Shown here: positions 1-64,000 of the stretch, in pieces | Numbering within the stretch: the first letter of the stretch is position 1 | Layout: the number at the start of each line of letters is the position of its first letter | Virus record (IMG/VR): IMGVR_UViG_3300000313_000054 | Origin: a virus | Strand: one strand, 5' to 3' | Length of the DNA: 64,000 nucleotides | The notes under the pieces: generated by a model | Database searches by the model: none | Seen by the model: the letters and a program-made list of their open reading frames with translations, nothing else | Told to the model about the DNA's origin: nothing | Made by a program: the position numbers and the translations under genes

Positions 1-1
1 G

Positions 2-121
2 GTGAATAAAATTCAAGTAAGTCTACATAATAGTGAAAAACAAAACGAAATACTCTTTGCAAATTTAAAAGGAACAATGCCAGAAGTTCCAAGTGTTTAT
101 ACGAAAGCTTTTAAAAAATAA
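2..121 (+). CDS. 3' fragment of a small gene paralogous to CDS 7131-7340; window starts inside it
   Basis: nt 1-115 are identical to 7207-7321 apart from one substitution; same frame gives ...KIQVSLHNSEKQNEILFANLKGTMPEVPSVYTKAFKK*. Confidence 0.6.
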   Translation: MNKIQVSLHNSEKQNEILFANLKGTMPEVPSVYTKAFKK

Positions 122-130
122 TAGTAAAGA

Positions 131-457
131 GTGGTAAGAATGTGTGATTGTATAGAAAAGTTAGCACAGAAAGAGAAAGAAAGATTAGGTGCAGTACGTA
201 TTGAAAGAGATAAAACTTTCATTATGGGTGGAACATTTAATTATAGATTAAAGCGTAAAAATGGGACTGTATCAAGCGTTACTAAACATGACTTCGTTCT
301 CTATACCCATTGTCCTTTTTGTGGTAAAAAGTTTACAGAACATAAACTTGGTAGGATGAATACAACAGTAGCGTCAATAACTACACCTAGTTATGGAGCA
401 TCTGTAGGATTGATTGGGAATATAAAAGGTATATTTGAAATGATTTTTAAAAGGTAG
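131..457 (+). CDS. small Cys-rich (CxC...CPFC) protein with hydrophobic Thr-rich C-terminal module NTTVASITTPSY
   Basis: ORF of 108 aa; C-terminal module is a protein-level paralog of the peptide at 10655-10830. Confidence 0.6.
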   Translation: MVRMCDCIEKLAQKEKERLGAVRIERDKTFIMGGTFNYRLKRKNGTVSSVTKHDFVLYTHCPFCGKKFTEHKLGRMNTTVASITTPSYGASVGLIGNIKGIFEMIFKR

Positions 458-469
458 GAAAGAATAAAA

Positions 470-643
470 ATGGAACGGATAGAGAAGATTTTACAAACCA
501 CTAATGCAAGGTTTCATTATAGAGGGTTAGATTTAGAATTTAATGAACCTAAAAATCAATGGTGTGTGTTCCAACCTTGCTTCACTTATAAACCAAAATA
601 CTTTGATAATTTAAAAGACGCTTTGGATTTTATGGAGATTTAA
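470..643 (+). CDS. hypothetical small protein (57 aa)
   Basis: ATG ORF in intergenic gap; same strand and tight packing. Confidence 0.4.
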   Translation: MERIEKILQTTNARFHYRGLDLEFNEPKNQWCVFQPCFTYKPKYFDNLKDALDFMEI

Positions 644-644
644 A

Positions 645-1022
645 ATGCAGAAAGATAGGATGCAATTATTTAATCCAGTAACAAAAAAGTGGGTAAAATT
701 AAACACTAAAATAGGTGGAATAGTTGGACATAAACACGACAACAAACCTTATAAAAATGTTATGACACCACAAGAAAGAGACAATGATTTTAAGTATCAA
801 TTTGAGAAAAAGATTACTGAAGTTTTGCAAAAGAAAGTCTTTACGATTAACCCAAAGTACGCAAGACGTAAGATAAAATGTGACTGTGGACATTATGCGA
901 AAGAGCATTATCTTAGAGAAGGAAGTTGTAATAAATGTGGTTGTACTTGGTATTATCCTAACGTACATTGGATTAAAAAACAACAAAGATTAAAAGCTAT
1001 TGAGTATCTAAAAAATAAATAG
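645..1022 (+). CDS. hypothetical Cys/His-rich protein (CDCGH...CNKCGC)
   Basis: 125-aa ORF with putative zinc-binding cluster. Confidence 0.6.
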   Translation: MQKDRMQLFNPVTKKWVKLNTKIGGIVGHKHDNKPYKNVMTPQERDNDFKYQFEKKITEVLQKKVFTINPKYARRKIKCDCGHYAKEHYLREGSCNKCGCTWYYPNVHWIKKQQRLKAIEYLKNK

Positions 1023-1060
1023 AAAATTAAGATAGGTAAGGACTTAGGAGAGTAAAAGAG

Positions 1061-1396
1061 ATGAAGTCAAATGCAAGAATTTATCCATGTGTAGAATGTG
1101 GTAAGATGAGAAGTAAAGATGAAGGTGGAACAACCTTTACTGTTTGTGACGAATGTTGGGATAAAGCCCATCCACATAAAGAAGAATTTAAACGAGAAGA
1201 AAAGTATATTGTTTTTAAAATAGATGATGTTAAAAAATATCTTGACACTGAACTAAAAAGACAATTAGTAATTATCAGTGAGACAATAGGAATATGTCGT
1301 ACAGTTGATGGTAAAAAAGATAACCGCTATGTGGTAGTCAATGAAGATGAACCTTATGCAGAACAAGTTTGGGAATTGATTAAGAAAAATAGTTAA
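1061..1396 (+). CDS. zinc-ribbon protein (CVEC...CDEC)
   Basis: 111-aa ORF; two CxxC pairs; RBS-like gagagtaaaagag upstream. Confidence 0.6.
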   Translation: MKSNARIYPCVECGKMRSKDEGGTTFTVCDECWDKAHPHKEEFKREEKYIVFKIDDVKKYLDTELKRQLVIISETIGICRTVDGKKDNRYVVVNEDEPYAEQVWELIKKNS

Positions 1397-1449
1397 TCCA
1401 AAGAAAGCAAACTCAATGATTAAGAATAGGAAGATTTGAGGAGAATAAA

Positions 1450-1869
1450 ATGTTTAGTAAAATATTTGCCATTATTCTAGTAGTTAGTATGTTTGGTGGT
1501 TTTGGTGTGGGTGTTATTTACGCTTTTAATGAAAGGGGACAAACTTTTTATGGCACTGAAACATTTGAAACGTATCAACAAGAGGTTGATTATCTGAATA
1601 AAATAATAAGTGAAGCTCAATTAGTAGGTGCTAAAGTTAATGACTTTAATCTTTCAATTCAAAGTCCTCCCAAGGTAGAGTGGCAGGTTAGGATGCCTCA
1701 AAATATTTGGGATAATAATACGCAAGATTTTAAATACGGTGAACGATTGACATTAATACATACAGCTAGGGTAACAGAAATTGTCTTTGGGTCTTTATGT
1801 TTTATAGCGGTGGTGGTTATGGTAGTATTAATATTTAAAGATAAAAAGATGACTACGATTGGACATTAA
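1450..1869 (+). CDS. membrane protein (N- and C-terminal TM helices)
   Basis: 139-aa ORF with hydrophobic stretches at both ends; RBS gaggag. Confidence 0.6.
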   Translation: MFSKIFAIILVVSMFGGFGVGVIYAFNERGQTFYGTETFETYQQEVDYLNKIISEAQLVGAKVNDFNLSIQSPPKVEWQVRMPQNIWDNNTQDFKYGERLTLIHTARVTEIVFGSLCFIAVVVMVVLIFKDKKMTTIGH

Positions 1870-2142
1870 AATAGGAAGATTTAAAATGAAAGTTTGTATA
1901 GGAAGTTTCAGAAGTGAACCGAAAGAAACAGAATGTTATGAAGCGACATAGACTATGGGTAGTGCTTGTAAAAAATGTAATGTAAAATGTTATAGACAAG
2001 GATGGTCTATCTGTAAATAATCTTGTAGTATTAAGCAATGTAATCACGCCAGAAGGTCGAGTACTTGTTAAAGGTAGTGTTGTCCATGACTTACTTGTAG
2101 ACATTATAAATTGCCAGAAACAACTTAAAGAAGGGAATTAAA

Positions 2143-2736
2143 ATGAAGTGGGTAGAAGTAACAGTTGAACTACAAAATTATGAAAAGTTTAATGAGGCTT
2201 TAAAGATTTTTGTTAAGCCACTTGTGAAAAAATTGTATAGCTTTTACAAAATTGAAAGTTGGAATTTCTTTCGAGAACCAGAGTTGAGATTAAGAATTTT
2301 AGCTAGGTATCCAGAAACAGATACAATTAAATTTGATGTTGACAAAACTTTAAAATATGCAGAGAAAGTTTGCAGTGATATTTTTAAGAATCATTACTTT
2401 AGTTGTCATGGAGAAAAAGGAAAAGAATATAATGGAGAGCAAGAACTTTATGGAGAAAAAGCGTGGGAACTTTGTTATAAAAGATGGGAAGCTGGCTCTA
2501 ATTTAGCGTTAGAATTATGTACTACAGAACCAGAAAAAAGTCTACCATTTCATTATACTAGGGACATACATTTGTTTGAAAATCAATTAGGATTTGAATT
2601 ATCAGATGCCATTACAATCTACTTAAAATGGGTAAGAACTTTAATGAATTGCGATGAAAGTTATAAGCAATACAACGATAAAATATTGGAACTTATTAAG
2701 GAAACTTCAAGAGAATCTAAAGTGAAGGGGATTTAA
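2143..2736 (+). CDS. hypothetical protein
   Basis: 197-aa ORF; RBS aagaaggga. Confidence 0.6.
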   Translation: MKWVEVTVELQNYEKFNEALKIFVKPLVKKLYSFYKIESWNFFREPELRLRILARYPETDTIKFDVDKTLKYAEKVCSDIFKNHYFSCHGEKGKEYNGEQELYGEKAWELCYKRWEAGSNLALELCTTEPEKSLPFHYTRDIHLFENQLGFELSDAITIYLKWVRTLMNCDESYKQYNDKILELIKETSRESKVKGI

Positions 2737-2737
2737 A

Positions 2738-2992
2738 ATGGAAAGTAAATTTAAAAGTTATGGCGTCGTTCACTTCGGTACTGAATGTGATATTTTTGTA
2801 GCTCATAAAAAGTTATTTCCAGAGGCTAGTTCATTTCTAACGGAGGCTATACAAAAAGAATATTGTGGCATGAAGTTAGCAGAAGATAATAATTGGAATC
2901 AGACCCAAACTTTTTATAAGTTAATTCCGTTTGTTAAAGATGATGCGTATGTAGTAAATAGAATTGGCTATTTGGTTTTATGGAGAAACTAG
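2738..2992 (+). CDS. hypothetical protein
   Basis: 84-aa ORF; start 2 nt after preceding stop. Confidence 0.5.
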   Translation: MESKFKSYGVVHFGTECDIFVAHKKLFPEASSFLTEAIQKEYCGMKLAEDNNWNQTQTFYKLIPFVKDDAYVVNRIGYLVLWRN

Positions 2993-3088
2993 TGACCCCC
3001 ATTGGGAATTTTTAAAGTATAAAGGCAGAGGACACGTACAAGTTTGGTATATCGATATGAATGAAGTTAAAAAAGGATTGGGATTAAA

Positions 3089-3523
3089 ATGAGTGGAAAA
3101 ACAAAAAAAGTATTAGATGAAATCGTAAAATATTTAAAAGAAAATCCTAAACAAAAAGTCTATACAAATTCTGAATTATTAACCGATGAAATTAAAAAGA
3201 TTGTACCCAATGTTGACGTTGAAACTTTGAAAACTTTGCCAGATAAATCTTACCCAAATGTGTTTGTAAAAACTGATGAGGCAGAGAGGCCAGTAGACTT
3301 TTCATTGTCATGTGAGTGTAGTGTTTATGCTAACGATAATGATTGTAAATATAAAAAAGAAATCTTTAAGGCTGGTATAAAAGAAGTAGTAGACTGGATA
3401 GAAAATAATTCATCATCGTTATATCATATTAATCAACCTAGAACATTAAAACATCTTTCAAGATTTGAAGTTAAAGGTAAATTTTGGCAAGCTAAGTTGA
3501 TAGAGTGGGGAGTTGAGAAATGA
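3089..3523 (+). CDS. hypothetical protein
   Basis: 144-aa ORF; RBS aaaaggattgggatt; ATGA overlap with next gene. Confidence 0.6.
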   Translation: MSGKTKKVLDEIVKYLKENPKQKVYTNSELLTDEIKKIVPNVDVETLKTLPDKSYPNVFVKTDEAERPVDFSLSCECSVYANDNDCKYKKEIFKAGIKEVVDWIENNSSSLYHINQPRTLKHLSRFEVKGKFWQAKLIEWGVEK

Positions 3524-3765
3524 AATTTAAAACGCTTGATGGTTATGAACTTAAAGAAGGTGATACTTGTTGGGCGATATTCCAATGTTTATCAGGCGAC
3601 CATGAATTGAGTTCTAAGCCAAGAGAGGCAACCTATCTTGATGAAACTGCTAAAGAAAATCATTGGCAATTTACTGCGAAACATCCAATAAAATCAGACT
3701 GTGAATCAATTTTTGTAGAGAGTGTTTGGAAAAATAATCCTAATAAAGAGAGCGTTATAAAATGA
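3520..3765 (+). CDS. hypothetical protein
   Basis: 81-aa ORF coupled by ATGA overlaps on both sides. Confidence 0.55.
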   Translation: MKFKTLDGYELKEGDTCWAIFQCLSGDHELSSKPREATYLDETAKENHWQFTAKHPIKSDCESIFVESVWKNNPNKESVIK

Positions 3766-4010
3766 AAAATCGTAAGTTAAATTTAAAAAGATTACTGATT
3801 GTCTTGGGTATTCCTTGTGGGATTTGTCTACTTATTTTATTTGGATGGTTGCTGACAAAAATTCCTGGTTTTGAAGTCTCACCGAGTTACCCGATGTGGG
3901 CTAATTATTTTGGTAATGGTATTATAGTTGTAGTATGTCTTGCTGTTATATTTTTATTTTGTATGGGTATTTGGGAGTTTTTTAATTGGTTATTTCCTAA
4001 AGAGAACTGA
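3762..4010 (+). CDS. small polytopic membrane protein; paralog of CDS 33083-33328
   Basis: RKLNLKRLLIVLGI...WLFPK shared with 33083-33328 at protein and DNA level. Confidence 0.65.
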   Translation: MKNRKLNLKRLLIVLGIPCGICLLILFGWLLTKIPGFEVSPSYPMWANYFGNGIIVVVCLAVIFLFCMGIWEFFNWLFPKEN

Positions 4011-4020
4011 GAGAAATAAA

Positions 4021-4287
4021 ATGAAATTTGAAGAATTACCTCAATGTTATCAAGACTCAGTAAATAAATCTATTAAAGAATGGGTCAGTCAGGATGAACA
4101 ATATCTTATTCCATATTTCAAAGAAAGTTTTGTAGAGTATGCAGAGGGTAACGAAATGCATGATACAGATATTATAGAAGAAGATAGATATGATACTGAG
4201 TTAGTGTGGTGGATAGACGGTTGGAGATGCAGAGAAAAAGCAAAACAATCAAGATTTAAAAGAACAAATCCAGAAATTAGAAACTGA
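4021..4287 (+). CDS. hypothetical acidic protein
   Basis: internal ATG with RBS gagag of track ORF 3940-4287; chosen to avoid overlap with 3762-4010. Confidence 0.5.
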   Translation: MKFEELPQCYQDSVNKSIKEWVSQDEQYLIPYFKESFVEYAEGNEMHDTDIIEEDRYDTELVWWIDGWRCREKAKQSRFKRTNPEIRN

Positions 4288-4463
4288 AAAAGAAGTACTC
4301 CAACATAATTATGATATGATAAAGGACGTTCCAACATATCAAGAATCAGATGAACTTCAGGCGTTAAATGCGATAGGTGAAGCAATCGCTAATTCTAAAT
4401 CAGTAGACCTAACTATTGAAACTAATAGCGGTAAAGTCCACTTAGTTTATGAGGCAAAATAAA

Positions 4464-4679
4464 ATGAAAACATTAAATTATCAAGGTAAAGAAATAGAAG
4501 TAATAGAGGTAGAACCAGTAACCTCAAATGAAGTTTGGAATGAGTATCAATTATCAGATGGTAAGGTATTATCTATTAAAACTGTTTTGATTACTACATT
4601 AAAAGCTGTCTCAGAAAAAGATGCCGATGGAAATTCTTTGTACGTTGTGAAAACTCAACAAATTGTTAAAGTAAAATAA
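4464..4679 (+). CDS. hypothetical protein
   Basis: RBS gagg 8 nt upstream of the ATG at 4464 (in frame with track start 4449). Confidence 0.5.
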   Translation: MKTLNYQGKEIEVIEVEPVTSNEVWNEYQLSDGKVLSIKTVLITTLKAVSEKDADGNSLYVVKTQQIVKVK

Positions 4680-4697
4680 GGTGAGTATAAAGTAAAG

Positions 4698-4958
4698 ATG
4701 AAATTGTTCAAAGAACTTTTGTACTGGTTACATTATCTTGTTAAATTAATGGCTGGAATTTCTTTTATAGTTGTTACTGCTGACCCATTATTAAAAATGC
4801 TTGCGGATATTAGAACTACTACAGCAGAACCCTATGGCTCAGTATTCTTTTGGGCTGTAGCCATCGGTTGGTTTTACCTTATAATTAGATTATTACTATG
4901 GCTCTTTAAAGATTTAATACCAACTAAAAAAGTTGATGAGATTGTTAAAATAAAATAG
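4698..4958 (+). CDS. membrane protein
   Basis: 86-aa ORF with two hydrophobic helices. Confidence 0.55.
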   Translation: MKLFKELLYWLHYLVKLMAGISFIVVTADPLLKMLADIRTTTAEPYGSVFFWAVAIGWFYLIIRLLLWLFKDLIPTKKVDEIVKIK

Positions 4959-4961
4959 GTA

Positions 4962-4990
4962 TTGACATTCTCTGTAGTGCGTGCTAACAT
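4962..4990 (+). promoter_or_regulatory. sigma-70 promoter TTGACA-17-TGcTAACAT; ATG at 4997 lies exactly 6 nt after the -10
   Basis: -35 TTGACA at 4962-4967 and extended -10 TAACAT at 4985-4990 read directly. Confidence 0.6.
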
Positions 4991-4996
4991 AAAAAT

Positions 4997-5254
4997 ATGA
5001 GAAAGATATTTAAGTGGTTGACTAAAAGTAATCATACTTGGTATGACAAAGGATATCATAAAGCGTATCTTATTTTAAGTTGGCTCGTTGTAGTCTTTTT
5101 AATTCCGTTATTCACCTCGATTATATTTATTCACTTGGGGAATATTTTTGAAGCAATCTTTAGTTGGTTAATGTTAGCAAGTGTCATATTAATTGCATTC
5201 TTACTTGAGATGGATATTCAAAAATATAAAAAGTCACTATTGATAAGTAAATAA
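4997..5254 (+). CDS. membrane protein; apparently leaderless mRNA
   Basis: 85-aa ORF starting ATGAGAAAG 6 nt after -10 hexamer; no RBS. Confidence 0.55.
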   Translation: MRKIFKWLTKSNHTWYDKGYHKAYLILSWLVVVFLIPLFTSIIFIHLGNIFEAIFSWLMLASVILIAFLLEMDIQKYKKSLLISK

Positions 5255-5584
5255 GTCAGTGTTATAATCAAAATTAACAGACTTGATAAGCCAACTACCT
5301 TAAATGGCAAGCGCAACATATCAAGTATTACAGAAAGATTTTATAGAGATTAGTTTGCCTGAGCTAGTCTCTATAGAGTCGAAATTAAAAAGTTAATAAG
5401 TAGAAGTTACAGTTGGCTGACAAAACTCAGTTTATAGCGGTTAGTGTGCCAATTACCGACACAGACTGAGATGCTTTAGTGCTTGGGTGTACATGAGAAC
5501 AAACTGGTGAAAATGAGCTTCTATTTTTTAAAAAGTGTATAGTCCTTAGCGTTGATGTAATTCGATGTTAAGATGGTATTTAAT

Positions 5585-5657
5585 GCCGATGTAGCTCAGT
5601 GGTAGAGCAAACCATTTGTAATGGTAAGGTCGGTAGTCCGATTCTAACCCATCGGCT
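5585..5657 (+). tRNA. tRNA-Thr (anticodon UGU), 73 nt, no encoded CCA
   Basis: GCCGATG/CATCGGC acceptor, GCTC...GAGC D-arm, anticodon loop TTTGTAA; hand folded, one G-A mismatch in T-stem. Confidence 0.6.
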
Positions 5658-5668
5658 CTTTTAAAAAT

Positions 5669-5790
5669 TGAATATAGAAGTCTTAGGTGGCGGAATAGGT
5701 AGACGCTGTGGACGCTATGCGATAAAGGTGCAGCCATCATTGACAAGCTCTTAATATCCATGCGATTGAACCTAAGTAAGTAATTTATTT
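5669..5790 (+). ncRNA. unresolved tRNA-like segment (5' half resembles tRNA-Leu: TGGCGGAATAGGTAGACGC) of abnormal length
   Basis: strong similarity of the D-arm region to bacterial tRNA-Leu but no canonical anticodon or T arm found by hand; CCTAAG complementary to acceptor lies about 95 nt downstream. Confidence 0.25.
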
Positions 5791-5799
5791 ATTTAGGAA

Positions 5800-6350
5800 T
5801 GACCATGCAAGACACAAACGTAGAGCATCTAAGGTGACAATGGCAATACTGGTTTACGAGGCGAAAGCACTACGAATTTAAAGAAACAAGGATATTGCTC
5901 AAATCCTTAGACTAAGACTTTTATAGATAACCGAAATATTATAATGTCTACGACTTTTTAGCATGACAGAATAATAAATTAGGTTTGCGTCTGAGAGAGT
6001 CGTTCTTACGATTCGTTATAGCTTAATTGCTATACTTAGTCGCCTTTATTTAGTGGTGGTAATGGCCGAAAGTAGTTAAGGCACGATATGTTTAGTCAAT
6101 TAGGCTAAATGAAAAAGGTAAGCGTGATGTGAGTAAAATCGATTGAATCTCACTAGGCCATCCACCCAATTTAAAAGTTTCATGTTCGATTTAATGTTTC
6201 GTCTTTATGGGGTGTATGGATAGACTATCCAGAGTCGAAAAAGGCTACGTGTCTGGACACATTGGAACGTAGTCGTATGCTAGTAAATGGGGTAAAGGCG
6301 TTTGTATTCTATAGCGAAAGCATGAACCGCAAACACCCCATATTTAGAGT
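5800..6350 (+). ncRNA. approximately 550-nt ORF-free, locally GC-enriched segment with long-range complementarity (GGGGTGT at 6207 vs ACACCCC at 6337); unassigned structured RNA candidate
   Basis: no ORF of 60 aa or more on + strand, multiple hairpins, sits between tRNA genes. Confidence 0.3.
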
Positions 6351-6355
6351 TTAAA

Positions 6356-6529
6356 ATGAAAAGACAAAGTAACAAAATAAATAATGTAACCATAGTTTCT
6401 AAAGAGGAAGCTAATAAAATTTGGGATGAGTCGTGGGAAGAATACTTAAAATTAATAAAAGAACAAAAACTTGACGACCCTAAAAGGATACCTACAAGCG
6501 AATTTATGCATAGACATTGTGTGATTTAA
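6356..6529 (+). CDS. hypothetical small protein (57 aa)
   Basis: ATG ORF MKRQSNKINNV... ending 2 nt before tRNA-Ser. Confidence 0.4.
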   Translation: MKRQSNKINNVTIVSKEEANKIWDESWEEYLKLIKEQKLDDPKRIPTSEFMHRHCVI

Positions 6530-6531
6530 GT

Positions 6532-6616
6532 TGAGAGTTGGCAGAGAGGTCTATTGCAACCGTCTTGAAAACGGTGGACGAAAGTCTCAGAGGTTCAAAT
6601 CCTCTACTCTCAGCCA
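6532..6616 (+). tRNA. tRNA-Ser (anticodon UGA), type II with long variable arm, CCA encoded
   Basis: acceptor TGAGAGT/ACTCTCA, anticodon stem ACCGT/ACGGT with loop CTTGAAA, variable arm GAC-GAAA-GTC, T-arm AGAGG-TTCAAAT-CCTCT, ends GCCA. Confidence 0.8.
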
Positions 6617-6620
6617 ATAC

Positions 6621-6719
6621 TGGTGAGTTGGCGAGTGGGTGTAAGCCAGTAGTCTCGAAAACTACCAGACGACCTTAATAAGGCATCGTCCGTGAGTTCG
6701 AATCTCACCTCATCAGCCA
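6621..6719 (+). tRNA. tRNA-Ser (anticodon CGA), unusually long (99 nt) with about 25-nt variable arm, CCA encoded
   Basis: acceptor TGGTGAG/CTCATCA (one G-U), anticodon stem GTAGT/ACTAC with loop CTCGAAA, T-arm GTGAG-TTCGAAT-CTCAC, ends GCCA. Confidence 0.7.
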
Positions 6720-6837
6720 ATAATTTTAAGTCTATGCACCATGTGTGTAAAAGATAACGAAGTCCCTTGATCTAATGTTTAAAATTAAGTAGCCTCTTTT
6801 GCAGAGTCGGCTAGGGGATTGGGACTTCAGATTTTTT

Positions 6838-6872
6838 AACCGTTAGATGTAATTCGTCTAACGGTTTTTTGT
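6838..6872 (+). terminator. rho-independent terminator closing the tRNA island
   Basis: perfect 10-bp stem AACCGTTAGA/TCTAACGGTT followed by TTTTTTGTTG. Confidence 0.85.
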
Positions 6873-6889
6873 TGTCTAAAATTTGGGTA

Positions 6890-6919
6890 TTGACTTATTG
6901 ACACGTAGTGGTATATAAT
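6890..6919 (+). promoter_or_regulatory. sigma-70 promoter TTGACT-18-TGgTATAAT; ATG at 6926 is 6 nt after -10
   Basis: -35 at 6890-6895, -10 at 6914-6919. Confidence 0.65.
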
Positions 6920-6925
6920 TAAAAT

Positions 6926-7105
6926 ATGAGAAGAAAAGGATGTGAAACAAGCATGAATTATATTTTTGTTCCAATGATAAATTATAGGAATAGGTATCTG
7001 ACAAAAGGGTTGGTCTTAATGGAATTATATTGGGTTGGAAAAGAATTTGGGGCTACTCAAACTAAAACAATTGCGATGATGAAAAATTCTGGATGGTGGA
7101 AGTAA
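6926..7105 (+). CDS. hypothetical small protein (59 aa), apparently leaderless (starts ATGAGAAGAAAAGG)
   Basis: ORF MRRKGCETSMNYIFVP...; no RBS; ATG at predicted +1. Confidence 0.45.
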   Translation: MRRKGCETSMNYIFVPMINYRNRYLTKGLVLMELYWVGKEFGATQTKTIAMMKNSGWWK

Positions 7106-7130
7106 ATTCTTTTAAAAGGAAGGATGAACG

Positions 7131-7340
7131 ATGAATTGGTTAATGAAGTTATTTAAACCTGAAAGTTCACGGCTTGAATGTCTACGTGTTTTAGATGAAA
7201 CAGAAGTAATGGTGAATAAAATTCAAGTAAGTCTACATAATAGTGAAAAACAAAACGAAATACTCTTTGCAAATTTAAAAGGAACAATGCCAGAAGTTCC
7301 AAGTGTTTATATGAAAGCTTTTAAAGATGGGAAGGTGTAA
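7131..7340 (+). CDS. hypothetical protein; full-length paralog of the fragment at 2-121
   Basis: RBS aaaaggaagga; 69 aa. Confidence 0.65.
   Translation: MNWLMKLFKPESSRLECLRVLDETEVMVNKIQVSLHNSEKQNEILFANLKGTMPEVPSVYMKAFKDGKV
7207..7321 (+). repeat. 115-bp direct repeat of window positions 1-115 (one mismatch)
   Basis: direct sequence comparison. Confidence 0.9.
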
Positions 7341-7344
7341 AAAT

Positions 7345-7620
7345 ATGAGAAGAAAACAAGGTCAATTAGTTCCATTAGAAGAAGAAATACTATCAGTAAT
7401 TAAGTCGTTAAATGGTGAGTCGTATGGCTATTTAATTCTTAAAAACTTGTCTAAAAAATGTGATACTTCAACATTATATCGAGCATTAAAAAGACTTGTT
7501 AAGATGGGTAAGTTAGAAAGCCATTTGGAAGATTTAAAACCCTGGCCTCTATTAGATGAAAATTTAAAAGAAGAATGTAGACCTATTAGACGGTTGTATA
7601 AATTAATTGAGAAGGAATAG
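7345..7620 (+). CDS. PadR-like winged-helix transcriptional regulator
   Basis: ESYGYLILKNL...STLYRALKRLVKMGKLES matches the PadR recognition helix and wing pattern; start moved to ATG with RBS aaggtg. Confidence 0.55.
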   Translation: MRRKQGQLVPLEEEILSVIKSLNGESYGYLILKNLSKKCDTSTLYRALKRLVKMGKLESHLEDLKPWPLLDENLKEECRPIRRLYKLIEKE

Positions 7621-7622
7621 AT

Positions 7623-8213
7623 ATGAAAGAGAGCTATGAACTTTATTGGAAGGACTATTATAAAATATTACAAGTACATCCGTTGGCTGAGCCAGAAGTA
7701 ATAAAAGTATCTTATATAAAATTGGCGCAGATGTATCATCCAGATCACAACATCGATTTAAAATCAGAGAATAAAATGGTAGATTTGAATGAGGCTTTTG
7801 GGATTATTGGCAATCCTATTAAAAGAGAATCTTACGATATTCAGTATAACCAACCGCATTTAAGTTGTGAACAAAAAAATAGTTTAAATAATGACGTTGA
7901 AAAACGTAGTAATAATGAAATAAATATCAGAAATAAAATATTATCTATATATGAAGAACAGTTAAATGATTCCAAAAGAAGTGGTGGATGTTTTTGGAAC
8001 AAATATATTAAAGAACAATGGGCTGATAGAGTAAATGAAATTATTGACTGGCTGAATATCCGTAGTAAACCATCACATATGGGGAAATGTTTATTTTGTA
8101 AAAGAGAGACAGTAATATTTAATGCAGATTCTACTTTGGGACAATGTATTGACCCTAATTGCGGGTATGTCATAGCCCCTGAGTTGCGTAGTGTTCATAA
8201 AATCAGGTGGTGA
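7623..8213 (+). CDS. J-domain (DnaJ-like) protein with C-terminal CxxC..CxxC zinc ribbon
   Basis: DYYKILQVHP...IKVSYIKLAQMYHPDHN contains the HPD motif of J domains. Confidence 0.75.
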   Translation: MKESYELYWKDYYKILQVHPLAEPEVIKVSYIKLAQMYHPDHNIDLKSENKMVDLNEAFGIIGNPIKRESYDIQYNQPHLSCEQKNSLNNDVEKRSNNEINIRNKILSIYEEQLNDSKRSGGCFWNKYIKEQWADRVNEIIDWLNIRSKPSHMGKCLFCKRETVIFNADSTLGQCIDPNCGYVIAPELRSVHKIRW

Positions 8214-8248
8214 ATGTCGAGTTATAGAATTAAATTAGGAGTATTAAA

Positions 8249-8593
8249 ATGCCAGACCCCAAAAATTACGTAGATAAAAATTTTACATTTGTTAAATCTC
8301 ACGTGAGGAGGAAAAGAATATTTTCCAATAAACCATCAAGTGACAAGTGGGTTTATATTTTTGTATTACTAATAGTTGCAAGTATCATACTATACTTCTT
8401 TTGGGAATTTATACTTGTCGGAATAGCGGTCATTGGTTTATTGTTACTCATAGTTAAAAGAAAAAGAATTAAACTATGGTATATGAAAATAGTAAATAGA
8501 AAGTTTGATGAAAAAACTAAATTTAATGATGACTATGAATTAAATAAATCAAAGTATGATTATTATAAATCAAAGAATGAAAGAAAGGAGTAA
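8249..8593 (+). CDS. membrane protein
   Basis: 114 aa with two TM helices. Confidence 0.55.
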   Translation: MPDPKNYVDKNFTFVKSHVRRKRIFSNKPSSDKWVYIFVLLIVASIILYFFWEFILVGIAVIGLLLLIVKRKRIKLWYMKIVNRKFDEKTKFNDDYELNKSKYDYYKSKNERKE

Positions 8594-8598
8594 TAATA

Positions 8599-8949
8599 AT
8601 GGAAGAAAATAAAGAGAACAATCAAGAAGAAGATTCTTTAGAATGTCAGTATTGTAGACTCGAAGGACAGTTAGTTAAAATAAAATATGGAATAATCTCT
8701 CAGATTTTAGAAGCTGGTTTGAATTTTAAAAACTATTACGAAAGTTGTCTTGAAAATGGAGTCTTATCTGAAGATAAAAAGACAGAATTACAAACTAGAT
8801 ACAACACTACTTTAAACAATTATTTCGATGTTGTGAACTTAGTTTGGAACGAAGATATTGACGAAGATTGTGACGATTGTAGCCTCAATCCCAGTACTCT
8901 TGATAGCGAATTAAAAGATATTTTGGATAAGAAGAAGGATGGGAAATAA
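8599..8949 (+). CDS. hypothetical acidic protein with CQYC motif
   Basis: 116 aa ORF. Confidence 0.55.
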   Translation: MEENKENNQEEDSLECQYCRLEGQLVKIKYGIISQILEAGLNFKNYYESCLENGVLSEDKKTELQTRYNTTLNNYFDVVNLVWNEDIDEDCDDCSLNPSTLDSELKDILDKKKDGK

Positions 8950-8951
8950 AT

Positions 8952-9251
8952 ATGCAATTTGAAGTAAGTGAAGAAGAAGTGGTGAGGATTGTACGTAGAA
9001 GAGAAGGATACTCTCTTCTAAAATCTTTTTGGAAGAGTCCACTATCTAAAGGGTTGATAATCGTAGGTTTTTCAACACTCATTGTAACTTTTATATTAAA
9101 TACAGTTGATGCCTCAAAGTGGTGTTCAGAAATTATAAGTGGAATATCTTTGGTAACGTGGTTGATTTTAATTAAAAGAATCTATGGTAGATGTCGTTCT
9201 GATGCTAAGACACTACTCTTTGCTTTAAAAGATAAAATACAAGACCCATAA
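8952..9251 (+). CDS. membrane protein
   Basis: 99 aa ORF, hydrophobic core. Confidence 0.5.
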   Translation: MQFEVSEEEVVRIVRRREGYSLLKSFWKSPLSKGLIIVGFSTLIVTFILNTVDASKWCSEIISGISLVTWLILIKRIYGRCRSDAKTLLFALKDKIQDP

Positions 9252-9331
9252 AAATATTAATAAAGTATATTCTGGATGTAAAATAGTTTTTGGATATTTT
9301 GGATAAGAAAAAAGAGAAATGAAAAAGAGAA

Positions 9332-9553
9332 ATGAAAAAGTTATTTAAGTCAATTAAGAATATTGGTATGAACTTAATGTACTTGTTGTTATTAATTACC
9401 ACTTGTTACCAGATATTTACAACCGAAAATTGGTGGTCAATATGGCAATATAAATTAGTTTTTATCATACTTGTTATAGCCTCTCCATTATATCTGTATG
9501 AGTTTATTAAGTGGGTGAAAGGCAAACTGGATAAGAAGAAAGAGGGGAAATAA
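9332..9553 (+). CDS. small membrane protein; C-terminal EFIKWVKGKLDKKKEGK motif recurs at 33334-33384
   Basis: 73 aa; preceded by a 13-nt tandem duplication gaaaaagagaaat x2 at 9308-9333. Confidence 0.5.
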   Translation: MKKLFKSIKNIGMNLMYLLLLITTCYQIFTTENWWSIWQYKLVFIILVIASPLYLYEFIKWVKGKLDKKKEGK

Positions 9554-10263
9554 TGTATCAGAAAGGGTATCACCATACAGAAGAAGAAAAAGAGAAGATT
9601 AGACAAGGTAAGTTAGGCGCAAATAATCCTAATTTTGGTAAGAAATTATCACCGGAAACTTGTGCTAAGATGAGTGCATCACGAACTGGTAAAAAACATC
9701 CTAAGACCGAAACAATGATTGCAAAACAAAAAGAGTCATTAAAAAAGTTTTATAATTCAGAAGATGGTTCAGTTTTTAAAGAACATCTAAGTGAAGTGAA
9801 TAAGGGAACATCTTGGCATAAAGGATTTAGACATGAATTTTCAGACGAAACTAAAAAGAAAATGGGAGTAATACAAAAGAAAAAGTGGCAAGACCCTATT
9901 GAAAGAGACAAACGTGTTGACGCAATTATGAGTGCTGGTAAGCAAGTTCCTAATTATAGAGAATTACAGTTATTATCATATTTGAATGAGGCGAAGTCTG
10001 GTTGGGAGTTTATTGGTAATGGTAAATTACATGGTGAAAAATTCAAGGTTGGTGGTAAATGTCCAGATTTTATATTAGAGGGTACTAAATTATTATGTGA
10101 ACATTATGGTGCTGGATATCATACTGAAGATCAAGTACAACCTAGAATAGAATTTTTTAAACAACTTGGATATGCAACCTTGATTATTTGGCAGAAAGAA
10201 TTAAAATATAAAGAAAAAGTAATACAACGGATTAAGGAATTTGTGGCAGAAAATTATTTTTAA
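9553..10263 (+). CDS. homing-endonuclease-like protein: NUMOD3-type repeats plus C-terminal Vsr/EDxHD-like nuclease domain
   Basis: repeated GKKLSPETCAKMSASRTGK / GFRHEFSDETKKKMGV motifs; C-terminus CPDFILEG...CEHYGAGYHT. Confidence 0.55.
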   Translation: MYQKGYHHTEEEKEKIRQGKLGANNPNFGKKLSPETCAKMSASRTGKKHPKTETMIAKQKESLKKFYNSEDGSVFKEHLSEVNKGTSWHKGFRHEFSDETKKKMGVIQKKKWQDPIERDKRVDAIMSAGKQVPNYRELQLLSYLNEAKSGWEFIGNGKLHGEKFKVGGKCPDFILEGTKLLCEHYGAGYHTEDQVQPRIEFFKQLGYATLIIWQKELKYKEKVIQRIKEFVAENYF

Positions 10264-10272
10264 AATTGCCTA

Positions 10273-10301
10273 TTGACAAGCATAAAAATGTGTGCTACAA
10301 T
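10273..10301 (+). promoter_or_regulatory. sigma-70 promoter TTGACA-17-TGcTACAAT driving the structured RNA locus
   Basis: -35 at 10273-10278, -10 at 10296-10301; upstream aaaattgcctattgac shared with the promoter at 57517. Confidence 0.7.
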
Positions 10302-10481
10302 CTAATTAATAGCTTGAAAGAGCGATTTTAGAGGTCGAGTCTCAAATAAATATTTAGCAATCCGAGTAGCAATATTCGAGGTTGCTTTTTGTTTACGAGA
10401 GATTTTAATAGCTCGAAAGGGCGTGAGTCGGAAGTCAAATTTTTAAATGCAGATGATCTTGGGTTGAAGATACAGCCCCTT

Positions 10482-10641
10482 TATACAGTAATGTATATCG
10501 AATAACCCTGAATATCGGTAAAAGTCTGAGATGATAATGCCGAGGGACAGCCCGAAAGGGAAGCCCGTAGAGACTACCAAGGGGCGACTTAGAAAATAAG
10601 CTGATGGCATAGCCCGAACTGCAATGAAAAACAAATTGCAG
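10482..10641 (+). repeat. structured module copy R1
   Basis: TATACA-gtaa-TGTATA hairpin, aaccctgaatatcgg, CCC-GAAA-GGG, CTTA-gaaaa-TAAG, CTGCAAT-gaaaaacaa-ATTGCAG. Confidence 0.6.
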
Positions 10642-10654
10642 AGTAACAAAAATA

Positions 10655-10966
10655 TTGCTTATCTTCGCAGCCATTTTCGTGTACGTTGGTGTTAACCTGG
10701 AACCTGGTTTGAACACTACCGTCAGCACTATCACTACTCCTACCTATTCCAGTGGTGTTGCTGGTCTTAACGGAGTAATCATGATTGTTTTCGCAGCTAT
10801 GATTATCTTCGGCGTAAAATTACAATGCGCCACTACGAAGCGATTCGTAGTGCAAACCCTGAATATCGGTGGAAGCCTGAAACGGTCACGCCGAGGGACA
10901 GCCCTGAAAAGGGAAGCCCGTAACGACTACCAAGGGGCAACTCTAGTGATAGAGCTGGTGGCATAG
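10655..10966 (+). CDS. small hydrophobic peptide ORF embedded between R1 and R2 (TTG start; alternative ATG at 10787 has RBS GGAG)
   Basis: NTTVSTITTPTYSSGVAGLNG matches the C-terminus of CDS 131-457 (8 of the first 12 residues identical) with mostly synonymous DNA differences; TM segment(s) then K/R-rich tail. Confidence 0.4.
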   Translation: MLIFAAIFVYVGVNLEPGLNTTVSTITTPTYSSGVAGLNGVIMIVFAAMIIFGVKLQCATTKRFVVQTLNIGGSLKRSRRGTALKREARNDYQGATLVIELVA

Positions 10967-10995
10967 TCTGGTCTATAACGAATAACAAGTTATAG
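10831..10995 (+). repeat. structured module copy R2
   Basis: CACTACGAA-gcga-TTCGTAGTG hairpin, aaccctgaatatcgg, CCCT-GAAA-AGGG, CTCTA-gtga-TAGAG, CTATAAC-gaataacaa-GTTATAG. Confidence 0.6.
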
Positions 10996-11407
10996 TTAAC
11001 ACAACGAGTCAAACAAATGAGTGCTGCTGCCTAATAGCAGAAATGGGGAGTGGGTCAAAAGCTCACTCCCCTACTCATACAAAAAATTTCAAAAATAAAA
11101 ATGAGGTAATATGAAAAAGGGAAAGAAACTGAAACTACCTAGCTATGGGATGAAAGACCCGTTAAAAATGAAAAACAAGAAAGATTTTTACAATGACAAG
11201 TCAGGTAGTTTAAAAAAGTTAATGAAATAACAGGAGCGTTTAAAATGAAAACAACTAAGGTCAAAAAATGGGGAATGATGTCTTGAAAGAACAAACCAAT
11301 TAAATCAGAAATGGCACGATTTAAGAAAGATGCTGATATCCATAATGTAAAGAAAAATCCCTTTAAATAAGTCCTAAAGTATCCCTTTTAAATTAGAAAT
11401 TTCTAAG

Positions 11408-11448
11408 TCACACTTGACAATGTGTTAGGTGTGGCTTTTTGTTTTTTA
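11408..11448 (+). terminator. putative terminator (hairpin CACAC...GTGTG then CTTTTTGTTTTTT)
   Basis: stem-loop followed by T-run. Confidence 0.4.
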
Positions 11449-11465
11449 GAGTAGAAAAATAGTTG

Positions 11466-11494
11466 TTGACAAGATTGATTGGTAGTGATAATAT
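11466..11494 (+). promoter_or_regulatory. sigma-70 promoter TTGACA-17-TGaTAATAT; ATG at 11501 is 6 nt after -10
   Basis: -35 at 11466-11471, -10 at 11489-11494. Confidence 0.65.
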
Positions 11495-11500
11495 GTATGT

Positions 11501-11824
11501 ATGGATAAGAAAAAAGATCAAATAATTGGAGTTGTAATTGGATGCGTTCTTTCGATTTTATTAATAAGTGGTTTTGTTTGGCTGTTAAATTATGTAGATA
11601 AGAATACCCCGCCAATAGAAATTAAAGATATAACAAAGCAGGTATCGGCAATAAGTTATGATGAAAGATATGGAACTACGAAGATATTTTTCTCAGATGG
11701 TTGGTGGTTTTATGTAAGTGGGAAGTATGAATTATCTTCAGGACTAACTTATAGAATTGTTTATAAAGAAACGAAACCGTATCCTAGTATTGATACAATA
11801 CAAATTGTAAATGAGGAGAAATAA
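11501..11824 (+). CDS. N-terminally membrane-anchored protein; apparently leaderless
   Basis: 107 aa; TM helix at residues 8-30. Confidence 0.55.
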   Translation: MDKKKDQIIGVVIGCVLSILLISGFVWLLNYVDKNTPPIEIKDITKQVSAISYDERYGTTKIFFSDGWWFYVSGKYELSSGLTYRIVYKETKPYPSIDTIQIVNEEK

Positions 11825-11825
11825 A

Positions 11826-12500
11826 ATGGAAAATAAAACTGTAAAATGTAAATTCTTCGACCCTGAAAAGCCAAAAATAATCGAGAAAAATTTTAAATTA
11901 ATTAGAGGGAACTGTGTTATCTACCGTGAACATATTTATCAAATTAGACCTGATTTCCAAGAACCATTTTACTTTAGAGTAGACAGTCGTTTCCCTATAA
12001 GTCAAGAGTCTTTTAGTAGATTAAAAAGTGAAGAAGTTTATCTAAATCGTAATCGAGAAAATAAAGGTGGAATAAATATGGAAATTGAAAAGCGTCCATT
12101 ATTAGATGGTAAATATCAGAAAGAATGGTTTAGAAAATATAGTAAGCGAATTGTTAATGACTATTATATTTTGGGACTAGAAAAAACTAAAGAAAAGTAT
12201 GGTATTAGTTCTCAGTTAGTGTCAGTAGCTATTAAAGTAAATCCGAAATCTACTGGATATGATGGGAAAGGTATGGTTGATGTGCTTGAATTATCTGAAG
12301 AAATTACACAGAGTAAAATACAGAATAGAATGGAATTAATGAAATCATTTATAGGTGCAAAGCCGTTAGAGTTTAGATTTTCTTTGACAATTACTGAGTC
12401 TGATCTTGACTTTATCAAAGAAGAAAATTTAGTAGATGTATGGCGAGTAATTAGTCTATTATATCTAGCCAAAAAAGAAAAGAATAAAGAGGACAAATAA
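11826..12500 (+). CDS. hypothetical protein (224 aa)
   Basis: start moved to the ATG preceded by RBS gaggag. Confidence 0.6.
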   Translation: MENKTVKCKFFDPEKPKIIEKNFKLIRGNCVIYREHIYQIRPDFQEPFYFRVDSRFPISQESFSRLKSEEVYLNRNRENKGGINMEIEKRPLLDGKYQKEWFRKYSKRIVNDYYILGLEKTKEKYGISSQLVSVAIKVNPKSTGYDGKGMVDVLELSEEITQSKIQNRMELMKSFIGAKPLEFRFSLTITESDLDFIKEENLVDVWRVISLLYLAKKEKNKEDK

Positions 12501-12899
12501 ATGTCATCGGGTGTTATTTTAGGAATTTGTTTAGTGATGTTTTTTTGTTTTGTGGTATTCACTTCGAATTTTAGCAAGAATAAAGTGTTGGTAAAATATT
12601 CATATAGGGGTAAAGTAAAAAGTAAACTTTGTGGTTTAGAAAAGAGTAATTTTGGTATAGTTTTTAGATTAAATGGTCAAGATTATGCGCAAAAGATTAA
12701 TTCTGAAAACGTAAGATTTGAATTATATCACAGAGGATTTTTTATACTGTTTCCTCAATACGTATTATGTGTTGATTTAGCTAAAGAGGAAGAAGATTTG
12801 GAGTCACAGCGTATAAAAAAGAATTTTGAAATGTTAAAAGATGTTAATAGGATTCAGTTAAGAGATATTAAAAAAAGGATAGAGGATAGTAAGAAATGA
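12501..12899 (+). CDS. hypothetical protein with N-terminal TM helix
   Basis: 132 aa. Confidence 0.55.
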   Translation: MSSGVILGICLVMFFCFVVFTSNFSKNKVLVKYSYRGKVKSKLCGLEKSNFGIVFRLNGQDYAQKINSENVRFELYHRGFFILFPQYVLCVDLAKEEEDLESQRIKKNFEMLKDVNRIQLRDIKKRIEDSKK

Positions 12900-13141
12900 A
12901 ATGTATATACTGTGGTGAAGATTCATTTATATCAGAAGATGATGTTGATAGACATATAGTAGAAGGACATCCAGAATACTCACCTGTAGGTGATATGAAA
13001 GAATCGAGAAAGACTTTAAATTATACGTGGGCATTTGGACTTACAGGTGTAGTCTATGGACAAAAAGGTAATAATAAAAAAGAAGAAGTCTTAGAAACGT
13101 TCAAGTATTTTTTGAGAGAATTAATGAAGTCGGAAGGATAA
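12896..13141 (+). CDS. small zinc-finger-like protein (CIYCGE...HIVEGH)
   Basis: 81 aa, ATGA overlap. Confidence 0.55.
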   Translation: MKCIYCGEDSFISEDDVDRHIVEGHPEYSPVGDMKESRKTLNYTWAFGLTGVVYGQKGNNKKEEVLETFKYFLRELMKSEG

Positions 13142-13147
13142 AAAGAG

Positions 13148-13522
13148 ATGAAAAGCAGTTATATATATTGGTTAGTTTGTTTATCGATAGTAGTTTTTGC
13201 TATTGTAGGTTTTATATGTGTTAGTTTTATTTTCCCTAGGTATAGTTATCAAGGTGTCGCTGAAATGTCACAAAGTCAGTACTCAAGTTTTATGAAAGAG
13301 TACGGGTTTAAAGACAAAGATCAACAGAATTTTGCGACAGCTTACAACCAACAAAGCGATAAATTAATTGTGACTTATAATTTTGAAAGTAGGTCTACCA
13401 AATTAGAAAAGTATGGTATCGAAGATGGTAAAACTAATTATGGTGATGTACCATTAATGGTATTCCTTGGCAGTGTTGCTATTTTTGTGCTCATTCTTTG
13501 TAGACCATCAAAAGACGATTAA
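13148..13522 (+). CDS. membrane protein
   Basis: 124 aa with TM helices at both ends. Confidence 0.55.
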   Translation: MKSSYIYWLVCLSIVVFAIVGFICVSFIFPRYSYQGVAEMSQSQYSSFMKEYGFKDKDQQNFATAYNQQSDKLIVTYNFESRSTKLEKYGIEDGKTNYGDVPLMVFLGSVAIFVLILCRPSKDD

Positions 13523-13547
13523 ATTAAAAAAATATAGGATAAAAAAT

Positions 13548-13889
13548 ATGGGATTTTTTAAAGTAGGTTTAGTCGCTATTGGTATCGTAGTCTTTAGTAT
13601 TGCAGTAGCATGTTTAATAACATTAGAGGTAACAAATGCTGGTGAACAAACTTCAGTACTTGTAAAAATAGAAAATCAAGAACAAGAAAAGATTATACTC
13701 TATAGTGATAGAGAAGTAGATTGTATCTCGTTAATGGATACACCCTTTGATGGTAATATTAAAATTCTTACAGCAAAAGTACATCGTCCTAGTAACATTT
13801 GGATTAAGTATGATGCGAACCAATTTCTTTTAAAGTGGTTAAGCGAAAAGATGATAAGTAGCTATCCTAACTTTGTAGTAGAAAATTAA
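13548..13889 (+). CDS. signal-anchored protein
   Basis: internal ATG of track ORF 13467-13889 giving MGFFKVGLVAIGIVVF; avoids overlap. Confidence 0.5.
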   Translation: MGFFKVGLVAIGIVVFSIAVACLITLEVTNAGEQTSVLVKIENQEQEKIILYSDREVDCISLMDTPFDGNIKILTAKVHRPSNIWIKYDANQFLLKWLSEKMISSYPNFVVEN

Positions 13890-13916
13890 AAATAAAAATA
13901 TAGGAGAAGTAATCAA

Positions 13917-14471
13917 GTGTTTCGTAAAAAATCTGTAGTGTTTTCAATGGTAGGTATCGTAGGAGTTTTAATTTTAGTAGGCGTATTTTTCTTTGGTTCA
14001 CAAGTATCAAGTGCTTGGGGACTCACAAAAGTTAACAGCGCAAAGGTTCAAATTCTTGGTTCAAATGCAGAGATTTTTACAGATGTAAATTGTACTATTC
14101 CATTAACAGCAACAACTAATTTAGACTTTGGAACAATAAGAGAAGGTTCAACATCAACAAATACTGTCAAACTTTTTATCAAAAATAGCGGTACGGACAA
14201 CATTACAACGACTGGCTCAGTAAGCGGTTTGGATAGCCATTTAACATTAGTAGATTCAAAGTTTGGAGTTATTGGTACGAATACACCCTTGTATCAGACA
14301 GAAGTTTCACATATTAATGCTAACGGATTTAAAATTATAGACGTTCCCCTAACACCATTAGGAGCAGGATTAGTACAAGTTTTAAATTTGAACATTACTG
14401 CAACAGCAGGAGCACCTATAGGTTCGACAATTAATTTTAACTTACAAATAAATTCGACTTCAGGTTATTAA
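13917..14471 (+). CDS. secreted Thr-rich beta-type protein (signal peptide)
   Basis: GTG start 10 nt after AGGAG; hydrophobic N-terminus. Confidence 0.55.
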   Translation: MFRKKSVVFSMVGIVGVLILVGVFFFGSQVSSAWGLTKVNSAKVQILGSNAEIFTDVNCTIPLTATTNLDFGTIREGSTSTNTVKLFIKNSGTDNITTTGSVSGLDSHLTLVDSKFGVIGTNTPLYQTEVSHINANGFKIIDVPLTPLGAGLVQVLNLNITATAGAPIGSTINFNLQINSTSGY

Positions 14472-14480
14472 AAGAGGTTA

Positions 14481-14510
14481 TTGACAATTAGGTTGTTTTA
14501 ATGATAATAT
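14481..14510 (+). promoter_or_regulatory. sigma-70 promoter TTGACA-18-TGaTAATAT
   Basis: -35 at 14481-14486, -10 at 14505-14510. Confidence 0.65.
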
Positions 14511-14566
14511 GTGTATGTATAGGTAGTTACTTAGTTTAAATAAAAAAGTATAGGAGAAAAAGAAAA

Positions 14567-16396
14567 ATGGTTACATGGATTGTCTTGGGTATTATCGGTT
14601 TAGCATTTCTAATTTTTATCTTACCTGGTTTCTTTATCATTGGTGCTAGAGATGTAGGTGTCTTAACTCGTAAGAACTTTGGCACAAGATTACCTGAAGG
14701 TCACATCATTGCTTGTAATGGGGAAATTGGTATTCAAGCAGATGTTTTAAGACCTGGTTTTTATTGGAGATTCCCTATTTTGTGGGGAATTAAAAAAGAC
14801 AAGATTATTGTAGTCAATCCTGGTGAAGTAGGTTTGGTAAAATCTGTTGACGGTGTTACACTTTTAGCCAATAGAGTACTTGGTGATGAAGTCGAATGTG
14901 ATTCGTTCCAAGATGCTAAGAAATTTCTAACAACTGGTGGTTATCGTGGTGCTCAAATTGGTTTTCTAAGACCTGGTACTTATCGAATTAATACTTCAGC
15001 ATTTGATGTAGCAATTCAAAAAGCTACAATCGTTCCTGAGAATAGTATTGGTATCGTAATGGCGAATGACGGTATTCCGTTGTCAACTAGTTACGTAATT
15101 GCACCTAGACCGAAGGATTCAGATAATCAAGATGTCGCAGATTCATCATTATTCCAGAATGGTCAGTTGTTCATTAAGAGCAAGGGCTATCGTGGTGCTC
15201 AACTTGATACTTTGCAACCTGGTACTTATTATATCAATACGTTACTCTTTAAAGTGAACATTCAACCCATTGCAGAAGTACCGCCTGGTTATGTAGCAGT
15301 CATTCGTTCTAACGTAGGTATAGAACTTGAAAGGTCAGTTGAGAAACCCATTGATTCAGAGAGTTCAAATCTAAAAGATAAAGTCCATGCGGACGTTGAA
15401 AGATTACTCACAACTGATAAGTACACTAGAGGTATTTGGCGTGAACCGATTGCTCCTGGTAAATATAACTTGAATCCGCTTGCCTTTACACCCTATCTAG
15501 TTCCTACTTCAGCAGTTACTATTGATTGGGCAGCAGAGGGCAGGATTGGAACTGAAGTTAAAGGTGTTACTAATGAAGGCGTACTATACAAGTTTAATCC
15601 CTTGAAAGTTACATCTAAAGATGGTTTTCAACTTGAAGTAAACATTAGAATTGTCATTCGTATTACGCAAGAAAATGCATCGTTTATCATTGCTAGATTT
15701 GGTTCAGTAGATAACTTGATTGACCAGATTGTTCATCCCTTGATTGATGCGTCTTTCAGAAATAAAGCTGGTGAAAAGAAAGCCATTGATTTTTTCCAGA
15801 GTCGTACTGACTTACAGGTTGAAGCGTTGAATCATGCAAAATCTGTTTTTGAAGAGTACAATGTGTTAGCTCAGAATTTACTAGTCGCTTACATTGATAT
15901 TCCTCAGAGTTTGTTGGATACTCAGACTCAAAAAGAAATCGCATTGCAACAACAAGCTCAGTTTGTCGAACAAGCTAAGGCACAAGAACAGAATATTGCA
16001 GTACAAGAAAAAGCTGCAAGAGCTTTGAAGCAAAAAGATGTCATCAATGCTAAATTGGAAATTGATATCAAGACAGATTTGGCTAGTGCTAGAATGAAAG
16101 AAGCTGAAGGTGAATCTGTTTACTTACAGAAAACTAATGCTGCAACTGGTAAAGGTTTGGCTGAAGGTTATCAAGCTCAAAAGGATGCTTTGGGTGAGGA
16201 AGGAACTACTCTAGTCAACATTATTAAAGCGTTAGCTGATAAAGGATTGAAGTTTGTTCCCGAAGTTCAAGTCGGTAATAGTGAGGGTGGATTAGGTGCT
16301 CTCATCGGTTCTTTAACCGCAAAGTTTGGTAAAGAATTAGCTCAAAAACCTGAAGTTAAAACTATCGAAGTAGATTCTAAATCTAAAGAAGACTAA
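14567..16396 (+). CDS. SPFH/flotillin-like membrane protein (YqiK/FloT-like)
   Basis: N-terminal TM, SPFH-like core, duplicated GYRGAQ..L(R/Q)PGTYxIN module, Ala/Gln/Glu-rich C-terminal repeats. Confidence 0.65.
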   Translation: MVTWIVLGIIGLAFLIFILPGFFIIGARDVGVLTRKNFGTRLPEGHIIACNGEIGIQADVLRPGFYWRFPILWGIKKDKIIVVNPGEVGLVKSVDGVTLLANRVLGDEVECDSFQDAKKFLTTGGYRGAQIGFLRPGTYRINTSAFDVAIQKATIVPENSIGIVMANDGIPLSTSYVIAPRPKDSDNQDVADSSLFQNGQLFIKSKGYRGAQLDTLQPGTYYINTLLFKVNIQPIAEVPPGYVAVIRSNVGIELERSVEKPIDSESSNLKDKVHADVERLLTTDKYTRGIWREPIAPGKYNLNPLAFTPYLVPTSAVTIDWAAEGRIGTEVKGVTNEGVLYKFNPLKVTSKDGFQLEVNIRIVIRITQENASFIIARFGSVDNLIDQIVHPLIDASFRNKAGEKKAIDFFQSRTDLQVEALNHAKSVFEEYNVLAQNLLVAYIDIPQSLLDTQTQKEIALQQQAQFVEQAKAQEQNIAVQEKAARALKQKDVINAKLEIDIKTDLASARMKEAEGESVYLQKTNAATGKGLAEGYQAQKDALGEEGTTLVNIIKALADKGLKFVPEVQVGNSEGGLGALIGSLTAKFGKELAQKPEVKTIEVDSKSKED

Positions 16397-16412
16397 GGTA
16401 AAATATGGTTAG

Positions 16413-16450
16413 GGGATTAGGTAAAAACTTAGTCCCCTAACTTTACAGAG
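16413..16450 (+). terminator. possible terminator hairpin after the flotillin-like gene
   Basis: GTTAGGGGATTAGGT...ACTTAGTCCCCTAAC, weak T-tract. Confidence 0.35.
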
Positions 16451-16459
16451 GTGGTAATT

Positions 16460-16759
16460 ATGACACCAAGCCCCACTGAACTTGTTAGCCAAATTGGTAA
16501 CTCGTTAGGTATTTGGTTTCCAATAGCTATAATTGCGTGGATAGTATTAATTATCGTAATAGGGGTTTTATCTCATGCAATAAGAAAAGAACGTAATTCT
16601 AATAAAGAAACAAAAGAGAGTGTAATTGATGAATTTCCACAGTTTCCAGTAAAGAAAGTTGATTTCAAAACAAGTAAAGTAGATAATAAAATTAAAGATA
16701 CTTGTTCTCTAAAATCAGAACAAAATAAAGAAAAAGACGATGTGTTCAAAAGGATTTAA
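16460..16759 (+). CDS. membrane-anchored protein with EFPQFPVKK motif
   Basis: ATG with RBS agaggtgg; motif shared with CDS 17374-17931. Confidence 0.5.
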   Translation: MTPSPTELVSQIGNSLGIWFPIAIIAWIVLIIVIGVLSHAIRKERNSNKETKESVIDEFPQFPVKKVDFKTSKVDNKIKDTCSLKSEQNKEKDDVFKRI

Positions 16760-16768
16760 TAGTATAGG

Positions 16769-26893: not shown

Positions 26894-27082
26894 ATGGTTT
26901 TTATAATTGGGTTTATATTTTTCATCTTGTGCTTAGTTCTCTTTCCTGGTATCAATACTGTAACTGGCTCAGTTGATACTACAGGTTGGACTACTATTCA
27001 ACAAGCAGAACATGTCGTAATACCTTTTCTGTTTTTGTTTGGTATAATATTATTTATTTGGTTCGTTAGAAGAAAGGACTAA
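26894..27082 (+). CDS. small two-TM membrane protein
   Basis: 62 aa. Confidence 0.5.
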   Translation: MVFIIGFIFFILCLVLFPGINTVTGSVDTTGWTTIQQAEHVVIPFLFLFGIILFIWFVRRKD

Positions 27083-27085
27083 AAT

Positions 27086-28594
27086 ATGAGAAAGATTTTT
27101 AGATTATTTCTAGTTGCTTTGATTGTAGGAATTTTAATTGTGCCTACATTTTTTCCTGTATCTATTAGTGGTGCAGACGCTACATTAAAAGAGTATCTTA
27201 ATACAGGTGGAGATGCGAACAGTAGTGCAATATGGGGTTTGGATATTGTTGCACAACAATTCACCTCTAATTCTACGGCACATACTGTAACTAAAATCAA
27301 AGTCTATTTACAAAGAAATGCTGGCGGTAGTCCTGGTACTGTGACGTTAGGATTGTACAATGCTTCAGCAGGAACTCCAACAGGTGATTACCTAGCATAT
27401 GGAACGATCAACGGGAACTCGTTACCAACTTCATATGTCTTAGCGACTTTCACAATGAATGTAGAGGTTGCTTTAAATTCAGCAACTCAGTATGCTATTG
27501 TAGTTAGTGCAGAGAATGGAACAGGTGCTAACTATGTAAATTGGTGGCAGGATTCAGGTGGTGGATTGGCAAATGCAGTAGCTTCTCATTCAACAAATGC
27601 TGGTGCAACGTGGACAAGTGATACACCTGCTGATTGTTTGTTTGAGGTTTGGGGTAATACAGTTTTAGCAATCTCTAGTGTAAAAGTATTCCTTAATTAT
27701 ATTCCAGAAAATGCTGCCTCAGTTGGTGGTACTACCTATTATGATTGGTTAATATGTGCAGAAGTAGTCAACGACTATCCACCGTATGCTCAAAATAAAT
27801 CTAATCCAAGCCAGTATTTTGCAGTACAATTATTAGACCCAACAGGAACTACAATAATAGCGTCTGTTCCAATGGTTTCATTTGGTGATTTTCCAGAAAG
27901 TATTTATTTAACAGGTAACTCCACTACTTCATTAACAGTGAGCGGTGCTTACATCTTTAGAGTGATTGGTACGTTTCCGTTACCACCTAGTGTAAGTTAT
28001 ACAATACAATCTGGTGATTGGCAAGGAAACTTAGTTTCAAATAAGTACGCACACTTCAACGATTGGGTAATAGGTACAGCACAAAATATGGAAACATATT
28101 ATGGATTGTCAGGAAGTAGTGCTCTGGCTACTTTAATAACAGGGTTGGGTTGGTCATTAACTTCATCAGGTGGTGCTTATTTCACAATAGCAATACCTGG
28201 TATTATGGATAAAGACCCTAACTTATTCCAGTACGCTAAAACAAAACCACAATTTGAAATAGGAACAGATGCGACAATCTATTATTCAGAAATAGACTTT
28301 GAAAACAAAGTAGGAATTCAGATTACAAACATTTGTACTACCTTTGGAACTTTATTCGGATTAAGTGGTAAAGATTTTGCAGGGTATGTACTATCGGCTA
28401 TTATAGCAATTATTGTTGTAATAGGATTGTTTGCAGGGGAAAGTGCAGGTGCTTTAGCAATTATGGTTGTAGGTGGTATCCCGCTTTTACTTTTAGGTAA
28501 TTATATTAATGCTATAGGGATTCAATGGACTTTAGTTTTCTCAGGGCTAATGTTATTCTTATTTGCAAGGCAGTTTTATCTTAAAGTACAATAG
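27086..28594 (+). CDS. secreted/surface protein with signal peptide and C-terminal TM helices
   Basis: 502 aa; Gly/Thr/Ser-rich beta-type body. Confidence 0.65.
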   Translation: MRKIFRLFLVALIVGILIVPTFFPVSISGADATLKEYLNTGGDANSSAIWGLDIVAQQFTSNSTAHTVTKIKVYLQRNAGGSPGTVTLGLYNASAGTPTGDYLAYGTINGNSLPTSYVLATFTMNVEVALNSATQYAIVVSAENGTGANYVNWWQDSGGGLANAVASHSTNAGATWTSDTPADCLFEVWGNTVLAISSVKVFLNYIPENAASVGGTTYYDWLICAEVVNDYPPYAQNKSNPSQYFAVQLLDPTGTTIIASVPMVSFGDFPESIYLTGNSTTSLTVSGAYIFRVIGTFPLPPSVSYTIQSGDWQGNLVSNKYAHFNDWVIGTAQNMETYYGLSGSSALATLITGLGWSLTSSGGAYFTIAIPGIMDKDPNLFQYAKTKPQFEIGTDATIYYSEIDFENKVGIQITNICTTFGTLFGLSGKDFAGYVLSAIIAIIVVIGLFAGESAGALAIMVVGGIPLLLLGNYINAIGIQWTLVFSGLMLFLFARQFYLKVQ

Positions 28595-28611
28595 GAGAGA
28601 TTATGATAAAA

Positions 28612-28752
28612 TCAGAGTTTGAGAAAGCATTAAAAACAAAAGGGACTAAAGTAAAATCTTTAATTCAGGATGTCAATGAGTTGGCTAAGTTTGTTAATTT
28701 GTATCAATCAGAAACTTTAGAAGTAACCAAAGACGATATAAATCATAATTAA
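28612..28752 (+). CDS. hypothetical small protein (46 aa)
   Basis: ATG ORF filling the intergenic gap. Confidence 0.35.
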   Translation, partial: SEFEKALKTKGTKVKSLIQDVNELAKFVNLYQSETLEVTKDDINHN

Positions 28753-28753
28753 C

Positions 28754-29218
28754 ATGAAGAAAGTATTTTTATACTCAATAATTACAATAGTAACCTTGAT
28801 TTTATCATTGACTATTTTGCATGAGATTGGACATTGGTTATCAGCATTAGTATTCTATCATGCTCATGGTCAGTTAGCATTCTTTCGAGGTTGGGCGGTA
28901 GGAATTTATTCTACCACTGATGATGTAGGAAGTGTAGTCTATTATTCAGGTGGAATTTTTGCATCGCTAGTGGTACTACCATTTGTTTTTGTAAAGTTAC
29001 CGATTTATATTAGGGCTATCATATTAAATTTCTGTTGCCTTTCATTTTGTATGGGTATTGCCGAAGGGATAGGAACTGATGCCTACTCTAATCCAATAGT
29101 TGTTATAGCATCAGTTTTATTAGCATGCAGTATAGTTATAATTTACTTGTACACTAGAATGGACAGAGCTATAGTTAGAAGTAGGGAGATTATATGTTTA
29201 AGAAAATCATCGGAATAG
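28754..29218 (+). CDS. polytopic membrane protein with HExxH motif (intramembrane metalloprotease-like)
   Basis: LTILHEIGHWLSALVFYHAHG in first TM; 154 aa. Confidence 0.45.
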   Translation: MKKVFLYSIITIVTLILSLTILHEIGHWLSALVFYHAHGQLAFFRGWAVGIYSTTDDVGSVVYYSGGIFASLVVLPFVFVKLPIYIRAIILNFCCLSFCMGIAEGIGTDAYSNPIVVIASVLLACSIVIIYLYTRMDRAIVRSREIICLRKSSE

Positions 29219-31779
29219 TGTTTGTAGTTTTTATTATTGGTGTACTGTGTTTAAGTGTGATACCAATTTCAGCTAATACAAATACTTCACAGTATAAGAT
29301 AGGTGATACCAAAGTATTGCCATCAGGTGATATAGCAACTGTAGTTGGATTTACAAAAGATGGTTCAGTTGAATGGAATGTACATCTCGGAATAATGAAA
29401 TCAGACCAACAAATTACCAATCCAAATTATACAATTACGAATAACTATACCACAAGTGCTAGTGATGGATTTATTAGTGAAACAGGTGGTATTATGGGAG
29501 GTTTTGCTCCAAATCCTGCTACAGCATGGTCAACCGCTTATAATGGTACAGGAACGGATTCTGGTGGAGCATTAACACTAACTGCTTTTACAGCTAATCC
29601 CACTAATCAAGTGAAAATGTCCACACTTGAAACTGGTGCTGGTGCAGCGATATCGTCTATAAGTAAGTCATATTTATATTTTAATACTACTGCGTTAATT
29701 TCAGGTGTAACTATTAATTCAGCATCATTAAATTTATATTGTACAGCTTATAGTGCGACTGTTAGTTCATGGTCTATGGGTGTATATCAAAATATGAACA
29801 CGTATCCACACGACCCATTAGTAGCTGGGGATTATTACCAAACTATATATGGCACTACAAATGGCGGAACTTGGCCTAGTTCGTCAATGACTGCTAGTGC
29901 AAATAATTCAATTAGTTTAAATGCAACTGGTCTTACTTGGATAAATAAAGGTGGAATAACAAAGTTTGCATTAATAGACGCTACTAATACTGCGGTTAAT
30001 AGTCAACCTACTTATATTGCGGATTCAGTTCTTAGGTCTAATTACTTTGTCTTTAATTCATCTGAAGCTGGTTCAAACCAACCGTATCTATCAGTAACTT
30101 TTACAGCAATATCACCTACAATATCTTCATCAGCAGTTTCAAACTTAGCTAATACAACTGCTCAATTAAATGCTAATGTAACCAGTGATGGTGGTGATAC
30201 GGCAGCTTGTCAAGTAAGTTGGGGTTACGGTACAACTTCTCAAACAGCAGCAAACTTTGCATCTTATGACCATGTAACAGCATTCGCTGGAACGTATAGT
30301 ACAGGTGAAAATCCTTTTTATTCAGCATCAAGTTTGTTGGCAAATACGACCTATTATTATAGAGTTCAAATAAAGAACTCCGCAGGAACAACAACAAGTG
30401 CAACAGAGCAAACGTTTACTACCTACAATACGTTGTCGTACATTACAAACTTTAATGGAACACCAACAAACGACCAGATAAGTTTAAATTGGGTCAAAGC
30501 AACTGGTTCATCGAGCACATATATTTATAGACAGAATACACCTTTCGTAAGTGCTACACCAACATTAACAAATGGAACTGGTACAGCAACAGGAAGTCCA
30601 GTAACCTTAGTGAATGGAAGTAATACTATCACAGTTACAGGTGCAGGAACATTCTACGCATTAGGTGTTTATGGAACAGCAACCAGTGGTGGTGCAACAT
30701 TAAGTGGAAGTCCAGTAACACTTGACGGTGGATATGACTTATTAGATACTGGTGCTACGACAGGAACATTTACAATAGATGTAACTTATATCAATCCCAA
30801 TCCTAATATAATTTACAATCCATCATTTGAAGTTGGAACACCACCTACAGGATGGACAGCTACAGGTGCAGGTGCGACATTTACAAGAAGTAATACTCAG
30901 GTAAAAGTAGGAACATACAGTGGTTCATTAGTAAGAAGTGGTGCTGATTGTACAATCTATTCAGTCATTCCAACTTACGCTAGTTATGCAAGTAAATCAG
31001 TAACATTAGGAATGTGGGTCTATGCTACAGTAGCCAGTAGAGCAAGAATTACAATCAATGATGGAGTAGGTACGACAAGTAGTTCTTATCATTCAGGGAC
31101 AGCAGGTTGGGAATGGTTGACAGTTACCAGAACGATTGACGCAAGTCCTACAAAATTATGGGCAGTAGGTGAAATCAATACTGACGATACAACTGCTTAC
31201 TTTGATTGGGCTGTACTTAATCAAGGTAGTGCGTTACCATCAACAGGAACTTTAATTTACTCAGATACAGCATCCACTTTTGAGGATGTTAGTTTGACAG
31301 TAGGTACGACTTATTACTATTCTGGATTTGGATATTCCAGTGGTATTTGGAGTCCATCACCAGTCTATTTAACTTTAACAACAGCAGGTGCTAATAGTAC
31401 TCCTTCTGGTGGTAACGCAGTTCCAACACCAGTATTACCAGCATCTTTTTATCAAGACCCTGATACAAGTGCTTCAAGCCCAATGTCAAATCTCGAACCA
31501 ATCTACAGCTTAGTAAAAGACGCAGCTACTTCATTAGGGATGACAACACCTGAACAGATAGGTACTCTTTGGGTAGTCATTGCGTTAGCAATAGTTGCGG
31601 TAATCGGTATGGTAATTTTAATTGGTACTAAGTCAGTAACAGGTGCTTTGTTTGTAATGTGTGTTATAATTAGTATCTTCTGTGGATTTAAAGTCTTGCC
31701 TTGGGAATACATTGCATTATTAATTCCTTGTGGGCTAGGCGTTTGGGCGACTCGTAAAGGTGAAGGAAACTCACTTTAA
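29194..31779 (+). CDS. large Ser/Thr-rich surface protein with FN3-like and carbohydrate-binding-like modules, C-terminal TM anchor
   Basis: signal peptide; NANVTSDGGDTAACQVSWGYGTTSQ FN3-like segments; C-terminal TM helices. Confidence 0.65.
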   Translation: MFKKIIGIVFVVFIIGVLCLSVIPISANTNTSQYKIGDTKVLPSGDIATVVGFTKDGSVEWNVHLGIMKSDQQITNPNYTITNNYTTSASDGFISETGGIMGGFAPNPATAWSTAYNGTGTDSGGALTLTAFTANPTNQVKMSTLETGAGAAISSISKSYLYFNTTALISGVTINSASLNLYCTAYSATVSSWSMGVYQNMNTYPHDPLVAGDYYQTIYGTTNGGTWPSSSMTASANNSISLNATGLTWINKGGITKFALIDATNTAVNSQPTYIADSVLRSNYFVFNSSEAGSNQPYLSVTFTAISPTISSSAVSNLANTTAQLNANVTSDGGDTAACQVSWGYGTTSQTAANFASYDHVTAFAGTYSTGENPFYSASSLLANTTYYYRVQIKNSAGTTTSATEQTFTTYNTLSYITNFNGTPTNDQISLNWVKATGSSSTYIYRQNTPFVSATPTLTNGTGTATGSPVTLVNGSNTITVTGAGTFYALGVYGTATSGGATLSGSPVTLDGGYDLLDTGATTGTFTIDVTYINPNPNIIYNPSFEVGTPPTGWTATGAGATFTRSNTQVKVGTYSGSLVRSGADCTIYSVIPTYASYASKSVTLGMWVYATVASRARITINDGVGTTSSSYHSGTAGWEWLTVTRTIDASPTKLWAVGEINTDDTTAYFDWAVLNQGSALPSTGTLIYSDTASTFEDVSLTVGTTYYYSGFGYSSGIWSPSPVYLTLTTAGANSTPSGGNAVPTPVLPASFYQDPDTSASSPMSNLEPIYSLVKDAATSLGMTTPEQIGTLWVVIALAIVAVIGMVILIGTKSVTGALFVMCVIISIFCGFKVLPWEYIALLIPCGLGVWATRKGEGNSL

Positions 31780-31793
31780 AGGAGAAAAAACTT

Positions 31794-32135
31794 ATGAAAT
31801 CTTGGGTTAGTGGTGTAGTATTTTTATACATCGGATTGCTATTTCTCTCTCTAATTGCAGAACATAGTTTGTCATTTGGTGTGACACAAATGAACATCTT
31901 TGATGAACTTATTAAACCACCAATTACAGACTTCAGTAATCCAGTTCAAGCTGTAACCTCTTTCGCTACAGATGTCGGACATTACGCCAAATTAATCATT
32001 CAAGTAATCTTTTTGTGGTTTCCTGATCTATGGGTGGGAAACTGGATTTGGTTTTACTATGTCGTTTGTTTCCCGATTACAGCAGGTATGGTATTTGGTA
32101 TTATCCAGATGTTAAGAGGCAACGTAATCGCATGA
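31794..32135 (+). CDS. membrane protein
   Basis: 113 aa. Confidence 0.55.
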   Translation: MKSWVSGVVFLYIGLLFLSLIAEHSLSFGVTQMNIFDELIKPPITDFSNPVQAVTSFATDVGHYAKLIIQVIFLWFPDLWVGNWIWFYYVVCFPITAGMVFGIIQMLRGNVIA

Positions 32136-32143
32136 AATAACTA

Positions 32144-32172
32144 TTGACACGATTGGCTAGTAGTGGTAATAT
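32144..32172 (+). promoter_or_regulatory. sigma-70 promoter TTGACA-17-TGgTAATAT
   Basis: -35 at 32144-32149, -10 at 32167-32172. Confidence 0.65.
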
Positions 32173-32196
32173 GTATATATAGAAAGGAGCAAGTAA

Positions 32197-32343
32197 ATGG
32201 AGTCCATGAGGTCAATTAAAATAATAGTTGAAGTTGATACCAATAAGCAGACATATTTTAAGACTTTTGAGTCAGGTGATTGTGAGACTTTTCAAGAAGT
32301 AATCGACAAAGCTAATGAGTACGCTCAAAATTTTAATAAATAA
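32197..32343 (+). CDS. small protein (48 aa); distant paralog of CDS 33661-33822
   Basis: RBS aaaggag; shared IVxEIxTNK...TF...FQEAxEY pattern. Confidence 0.45.
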   Translation: MESMRSIKIIVEVDTNKQTYFKTFESGDCETFQEVIDKANEYAQNFNK

Positions 32344-32345
32344 AG

Positions 32346-32730
32346 ATGATTGCATATTTAATACTTGCGTTCCTTGCTATTTGTGCGATAGGAGTTTTAG
32401 TAGCAGTTTTTATGGATTTCAGAAAGTAAAAGGGTGAGGAGTAAAGATGGTTAGATGGATTAAAATTCACAAAAGCGATATAACAGTATTAGGTTTGATT
32501 TTAGTTTTTATTTTGATGATGGTAGTGTACATTTTGGTGTTTGGTACTCCAATGATAATAACTCAGATGTAGTGAATATCAGTATTTACGGAGTAAAAAT
32601 GGTAAATATTAAAATTGAGAGATGGACTAAGGTTGTTTTAATACTTGTTGGGCTATATTTCTTTGCTTTGGTTACGTATGGTTTTTATCAATCAGTGGAG
32701 TTAGCATTAAAAAATTTATCTAATACGTAG
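32346..32730 (+). other. run of three tiny single-TM peptide ORFs (27, 41 and 43 aa)
   Basis: ATG ORFs at 32346, 32447 and 32599 each encode one hydrophobic helix. Confidence 0.3.
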
Positions 32731-32769
32731 TTAGGTAGTTTTTAAAAATAAAGAGAGGTACATTTTTAA

Positions 32770-33105
32770 GTGGCTATTTGGGGTGTTATAATAATATTGG
32801 CGTTAGTAATAGCGTGTTTAGTTGTTAATAAATATTACTTTAATAACCAAAATAAAAATCTATACAGAATAGAAGGTGTGATAATAGATAAATGTCATAG
32901 TGATGGTTATTTACAGATGTTACCGATGCCAAATTGTATGTTCATACCTATATACCATCCAGAAGTATGGTTTTTAGAGATAGAATTTAAAAGTTTTAGA
33001 AATGGCAGAATGAAGAAATTTGAATTAAAAAAGACAGAAGAATCATTAAAAAGTTACAGAATAGGCGATAAAATAAAGATAGTTGTTAGGTGGAAGGATG
33101 CGTAA
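32770..33105 (+). CDS. N-terminally anchored hypothetical protein
   Basis: GTG start in ORF track; 111 aa. Confidence 0.45.
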   Translation: MAIWGVIIILALVIACLVVNKYYFNNQNKNLYRIEGVIIDKCHSDGYLQMLPMPNCMFIPIYHPEVWFLEIEFKSFRNGRMKKFELKKTEESLKSYRIGDKIKIVVRWKDA

Positions 33106-33328
33106 GTTAAATGTAAAGAGATTACTAATTGTCTTAGGTATTATTTGTGGGGTTGGAGTATGGATTTTAATTGGTAGATTATTAAGTTCAAACACATGGA
33201 TTCATAGTTCGGGTGATAAAGTCCCATATTGTGTATCTTACGGATTTATTTCTATAGTATTTATTGGTGTGGTTATAATAGTTGGTTGTGAAATTTATAA
33301 ATTAGTTGGTTGGTTATTTTCTAAATAG
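33083..33328 (+). CDS. small polytopic membrane protein; paralog of CDS 3762-4010
   Basis: about 88 percent DNA identity over cgtaagttaaat..attgtcttaggtatt. Confidence 0.6.
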   Translation: MLGGRMRKLNVKRLLIVLGIICGVGVWILIGRLLSSNTWIHSSGDKVPYCVSYGFISIVFIGVVIIVGCEIYKLVGWLFSK

Positions 33329-33391
33329 AATGGTTGAGTTTATTAGATGGGTGAAAGGTAAATTTGATAAGAAAAAGGGTTAGGAGTAAAG

Positions 33392-33607
33392 ATGGATGAT
33401 ATTCAAGAGTTAATTGACGGTAAAGGGATAATCGAAACACAAAAAATATACCATATATCAGGTAGCCAACTTAGTGAACTCATGCTAACATGGAAAAAGG
33501 CAGGTAATGTAGAAGCATCAATGATGTCTAAGATATTGCGTTATAATGGATTGACAGATATGGATAGTAACTTTAATAATGGATATGGAAGAATCGAGAT
33601 GATGTAA
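33392..33607 (+). CDS. hypothetical protein
   Basis: 71 aa, RBS aggag. Confidence 0.5.
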   Translation: MDDIQELIDGKGIIETQKIYHISGSQLSELMLTWKKAGNVEASMMSKILRYNGLTDMDSNFNNGYGRIEMM

Positions 33608-33660
33608 TCTATGACGAATAAAATAGAATTATATAAATGATAGAAGTGTAAGGAGAATAT

Positions 33661-33822
33661 ATGTCGGAGAGTTTAAGGGATTTTACTTTTAAAATTGTGA
33701 TTGAGATAGAGACAAATAAAGCGGGCTATAATCCTACCTTTGTTACACACACTAATTCAGAAGAGGAAATAGAAAGGGTGTTCCAAGAAGCAAAGGAGTA
33801 TATCTATGGGAGAGGTTTTTAA
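33661..33822 (+). CDS. small protein (53 aa)
   Basis: RBS aaggagaa. Confidence 0.45.
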   Translation: MSESLRDFTFKIVIEIETNKAGYNPTFVTHTNSEEEIERVFQEAKEYIYGRGF

Positions 33823-33844
33823 TAAAAAGTAAGGAGAAAAGAAG

Positions 33845-34189
33845 TTGGCATTACAAGCATTGAGAAAACCGATTCAGATTAAGAAACCGTTGAGTGACAT
33901 TGATAGAAGTGAGTTGCTAAAAGAAATTGTAGAAGCAGACGCACTAATTAACAAGGTGTCTGAAGAACTGAAAGCACATAAAGATGCAGTTAAAAACATC
34001 GTTGACCAACAGCAAGAGATTATGAGTAAGAATTATGCAATTGCTAGGTCTGGTTACGTATTAAAAAATATTGAAGTTGACATTACTTACATAGATAAAA
34101 AGGAGATATTTACAGACTCTAATGGAGAAATTGTAGACCCTACTATAATTGTTTCAGAACAACAACTTGACTTAGGAGATGATGAATAA
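33845..34189 (+). CDS. hypothetical protein
   Basis: TTG start after AGGAG; 114 aa. Confidence 0.5.
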   Translation: MALQALRKPIQIKKPLSDIDRSELLKEIVEADALINKVSEELKAHKDAVKNIVDQQQEIMSKNYAIARSGYVLKNIEVDITYIDKKEIFTDSNGEIVDPTIIVSEQQLDLGDDE

Positions 34190-34404
34190 TGCCAGCCTGC
34201 AAGCTATGTTTCTTTTGTAAGAACCTTGACAGCATTACATTTAATTTGGATTCCAAGAAAACTGAGGGTTGTGTATGCCTTGCCGATAAGTTCAACGAAG
34301 GTCTAATTATCGGTTATTATTCCAGAGCCAATCTTTTAAAGTCTAAAGATATTGCAGAAGATTGTGACAAATTCAAAGATAGGTTCGACAAGACAGTTAA
34401 ATAG
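34189..34404 (+). CDS. Cys-rich small protein (CKLCFFC...CVC)
   Basis: 71 aa. Confidence 0.5.
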   Translation: MPACKLCFFCKNLDSITFNLDSKKTEGCVCLADKFNEGLIIGYYSRANLLKSKDIAEDCDKFKDRFDKTVK

Positions 34405-34437
34405 ATTCACTTTTGAATCGTTAGTTGGAGGAAGTAT

Positions 34438-34983
34438 TTGAACTCACAGATTATGATGTTAGTGGCTTTTGCGATATTAGCCATGATGGGTTGGTATGCC
34501 AATTACTCGATGAGAGATAAAATACTAATTTACTACAATCGAGAAAATAAAACACAGATAACACGATGGGTAAAAATGAAAGGTCGGTACGTCATCTTTG
34601 ATAATAAAAAGTTTGACATCATACCGAGTAGTATAGTCTTTAGATATTATAACGGTGGTTTAATTTATTGGCTGTTCCCTCAATGGGTAGCAACATTATT
34701 TTACAGTCATAATTCAAGATTTCCACATAATCCAAATAACTTAGAGGTCAATGCAGAAACACCAGAAGTTAGGAACGCAATCAATAGAAATGAAATGTTC
34801 TTATCATACGCTAAGAGTAGTAAACCTGCTCAGTCAAAGGGTGGTAGACAAGGATTCTTAGATAAGTGGTTGCCAACTATTATTGCACTTGTAGCAGTTG
34901 GGTTAGTATTCTGGTACTTTAATTCTAAGATGTCAGGTTTCGGACAAGTACTCGATCAAGTTGTTTCTAAATTACCCAAATAA
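34438..34983 (+). CDS. membrane protein (N- and C-terminal TM helices)
   Basis: TTG start 8 nt after GGAGG. Confidence 0.55.
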   Translation: MNSQIMMLVAFAILAMMGWYANYSMRDKILIYYNRENKTQITRWVKMKGRYVIFDNKKFDIIPSSIVFRYYNGGLIYWLFPQWVATLFYSHNSRFPHNPNNLEVNAETPEVRNAINRNEMFLSYAKSSKPAQSKGGRQGFLDKWLPTIIALVAVGLVFWYFNSKMSGFGQVLDQVVSKLPK

Positions 34984-34992
34984 GAGGTTTAA

Positions 34993-35463
34993 ATGGCTGA
35001 TAAAGACGAAGAATTAGATGATTTAGAAGATGAGAAAGTTCCAAACTATGAGGACTTAGTAACTTTAGAACCAGAACGTGAAGTTACTGTAGATAATTAT
35101 ACTCCACCTTCTAAAACTATAGACGAAGAAGAAGAATCTAGTGACCGATTGACTGATAAACAAGCGGTTATGAAACTTTTATATCCTAAGTATCACGATG
35201 ATGAATTAGATGAATTAGCTAGGTCTGCTGTAACATCCAGAATCTTCTCAGATAACTTCATAGATAAGATGAATATGATTGCACTAACACGTATTGAAAA
35301 ACATATCTACGACAAAGACTACGACTTAATTTTTGACTTAAATAAAATACAAGACTTTCTTTCAAGAGGATATGAAGGGCGTGGGATTGCAGACTTGTTG
35401 GAACTTGCTGGTGCTGAAACTTCAGAAGAATTGGATAAAATTTCTCAGAGTTTAGGACTGTAA
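34993..35463 (+). CDS. highly acidic protein
   Basis: 156 aa, D/E-rich N-terminus. Confidence 0.55.
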   Translation: MADKDEELDDLEDEKVPNYEDLVTLEPEREVTVDNYTPPSKTIDEEEESSDRLTDKQAVMKLLYPKYHDDELDELARSAVTSRIFSDNFIDKMNMIALTRIEKHIYDKDYDLIFDLNKIQDFLSRGYEGRGIADLLELAGAETSEELDKISQSLGL

Positions 35464-35466
35464 AAT

Positions 35467-36198
35467 ATGGTTCAAGAACTAAAAGAAAAAGACATTATAG
35501 AACCTGAAATAGATTTATCAAGTGATGATGTGTCTTTTGCAGAGGCACACGTACAAATTATTCAGGGCAGCCAGCGTGGGGGCAAAACTTGCCTGGCGGT
35601 TGGGAAAGTCGTTAGTGCTTATCATAGGGACTGTGTTAGAATCTTTTGCAAGAAAGTTTTAAAAATGGAATGTGAAGTCAAGGCGTATTATCCTAAAGAC
35701 AGAGTTGCTAAAGTAAAAGTAGATGGGAAAGAAAAGTACATCCGTATTCCAGAAGATTATGAACTGAAATCGCCAATGAGAATTTTCTCTAACATTCATT
35801 TGTACGGTATTCCGTATGTTTACGTACCATCTTTTGTAGTAATGGAAAGATGGTTGAGGATTGGTTTTATTTGTAACGGTTGGTTGATAATGGATGAAGC
35901 CCATGTTGGAATGGGAGCAAGAAACGGACAATCAAAATTAGGTCGTGGATTAGTTACTCAGTGTATGCAATTCGGTAAGTCTAAATTAGAAGTTATGATG
36001 ATTACTCATATGCCACGACTTATTGATTGGGTAGGCAGAACAATTCCCACAAAAGCAGTAGATTGCTCGTATGACGAAAAGACTAGGACAATTAATTTTA
36101 CACTGAAAGAAAAAGGACAAACGGGTACTTCAGAACACAGTTTCGATGCTACTCAGTACTGGCCTTATTATAAAACCAACGAAAAAGTCAATAAGTAG
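35467..36198 (+). CDS. P-loop NTPase (Walker A GSQRGGKT, Walker B LIMDEAH); packaging/Zot-like ATPase candidate
   Basis: motifs read directly; 243 aa, no nuclease domain. Confidence 0.55.
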   Translation: MVQELKEKDIIEPEIDLSSDDVSFAEAHVQIIQGSQRGGKTCLAVGKVVSAYHRDCVRIFCKKVLKMECEVKAYYPKDRVAKVKVDGKEKYIRIPEDYELKSPMRIFSNIHLYGIPYVYVPSFVVMERWLRIGFICNGWLIMDEAHVGMGARNGQSKLGRGLVTQCMQFGKSKLEVMMITHMPRLIDWVGRTIPTKAVDCSYDEKTRTINFTLKEKGQTGTSEHSFDATQYWPYYKTNEKVNK

Positions 36199-36207
36199 GT
36201 GGTCTAA

Positions 36208-37176
36208 ATGAAGAAAAGAATTGGCGTAATTGTAATTAGTTTACTTTTAATACTTGCGTTTGCAGGTTGTGACCAAGCGAATCCGATGCATATTGCACCA
36301 ACACCGTTACCTGTATTACTTCAAACGCCTGTTCCAACTGTTCCAGTTACGGGAAATGTAAATGCGGTTATTATTACACCTTTACCAACTATCCCTGTTA
36401 ATATAAATGGAGTTACGATACAGGATTCAGGAGTACCTGCCATTCCGTATTATTATTTAATAGCGGATGGTAAAGTAGCGAATCATGTTCCTTGGGACGA
36501 TCTAGGATATTTAGGTTCTGCTTCAACCTCATCTTTAACAGTTTGGGATGGTGCTACTCAATACGTCTATCCTACAGTCCAACAACGGATGGAAATAGTA
36601 AGTTCGTCTGCAAACGATACGTTAGCTGGAACGGGTATTCAAAAAGTCAAGATTTATTATCTAGATGCGACAGGTGCAGAATTTACAGAAATAGTTTCAA
36701 TGAGTGGAACTACACCAGTAAGTACAGTCGCTACAAATATCTATCGAATTAATGACTTTGTTGCTTCACAAGTCGGTACAAATGGAATGTCAGTTGGGAA
36801 TATTGTTATAAGAAATCTTGCAACCACGCCAGTCTATTCGGAAATAGCAGCAGGTTATACAAGAGATAGAAGCGTAATTTATACAGTTCCAAAAGGTAAA
36901 ACACTATTCGTTACAAGTATGACATTTGGATGTGTTTATACTACATCAGGGAAGTCTGAAAGATTCACATTCTTAGGAACTTATGACGATCTTGGTGGAA
37001 CATTACTAAATTTCTTCGTACCTTACGCTGAAACTGTATTGGTTGATAATTCTATTGTCAGAACATTTGAAGTTCCGTTTAAATTACCATCATTAACAGA
37101 TATAAAAGTCAATGTTGTTGGTGAAACAAATGCTCAATGTGCTGTCGTTGCTAGGGGTTGGTTACAACCTAATTAG
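36208..37176 (+). CDS. lipoprotein (lipobox LAFAGC) with Pro/Thr-rich N-terminal region
   Basis: MKKRIGVIVISLLLILAFAGC signal. Confidence 0.65.
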   Translation: MKKRIGVIVISLLLILAFAGCDQANPMHIAPTPLPVLLQTPVPTVPVTGNVNAVIITPLPTIPVNINGVTIQDSGVPAIPYYYLIADGKVANHVPWDDLGYLGSASTSSLTVWDGATQYVYPTVQQRMEIVSSSANDTLAGTGIQKVKIYYLDATGAEFTEIVSMSGTTPVSTVATNIYRINDFVASQVGTNGMSVGNIVIRNLATTPVYSEIAAGYTRDRSVIYTVPKGKTLFVTSMTFGCVYTTSGKSERFTFLGTYDDLGGTLLNFFVPYAETVLVDNSIVRTFEVPFKLPSLTDIKVNVVGETNAQCAVVARGWLQPN

Positions 37177-37325
37177 GGTTGTGATAAAAATAAAAGAAAG
37201 GAGGTTAGCTAAGTCCTGATATTAGTGGTACACAAAAACAGTGATGTCGTAAAGCTGAAAATTGCGACAAATAAAAATTAAATAAACAACTTTAGGGAAG
37301 TAAAATCAATTTTCTTTAGCAAGGT

Positions 37326-37362
37326 GGGGGTGATGATATGAGCGTATCATCACTCCCAAATT
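37326..37362 (+). other. stable 13-bp hairpin without a U-tract in the intergenic region
   Basis: GGGGGTGATGATA-tgagcg-TATCATCACTCCC. Confidence 0.4.
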
Positions 37363-37380
37363 AAAAAGGTGGTGAATCAG

Positions 37381-37761
37381 ATGTTGACTTTTGCGTTTAT
37401 TGGTGTTTTAGCGTTAGTTCTTACCATCATTTCATTCAGATGGTACAATTTACTTTTGTCTTTTGTAGCTTGTTTGGCGTGGCTTGCTTTATGGGCTTAC
37501 AATTTGAGTTACCCAATGACAGGTGTAACTTCCAATTCATTTATTGGTGACGCTATTAACTTCTTACTTGTCCTTCTCGCTATTGTTACCATGCTAATTT
37601 ATTTTAGAAATCGTGGTAAAGCAGCAGGTTCATTTAATGCCAGTAGTAGTGATGAAGGTGTAAGACCTCAATTAAGTAATTCACAAACTAGGAATTTAAT
37701 GGACTTAGATACTAACGAATACAAAGCGTATTTAAAAGCTCGAAGAACTAATAGGAAATAG
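37381..37761 (+). CDS. membrane protein
   Basis: ATG after RBS aaggtgg; 3 TM helices. Confidence 0.55.
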   Translation: MLTFAFIGVLALVLTIISFRWYNLLLSFVACLAWLALWAYNLSYPMTGVTSNSFIGDAINFLLVLLAIVTMLIYFRNRGKAAGSFNASSSDEGVRPQLSNSQTRNLMDLDTNEYKAYLKARRTNRK

Positions 37762-37763
37762 AA

Positions 37764-37988
37764 ATGGATATTTATAGGTTGACTCCTCAAGGTGAAATGG
37801 TATCTCATACTATTAGACCTAATCTAAACAAGCCTAGATCACCGTATCGTTGGGCTATTATTTATAGGCTACGAGAAGGGTGTAAGGACAAGGATTCATT
37901 ACTTGATATGACAGGTGCTTCTTCAGGCGATTTATCATATTTACAAAGTAAGGGCGTTATTACTAAACGAGATGAAGTAGTTATTTAA
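37764..37988 (+). CDS. hypothetical protein
   Basis: 74 aa. Confidence 0.5.
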   Translation: MDIYRLTPQGEMVSHTIRPNLNKPRSPYRWAIIYRLREGCKDKDSLLDMTGASSGDLSYLQSKGVITKRDEVVI

Positions 37989-38003
37989 AAGGAGAAAAAT
38001 AAA

Positions 38004-38237
38004 GTGGCTGGTATTTTTGATATGTTTAAACCGAAACAAAAAAGTATAGACGAACTGGAAGAAGAAACAGAAAATCTTGAAGCAGCTAATCGTGAGAAAG
38101 ATCAAGAATTATCATACGAACAAAAGAAATTAGCAATAGCAGAATTGAAAGCAAGAGGTCTGAAAGTCTCTCAGTTTAGCGGTAACACTTTGGAAGATAA
38201 ATTTAAAAGTGCCGTGCGCTGGATTCGCAGTCACTAA
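38004..38237 (+). CDS. hypothetical coiled-coil protein
   Basis: GTG start after aaggag. Confidence 0.5.
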   Translation: MAGIFDMFKPKQKSIDELEEETENLEAANREKDQELSYEQKKLAIAELKARGLKVSQFSGNTLEDKFKSAVRWIRSH

Positions 38238-38379
38238 TATTATTTTTAAAGAGGTTCAGATGATAGATCAGAAATTCAAAGAGCCTAGCAAAAATAGAGT
38301 AAGAATTGGGAAACGTCTAGTATCTAAAAAACAATTGAGAAATAGAATAGAACTTGCTCAGAAAAATAAAAAATAATCA

Positions 38380-38409
38380 TTGACTTTAATATGTATGTAT
38401 TGGTATAAT
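38380..38409 (+). promoter_or_regulatory. sigma-70 promoter TTGACT-18-TGgTATAAT; ATG at 38416 is 6 nt after -10
   Basis: -35 at 38380-38385, -10 at 38404-38409. Confidence 0.65.
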
Positions 38410-38415
38410 GAGAAT

Positions 38416-39972
38416 ATGAGAAGAAAAATAATTATCTCAGTTTGCTTGATTTCATATGTACTATTTATTACTTTACCAGCTGTACTCCATCGATATATTT
38501 ATCCCAATTCAGGTGATGACTCTGCCACAATCCTTAATATGTTCCGTTTTGACAATTTAATGCAGTTAAATCATTATGGATATGCAATAATTGGATACCC
38601 TCTTAATTGGTTAGCATCTGTGACATCTATTCCACTGGCCTCTTTATATTTATGGTTCAGTTATATTGCATTGGTTGGAGTAGGACTTAGTTTATTCTTC
38701 ATTTTAACTAAGTTAGTTAACTATAAAGCTGGTTTACTTGCGTTAGTTATTCCGACTTTGCTATCGAGAGGTTTTATAACCCTATTTGACTACGGTATGA
38801 TCTTTAATATTATTAGTTCTGGCATTCTATTGCCGTTCTTGATTTATTTTTCAATTAAATATGTAATCACAAATCGAAAAGTCTACCTAATCTCATCTAT
38901 ATCACTCACATTTATATACAGTATCTTTCATACGATGGGTATTTATCTAGCTCCAATATGTTTAGTCATGTTAATGTTCTATATAATTTATAAAAGAAAA
39001 GAAGTTAATAATTCAATTATCCTATTTCTCGATGTGGTGATTATAACTAATTTGGTAGGAACAATATTAAGAATTTATCCATCAAGATTTTCTATTACTA
39101 ATACTGATATTCCAATTAGCCAGAGTTTAACAAACTTTTACGTGTACGTTTTGGTCTTGAGCCTTGTGATACTTTTATTCCTATATATTTTGCGTAAGAA
39201 TAGAATATTTAAGTGGCTATCATATAGTCTCATAGTCTTAATGGGTTGTACTTTAATCTGTGAATATCTTGTAATGAAACCAGAGGCGAGTTGGATAGTC
39301 AATGGTGTTACATCTGGTTCTGGTAAGATTATGCCGATTGATTGGATGTTAGAAATTATAAATCCAGTAACATTAATTGCGTTGTTTTTATCTATACTTT
39401 TAATATGGGGTTTAATTAAGGATTTAAAAACAGAAACTAAGTTATTAATTTTTGTTTATGTATTATTATCTTTAATGTTAGCAACCTTCGCTTTATTAGG
39501 TTTGACTCCTACACCAGATAGAATGACATTTGATTTAGCGAATATGATAGGTGTATTAACAGCTATTTGCGTTGGTTTAATGTGGAATTATAAGAAGTTA
39601 CATATAATAGTGGTAGCTATAGTGGTGATAAGTTTTTATTCAACATCTTTTGGATGGTGTAGTTATCGAAACGCTGTAAAGCCAGTCGATGTTGAGACTA
39701 TGGAATATTTAGATACATTGAACTATAGTTCTTATACTTGTTCTCCGACTATAAATCCAGACATCTACGATCAGTTTACTAAAGCGAAGTATAATAAAAA
39801 TTCTGATGTGCTTATAGTCCGTAATTTAGCTATGACCCCACAGAGCGACCCTACTAGTTTAGCTTATAATCCTCATGGTCAAACATCAACCGAAGGGTTT
39901 AAACTTGATAAAGAATTTAGTGAAACAATGCGTGGTATAGAGATTAAAATAGATATTTATATTAAGGAATAA
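38416..39972 (+). CDS. large polytopic membrane protein (about 12 or more TM); Wzy/GT-C-like polymerase or glycosyltransferase candidate; leaderless start
   Basis: the ORF track extends the start upstream of the promoter; in-frame ATGAGAAGAAAA at the predicted +1. Confidence 0.55.
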   Translation: MRRKIIISVCLISYVLFITLPAVLHRYIYPNSGDDSATILNMFRFDNLMQLNHYGYAIIGYPLNWLASVTSIPLASLYLWFSYIALVGVGLSLFFILTKLVNYKAGLLALVIPTLLSRGFITLFDYGMIFNIISSGILLPFLIYFSIKYVITNRKVYLISSISLTFIYSIFHTMGIYLAPICLVMLMFYIIYKRKEVNNSIILFLDVVIITNLVGTILRIYPSRFSITNTDIPISQSLTNFYVYVLVLSLVILLFLYILRKNRIFKWLSYSLIVLMGCTLICEYLVMKPEASWIVNGVTSGSGKIMPIDWMLEIINPVTLIALFLSILLIWGLIKDLKTETKLLIFVYVLLSLMLATFALLGLTPTPDRMTFDLANMIGVLTAICVGLMWNYKKLHIIVVAIVVISFYSTSFGWCSYRNAVKPVDVETMEYLDTLNYSSYTCSPTINPDIYDQFTKAKYNKNSDVLIVRNLAMTPQSDPTSLAYNPHGQTSTEGFKLDKEFSETMRGIEIKIDIYIKE

Positions 39973-39974
39973 AA

Positions 39975-40730
39975 ATGAAGGTAGTTATATTTTGTGGTGG
40001 TCGTGGTTTTAGACTTCAGGAGGAAACTGAGTATCGTCCTAAACCTTTGGTATCAATTGGTGGCATACCTATCTTAGTCCATATAATGAATATCTATTCC
40101 CGTTATGGAATTAATGAATTTATTCTATGTTTGGGTTATAAAGGTCAGATGATAAAAGACTACTTTATTAATTATGACACAATGACAAACGATGTCACAG
40201 TTGTATTAGGGGATGAACATAAAATTATAGTGGAAAGGAAACAAGAAAAACTTAATTCAGTAGTTACAATGGTGGATACTGGATTAGAAACAATGACAAG
40301 TGAACGCCTAACCAGAATTAAAAAATATATTGGAAATGAAACATTTATGCTAACTTATGGCGATGGTGTTTCAGATATAAATATTCAAGACTTACTTCTA
40401 TTTCACAAAGCACATGGAAAGATTGCAACAGTTACAGCAGTCCACCCGACTTCTAAGTATGGCGTAATTAAATCAGAACATGGTGAAGTCACAAAGTTCT
40501 CAGAAAAACCAGTACAAAGTGACAGAATTAGTGCTGGTTTTTTTGTATTTGAGCCGGAAGTTTTTAATTATCTAGATGACGGAATGTTAGAACAAACCCC
40601 ATTACATAAGTTGTCAGAAAATAAACAATTAAGAGCTTTTGAGCATAATGGATGTTTTCATTCTATGGATACTTATAGTGATTTTAATGAATTAAATAAA
40701 ATGTGGAATGAGGGGAAAGCTAAATGGTAA
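39975..40730 (+). CDS. rfbF: glucose-1-phosphate cytidylyltransferase
   Basis: [34 protein letters not shown]... is the RfbF/DdhA signature. Confidence 0.8.
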
Positions 40731-41698
40731 ATTGGCAGGACAGACCTGTTTTAGTTACAGGTGCTACAGGATTATTAGGTGGTTGGCTTACTAAAAGGTT
40801 AATAGATTTAAATGCGGGTGTTGTTTGTTTAGTAAGAGATTGGAACCCGAATAGTTTATTTGAAATGAACAGATTAGAGGAATCAGTATGTGTAGTTAAT
40901 GGCGATATTACAGACCAGAGATTATTAGAAAGAATATTAGGTGAATATGAAATTGAGATGGTATTCCATTTAGCTGCCCAAACTATTGTAGGGATTGCAA
41001 ATCGTAATCCAGCATCAACATTTGAATCCAATATTAAAGGTACGTGGTCATTATTAGAAGCGTGTAGAAGAAGTCCTAAAGTTCAGTCAATTGTAGTCGC
41101 ATCAACGGATAAAAGTTATCGTGAGGATTGTAAGTTACCTTATAAAGAAGATATGGCATTAGGTGGTAGTTATCCTTACGATGTTTCAAAATCTTGTGCC
41201 GATTTAATTGCACAATCCTACGGTAAAACTTATCAACTTCCCGTGGCTATTACACGATGTGGAAACTTATACGGTGGTGGTGATTTGAATTGGAATAGAG
41301 TGATACCTGGAACAATCAGATCAGTTATTCGTGGTGAGCAACCAGTAATTAGATCGAATGGAAAGTTTATCAGAGATTATGTTTACGTTCAAGATGCTGT
41401 AAACGCATATATAAAATTATCAGAGTGTGTCTCAGAAAACAATGTTTTAAATGGTCAGGCGTTTAATTTTTCCAATGATACCCCAATGAACGTATTGCAA
41501 ATAGTGGATAGTGTATTAAATTTAATGCAAAGTAAACTGAAACTTATTGTTCAAAATAAAGCGAGTAACGAGATATTAGAACAAAGTTTATCATCAGAAA
41601 AAGCATTTAATCTATTGGGTTGGAAGTCTGAGTATACATTAGAACAAGGTTTGGATGAAACTATTAAGTGGTATAAGGGGTATTTCAGTGAAAGATAG
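40724..41698 (+). CDS. rfbG: CDP-glucose 4,6-dehydratase (SDR)
   Basis: [19 protein letters not shown] Rossmann motif, YDVSK catalytic pair. Confidence 0.7.
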
Positions 41699-42896
41699 AA
41701 TAAGAGTTCCTTATGCTGGTAGAGTCTACGATGATAACGAAATTAATAATTTAATTGATGCTTCTAAAAAGTTCTGGTTAACAAGTGGAGAATATTCTGG
41801 AAAATTTAAGAAAGGATTATCAGAATTTACAGGTGTTAAATACGTTGTCTTAACTAATTCAGGTTCGTCAGCTAATCTCTTAGCAATTTCAAGTCTTAAA
41901 GCAATTGGTAAATTAAAAGATGGTGATGAAGTAATCACTACAGCCTGTGGTTTCCCAACTACCCTAAATCCTATTATTCAGAATAATTTAGTTCCAGTAT
42001 TTGTAGACGTAGACGATACGTTAAATATCGATGTTACTAAACTTGAAGCGGCATTATCGCCTAAAGTTAAAGCACTAATGATACCTCATACTCTAGGTAA
42101 CCCCTTTGATATTTCAAGAGTAATGTCTTTCGCAATAAGACATGAAATCGAGATTATAGCAGATTGTTGTGATGCGTTGGGGTCACAGTATCGAAATATG
42201 TCAGTAGAGCAATGTGCAACTATTTCTACGCACTCGTTCTACCCTGCTCATGGAATTACGTGCGGTCAGGGTGGAGCAGTTTTAACTAATTCTAAAGAGC
42301 TATATCGTGTAATTAATTCTATGAATACTTGGGGGCGTGACTGCACCTGTAATTCAGGACAAGATAATAAATGTGGTAAAAGATTTGAAGGACAATATGG
42401 TGATTTACCATTTGGTTACGACCATAAATATGTTTATTCATACATAGGTTATAATTTTGAAATGACTGATTTGCAGTCGGCAATTGGTGTCGCTCAATTA
42501 GAAAAGTTGCCCGATTTCATAAGACTTAGAAAGAGTAATTATAAGTATTTGTATAACAATCTTAAAAAGTTTGGCGTTGTATTTAAGTTTCCCACAGTCA
42601 ATCAAGGAGCAGACCCTTGTTGGTTCTCATTTCCAATAACAATGAGAAATACAACAGCATTAAGAAGGAATGATGTTGTTAAATATTTAGAAGAAAACAG
42701 TATTCAGACACGCTTGTTATTTGGTGGAAATTTATTAAGACAACCTGCTTATAAAAATATTCAACATAGGGTAGTTGGAGAATTAACAAATACAGATTAC
42801 ATTATGAATAATTCGTTTTTCATTGGGGTCTATCCTGGTTTGGATAAAAAGAAATTAGACTACATGATTGAGGCGATTGAGGACTTGGTGGGATGA
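41655..42896 (+). CDS. rfbH: DegT/DnrJ family PMP enzyme with C-x-C-x7-C Fe-S motif: CDP-4-keto-6-deoxyglucose 3-dehydrase (E1)-like
   Basis: aminotransferase fold motifs plus [11 protein letters not shown], the [2Fe-2S] motif characteristic of E1; likely start is the GTG at 41688. Confidence 0.6.
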
Positions 42897-43831
42897 ACTT
42901 ACTATCTAAAGATTTAAAATATATGGCTGATAATGTGGATTGGGTTGAATTAAACAATTCACGTATTTTAATAACAGGTGCATCAGGGTTTGTTGGAAGT
43001 TGGATGGTAGACAGTATTCTCTATGCTAAAGATAAATTTAAGTTAGATATTGAAGTTTGTGTTTTAACCAGAGACTTTAATAAATTATTGGATATGTATG
43101 GTAATAAGGTTACTATTTATAGTGGGGATGTAAGAGATGTTTCATTAGGTGGGTTTGATTATATTATCCATTTAGCTTCACATGAAGGTCATAGATTAAT
43201 GGTTGATAATCCGATAGAAATGTACGATATCATAGCGAATGGTGCTTGGAATATGTTAAGACTTGCATGCAAATGTAGTTGTAAAAAAATCCTTTATATG
43301 AGTTCTGGAGTAGTAACTAAAGAAGAAATTAATCCTTATTCACAGGGTAAAAAGATGGGTGAATATCTTTGTAATCTCTATCACGAACAATACGGGTTGG
43401 ATATAAAAATAGCCAGAGGATTTGATTTCATTGGTGGTAGAATACCATTAGACAAACACTTTGCAATAGGCAATTTTATAAACGATATATTAAATGATAG
43501 GCCAGTAGACATAAAGAGTGATGGACTTGCCGTAAGGTCGTATCTTTATATGGCAGATGTTGTAGTTTGGTTGTGGACTATATTATTAAAAGGGCAATCA
43601 TGTGTTCCATATAACGTTGGTTCTCATAAGGCATATACAATAGGTAGTGTGGCGAGAATGGTAGCGGATTTTGGTAGGTATAATAAAGGTATAAATTGTC
43701 ACTCATTAAGTAGCGGAGTAAACGATAGTTATTATCCTGAAATTAATAACGTAAAAGACTTGGGGTTGATGCAAATGGTAGGATTAAACGATGCTATTAA
43801 AATGACATTAGATTGGTATAAAAACTTTTAA
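42893..43831 (+). CDS. NAD-dependent sugar epimerase/reductase (SDR)
   Basis: ITGASGFVGSW, YSQGK. Confidence 0.6.
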   Translation: MNLLSKDLKYMADNVDWVELNNSRILITGASGFVGSWMVDSILYAKDKFKLDIEVCVLTRDFNKLLDMYGNKVTIYSGDVRDVSLGGFDYIIHLASHEGHRLMVDNPIEMYDIIANGAWNMLRLACKCSCKKILYMSSGVVTKEEINPYSQGKKMGEYLCNLYHEQYGLDIKIARGFDFIGGRIPLDKHFAIGNFINDILNDRPVDIKSDGLAVRSYLYMADVVVWLWTILLKGQSCVPYNVGSHKAYTIGSVARMVADFGRYNKGINCHSLSSGVNDSYYPEINNVKDLGLMQMVGLNDAIKMTLDWYKNF

Positions 43832-43885
43832 TAAGTGTTGGTTAATGGTATAATTAAGTATGTAGTAAGGATTGGATTTATATAA

Positions 43886-45379
43886 ATGAGACTAAATGAA
43901 GTAATGCCATTATTTATACTCGAAATGGCTAATTCCCACTCAGGTAATTTGGAACATGGTTTAAAAATAATTAACGAAATGCGTAAAGCAACTCAAAACT
44001 TTAATTTCAAATTAGCTATAAAGTTTCAGTACAGGGACATAGACTCATTCATCCATCCAGATTTTAAAGGTGATTATTCGTTTAAATATATAAAAAGGTT
44101 TTCAGAAACACGACTAAAAGAATCTGATTTATTGACTTTAAAAACTGAAGCTCAAAGGTTAGGTTTCATCACGATGTGTACTCCATTTGATGAAAACTCA
44201 GTGGACTTAGTTGAAAAGCATAATTACGATATCATAAAGATCGCCTCATGTTCATTTACCGACTGGCCTCTATTAGAAAGAATTATAAAGACAGATAAAC
44301 CAATAATTGCTTCAACAGCAGGTATTGATATGAAAGATATTGAGAGTTTTGTTTCCTTTATGGAACATCGGAATAAAGACTTTGCATTGTTACATTGTGT
44401 AGCGCAGTATCCAACACCTGATAAATATTTATCGTTGGGTAGAATTAAAATTCTCAAAGACAAATTCCCTGAAATACCGATTGGTTATTCAACACACGAA
44501 AATCCAGATAACTATGATTCTATTAAAGTTGCTATCGGTCAAGGTGCTACAATATTTGAGAAACATGTAGCTATACATACCGATGAGATAATGCCTAATG
44601 CGTATTCTGCGATACCAGAACAAGTAGGAAAGTGGTTACAGTCTGCTTTACACGCTTACGAAATGTTGGAAGTTTCAGAACCAAAAGAGAACGAATTAAA
44701 AGAGTTGAAAGCCTTACAACGTGGTGCGTATTGTAAGCGTAAAATTAAAGTAGGTGAACCTGTAAAATTAGAAGATGTATTCTTTGCTATACCAACAGTT
44801 GAAGGGCAATATACAGCCAACGATTTTTCAAAATATGTAGAATTTAAGACTAAAATTGATATTCCAGAAAAATACGCATTACTTAAAGATGATATCCAAA
44901 AAATAGATAAAAGAAATGGAGTATCCGTTATCGTTCATAAGGTTAATGACTTTATTAAACAATCTGGTTTGTCTATCCCATCTAAGGTCGATATAGAAGT
45001 TTCACATCACTACGGAATGGAATTTTTTGATTTGTATGGTATGACTATTTTTACAATTATTAATGAGGAGTACTGTAAGAAATTATTAGTTTTATTGCCT
45101 AATCAACAACATCCTACTCAGTACCATAAAAAGAAAACAGAAACATTCCATATATTAGCAGGTGAAGTATTTATTACTTTAAACGGATGTAAACAGAAAT
45201 ACGTAAAAGATGATATTATCACAGTTAATATTGGTGTAAAACATTTTATGGAAACATTAACTGGTGTAGTGATTGAGGAAATATCAAGTACTCATTACAA
45301 AGATGACTCTTTTTATACAGATGAAAAGATAAACTCTAATCCAAATAGAAAAACAAAATTAACATATTGGTTGGAATAA
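43886..45379 (+). CDS. NeuB/PseI-like sugar-acid synthase (PEP condensing) with SAF domain and an extra C-terminal cupin-like domain
   Basis: N-terminal FILEMANSHSGNLEHGLKII pattern, SAF-like RKIKVGEPVKLEDVF, C-terminal 150-aa extension. Confidence 0.5.
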   Translation: MRLNEVMPLFILEMANSHSGNLEHGLKIINEMRKATQNFNFKLAIKFQYRDIDSFIHPDFKGDYSFKYIKRFSETRLKESDLLTLKTEAQRLGFITMCTPFDENSVDLVEKHNYDIIKIASCSFTDWPLLERIIKTDKPIIASTAGIDMKDIESFVSFMEHRNKDFALLHCVAQYPTPDKYLSLGRIKILKDKFPEIPIGYSTHENPDNYDSIKVAIGQGATIFEKHVAIHTDEIMPNAYSAIPEQVGKWLQSALHAYEMLEVSEPKENELKELKALQRGAYCKRKIKVGEPVKLEDVFFAIPTVEGQYTANDFSKYVEFKTKIDIPEKYALLKDDIQKIDKRNGVSVIVHKVNDFIKQSGLSIPSKVDIEVSHHYGMEFFDLYGMTIFTIINEEYCKKLLVLLPNQQHPTQYHKKKTETFHILAGEVFITLNGCKQKYVKDDIITVNIGVKHFMETLTGVVIEEISSTHYKDDSFYTDEKINSNPNRKTKLTYWLE

Positions 45380-45381
45380 AA

Positions 45382-45681
45382 ATGATATATGGTATTGATA
45401 TGGATGGAGTAATTTGTAAAACTAATGGGACTGATTATCAACATAGTGTACCAGTTAGTGACGTAATCGACAAAATAAATTCATTATATCACAAAGGCGA
45501 TAAGATAATTATTTATACAGCAAGAGGAACCAAGTCTGGATTAGATTTAAGACAACTAACGCAGAGCCAATTAAAAGCGTGGGACGTTAAGTACCATGAA
45601 TTGATATTCGGGAAGCCAGTCTTTGATATTTATGTTGGTGATGAAGCAATCAATATAATAAATTGGATGGAGAGTAAATGA
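45382..45681 (+). CDS. small HAD-superfamily phosphatase
   Basis: MIYGIDMDGVI begins with the DxDGV motif I. Confidence 0.5.
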   Translation: MIYGIDMDGVICKTNGTDYQHSVPVSDVIDKINSLYHKGDKIIIYTARGTKSGLDLRQLTQSQLKAWDVKYHELIFGKPVFDIYVGDEAINIINWMESK

Positions 45682-46733
45682 TAATACAGCAACAAGAAGA
45701 AATCTTAAAACGTAATTATGTTAAAGAAATGAAACCGTATGTTTACAGGAAAATGATGAAGTTTCCAGAAAAAGTAGCTCGTGGTGAAAGCGTTGCGATA
45801 ATCCAATTCCAGTATGATTATAAATGTAATTTCAGGTGTGTTCATTGTTCGATTAAACGATTTCAAAATAAAAAAGATGTTCGTAAAATGTCTATTAATG
45901 ATGTTAAAAACTTATCAAAACAGGCAGATGAATTGGGACTTGCAAGGTTCGTTATTACAGGTGGAGAACCACTAATTTTTAAAGACTTTGACCAATTAGT
46001 GAGTGCTATAGACCCACATAAATTTTATATTAATTGTGATACTAATGGTTGGTTTTTAGATAGACTGAAAGTAAAACATTTAAAGTCCATTGGAGTAGAT
46101 AGAATACAATTAAGTATTGATAGCCTTGATAGAAAAGAGCATGATGATTTTAGAATGGCAGAAGGTTCACATGAAAGAGCTATGAAAGCTGTTGACTTTT
46201 GTTTGCAAGAAGGTATGAACATTTTTATTCAAACCGTAGTTTCTAAACAAAGATTATATACTCAAGAATTTGTTGAGTTTATAAAATATTTTAACAAAAA
46301 AAATGTCGGCGTATTTGTTTCATTTGCAAAACCAGTAGGAAGTTGGCAGGGTAATTTTGACGTATTAATAAACGATAATGACCTAATGTATTTTGAGAAT
46401 GCTTTGCAGAGTAGATATAAAGTATTTTCTCATTTAACACCATCCTATGGTAGTAAAGGTGGTTGCGTAGCATCTACAAATATACTATCAATTAATGAGA
46501 CAGGTGACGTACTTCCATGTATTTATTTTCCTGTATCAATAGGTAATATCTTTGATGAATCATTAAAAGATATACTCGAAAGGGCAGTTAGATTAAAACC
46601 TTTTAAGACTGACATTTGCCCAATGGCAGTTAAGAGCGACTTTATTGAGAAATACCTTGTGAAAACATATAACAAGGACTTACCAGTAGATTATAGAGAA
46701 ATATTTAGTGAGGAAGATTTTATTAATGGGTAA
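45678..46733 (+). CDS. radical SAM enzyme with C-terminal Cys-rich (SPASM/twitch-like) region
   Basis: CNFRCVHC CxxxCxxC motif; later GGCVASTN...CIYFP cysteines. Confidence 0.65.
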   Translation: MIIQQQEEILKRNYVKEMKPYVYRKMMKFPEKVARGESVAIIQFQYDYKCNFRCVHCSIKRFQNKKDVRKMSINDVKNLSKQADELGLARFVITGGEPLIFKDFDQLVSAIDPHKFYINCDTNGWFLDRLKVKHLKSIGVDRIQLSIDSLDRKEHDDFRMAEGSHERAMKAVDFCLQEGMNIFIQTVVSKQRLYTQEFVEFIKYFNKKNVGVFVSFAKPVGSWQGNFDVLINDNDLMYFENALQSRYKVFSHLTPSYGSKGGCVASTNILSINETGDVLPCIYFPVSIGNIFDESLKDILERAVRLKPFKTDICPMAVKSDFIEKYLVKTYNKDLPVDYREIFSEEDFING

Positions 46734-47745
46734 TAAAGCTACAGATGTAAGTGGAACAGCACCAGGTGGACAACGTATACGATTGGTAGACTCTTTGCCG
46801 TTAAAAACACCTTACCTTATTGAGATATTCCCTAGTTATCTTTGTAATTTTAAATGTAAGTATTGTATACATTCGATACCATTAAAAGAACGTGGTTACA
46901 TATCAGATAAGATACACATGGACTTTGTAATGTATAAAAGATGTATTGATGACATTAGTAAGTTCCCTGAAAAATTAAAAGTTTTAAGATTTGCAGGAAT
47001 GGGAGAACCTTTACTACATCCAGATATTGTGGGGATGGTTGCGTATGCAAAATATAAAAACATAGCCGATAAAATAGAGATATTAACTAATGGCTCATTA
47101 TTAACTCATAAGTTATCTGATGCGTTAATTAAAGCAGGTTTAACACGACTATATGTCTCCTTGCAAGGTTTATCAAGTGAACGATATCTCGAAGTTAGTG
47201 GAATAAAATTGGACTTTGATAAGTTTGTTGACAATATTAGGTATTATTATGAATCTAAAGGTGACTTAAAAATTCACATAAAAATTATTGACTACACATT
47301 GAAGGATGATAAAGAAAAGGCTCAGTTTTACCAAATATTTAGTGGCATTTGTGATACTATAGGAATAGAATTGGCAAGTCCGATCTATCCGTATGTTGAT
47401 TATAATAAAGTGCTAGAGAAAAATAATGATACTAAAACACAGTTTGGATTATGTTTGAATAATATTAAGACTTGTCCACAACCATTTTTCAGGTTACATA
47501 TAATCCCAGACTTTAATGTTATTCCATGTTACTCTATGGAATATCCTGAAATAATTGGAAACTGTGCGAATGATTCAATCGTTGATATTTGGAAAGGTGG
47601 TAATTTAAAAAAGTTTAGATTAGGTATGTTAAAAGAGGGCGTTTGTTTTAATAAGATTTGTAATAAATGTAAAATTATTAAATGTAGAATATTTCAAGAG
47701 GACATTCTGGATAACGATGTTGAGAGATTAAAGGGGTTATATTAA
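46726..47745 (+). CDS. second radical SAM enzyme with C-terminal Cys-rich region
   Basis: CNFKCKYC; start placed at ATGGGTAA overlapping the upstream stop. Confidence 0.65.
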   Translation: MGNKATDVSGTAPGGQRIRLVDSLPLKTPYLIEIFPSYLCNFKCKYCIHSIPLKERGYISDKIHMDFVMYKRCIDDISKFPEKLKVLRFAGMGEPLLHPDIVGMVAYAKYKNIADKIEILTNGSLLTHKLSDALIKAGLTRLYVSLQGLSSERYLEVSGIKLDFDKFVDNIRYYYESKGDLKIHIKIIDYTLKDDKEKAQFYQIFSGICDTIGIELASPIYPYVDYNKVLEKNNDTKTQFGLCLNNIKTCPQPFFRLHIIPDFNVIPCYSMEYPEIIGNCANDSIVDIWKGGNLKKFRLGMLKEGVCFNKICNKCKIIKCRIFQEDILDNDVERLKGLY

Positions 47746-47746
47746 A

Positions 47747-49402
47747 TTGAGATTATCAGATTTTGTCTTTAAATATTTAAAAGAGTATGGTGTTAATCAC
47801 GTATTTACATTAGTGGGTGGTGGCTCAATGTATCTTGACGATTCATTAGGGCATTCAGGAATACCATTTACTTGTAACCTGCATGAACAAGCATGTGCTA
47901 TATCTGCAATAGCCTATGCAGAATATAATAATAAATTAGGAGTATGTCTTGTTACAACTGCACCAGGTGGAACGAATACTATTACAGGTGTAGCAGGTGC
48001 ATGGTTAGATTCAGTGCCACTACTTGTTATCTCAGGACAAGTTAAACGTGCAGATTTAAAAAGTGGGAAGTTAAGACAACGTGGATTCCAAGAATTAGAC
48101 GTTGTTAAAATAGCACATTCGATTACTAAATACGCTGTTATGGTTAAAGAACCAACAGAAATAAAATATCATTTAGATAGGGCAATAAGTTTAGCAACAC
48201 ATGGTAGGAAAGCACCAGTTTGGTTGGATATACCATTAGATGTCCAACTAAGCGAAGTAGATGAATCTAAATTAAAAGGATTTACTGGTGACATAGACAA
48301 TAAATTAACTAATCATGTTGTTCAACATAAAGTTATAGGGACAATAAATTATTTAAACTACGCAGAGAAACCAGTTATCCTAGTCGGTAACGGGTGTCGT
48401 TCTAGTATTGATAAACTAATTGAGTTAGTTCAAGGTTTGAACATACCAATATTAACTACATGGAAAGCTATGGATTTGTTTGATAACAATGATTCGTTAT
48501 ATTGTGGTAGACCTGGAATGGTTGGTCAACAAGGTGCTAATATTATTCAGAACGAATGTGATTTACTGATATCTATTGGAGCAAGATTAGATTTGGGACA
48601 AACGGGATATGATGTTAAAAGTTTTGCACCAAAAGCAAAGAAGATAGTAGTTGATTTAGACTCAGCAGAAATAGGAAAGATAGATAGTATTAAAGTTCCA
48701 ATTTGTTGTGATGCAGAATTATTTATTGAGGAAATGCTAACACAAAAACACAGTATCAAGATTAGAGATAATCAATGGTTGCTTAGTTGTAGATTATTAG
48801 CATGTAAAAACATATTAGTCAATAATAGTCCATACGAAAGTGTTGATACTTATAATTTAGTAGATGTTATCGCTAATAATATGAACGAGTCGGATGTGTT
48901 AGTTCCGGCAAGTTCAGGACAAGCAGCAGAAATAACTATGCAGAACTTTAGAGTTAAAAATGGACAGCGTATACTTAATTTTCCAGCATTAGGGTCAATG
49001 GGGTTTGGTATTTGTTCTTCCATAGGCGCATGTTTGGCAAGTAGTAAAAAGAGAACTATATGTATTGAGGGTGATGGTTCTTTCGCTATGAATACTCAAG
49101 AGTTGGAGACTATACATAGGTTGCATTTACCGATTAAAATATTTGTTTTAAACAACTATGGGTATCGTAGTTTGCGGTCTACTCAAGACAGATATTTCAA
49201 TGGATTTCATGTAGGTAGTTCCTTAGATAGTGGACTAACTTTACCCAATATTAGAGGTATTGCCGAGGCGTATTCGATAGATTATCAAAGAATAGATAAT
49301 GAATTTAGATTAGATAATTGGATAAGAGAATATCTTAGAGATGATAAGCCACGCATCATTGAAGTTAAAACAAACTATAATCAGGAAACAATAAAATGTT
49401 AA
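47747..49402 (+). CDS. thiamine-diphosphate-dependent enzyme (acetolactate-synthase/YerE-like)
   Basis: TTG start; IEGDGSFAMNTQELETI TPP-binding motif; 3-domain size. Confidence 0.65.
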   Translation: MRLSDFVFKYLKEYGVNHVFTLVGGGSMYLDDSLGHSGIPFTCNLHEQACAISAIAYAEYNNKLGVCLVTTAPGGTNTITGVAGAWLDSVPLLVISGQVKRADLKSGKLRQRGFQELDVVKIAHSITKYAVMVKEPTEIKYHLDRAISLATHGRKAPVWLDIPLDVQLSEVDESKLKGFTGDIDNKLTNHVVQHKVIGTINYLNYAEKPVILVGNGCRSSIDKLIELVQGLNIPILTTWKAMDLFDNNDSLYCGRPGMVGQQGANIIQNECDLLISIGARLDLGQTGYDVKSFAPKAKKIVVDLDSAEIGKIDSIKVPICCDAELFIEEMLTQKHSIKIRDNQWLLSCRLLACKNILVNNSPYESVDTYNLVDVIANNMNESDVLVPASSGQAAEITMQNFRVKNGQRILNFPALGSMGFGICSSIGACLASSKKRTICIEGDGSFAMNTQELETIHRLHLPIKIFVLNNYGYRSLRSTQDRYFNGFHVGSSLDSGLTLPNIRGIAEAYSIDYQRIDNEFRLDNWIREYLRDDKPRIIEVKTNYNQETIKC

Positions 49403-50379
49403 TATCAATTTGTATACCAACTTATAATAGAGCGTTATTATTAGATAGATCACTAGATTCTATTATTAAAGAGTTTTTAGATTATGATATTGAGATAATT
49501 ATATCAGATAATGCTTCATCAGATAATACTCAAGAAGTAGTTAGTGGGTATCAAGAGGAATATTCGTTTATTAAGTACTTTAGGAACGCTACCAACTTAG
49601 GATTAGATGAGAACGCCGTAATTTGCATAAAGAAGGCAATTGGTAAGTATGTCTTTATGTTCTCAGATGATGATATTTTATTACATGGATGTGCCAAAGA
49701 AATTATGCAAGTTATTAATGAGTTAAATCCTAACTTTATGTACTTGAATTACAAAAATTTTGGTGAAAAATCGAATGTAGTATTCCATTGGGACAAAGTG
49801 AAAGATTTAGAGAATATAATTTACAAGAATGGTTATAAAATGGTTCTTGAATTATATCCCACTCACTTTTCGGCAATGATTTATAAACGTGATGAGGTTT
49901 TAAAATATATATCTAGTTTAGAACAGTATAGAGATTGTGGATATGACAGAGGGTATGCCACTTCAACGTTAGCCCACCATATTTTGTTAGAGTCAAAACC
50001 ACCATTCGTTTTTATTGGTAGATGTTGTGCAGAAGTGGAGTTTCCAACTAATAAAAGAGATTATAATTTAATTCAAGTTTATTGCATTGATATAATCAAA
50101 CATTGCCAGAATCTTAGATGTAATAGACTTATAAATAGTTTTCAATTAAACCAAATAGTTAATAAACATGTTTTATGGCATACTACTAAACTTATTGTGT
50201 TAGCTAAGGGAACTAATAAGTTAACAAAGAATGAATGTAAGTTAATATGGGATCATTGTAATGGTTTTTGGTTATCATATTTCTGCGTATTTCCATCCTT
50301 GGTGCTACCCAATATTATTTTAAAATACATTCTTGGTATTGTTTTAAAGTATCGTAGATTAAGTGTTGAAAATGAATAA
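49396..50379 (+). CDS. family 2 glycosyltransferase
   Basis: ISICIPTYNR...IIISDNASSDNT. Confidence 0.65.
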   Translation: MLISICIPTYNRALLLDRSLDSIIKEFLDYDIEIIISDNASSDNTQEVVSGYQEEYSFIKYFRNATNLGLDENAVICIKKAIGKYVFMFSDDDILLHGCAKEIMQVINELNPNFMYLNYKNFGEKSNVVFHWDKVKDLENIIYKNGYKMVLELYPTHFSAMIYKRDEVLKYISSLEQYRDCGYDRGYATSTLAHHILLESKPPFVFIGRCCAEVEFPTNKRDYNLIQVYCIDIIKHCQNLRCNRLINSFQLNQIVNKHVLWHTTKLIVLAKGTNKLTKNECKLIWDHCNGFWLSYFCVFPSLVLPNIILKYILGIVLKYRRLSVENE

Positions 50380-50707
50380 AATTTTTAAACAGTACAACAT
50401 AAAAGGCGTTGGTTCCTCCATTTATACTCTGTATTTAGCAGCCCCAATGATAGGAATATTTATGTATATCATTAACGCCTTTACTTTTTATGTAGTAGCT
50501 AGAGATAAATATTTCCCTTGGATTAATCCCCCACTTTTTATATTATTTGCTTGTGTAGGTTTAATACTTTTACTATTTGTATTTTTTAAATTTGTCTTAC
50601 CATCGTATATATCATTTATTAATAGACAGTCTTATATCCATAATAATCCGATACAAATGGATTTAGCTAAGATAAAAAAGAAATTAGGGATAGAAGATGA
50701 TGAATAA
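50363..50707 (+). CDS. GtrA-like small membrane protein (polyprenol-sugar flippase component)
   Basis: 114 aa, 3-4 TM, immediately upstream of a GtrB-like gene. Confidence 0.45.
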   Translation: MLKMNKIFKQYNIKGVGSSIYTLYLAAPMIGIFMYIINAFTFYVVARDKYFPWINPPLFILFACVGLILLLFVFFKFVLPSYISFINRQSYIHNNPIQMDLAKIKKKLGIEDDE

Positions 50708-51638
50708 GAAGTTAATTTCAATAGTAACTCCTGTCTATAATGAATCAAGTAATATAAATTATATAAGACAAGATGTACTAAATGTAATGAGAGATTTAAA
50801 AAGTTACGAGCATGAGCATATATTTATAGACAATGCGTCTACAGATAATACTTTAATTCTTTTGAAAGAGTTGGCAAAAGAAGATAAACGAGTTAAGATT
50901 ATCAGGAATAATAGAAATTTTGGTCATATTCGTTCACCTTATTATGGTTTGTTACAAACCAAAGGGGATGTTGTAACAATTATCTCTGCCGATGGTCAAG
51001 ACCCTCCAAGCTTAATTAAGGATTTCGTAAAAGAATGGGAGCATGGTGCTAAAGTAGTTGTAGGGGTGAAAGTTAATAGCAAAGAGAATTTTTTAAGATT
51101 CAATTTACGTAAAGGTTATTATAAAATTCTAAGTAGACTTTCAGATGTTCCATTAGTTGAGAATTTTATGGGATTCGGTTTATATGATAGAATAGTAATT
51201 GATAAGTTAAAAGAGATTGATGACCCATATCCATATTTAAGGGGTTTGGTTTCTGAATTAGGATATAGTACTTCAAGGGTGGAATATTATCAGCCTAAAA
51301 GAAAAAATGGTAAGAGTCACAATAATTTTTACACTATATTTGACATAGCTTTATTAGGTATAACTAATAATACAAAAGTTCCATTAAGGGTTGCTACAAT
51401 ATTGGGCTTTTGTTTTTCAACAGTTAGTTTTATCGTAGGGATTGTTTATCTTATTTATAAGTTATTGAATTGGGGGAGTTTTGAAGTAGGTCTTGCACCA
51501 ATGGTTATAGGGATGTCATTTTTAGGTGGTATACAAATATTATTTTTAGGATTATTAGGTGAGTATATTGGGGCTATTTACACTCAAGTTTTACACAGAC
51601 CATTAGTTATCGAGAAAGAACGGATAAATTTTGATTAA
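50697..51638 (+). CDS. GtrB/ArnC/DPM1-like polyprenol-phosphate sugar transferase (GT2 with C-terminal TM pair)
   Basis: SIVTPVYNE, DNASTD, ADGQDPP (DxD), C-terminal TM helices and GEYIGAIY. Confidence 0.8.
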   Translation: MMNKKLISIVTPVYNESSNINYIRQDVLNVMRDLKSYEHEHIFIDNASTDNTLILLKELAKEDKRVKIIRNNRNFGHIRSPYYGLLQTKGDVVTIISADGQDPPSLIKDFVKEWEHGAKVVVGVKVNSKENFLRFNLRKGYYKILSRLSDVPLVENFMGFGLYDRIVIDKLKEIDDPYPYLRGLVSELGYSTSRVEYYQPKRKNGKSHNNFYTIFDIALLGITNNTKVPLRVATILGFCFSTVSFIVGIVYLIYKLLNWGSFEVGLAPMVIGMSFLGGIQILFLGLLGEYIGAIYTQVLHRPLVIEKERINFD

Positions 51639-51662
51639 AGAGATTTATATAAAGGAGCAAAA

Positions 51663-51833
51663 ATGAATAGAGACTTTCTAAATTTAATACCAGTTTCCAA
51701 CTCTGAATTGTGGTGTGCAACTTGCGAACATGTAGTGGATGATGAACTGAGAATTTGTAAGTGTGGAGAACCTAATAAGGTAAATTTCAAACAGTGGGTA
51801 AAAGAAAAGAAAGAGAAAGAGGGTAATAAATAA
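51663..51833 (+). CDS. small zinc-ribbon protein (56 aa)
   Basis: CATCEH...CKCGE; TAATG overlap with next gene. Confidence 0.45.
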   Translation: MNRDFLNLIPVSNSELWCATCEHVVDDELRICKCGEPNKVNFKQWVKEKKEKEGNK

Positions 51834-53521
51834 TGCTGAGTTTTCTTAAAAAATACTATCCCGAAATTCTAGTCTTTGGATTCATAGCAACGATTCTTTT
51901 TACTTGCTTGAGTCCTGATTATACATTTGTAAATAAAGGTGCGGATTCAATCGGTTACGCATATAGTGCCAAGTACCTCTACCCTTCCTTTCACACATCA
52001 CCACCTTTGTACCTTGTAGTTTCCCACTTCTTTTTAATGTTACCATTTGGAACTGAAGCATGGAGAATGGGGTTAGTCTCTACTCTTAGTACGCTTGGTG
52101 CTTGTGTCTTTATCTACTTGATTATTCGTAAACAATTAGCAGATAAAAAGTATTTTAGATGGCTTGCCTTGTTAGGTGTCTTAGTCTATGGTACAAGTGC
52201 AATAGTAATTTCACAAAGTGTTATTATCCAGACCTATCCGCTTACCTGTATGTTATCAATAGGTGCGTATTACTTTGCTGTAAAGCAACAATGGAAACGA
52301 ACTGCATTGATGTTGGGACTTGGAATGATAGTCCACTTACTAGCGTTCTTCATCGCTTTAATTATTATCTTAGCGTTCAAGGGATTCAGAAAGAACTGGA
52401 AGTGCTGGCTAATTATGGGTGTAATGATGATAGCTTACATCTACATTCCTTTAACAAACAGACCACCTTATATGTGGCAACCAGACCCATCAATTGTAAA
52501 CTCTAACTTACCACCGTTCTTAGTGAACATCTATTCCTTTGTAGTGGATACTGCCTCTACTGTAGGCTATTTAATCGGTAAACTTTCAATCTACGATACT
52601 CCCAAAAGAATCTTTGATATCATTGGGATAGTGGGTGTAAGTGTTGGTGTAGTTGCTATAATTCCTATCGTCTACTACTTCTTTAAGACAAAGTATTATA
52701 CCAATGTTTTATTCTGGTTAGCACTTACACCTAGTTTCATATTTCTAGTGAACATGGATGAAAATACTTACGATTATTGTATGCTGTCAATTCCCTTTTT
52801 GTCTGTAATTACTGCATTGGGAATGAGCAAATTAATCGAAAATAAAGGCAGACTAGCAATTAAATTTGCTTGTGCGACAGCAGTTGTGCTTATCGGGTTT
52901 GGTTCGTTTAATATGTGGTACTTCGATGTTGGACATCATAGTGATCCGAATATGACAGCCAAAAATCTTTACTACGTAGAGTTCGCAAAAATTCCAGATT
53001 ATGCTATTTTTATGCCGAACTATTGCTCAGAATGGGAAGCAATTTACAAATATAATAGAGATTTTAATAAGCACATCTATCCTATCTCTATAGACATTTT
53101 ACCTAGTCATCAATACCTTCAAACCTTGAAAGCAGATGGTATAAAATTTGTAGAAGGAACAAATGAGAATGTCAGTTTAGCATCCAGAGAAACAGCAGCT
53201 TCAATTATAGAATTAAATGATAATGTCTGGACTACAATCTCTACAGAACCAGAAACATTTGGCGTAACAGTTATTAAAGCCACAGACCCTAAAGTTGTAG
53301 ACATCTATGACGTTCAAAAAATGAAAGATATTGCAGAACATCCTACTGTAAAATGGATGCCATCCAATCCTTACCGCATCATCGACAGTTCTCTCTGCAT
53401 CCAAGAGTGGGGATACGTGTTGATGTCCAACAATAATATCTCACGCTTGATACTCTATTCTACTTTAGGATTTGCTGTAGTTTATATAGTTAGAAAGCAG
53501 TTTAAAAAGAATAAAAAATAG
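51833..53521 (+). CDS. GtrC-like / GT-C polytopic membrane glycosyltransferase (562 aa)
   Basis: about 11 TM helices followed by a large extracytoplasmic C-terminal domain; position after GtrA/GtrB-like pair. Confidence 0.5.
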   Translation: MLSFLKKYYPEILVFGFIATILFTCLSPDYTFVNKGADSIGYAYSAKYLYPSFHTSPPLYLVVSHFFLMLPFGTEAWRMGLVSTLSTLGACVFIYLIIRKQLADKKYFRWLALLGVLVYGTSAIVISQSVIIQTYPLTCMLSIGAYYFAVKQQWKRTALMLGLGMIVHLLAFFIALIIILAFKGFRKNWKCWLIMGVMMIAYIYIPLTNRPPYMWQPDPSIVNSNLPPFLVNIYSFVVDTASTVGYLIGKLSIYDTPKRIFDIIGIVGVSVGVVAIIPIVYYFFKTKYYTNVLFWLALTPSFIFLVNMDENTYDYCMLSIPFLSVITALGMSKLIENKGRLAIKFACATAVVLIGFGSFNMWYFDVGHHSDPNMTAKNLYYVEFAKIPDYAIFMPNYCSEWEAIYKYNRDFNKHIYPISIDILPSHQYLQTLKADGIKFVEGTNENVSLASRETAASIIELNDNVWTTISTEPETFGVTVIKATDPKVVDIYDVQKMKDIAEHPTVKWMPSNPYRIIDSSLCIQEWGYVLMSNNNISRLILYSTLGFAVVYIVRKQFKKNKK

Positions 53522-53524
53522 TTG

Positions 53525-53554
53525 TTGACAGCATCTGTGTATGTATGGTAACAT
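53525..53554 (+). promoter_or_regulatory. sigma-70 promoter TTGACA-18-TGgTAACAT
   Basis: -35 at 53525-53530, -10 at 53549-53554. Confidence 0.6.
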
Positions 53555-53580
53555 AAAAATAAGATAATAAAGGATGGACT

Positions 53581-53763
53581 ATGGAAGAGGCAAAAAAACA
53601 CAGAGATAATTCGTATTTGCTTAGTAGTAATGAAGTGGAACTTATTGAACTTTGTCGTGAAGTCTGTTATGGTAAGATTGTCGTGCATTTAGAAAATTCA
53701 GAACCAACGTGGGTAGAAAGTATTAGTAGAAATTACAAATTTGGTCTAGTCAAAACTAAATAA
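53581..53763 (+). CDS. hypothetical small protein (60 aa)
   Basis: RBS aaagga. Confidence 0.5.
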   Translation: MEEAKKHRDNSYLLSSNEVELIELCREVCYGKIVVHLENSEPTWVESISRNYKFGLVKTK

Positions 53764-53792
53764 TAGATTAAATTCCTAGCGGAACAACCGAA

Positions 53793-53836
53793 GGGGATTA
53801 TAGAGTAGCGATACTCCATAATCTCCTTTTTCTTTT
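53793..53836 (+). terminator. rho-independent terminator immediately after GGAACAACCGAAG (53781-53793)
   Basis: 15-bp imperfect stem GGGGATTATAGAGTA/TACTCCATAATCTCC then TTTTTCTTTT. Confidence 0.7.
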
Positions 53837-53852
53837 AAAAGAGGCAAGTGAA

Positions 53853-54113
53853 ATGTTTGGATACCTGAATAAATTTATTGGTAGAAAACCTAAAAAGCCA
53901 GTACAAAAAACTAGCAAAGTTAGAGAAGTAATCAATCAAGAAATGAGTGGTTACATTAAAAAAGAGGACTTGCCAAAATTTGTAGAAGAACTAAAAAAGG
54001 ATGAAAGAAAAAAACAAATTTGGAATAGTCTATCTCCTAAAATGAAACGCAAAATAGCCCAACGCATAGATGAAAAAAGGAGTCAAGATGCCAGAAAAAA
54101 AGAAAGGGACTAA
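53853..54113 (+). CDS. Lys-rich basic protein
   Basis: 86 aa. Confidence 0.5.
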   Translation: MFGYLNKFIGRKPKKPVQKTSKVREVINQEMSGYIKKEDLPKFVEELKKDERKKQIWNSLSPKMKRKIAQRIDEKRSQDARKKERD

Positions 54114-54186
54114 ACAGAAAGGCAACAAACTTTGGGAGAAAAACCGCAAGCGTATTAGACGTAATATGCTAAAGGCAAGGTATTAA
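54088..54186 (+). CDS. very basic 32-aa mini-ORF overlapping the 3' end of the previous gene in another frame
   Basis: RBS aaaaggag 7 nt upstream; MPEKKKGTKQKGNKLWEKNRKRIRRNMLKARY. Confidence 0.35.
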   Translation: MPEKKKGTKQKGNKLWEKNRKRIRRNMLKARY

Positions 54187-54189
54187 ACT

Positions 54190-54615
54190 ATGAATAGTTG
54201 TTGTTATGAAGTAGAAGTAGAAATCCTTACAGGTAGTCAACATTACGGAAATTATGTAGTAGAAAAGACAGTAGACAAAAGAAAGTGGGATAGAAAAGAC
54301 AGACATTATCGACTGAGTGAAGAACCTGCTTTTAAAGGTGTACAAATCAAAGAGAAGATTGTAAAAATGTTCAACTTCGAGAATTGTACCAGACAACAAG
54401 CTATTGAAAAGGGAAAGAAAAAAGGGATTGTAAAGACCTGTCGTAAAGTTGATGAGTACGAAGATTTACTTAGCATAGAACACATCCAATTAGACCAAGT
54501 TCCTTTAACAGTCTATGATAAGGGTAATCAATACGTTAGTCCTATCGCTATGTCAGAGATGGTTTGGCAAAAGAAAAAGAATATTAAAAAGCCTCTTGAC
54601 ACCAGCGAAAGTTAG
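54190..54615 (+). CDS. hypothetical protein
   Basis: 141 aa. Confidence 0.55.
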   Translation: MNSCCYEVEVEILTGSQHYGNYVVEKTVDKRKWDRKDRHYRLSEEPAFKGVQIKEKIVKMFNFENCTRQQAIEKGKKKGIVKTCRKVDEYEDLLSIEHIQLDQVPLTVYDKGNQYVSPIAMSEMVWQKKKNIKKPLDTSES

Positions 54616-54632
54616 TGATAAAATGTGTATAG

Positions 54633-54800
54633 ATGGTTATGAGAAAAGTGGAAACAAAAAATATCTGTGAATATTGCAAATCAGATCATGTAGTTTGTCA
54701 TGGCATAGTCAAGACGCAAAGAGAAGGTAAGCGTCAGCGTTACAAATGTCAAGAATGTGCTCATACTTTTTATATTGAAAATAAGGAGAACAAAGAATGA
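54633..54800 (+). CDS. InsA/IS1595-type zinc-ribbon mini-protein (55 aa), copy B
   Basis: CEYCKSDHVVCHG...RQRYKCQECAHTF. Confidence 0.55.
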   Translation: MVMRKVETKNICEYCKSDHVVCHGIVKTQREGKRQRYKCQECAHTFYIENKENKE

Positions 54801-55117
54801 ATAATGTAATCTTTTATGTCGTATTGGCTTGTATCATTGGGTTAGCAATTTGGGTAACAGTTGGTTCAAAAAAGAAACAGTGGTACATGGTGTACTTAGC
54901 GAACAACGAAGTTCTTTTACTTTGTAGAGACATCAATGAAAGATGGTGGAGAAGTAACGGAACTTACATGAGATTTAAAGATGAACTAGGTAATGAAGTT
55001 TCCTTTATTGCCAACGGACACTGGATACTCAAAATGGTTTCTATCCCTACAAATAAATTAGAAGATGCAAAGGCAGAGATCAAAAAAATTAATGCGAATG
55101 TAGCCAAGGAACAATAG
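54797..55117 (+). CDS. N-terminally anchored protein
   Basis: 106 aa. Confidence 0.5.
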   Translation: MNNVIFYVVLACIIGLAIWVTVGSKKKQWYMVYLANNEVLLLCRDINERWWRSNGTYMRFKDELGNEVSFIANGHWILKMVSIPTNKLEDAKAEIKKINANVAKEQ

Positions 55118-55118
55118 A

Positions 55119-55379
55119 ATGAAACGATACTTAGCATGGTTATATAGATGGCAGAAAGTTCCTTTGACTTTTAGTAAGTATGATAGAATTGTTACTTTTA
55201 TAATTATTCCAGTGATGATAGTAGTCGCTTTTATTGCACTTTATTTTCTATTAATTGGTGATGATAATAAGTCAATAGCATGTTCAGGAGTTGTTCTGGT
55301 ATTACTGTTTTCGCATGTTACAATGGCAGCGAATAATTTAGCGAAACAGATTAAGGAATTGAAGAACGTTGGCAAATAA
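55119..55379 (+). CDS. membrane protein
   Basis: 86 aa. Confidence 0.5.
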   Translation: MKRYLAWLYRWQKVPLTFSKYDRIVTFIIIPVMIVVAFIALYFLLIGDDNKSIACSGVVLVLLFSHVTMAANNLAKQIKELKNVGK

Positions 55380-55884
55380 ATTTTCAACATGGTTAGCGAG
55401 AAAAACTCTACCTAAACTTATAAAGACTGAGTTAAATTCTAAGGTAGTTGGCGACCAAACCAGTCAAGGTGCAAAGGTCAAAGTAATCTATCAGAAGCAC
55501 AAAGACTTGTTTAAAAAGTACGACATTAAACTTGAAGAAGTCGCTCAGTTAGTAGAAAAAGAAAGTAAAATCAAGCAAGGTTTCATGGCAAGAAAGTCTT
55601 TGCAAAGAGTTGTAAAGTCAGTAGACGAAGCGATTAAAGAAGGTCGTATTGAATTTGTAAATGACAACTCAATAGTCTACATAGATAGAAACGAAAAAGA
55701 ATTTCATTATACATTTGATGAAATGGCAGACAGATTATTTAATAACATTGGTGGGAAGATTGCAACAATTCCTGGTATGGGGTCATTAAATTATTCTGCA
55801 ACACTTTACATGATGGGAATTTCCAGTTTGGATATGAGAAAAATAATTGACAATGCGTATAAAAATAGAAAGGAGAAATCATAG
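55369..55884 (+). CDS. hypothetical protein
   Basis: 171 aa. Confidence 0.55.
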   Translation: MANKFSTWLARKTLPKLIKTELNSKVVGDQTSQGAKVKVIYQKHKDLFKKYDIKLEEVAQLVEKESKIKQGFMARKSLQRVVKSVDEAIKEGRIEFVNDNSIVYIDRNEKEFHYTFDEMADRLFNNIGGKIATIPGMGSLNYSATLYMMGISSLDMRKIIDNAYKNRKEKS

Positions 55885-57068
55885 TGAGCGACAAACAACC
55901 AATTGATATTACACCACCTAGAGTAACAGATATGCCGAATATGGATGAACCACCTATCAATTCAAGTGGTGGTGGATTTAGAATACCATCTGGAAAAGGT
56001 GGTGGAATGAATAGCCTATTAACAATGTGGGGTGTTCCTATTATAGTAGCCATTGCAGTATTCTTTATTATGGGTATGATGGGAATAGGAAGTTTTGTAA
56101 CTAAGTCAGACTTTACTTCAAATATCGGTAAAGTGTCTACAGATATGGGGACTTTGAAGTCAGATGTTGCCAATCGTCAAGGTGAAGTACAGAAAGTAAT
56201 TGACGCTATGCCAACTACAATTCAGAAAGCAGTAGATGCTTCTATAAAAACAGTTAAAGATACAGCAGATGCTTCTGCGAAGGTTGCTGCAACTGCGCAA
56301 TCAACAGCAGACACGGCTCAAAAGAAAGCCAATGATACTGACACTAAATTTACAAATTATTATAACAAAGCAGACATCGATTCTAAACTTACAAATCAAG
56401 CAAACTACTATTCTAAAGTAGAAGTAGATGCTAGAATTGCTACACTAACAACAGATGTGGCCACTTTAAAAACTCAGGTCTCTGCTTTACAAACACCGTC
56501 ATCTACCACCAGTGGTTCTAATACAGATGGTTTAAAAATTACTGTTAAAGATTTAGGGACTGAGTTATTAGCAGGTGCGTTTGGTTTTAATTCAGATCAA
56601 TCGATTAAACTAACTATTCAAAATTCAGGAACAAAAGATATTTCAGATTTACGATTTTACGTTCACCTAACTCCTCAAGATTACACATTGTCATATAGTT
56701 CAATAGATACAACCAATGGTACAATTTCATTGGGTGGAGATTTGGCCTTTACATTATCAAGTTATTCAAGTGATGATTATATGTTTAAATCAGGTAGGGT
56801 TAGTATTGGAGCAGGAAAAACTAAAAACTATTATCTAACTACATCTGTTGTATTAAAACCCTTACATGCCTATCTAACAACCAATGTTAATTATAAGGTA
56901 AGTAATAGTACCTATAACGTTTCAGGAGCTACATATTATTTATCAGATACATCTTCAAGTGTTGATTCAACAGCAATCTCTAACACATATCAATTTGGTA
57001 CAAGTAAAAATACAAACGATGTTACATTTAGTGAAAGTATTGATTTGATAGATTATAATGTAAATTAG
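55884..57068 (+). CDS. membrane-anchored coiled-coil protein with C-terminal beta domain
   Basis: TM helix around residue 50, Ala/Thr/Gln-rich coiled coil, Ser/Thr-rich C-terminus. Confidence 0.6.
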   Translation: MSDKQPIDITPPRVTDMPNMDEPPINSSGGGFRIPSGKGGGMNSLLTMWGVPIIVAIAVFFIMGMMGIGSFVTKSDFTSNIGKVSTDMGTLKSDVANRQGEVQKVIDAMPTTIQKAVDASIKTVKDTADASAKVAATAQSTADTAQKKANDTDTKFTNYYNKADIDSKLTNQANYYSKVEVDARIATLTTDVATLKTQVSALQTPSSTTSGSNTDGLKITVKDLGTELLAGAFGFNSDQSIKLTIQNSGTKDISDLRFYVHLTPQDYTLSYSSIDTTNGTISLGGDLAFTLSSYSSDDYMFKSGRVSIGAGKTKNYYLTTSVVLKPLHAYLTTNVNYKVSNSTYNVSGATYYLSDTSSSVDSTAISNTYQFGTSKNTNDVTFSESIDLIDYNVN

Positions 57069-57204
57069 TTTAAAACTTTTTTCGGTAATAGTTTAGAAAA
57101 CCGAGCATGGTAGCGATTGTGTCACACTAAATAAATTCGGCTAAGGTGTAATGATAGGTAGAACTCTCAAATAGTCCGAGCAATCGCATCCAATTAGGAG
57201 AGAA

Positions 57205-57468
57205 ATGAAAAAGATCAGTAATTATCAATGGTTGAATCCAGAACTTCATAGGAAGTCTAAAAAATATAATTACATCGTCTACGGTATCGCAATTGTTAGC
57301 ATGTTAGTTTTCTTTTTAGCACCAGGAAATGCAAAGATGATTAGTATGTTAATGCTCTTAGTAGCTGGTTATTTTATGGTTAAAAGTTGGGGTTTTCAGA
57401 GCAAAGACAAGGCGCTGAAACAGAACGAATGGGTTAGAAAACAACAGCAGAACTCATCTTCTAAGTAG
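57205..57468 (+). CDS. small membrane protein
   Basis: 87 aa. Confidence 0.5.
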   Translation: MKKISNYQWLNPELHRKSKKYNYIVYGIAIVSMLVFFLAPGNAKMISMLMLLVAGYFMVKSWGFQSKDKALKQNEWVRKQQQNSSSK

Positions 57469-57516
57469 TCGAGGGTCGGGCTGGTCTGAGCTGAAAAATA
57501 GATTTAAAATTGCCTA

Positions 57517-57545
57517 TTGACTTCCATAATATAATGTGCTACTAT
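57517..57545 (+). promoter_or_regulatory. sigma-70 promoter TTGACT-17-TGcTACTAT
   Basis: -35 at 57517-57522, -10 at 57540-57545; upstream aaaattgcctattgac identical to the promoter at 10273. Confidence 0.65.
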
Positions 57546-57578
57546 ATTAAATAGAGTCGAGTAGCGGAACAACCGAAG

Positions 57579-57625
57579 CTGATTTTTGAGGGCATTGTCC
57601 TTTGAAAGTCAGCTTTTAGTTTAAA
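57579..57625 (+). terminator. attenuator-like hairpin after GGAACAACCGAAG (57566-57578)
   Basis: AAGCTGATTTTTGAGGG...CCTTTGAAAGTCAGCTT then TTTAGTTT. Confidence 0.4.
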
Positions 57626-57642
57626 GAAAAGAAGGCATTAAA

Positions 57643-57765
57643 ATGGGAACAAAAATATGCCCACATTGCCATAAAAGTGATAAGGTAAATAAGCAGGGAA
57701 AGTCTGGTTGGAAAACTATTAAGCAGAGGTACGCATGCTTCAGGTGTAGGCGAACATTCTATTAA
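57643..57765 (+). CDS. InsA/IS1595-type zinc-ribbon mini-protein (40 aa), copy C
   Basis: CPHCHKSDKVNKQGKSGWKTIKQRYACFRCRRTF. Confidence 0.6.
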   Translation: MGTKICPHCHKSDKVNKQGKSGWKTIKQRYACFRCRRTFY

Positions 57766-57801
57766 TTTAGTCTAGGTTAATAGTAGTGTGAGGTAATTGA
57801 A

Positions 57802-57960
57802 ATGCCAGTAAAGATCAGAAAATTAAAAGACGGTAAGTGTAGAGTTTATAATGCAGGGAAAGTTACAGCCAAAAGAACGAGTTGTGAAAAAGCAGAAAAG
57901 CAAGTGAAATTACTACGTGGTATTGAACATGGAATGGTACTTAGAAAAAGGAAGAAATAA
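57802..57960 (+). CDS. basic small protein (52 aa)
   Basis: RBS gaggtaa; MPVKIRKLKDGKCRVYNAGK... Confidence 0.45.
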   Translation: MPVKIRKLKDGKCRVYNAGKVTAKRTSCEKAEKQVKLLRGIEHGMVLRKRKK

Positions 57961-57961
57961 A

Positions 57962-58804
57962 ATGAAAAAGATATTAGCGATAGCGAGTTTAGTTTTAATT
58001 AGTTTGTTATTACTTCCTCTTTCAGCCTTTGCGGAAGATGTTGGATTATTTGATGAATTTGGTAATGAAATTCCTGTAATTTCACCTACAGTTTTAACAG
58101 TAAATGGCGAGACAATTGAACCAGATAAGGACACTAACTCAAGTAATTATACAATCAATTCAGATCAAGAATGTGTGATAGAAATTGTTGGTAATGATAC
58201 TTTAAAAGGTAGTTTGACATTAGAAGGAACTGGAATATTCTGGATTAATTCAGCGTTTAAAGTTGAAGGACAAATCACTTTACTTGGTGGTGAATTTTAC
58301 ACTGGAAATAATGTAATCAATGCAGGGTCTTTCTATGTAGGATATTATCAAGATGATACTCCAATCTTTGTAAGTCTAGGTGATTCAGAGATAAATGTTT
58401 TTGCATGGGCAATACGTGGTGATGGAGTAAAAGTTGATGCAGGAAATTCAACAATCAATACGACTTTACTCTTTGATAACTCAGCAAAAGATGGTCGAGT
58501 TTATAACAACGTAAATATAAAAGAGGATTACTCAACTCCTTTAAACCCTATCTACGGATTTGTTGAGGGAAATTCCTCATTTAATAATTTAAAAGTTGAA
58601 GATGCAGGAAAAGTTTATGTAGTAAGTCAAGCCATCGAAGCAGTATCAATGCAAGTCACCAAAGGAACTTTAAGTAGAGCAATTACTGACAAGGTTTCAA
58701 CAATTAGTAAGGGCGCATTGGACTTAGCAAAGGCAGATGGATTGAAAGATGTAGCACCAGTCGGTAAGGGAATAAGTACTATCGGTAAAGAGGGAGTTAA
58801 ATAA
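57962..58804 (+). CDS. secreted protein with signal peptide
   Basis: MKKILAIASLVLISLLLLPLSAFA signal; start moved from track 57917 to the RBS-preceded ATG. Confidence 0.6.
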   Translation: MKKILAIASLVLISLLLLPLSAFAEDVGLFDEFGNEIPVISPTVLTVNGETIEPDKDTNSSNYTINSDQECVIEIVGNDTLKGSLTLEGTGIFWINSAFKVEGQITLLGGEFYTGNNVINAGSFYVGYYQDDTPIFVSLGDSEINVFAWAIRGDGVKVDAGNSTINTTLLFDNSAKDGRVYNNVNIKEDYSTPLNPIYGFVEGNSSFNNLKVEDAGKVYVVSQAIEAVSMQVTKGTLSRAITDKVSTISKGALDLAKADGLKDVAPVGKGISTIGKEGVK

Positions 58805-61800
58805 TGAACACTAAATTCTTAAAGCGGTTAGTACCTAAGACAAAGATTTTATTTAATGTAATGCTGATCTTTGTTTTAGTTGCTAGTGCTTTAGTTCCTA
58901 TATTTAATAATAGTGATATTTATGCCACTGACCCCAATACAACAATTTTTACAGATAATTTTGAAAGTGGTTTAAGTGCATGGACGCTTAATGGAACTTA
59001 TAATACTTCTATTACTCAATCTGTTTCACCCACTCATTCATTAAAAGTAGACTCTGTAGGTAACGTTAGTAAAAAATTATCTGTTGAAGGTATTGATTCT
59101 ATAAATTCACCCAATAGAAATATTACTTTTCAATGGTATTCAAATAGTCCTAATTGGTGGGATAATGATTGGCTTAAAAGATATAAAATTACCTTTGATA
59201 ATACGGCATCAACTGAAAATCTAATTAATTTTCCAGTCCTAATAACATTATCTACAGGCATAAGTGGTTTTGATTATGCTGATTGCCAAGCTGATCTAGG
59301 TGATTTAAGGTTCATCGATACAGATGGCACAACTGTTCTTAAATATGAAATTGATACTTTAAACGTATTAGGAGAGAGTTATGTATGGGTTAAAATACCT
59401 CAACTAGACAATAACAAAACTGATTATATTTACATGTACTATGATAATTCAGTGGCTAGTAATGGGTGGGATGTAGCTGGAACTTGGAATAGTGATTATG
59501 TTGCTGTATACCATATGAATGACTTAACTACCTCAACTATTTCAGATAGCACAGGTATTAATAATGGAACAAAACAAGCAGCTAATAATCCACAGGTCGT
59601 AGCTGGTGCTATTGGGAACGCACAAAGTTTTAATGGGACAAGTAGTTTTATTAATTTGGGTACAGACGCCTCCCTGGATAATCCTTATCCGATAACAATA
59701 GAAATGAACGTCAATGAACCTTTTAATGCTTCCTCACAACGCATAATAACATCCCCTTTAACCTTTACAAACACGTTTTTTATTTGTACTAACCAAGTAA
59801 GTAGTGCTAATAAATTTCAATGGGGATATGGAAATAATATTGCAGCAGACACTAAATATTCTAGCCAATCAGCAACAATTAATACAAATACCACGATGAG
59901 TTTTGTAATACAAACTGATATGAGCACCGCAACTGTTTATAAAAATGGTGTCATAAGCACTATTGAAAACGGAAGCGGTAATACGATAGTTAATGGAAAT
60001 GTAACACTAGGTGCAAAGGCGTCTGAGGATGGTAGCTATTTTAAAGGTATACTAGATGAAGTGCGTATTTCCAAAGTAGCTCGTAGTTATAGTTGGTTAA
60101 GAGCTTCTTATATGACTGAGTTTAATTCAACTTTTGCAACCTTTAATAATTACGAAAGTATCTTTTCATTGGAAGAAGGATACATTACTGATACTAATAA
60201 AACAATAGAAATGTTTTGGGATGGCGCAAATATATATTTTAATTTATATAGATATGCTGATGATATAGTAAGTTCAACTACAACATCGTCTGTTATGGTT
60301 GTCTCAGTTGATAATTGGCATGAAATAACTATTACATCCAGCACCTTATTAACAGAAATAAAAATAGATGGCAACGCAGTTCAATTTGGTGGATTAGATT
60401 CTTCTGATATTTTAACTAATGTTTGGAATTGGGTACGATATTCTGCGATTAGTGTTATACCATATTATATTGATGATGTTGTGATAAAAAAGGAAAATAT
60501 TTCCAATACTGCTAATTTATACAGTGATACTTTTTCAGCAATTAGCGGGACTGTTCCTGCGGGTAATGATAAGATATATGCTATTTACGAATACCTACTT
60601 AATAGAGATGTAACAGCTTTAAATAATGCTAAAACTGGGGCGAGTTCTATTCAAACCTCTTTCTCAGGTGGTACTAAAAATCTTTTTTATGTAAAAGAAT
60701 TGGCTATATTGGCCTATTTTGATTCTAGTTATATTACATTGTTAAATAATCTAACCTCTAATCTTTGGGCATATGGTGTCAACGCAACTACTAAGTTATC
60801 GTATCAAACGGTAAATGCTGCTGGTGTGGCTACGGATACTAGTTGTAGAATAGGCGACCCCCCCGATGTTTTATCGGTGGTAGTTTCATTCATGTATGCT
60901 TATAAAATTACCAATAATTCCACATATTTATCCCATGCTGAGGATATATTAACGGCTGTAAATACATATATGTTAAGTGGGGTATATAATACAGCTATTT
61001 GGCAAGTTTCAGCATTGGATGGAACTGTTATTGATTCAAAAACAAGAACAGGGGACGAAATAGCAAACTATATAGAGTGCCTTTTATTTATGTATGATAA
61101 CACAGGAATAAATACATATTTAACTAGGGCTATTTACCAAGCTGACCAATGTATAATTAATTCATGGGACAATACTAATAATCTTTTTGTATATAGGCCA
61201 GACGAAAGGGGTTTTGAAGCCTATGTACCATCCATGAGTCTCGCCTTAACGCATTTATATAAAATAACAAATACAGCAGATTACTTAATAAAATCTGAAC
61301 AAAATTATAATACTTATTTAACCGAATTAAAAAGAAACGGTAATTTATTGCATTATATCTTGGATAATGGTTTATATGGGCATGAGGCAGCGATTTGGAT
61401 ATACGATATACCTATTATAGCAAGTGAGTTGTATAAAATTACAAACGATGTTTCGTACCTCAACATATCTGATGAATATATGTCTATAATATTGGGTTAT
61501 TATGAACCTATTGACGCAGATCACATATATTCTGATAGTTTTACACTTTACTCTGGTTTAACATACTTAGAAAGAGAACAGGCGATATCAATTGCACTTA
61601 ATAGAAGTGTATTAGAGAGTAATACTATTCTAATACATTCATATTTTAGCCAAATACCATACACAAGGTATCAGGGAACTATTACCAACTCACCTAATAT
61701 GTGGTTCACAAACAATGCAGTTAATTTATTAGATGTTTCGGGTAATGGGGTAATTAAATTTAGCTTAGGCATTAATACTGTAAATATTACCACATCTTAC

Positions 61801-62649
61801 GGAACAGGTGCTTTTGATGTCACTACGAGTCACCAAGTAGACCTAGAAGTACCCACTGTTACCACACAAGCGGCCACAGGGATTATAATGAGTGCGGCAG
61901 GTGTAACGGGGGGCAGTTTCAATGGTAATCTAATTTATTATGATGGCGATTCAAATGGGACATCTTTATCTTTTGAATATGGACTAACTAATTTGTATGG
62001 AAGCACCACATCATCGATTATAAAGACATCTACAGGTGCATATTTAATAAATATACCCAATAATTTAATTCCTGGTGCAACTTATCATTTTAGATCAAAA
62101 GCACAAAATATTACAGGCACTTCTTATGGTAATGACCAGACGGTTACTTTCACAATGCCAACGGTAGTAGATGTAGTAGGTGTAACTCAATCAGGTTTTA
62201 CAGCAACATTAACAGGTAATGTAACTAACATGGGAGTAGCCACAAGTACAAATGCTTACTTCCAATGGGGTTACGATGGCGTAACTTATCCGAATAATTC
62301 TTCATCGTTAGTGAAGTTAATTGCTGGACAATATTCTGCAACAATCAATGGTTATAATCCTGCATTAACAATCTATTATAGGTCAGCAGTAAGTAATGGT
62401 TCTACAATTGTAACTGGTGCTGGACTAAGTTTTACACCTAGCGGAACTACAGTGACTTCAAATAATTTATTAAGTTCTGTTCTCTTGATTGTGTTCTTCT
62501 GTTTAGGGTTGATTCTCTTAATTGGAGTAGCCTTTAAAGATGGTGGAAACTTGATGATGACTTTAATAATCGCTGCTGTCTTAATCTACATGTTAATTGC
62601 TTTTACTCAAGGTATTAATATTAACTTGAACGCCTTATGGGGTGGATAA
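58804..62649 (+). CDS. large surface protein (1281 aa): N-terminal anchor, DUF2341-like and LamG/concanavalin-like lectin domains, C-terminal TM
   Basis: DWLKRYKITFDN...DLGDLRFID...VWVKIP block (DUF2341-like); GILDEVRISKVARSYSWL (LamG-like); hydrophobic C-terminus. Confidence 0.65.
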   Translation: MNTKFLKRLVPKTKILFNVMLIFVLVASALVPIFNNSDIYATDPNTTIFTDNFESGLSAWTLNGTYNTSITQSVSPTHSLKVDSVGNVSKKLSVEGIDSINSPNRNITFQWYSNSPNWWDNDWLKRYKITFDNTASTENLINFPVLITLSTGISGFDYADCQADLGDLRFIDTDGTTVLKYEIDTLNVLGESYVWVKIPQLDNNKTDYIYMYYDNSVASNGWDVAGTWNSDYVAVYHMNDLTTSTISDSTGINNGTKQAANNPQVVAGAIGNAQSFNGTSSFINLGTDASLDNPYPITIEMNVNEPFNASSQRIITSPLTFTNTFFICTNQVSSANKFQWGYGNNIAADTKYSSQSATINTNTTMSFVIQTDMSTATVYKNGVISTIENGSGNTIVNGNVTLGAKASEDGSYFKGILDEVRISKVARSYSWLRASYMTEFNSTFATFNNYESIFSLEEGYITDTNKTIEMFWDGANIYFNLYRYADDIVSSTTTSSVMVVSVDNWHEITITSSTLLTEIKIDGNAVQFGGLDSSDILTNVWNWVRYSAISVIPYYIDDVVIKKENISNTANLYSDTFSAISGTVPAGNDKIYAIYEYLLNRDVTALNNAKTGASSIQTSFSGGTKNLFYVKELAILAYFDSSYITLLNNLTSNLWAYGVNATTKLSYQTVNAAGVATDTSCRIGDPPDVLSVVVSFMYAYKITNNSTYLSHAEDILTAVNTYMLSGVYNTAIWQVSALDGTVIDSKTRTGDEIANYIECLLFMYDNTGINTYLTRAIYQADQCIINSWDNTNNLFVYRPDERGFEAYVPSMSLALTHLYKITNTADYLIKSEQNYNTYLTELKRNGNLLHYILDNGLYGHEAAIWIYDIPIIASELYKITNDVSYLNISDEYMSIILGYYEPIDADHIYSDSFTLYSGLTYLEREQAISIALNRSVLESNTILIHSYFSQIPYTRYQGTITNSPNMWFTNNAVNLLDVSGNGVIKFSLGINTVNITTSYGTGAFDVTTSHQVDLEVPTVTTQAATGIIMSAAGVTGGSFNGNLIYYDGDSNGTSLSFEYGLTNLYGSTTSSIIKTSTGAYLINIPNNLIPGATYHFRSKAQNITGTSYGNDQTVTFTMPTVVDVVGVTQSGFTATLTGNVTNMGVATSTNAYFQWGYDGVTYPNNSSSLVKLIAGQYSATINGYNPALTIYYRSAVSNGSTIVTGAGLSFTPSGTTVTSNNLLSSVLLIVFFCLGLILLIGVAFKDGGNLMMTLIIAAVLIYMLIAFTQGININLNALWGG

Positions 62650-62672
62650 AAATAAAATAGTAGGAGAAAAGA

Positions 62673-62807
62673 ATGATTGCTTATTGTGTGAGTTGTAAAA
62701 AGAAAATGGAAATGAAAAATCCGAAAGCGTACACTATGAAGAATGGTCGCCGTGCTTTCAAAGGCACAGATTCTAAGGGACACAAAGTTTTTAGAATTGG
62801 TGGATAA
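62673..62807 (+). CDS. DUF5679-like zinc-ribbon mini-protein
   Basis: MIAYCVSCKKKMEMKNPKAYTMKNGRRAFKGTDSKGHKVFRIGG. Confidence 0.5.
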   Translation: MIAYCVSCKKKMEMKNPKAYTMKNGRRAFKGTDSKGHKVFRIGG

Positions 62808-62809
62808 TA

Positions 62810-62926
62810 ATGGCAAAGAAAAAAGACTTTCTAACTAAGTTATGTGAGGGTGGTATCAAAGAATTAAAACATCAAGACAAAAGAATAGAGAAGGGTTGCA
62901 AGAAACATAAGAAATATTTTAAGTGA
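62810..62926 (+). CDS. basic mini-protein (38 aa)
   Basis: ATG ORF. Confidence 0.35.
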   Translation: MAKKKDFLTKLCEGGIKELKHQDKRIEKGCKKHKKYFK

Positions 62927-62937
62927 GGTGAGTTAAC

Positions 62938-63057
62938 ATGAAAGTAAAAGAGAGTTCCTTTGGAAGAAAAACTAAGAAATTAAATCAAGAGTACAAGAGA
63001 AAACTTAGTAAGTTAGACAAAGCTGGTAAGAGAGCATCTAATGTTAAGTGGAGGTAA
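62938..63057 (+). CDS. basic mini-protein (39 aa)
   Basis: RBS gaggtgag. Confidence 0.35.
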   Translation: MKVKESSFGRKTKKLNQEYKRKLSKLDKAGKRASNVKWR

Positions 63058-63062
63058 TAAAA

Positions 63063-63254
63063 ATGCCTAAGAAACCAATCTACGAATATGAATTTAAAGC
63101 AGTAGTAAAAGGTAAAAAGGAAACAATTCAACAGTCTGCTACTACTCAAAAAGATGCAAAGCAAAGAATAAAATCTAAGTTACCTAAAGTAAAAATTATT
63201 AAGCAGGTTAAGAGATTTAGTTACCCTCATGTAGAGGGTGGAAGGAAGGTTTAA
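63063..63254 (+). CDS. basic small protein
   Basis: 68-aa track ORF 63048-63254 trimmed to the RBS-preceded ATG. Confidence 0.45.
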   Translation: MPKKPIYEYEFKAVVKGKKETIQQSATTQKDAKQRIKSKLPKVKIIKQVKRFSYPHVEGGRKV

Positions 63255-63255
63255 A

Positions 63256-63348
63256 ATGAAAGAACATAAAGAACACGAAAGTAAAAAGCACGAAAGCAAA
63301 GAACACGAACGTCATTGTAAAACTAACCACAAGTCTCATAAAAAATAA
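63256..63348 (+). CDS. His-rich 30-aa peptide (KEHKEHESKKHESKEHERH...)
   Basis: RBS ggaaggt; 8 His in 30 residues. Confidence 0.35.
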   Translation: MKEHKEHESKKHESKEHERHCKTNHKSHKK

Positions 63349-63361
63349 CGAGGTTTGAGTT

Positions 63362-63634
63362 ATGCGATACAAGTATGCTTCCTTAAAATTTGTAGAATCT
63401 AAACTTCCTGAAATAAGAAAAGAGAAGGTTAGTGCTAAAGCACGTAGTAAAGGACAATTCATAGATCAATATAAAAAAGCAGGTGGTAATCCTGATAAAC
63501 TTCCTGAGAAGTGGCAGAAGAAACGTGATGGGTTTGTGGCAAGAACTAAGGAAGCAGAGAGACTTCATAGAGCCAAAGGTCACGATACTAAGAGACAGAA
63601 ATTAAGTTTAATTGCGTGGGCGTATCGTCCATAA
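63362..63634 (+). CDS. basic hypothetical protein
   Basis: 90 aa. Confidence 0.5.
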   Translation: MRYKYASLKFVESKLPEIRKEKVSAKARSKGQFIDQYKKAGGNPDKLPEKWQKKRDGFVARTKEAERLHRAKGHDTKRQKLSLIAWAYRP

Positions 63635-63816
63635 AAGGAATTACTTTGGGAATTAGAAGATTTGTTCACGATACTTTCAATCTAAATTGTTACGATAATC
63701 AGTTCCAACATGACATCGGTTGGTGGATGGATTGTACTTCCAAGAAAGACAAAGCGACCAGAAAAATAATCTCTGATCGCTTAGAGGGCAGAAGAAAGAG
63801 TTTGTTCAGGGCTTAA
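63616..63816 (+). CDS. hypothetical protein
   Basis: 66 aa. Confidence 0.45.
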   Translation: MGVSSIKGITLGIRRFVHDTFNLNCYDNQFQHDIGWWMDCTSKKDKATRKIISDRLEGRRKSLFRA

Positions 63817-63817
63817 A

Positions 63818-63952
63818 TTACCAATGATAATAATGTTTTTGGCAAGCAGGACAATCACTTCTTCCCCAACCTTTTTGTTCGATTAAAATTACATGACAAG
63901 TGGGACATTCACCATACCAAAGTTTTAAAATCCAGTGTTTTATTTCAGACAT
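63818..63952 (-). CDS. zinc-ribbon mini-protein on the minus strand (first strand switch in the window)
   Basis: rc ORF MSEIKHWILKLWYGECPTCHVILIEQKGWGRSDCPACQKHYYHW with RBS aggagataat. Confidence 0.45.
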   Translation of the reverse strand: MSEIKHWILKLWYGECPTCHVILIEQKGWGRSDCPACQKHYYHW

Positions 63953-64000
63953 ATTATCTCCTTACTGCTCATTATTTCTTCTAATCCTACGTGGATTATC

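Follow-up and report, generated by a model that had tools for sequence, protein, structure and literature searches.

The two radical-SAM genes (rSAM1 and rSAM2) and the gene for a ThDP-dependent enzyme that together occupy positions 45678–49402 belong to a widespread, unstudied gene cassette, whose product is most likely an unusual branched deoxysugar destined for the cell surface. In the window (the whole 64,000-nt stretch of viral DNA analyzed here), they form the core of a 14-gene cluster, 38380–53521, on a virus-like mobile element (table 1). The initial annotation, made from the DNA letters without database searches, had placed the three genes correctly, all on the + strand and with strong domain matches, and its sugar-pathway setting was borne out by DdhA, DdhB, and DdhC of the CDP-glucose pathway upstream (39975–42896); the three are embedded in the larger cluster and do not stand alone. 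On balance, we consider it probable that the cluster makes and exports an acyl-branched deoxysugar through a radical-SAM-containing variant of the YerE-type pathway.

Table 1. Predicted genes of the cluster, in window coordinates
Product	Coordinates	Strand	Features
Multi-pass membrane protein, candidate GT-C-type transferase	38380..39972	+	530 aa ORF; 525 aa in public gene call; upstream edge of cluster
DdhA/RfbF, glucose-1-phosphate cytidylyltransferase	39975..40730	+	TIGR02623
DdhB/RfbG-like CDP-glucose 4,6-dehydratase	40724..41698	+	TIGR02622; Epimerase, GDP_Man_Dehyd domains
DdhC/RfbH (E1), CDP-6-deoxy-4-keto-glucose 3-dehydrase	41655..42896	+	NF011936
Extended SDR, candidate side-chain/ring ketoreductase (putative YerF-like role)	42893..43831	+	Epimerase E 4.4e-28
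NeuB-like PEP-dependent synthase with C-terminal cupin (D-lyxose/D-mannose isomerase type)	43886..45379	+	NeuB, Cupin_2
Small HAD-type phosphatase, 99–104 aa	45367..45681	+	TIGR01689; DxDG motif MDGV
rSAM1, conserved unnamed radical-SAM family, MoaA/viperin-like	45678..46733	+	351 aa, CNFRCVHC
rSAM2, BtrN-type twitch radical-SAM, second conserved unnamed family	46726..47745	+	339 aa, CNFKCKYC
YerE/JanthE-type ThDP-dependent carboligase	47747..49402	+	TTG start, 551 aa; three TPP domains
GT2 glycosyltransferase, soluble type	49396..50379	+	Glycos_transf_2 E 2.9e-24
Small membrane protein, candidate GtrA-like flippase	50363..50707	+	111–114 aa
GtrB/ArnC/PgfS-type polyprenyl-phosphate glycosyltransferase	50697..51638	+	PgfS, ArnC matches
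Multi-pass membrane protein, candidate GT-C transferase, putatively sugar to surface polymer	51833..53521	+	562 aa

Cassette loci span many bacterial phyla as well as archaea, and the carriers of the 80 listed loci are mainly uncultured and largely from lineages known as anaerobes. Co-occurrence was counted in the 48 loci in which rSAM1 has 8 kb or more on either side, using flanks of up to 10 kb; in raw counts, which include shared ancestry, rSAM1 is accompanied by the NeuB–cupin gene in 45/48 and the ThDP gene in 43/48, and by DdhC and rSAM2 in 32/48 each. The recurrent order is DdhA–DdhB–DdhC–NeuBcupin–HAD–ThDP ... rSAM1–(NUDIX)–rSAM2–SDR, and usually only the HAD gene lies between the NeuB–cupin and ThDP genes. 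A Gmm-like NUDIX gene is present in 33/48 loci, and rSAM2 and a TylC3-type C-methyltransferase exclude one another almost perfectly across loci; it should be noted that our preferred model leaves the NUDIX gene unexplained and does not predict this exclusion. In Butyrivibrio sp. INlla16, the NeuB–cupin, ThDP, rSAM1, and rSAM2 genes are found with HldE-like and GmhA-like heptose genes in place of DdhABC, a pairing that fits a portable branching module.

The identities of DdhA, DdhB, and DdhC are established at the level of sequence: DdhC exceeds the cutoff of its model (NF011936, E 2.5e-174, 580 bits vs. 423), DdhA matches TIGR02623 over its full length slightly under the cutoff (E 1.8e-88, 296.3 bits vs. 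300.25), and DdhB matches TIGR02622, also under the cutoff (E 6.5e-67, 226 bits vs. 278). The DdhC sequence, which includes an 11-residue stretch not reproduced here, is 48% identical to the DdhC adjoining JanthE. Together, the three enzymes would yield CDP-4-keto-3,6-dideoxyglucose, and their presence upstream supports the earlier suggestion that this is the likely substrate; the E3 reductase required by DdhC has no gene in the cluster and would be supplied by the host.

All three TPP domains were matched in the ThDP enzyme (E about 1e-30 each), and the TTG start assigned to it initially is supported, since the TTG at 47747 is the sole ATG, GTG, or TTG codon between the in-frame stop at 47729–47731 and S4 and D5, which are nearly invariant (at least 90%) among homologues. 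JanthE is the best solved match both for the window enzyme (8rph, E 8.6e-85) and for the entire cassette family, whose profile gives 572 bits for JanthE, 403 for PDB 5ahk, and 355–370 for AHAS entries. By these affinities the enzyme belongs to the YerE/JanthE clade and not to the acetolactate synthases, and its earlier reading as a C–C branching enzyme gains support from its closest solved relatives, JanthE and PDB 5ahk, being YerE-like carboligases. The window enzyme shares only 30% identity with JanthE and has ∼50 fewer C-terminal residues, and the window SDR has no significant similarity to the SDR adjoining JanthE (E 0.009); both observations, like the missing E3 gene, count against the preferred model. 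The top NCBIfam names (AHAS, AhbD, MoaA, and tungsten-cofactor maturase) would suit a set of unrelated auxiliary metabolic genes, with an acetolactate synthase for amino acids and the radical-SAM proteins as cofactor maturases (MoaA-, heme-, or tungsten-cofactor-like). We hold this to be very improbable, and context effectively refutes it: the linkage to sugar genes is conserved, the ThDP enzyme groups with JanthE, the AHAS small subunit is absent, and the scores fall far under the curated cutoffs (AHAS 356.7 bits vs. 538, MoaA 96 vs. 284, and tungsten-cofactor maturase 88 vs. 380).

Two neighboring genes, the NeuB–cupin fusion and the small HAD phosphatase, had been overlooked. The fusion has NeuB (E 5.5e-41) and Cupin_2 (E 6.4e-7) domains; its residues 7–341 match PDB 3g8r (E 3.9e-111), its cupin part matches the D-lyxose isomerase 2y0o (E 8e-5), and the family shows invariant metal-type His and Glu residues. 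The small HAD protein matches the capsule-biosynthesis phosphatase model TIGR01689 (E 1.7e-7) and has a 43% identical homologue in loci L089 and L092; the same slot in 37 loci holds a larger protein of ∼197 aa with a DxD motif (DVDDV) and no Pfam or NCBIfam match, which we read as HAD-like, judging by motif and position alone. We propose that the NeuB–cupin protein makes an alpha-keto-acid (ulosonic acid) donor: the cupin domain would isomerize a ketose to an aldose, the NeuB domain would condense the aldose with PEP to a 3-deoxy-2-ulosonic (alpha-keto) acid, and the HAD enzyme would take off a phosphate. The ThDP enzyme would decarboxylate this putative substrate and transfer its acyl portion to the sugar at the C4 ketone, and the SDR may reduce the resulting ketone. 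The branch is probably longer than the two carbons suggested initially, given the NeuB–cupin and HAD genes directly upstream of the radical-SAM genes and their near-universal co-occurrence. Ulosonic acids in solution are mostly rings, which bears against their use as ThDP donors.

ThDP-dependent branching of CDP-4-keto-3,6-dideoxyglucose is described for YerE/YerF, leading to yersiniose A (PMC9306805), and a “unifying scheme” for acyl-branched sugars (ErwE, MMAR_2332, and MyGE) extends to erwiniose, caryophyllose, and gastriose (Steitz et al. 2022; PMC9306805). The neighborhood of JanthE in Janthinobacterium sp. HH01, where DdhA–DdhB–DdhC are followed by JanthE, an SDR, an acetaldehyde dehydrogenase, and an HMGL/DmpG-type aldolase, has the erwiniose-type layout of that scheme, which couples CDP-4-keto-3,6-dideoxyglucose to an alpha-keto acid supplied by an aldolase (PMC9306805). 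The window shares its skeleton of DdhABC, ThDP enzyme, and SDR, and shares with the YerE/JanthE systems a cluster-encoded alpha-keto-acid maker (putative in the window) and glycosyltransferases. By analogy, the NeuB–cupin and HAD proteins appear to occupy the functional slot of the keto-acid-forming aldolase, although the proposed donor maker itself differs, being a NeuB-type synthase fused to a sugar-isomerase cupin plus a HAD protein instead of a class II pyruvate aldolase plus acetaldehyde dehydrogenase. Compared with described acyl-branched-sugar clusters, the cassette adds one or two radical-SAM enzymes, none of which we found for YerE-type pathways in the literature searched. The branching is known chemistry, the radical steps are not; within the literature searched, the claim of an edit outside described pathways is supported as regards the radical-SAM enzymes but not the ThDP branching of this keto sugar (PMC9306805).

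The NeuB–cupin and ThDP enzymes might instead serve two independent sugar pathways, the latter using pyruvate, as YerE itself does (PMC9306805), for a yersiniose-like two-carbon branch, and the former making with the HAD enzyme a separate, independently transferred KDN- or KDO-like ulosonic acid, one of the two products being tailored by the radical-SAM proteins. The two GT2 and two GT-C-like genes of the window could serve two sugars, and products of NeuB-type enzymes are normally transferred as such. We nevertheless regard this arrangement as unlikely: the NeuB–cupin and ThDP genes co-occur in 43–45 of the 48 loci, mostly with nothing but the HAD gene in between, the JanthE cluster has its own keto-acid-forming aldolase, and a CMP-ulosonic-acid synthetase (NeuA/KdsB type) is absent from the window cluster and from the named recurrent families of 82 loci (the unnamed families being partly annotated). 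Quite unlikely, too, is a chain extension resembling nonulosonic acid synthesis, in which the CDP-dideoxyhexose, possibly modified by rSAM1, would be hydrolyzed by the NUDIX and/or HAD enzyme to the free sugar, which the NeuB–cupin protein would extend with PEP into a keto acid of nine carbons for decarboxylation or ligation by the ThDP enzyme. The legionaminic and pseudaminic acid pathways follow this logic, the NUDIX family has GDP-mannose mannosyl hydrolase as its best match (E 1.9e-10) and often comes next after rSAM1 (17 loci), and the enzymes structurally nearest to rSAM1 (MoaA and viperin) have nucleotide substrates. Against it, a NUDIX gene is missing from the window, the final product would carry no nucleotide for the conserved GtrB-type transferase, which needs an NDP-sugar, and the closest characterized ThDP relative acylates ketones and is encoded directly after DdhABC.

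Within the preferred acyl-branching model, rSAM1 and rSAM2 would tailor the product. Described initially as adjacent paralogues, they are not close ones (20% identity, E 9e-6) and represent two distinct, highly conserved families. Extra C-terminal cysteines are indeed found in each, but the sets differ: rSAM1 has invariant C50/C54/C57 and three C-terminal cysteines (C263/C281/C314), whereas rSAM2 has invariant C40/C44/C47 and four (C250, C268, C312, and C315), besides the near-invariant C209 and C280. Neither protein has a B12 domain, and the suggested GenK and DesII analogies are weak, rSAM1 being nearest to MoaA/viperin and rSAM2 to BtrN/SpeY.

For rSAM1 (Radical_SAM E 2.9e-24, SPASM E 4.5e-7), the database search gave 1968 matches, the best 120 of which are 59–65% identical, and the family was found in 251 species genomes. 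MoaA is the best PDB match of the family profile (E 4.5e-21) and the top Foldseek match, followed by SuiB, PqqE, anSME, viperin-like enzymes, and BlsE. The C-terminal cluster of MoaA is served by only three cysteines; the auxiliary cluster of rSAM1 is likewise predicted to be held by three only, suggesting an iron site left open for substrate binding. rSAM1 differs from MoaA in its low score against the MoaA model, its twitch-like cysteine spacing (C-X17-C-X32-C), and its genomic setting, which is always sugar biosynthesis and never molybdopterin. It would carry out a further radical step, with deoxygenation, epimerization, and C–C cyclization as candidates, and its substrate may be a nucleotide-linked sugar or the keto-acid precursor.

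The full rSAM2 ORF is 46708–47745, within which translation almost certainly begins at the ATG at 46726: a GAGG ribosome-binding site precedes it, and both the homologous N-termini and the public gene call agree with it. Its search (Radical_SAM E 9e-17, SPASM E 3.3e-8) gave 1301 matches at 50–64% identity. BtrN ranks first by profile (E 5e-18, twitch domain included, with HMMER aligning the two twitch regions) and by fold, and single-sequence searches gave SpeY, BtrN, and DesII as best matches; these nearest solved relatives act on carbohydrates. With BtrN and SpeY, rSAM2 shares the CX3CX2C motif, a four-cysteine twitch domain, and a carbohydrate biosynthesis context (aminoglycoside and spectinomycin in their case), but identity is ∼20%, the protein is ∼70–90 residues longer than the BtrN chains (250–270 aa) and has the extra C209 and C280, and its putative substrate is a nucleotide sugar or long side chain, not an aminocyclitol. 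Most likely, rSAM2 would oxidize a secondary alcohol, or start a dehydration, on the sugar or side chain. Pfam SPASM matches in both proteins, weak sub-threshold NCBIfam peptide-maturase matches, and SuiB and SkfB among the structural neighbors could point to a pair of RiPP peptide maturases, to which we assign a vanishingly small probability and which we regard as effectively refuted. All NCBIfam maturase models score well short of their cutoffs, the seven-cysteine SPASM motif is in neither protein, the family profiles match MoaA and BtrN best, sugar-gene neighbors recur in dozens of phyla, and consecutive genes from 45367 to 50379 overlap or sit 1 nt apart, leaving no room for a precursor gene. 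The initial choice of sugar over RiPP chemistry is supported.

The GtrB-like transferase matches PgfS (E 7.8e-53) and ArnC (E 2.2e-31) over its full length, and homologues 44–58% identical to it occur in 25 cassette loci. It would put the sugar on polyprenyl phosphate, the small membrane protein may flip the lipid-linked sugar, and the GT-C-like proteins may join the sugar to a cell-surface glycan. In the window, GtrA and GT-C are candidate assignments that family models do not back: the very hydrophobic membrane protein at the upstream edge has no Pfam, NCBIfam, or PHROG match, the small membrane protein no GtrA Pfam match, and the large downstream one a weak GT87 match below the cutoff (E 9e-4). 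In syntenic loci, the upstream slot is filled by a PMT_2 (GT-C) protein (L093) or an unannotated 521-aa protein (L094), and L094 has a PF04138 GtrA protein at the small slot and a 560-aa membrane protein at the downstream slot. The location of the cluster on a virus-like element makes remodeling of the host surface its likely purpose. The row of a polyprenyl-phosphate GT2 with small and large multi-pass membrane proteins resembles phage Gtr modules (GtrA/GtrB/GtrC), as does its carriage by a mobile virus-like element. Classical Gtr modules draw on host UDP-glucose, whereas the window element encodes the entire predicted exotic-sugar pathway itself.

The initial annotation had singled out a radical-SAM pair followed by a TPP enzyme at 45678-49402, and this was borne out, with domain matches for all three proteins. 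The three genes, here named rSAM1, rSAM2, and the ThDP enzyme, lie in a tightly packed + strand run and are part of a 14-gene cluster (38380-53521). The cluster opens with a multi-pass membrane protein followed by DdhA, DdhB, DdhC/RfbH, and an SDR, continues with a fusion of a NeuB-like synthase and a cupin (NeuB-cupin), a small HAD phosphatase, rSAM1, rSAM2, and the ThDP enzyme, and ends with a GT2, a small membrane protein, a second GT2 (PgfS/ArnC-like), and a second large membrane protein. The gene set for CDP-4-keto-3,6-dideoxyglucose is present as DdhA, DdhB, and DdhC/E1, E3 excepted: No gene for the E3 (DdhD) reductase, which DdhC/E1 requires, was found within the window. The annotation's reading of the locus as sugar chemistry also stands, and its interpretation is partly right. 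The radical-SAM enzymes that it called paralogous are not close paralogues, given their mere 20% identity (E 9e-6), and the ThDP-dependent step of a pathway that it took to lie outside described ones is known chemistry.

Locations and properties of the features discussed (window coordinates unless another locus is named)
Feature	Location	Size	Properties
Three tRNA genes	5585-6719		Thr(TGT), Ser(TGA), Ser(CGA) (99 nt)
Homing-endonuclease-like ORF	9553-10263		NUMOD3/DUF559
SPFH/Band7 protein	14567-16396	609 aa	
HicB-like antitoxin	18103-18504		
Large ORF	19132-26892	2586 aa	No match in Pfam, PHROGs, deposited phages
Flank ORF	window flanks	861 aa	No match in Pfam, PHROGs, deposited phages
Flank ORF	window flanks	502 aa	No match in Pfam, PHROGs, deposited phages
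DdhA	window cluster		TIGR02623, 296 bits
DdhB	window cluster		226 bits
DdhC/RfbH	window cluster		NF011936, 580 bits, above cutoff
SDR	42893-43831		Candidate YerF-like reductase
rSAM1	45678-46733	351 aa	CNFRCVHC; Radical_SAM E 2.9e-24, SPASM E 4.5e-7
rSAM2 (ORF)	46708-47745		CNFKCKYC; Radical_SAM E 9e-17, SPASM E 3.3e-8
ThDP enzyme	47747-49402	551 aa	Three TPP domains
DUF2341-domain protein	58804-62649	1281 aa	
TylC3-type C-methyltransferase	L093 11065-12195		Between rSAM1 and ThDP gene
TnpB (IS605-type)	L093 1491-2633		
RNA ligase (PF09414)	L093 4963-5946		
Butyrivibrio cassette locus	L077 351-20768		Butyrivibrio sp. INlla16
JanthE locus	L095 6805-14724		Janthinobacterium sp. HH01

The window proteins were compared with 80 genome loci, and the ORFs of 82 loci were clustered. 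Across the 48 loci in which rSAM1 is flanked by 8 kb or more on each side (flanks ending at 10 kb, kinship between loci ignored), the NeuB-cupin is found in 45 and the ThDP enzyme in 43, compared with 32 for DdhC; rSAM1 therefore follows the NeuB-cupin/ThDP pair more closely than the Ddh genes. Two loci, L044 and L045, have neither a NeuB-cupin nor a ThDP gene inside the 10-kb flanks. Other frequent neighbors are a Gmm-like NUDIX protein (33 loci), rSAM2 (32), a HAD-like protein of ~197 aa (25), and a GtrB-like GT2 (16), in the recurrent order DdhA-DdhB-DdhC-NeuBcupin-HAD-ThDP ... rSAM1-NUDIX-rSAM2-SDR. That a single cluster would house two independent sugar pathways seems to us rather unlikely. 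A little less likely again is a chain-extension route using the sugar released by NUDIX/HAD, against which stands the absence from the window of the Gmm-like NUDIX gene, elsewhere often the next gene after rSAM1.

rSAM2 and a TylC3-type C-methyltransferase are close to mutually exclusive: 31 loci encode only rSAM2, 16 only the methyltransferase, one encodes both and none lacks both (Fisher p 7.5e-12, uncorrected for phylogeny). The two also occupy one slot, as the order is rSAM1-rSAM2-ThDP in the window and its syntenic relative L094, and rSAM1-methyltransferase-ThDP in the other relative, L093. The cultured isolate Butyrivibrio sp. INlla16 encodes NeuB-cupin, ThDP enzyme, rSAM1, and rSAM2 beside heptose genes, HldE-like (kinase/cytidylyltransferase-like) and GmhA-like (SIS), instead of DdhABC, which suggests that this recurrent gene set, or cassette, is a portable branching module compatible with more than one nucleotide sugar. 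Three further radical-SAM genes come after the set in the same isolate, along with a gene for an aldo-keto reductase that has a ferredoxin domain.

The TTG start of the ThDP gene is supported by an in-frame stop at 47729-47731 and by residues S4 and D5, which are nearly invariant in homologues. The best PDB match of its product is JanthE (8rph, E 8.6e-85), with 5ahk next; with a profile built from 15 ThDP enzymes of the cassette, JanthE scores 572 bits, 5ahk 403, and the AHAS entries 355-370. A biosynthetic acetolactate synthase was rejected (TIGR00118, 356.7 bits vs. a cutoff of 538.35), and no AHAS regulatory small-subunit gene was found in the 38380-53521 cluster. Judged by sequence, the enzyme belongs to the YerE/JanthE clade and not to AHAS. 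JanthE has been described as YerE-like, a carboligase that takes ketones as acceptors and a wide variety of alpha-keto acids as donors (PMC12188165). The window enzyme is 30% identical to it. The C-terminus of the window enzyme is ~50 residues short of both the cassette norm (~600 aa) and JanthE (610 aa), and the missing segment covers the region of JanthE K567, a functionally important lysine.

The JanthE locus encodes DdhA, DdhB, DdhC, JanthE, an SDR, an acetaldehyde dehydrogenase, and an HMGL/DmpG-type aldolase, the erwiniose-type layout of a published scheme that unifies acyl-branched-sugar pathways: An alpha-keto acid made by an aldolase is coupled by a ThDP enzyme to CDP-4-keto-3,6-dideoxyglucose, and the product is then reduced (PMC9306805). 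It follows from the scheme that ThDP-dependent branching of CDP-4-keto-3,6-dideoxyglucose is an already described pathway. By analogy, the layout suggests 4-hydroxy-2-oxovalerate and CDP-4-keto-3,6-dideoxyglucose as the natural substrates of JanthE, and thereby a role in its own genome for an enzyme used in biocatalysis with "unidentified physiological substrates". The SDR adjoining JanthE has no detectable similarity to that of the window.

In YerE-type pathways the supplier of the alpha-keto acid is encoded in the cluster. No class II pyruvate aldolase was found in the window cluster; by analogy the counterpart would be the NeuB-cupin, which would likewise give a 2-keto-3-deoxy acid. The nearest structure to its NeuB part is PDB 3g8r (E 3.9e-111), and the cupin part resembles D-lyxose/D-mannose isomerases (2y0o, E 8e-5), with invariant His and Glu residues of the metal type. 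As its scores fall short of the NeuB and PseI equivalogs (126 vs. 400 and 120 vs. 340), we place the protein by similarity in the NeuB superfamily only. Among the genes for the later steps, the second GT2 aligns over its full length with the polyprenyl-phosphate transferases PgfS and ArnC and is of GtrB type. The small membrane protein has no PF04138 (GtrA) match, whereas the L094 protein in the same slot does, and a 562-aa membrane protein has a sub-threshold match to GT87.

rSAM1 has 1968 relatives in the database; the nearest 120, at 59-65% identity, bear generic names only. When one genome of each species was scanned, 251 genomes carried it. Carriers among the 80 listed loci include Patescibacteria, Omnitrophota, Lentisphaerae, Desulfobacterota, Lachnospiraceae, Planctomycetes, Bacteroidales, and archaea. 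A 500-bp insertion in the Lachnospiraceae genes proved to be an artifact, in which the match to the neighboring rSAM2 had been fused to that of rSAM1. The invariant cysteines are those of the CX3CX2C motif and, C-terminally, only C263, C281, and C314; this set suggests that the enzyme has just one auxiliary cluster, whose iron site may be open. By profile, rSAM1 is closest to MoaA (E 4.5e-21), which also leads the Foldseek results of a predicted structure (mean pLDDT 73), followed by SuiB, PqqE, anSME, viperin-like enzymes, and BlsE, with TM-scores of ~0.5. Membership in MoaA itself was rejected (TIGR02666, 96 bits vs. a cutoff of 284), and no NCBIfam model reaches its cutoff for rSAM1 or rSAM2. 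Both enzymes fall among MoaA, BtrN, DesII, viperin, and SPASM enzymes in fold searches. The idea that rSAM1 replaces the E3 reductase of DdhC was also rejected: Its SAM-binding motifs are kept, and 16 of the 48 well-flanked loci have no nearby DdhC.

For rSAM2, the ATG at 46726 is most likely the true start, giving 339 aa, since an upstream GAGG ribosome-binding site, the N-termini of homologues, and the public gene call agree. Its 1301 database relatives are 50-64% identical; in 15 diverse sequences C40/C44/C47 and C250/C268/C312/C315 are invariant, and two more C-terminal cysteines nearly so. Profile (E 5e-18) and fold comparisons alike put BtrN first, and with the single sequence the leading matches are SpeY (a twitch dehydrogenase), BtrN, and DesII; in the HMMER alignment the twitch region pairs with BtrN residues 178-241. 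The twitch dehydrogenases BtrN and SpeY combine CX3CX2C with one four-cysteine auxiliary cluster in a truncated SPASM domain, and rSAM2 has both features. We regard rSAM2 as a BtrN/SpeY-like enzyme and a candidate for the two-electron oxidation of a carbohydrate secondary alcohol.

RiPP maturation by rSAM1 and rSAM2, which the annotation had held out as the contrary reading, receives almost no credence from us: There is no intergenic space for a precursor-peptide gene across 45367-50379; the seven-cysteine SPASM motif (two auxiliary clusters) is absent from rSAM1, with three invariant C-terminal cysteines, and from rSAM2, with four; and genes of sugar pathways adjoin rSAM1 in all 48 well-flanked loci. 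That the rSAM and ThDP genes are metabolic genes unrelated to one another is also very improbable, if slightly less so. Curated cutoffs and gene context rule out both the reading of the radical-SAM enzymes as cofactor maturases and that of the ThDP enzyme as AHAS.

On balance, we favor with modest confidence the interpretation that the window cluster makes a deoxysugar with an acyl branch, along a modified YerE-type route. The NeuB-cupin and HAD would supply a 2-keto-3-deoxy acid donor for the ThDP enzyme to attach at the sugar's C4 ketone; reduction of the newly formed ketone would fall to the SDR, the BtrN-like rSAM2 would oxidize or dehydrate a carbinol, and rSAM1 would perform a further radical step. 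Export of the sugar onto a surface glycan would then be the task of the GtrB-like GT2, the small membrane protein, and the GT-C-like proteins. From the observed family assignments and gene linkage we infer the substrates, the order of steps, and both radical-SAM reactions. What is known here is the YerE-type pathway; what is new is a variant with two large uncharacterized radical-SAM families.

ThDP-dependent branching of sugars has been known only from a few aerobic pathogens. The cassette indicates that a related pathway, in which another enzyme makes the donor and radical-SAM enzymes add one or two steps, extends over at least 251 species-level genomes. These belong to many phyla of bacteria and archaea, the majority of which have no cultured members; Butyrivibrio sp. 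INlla16 and one Victivallis vadensis genome are cultured or named carriers. The two large unnamed radical-SAM families gain a defined biosynthetic setting with testable substrates, and the cassette predicts a surface sugar not yet known. Searches of the open-access literature turned up no relevant link between radical SAM and YerE, caryophyllose, or branched dideoxysugars. A bolder reading, which we regard as possible but doubtful, is that rSAM1 and rSAM2 each represent a functionally new class among the radical-SAM enzymes of carbohydrates. With the NeuB-type synthase and the YerE-type ThDP enzyme as partners, they would make a branched sugar of higher carbon number not seen before, which might be deoxygenated or carbocyclic, for the surfaces of many uncultured anaerobes including candidate-phyla bacteria and archaea, and virus-like elements would carry the whole pathway to re-dress the host. 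Host-surface remodeling by a mobile element with an entire pathway and export system would be unusually elaborate.

The element carrying the cluster is virus-like. The window has ~32% G+C with nearly all ORFs on the + strand, and most ORFs of the flanks (1-38000 and 53800-64000) have no family match. No capsid, portal, or terminase was recognized in the window, and neither megablast of the cluster nor tblastn of the 2586-, 502-, and 861-aa ORFs gave similarity to any of 50,697 phage records. Apart from families of unknown function, three PHROG scans and an IMG/VR scan with the 861-aa ORF yielded just a HicB-like protein and a homing endonuclease. The rSAM1 family has no true member among GenBank phages, where the best match is 25% identical. 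Seven IMG/VR contigs classed as viral (L086-L092, 35-154 kb) carry genes for the rSAM1 family and the ThDP enzyme, six of them also for the NeuB-cupin, and two (L089 and L092) encode a small HAD 43% identical to that of the window. Two syntenic relatives of the window element were found, L093 and L094; in L093 the TnpB gene lies ahead of the sugar cluster and the RNA ligase, which is of phage type, lies between DdhB and DdhC. The two Ser tRNA genes of the window are separated by merely 4 nt.
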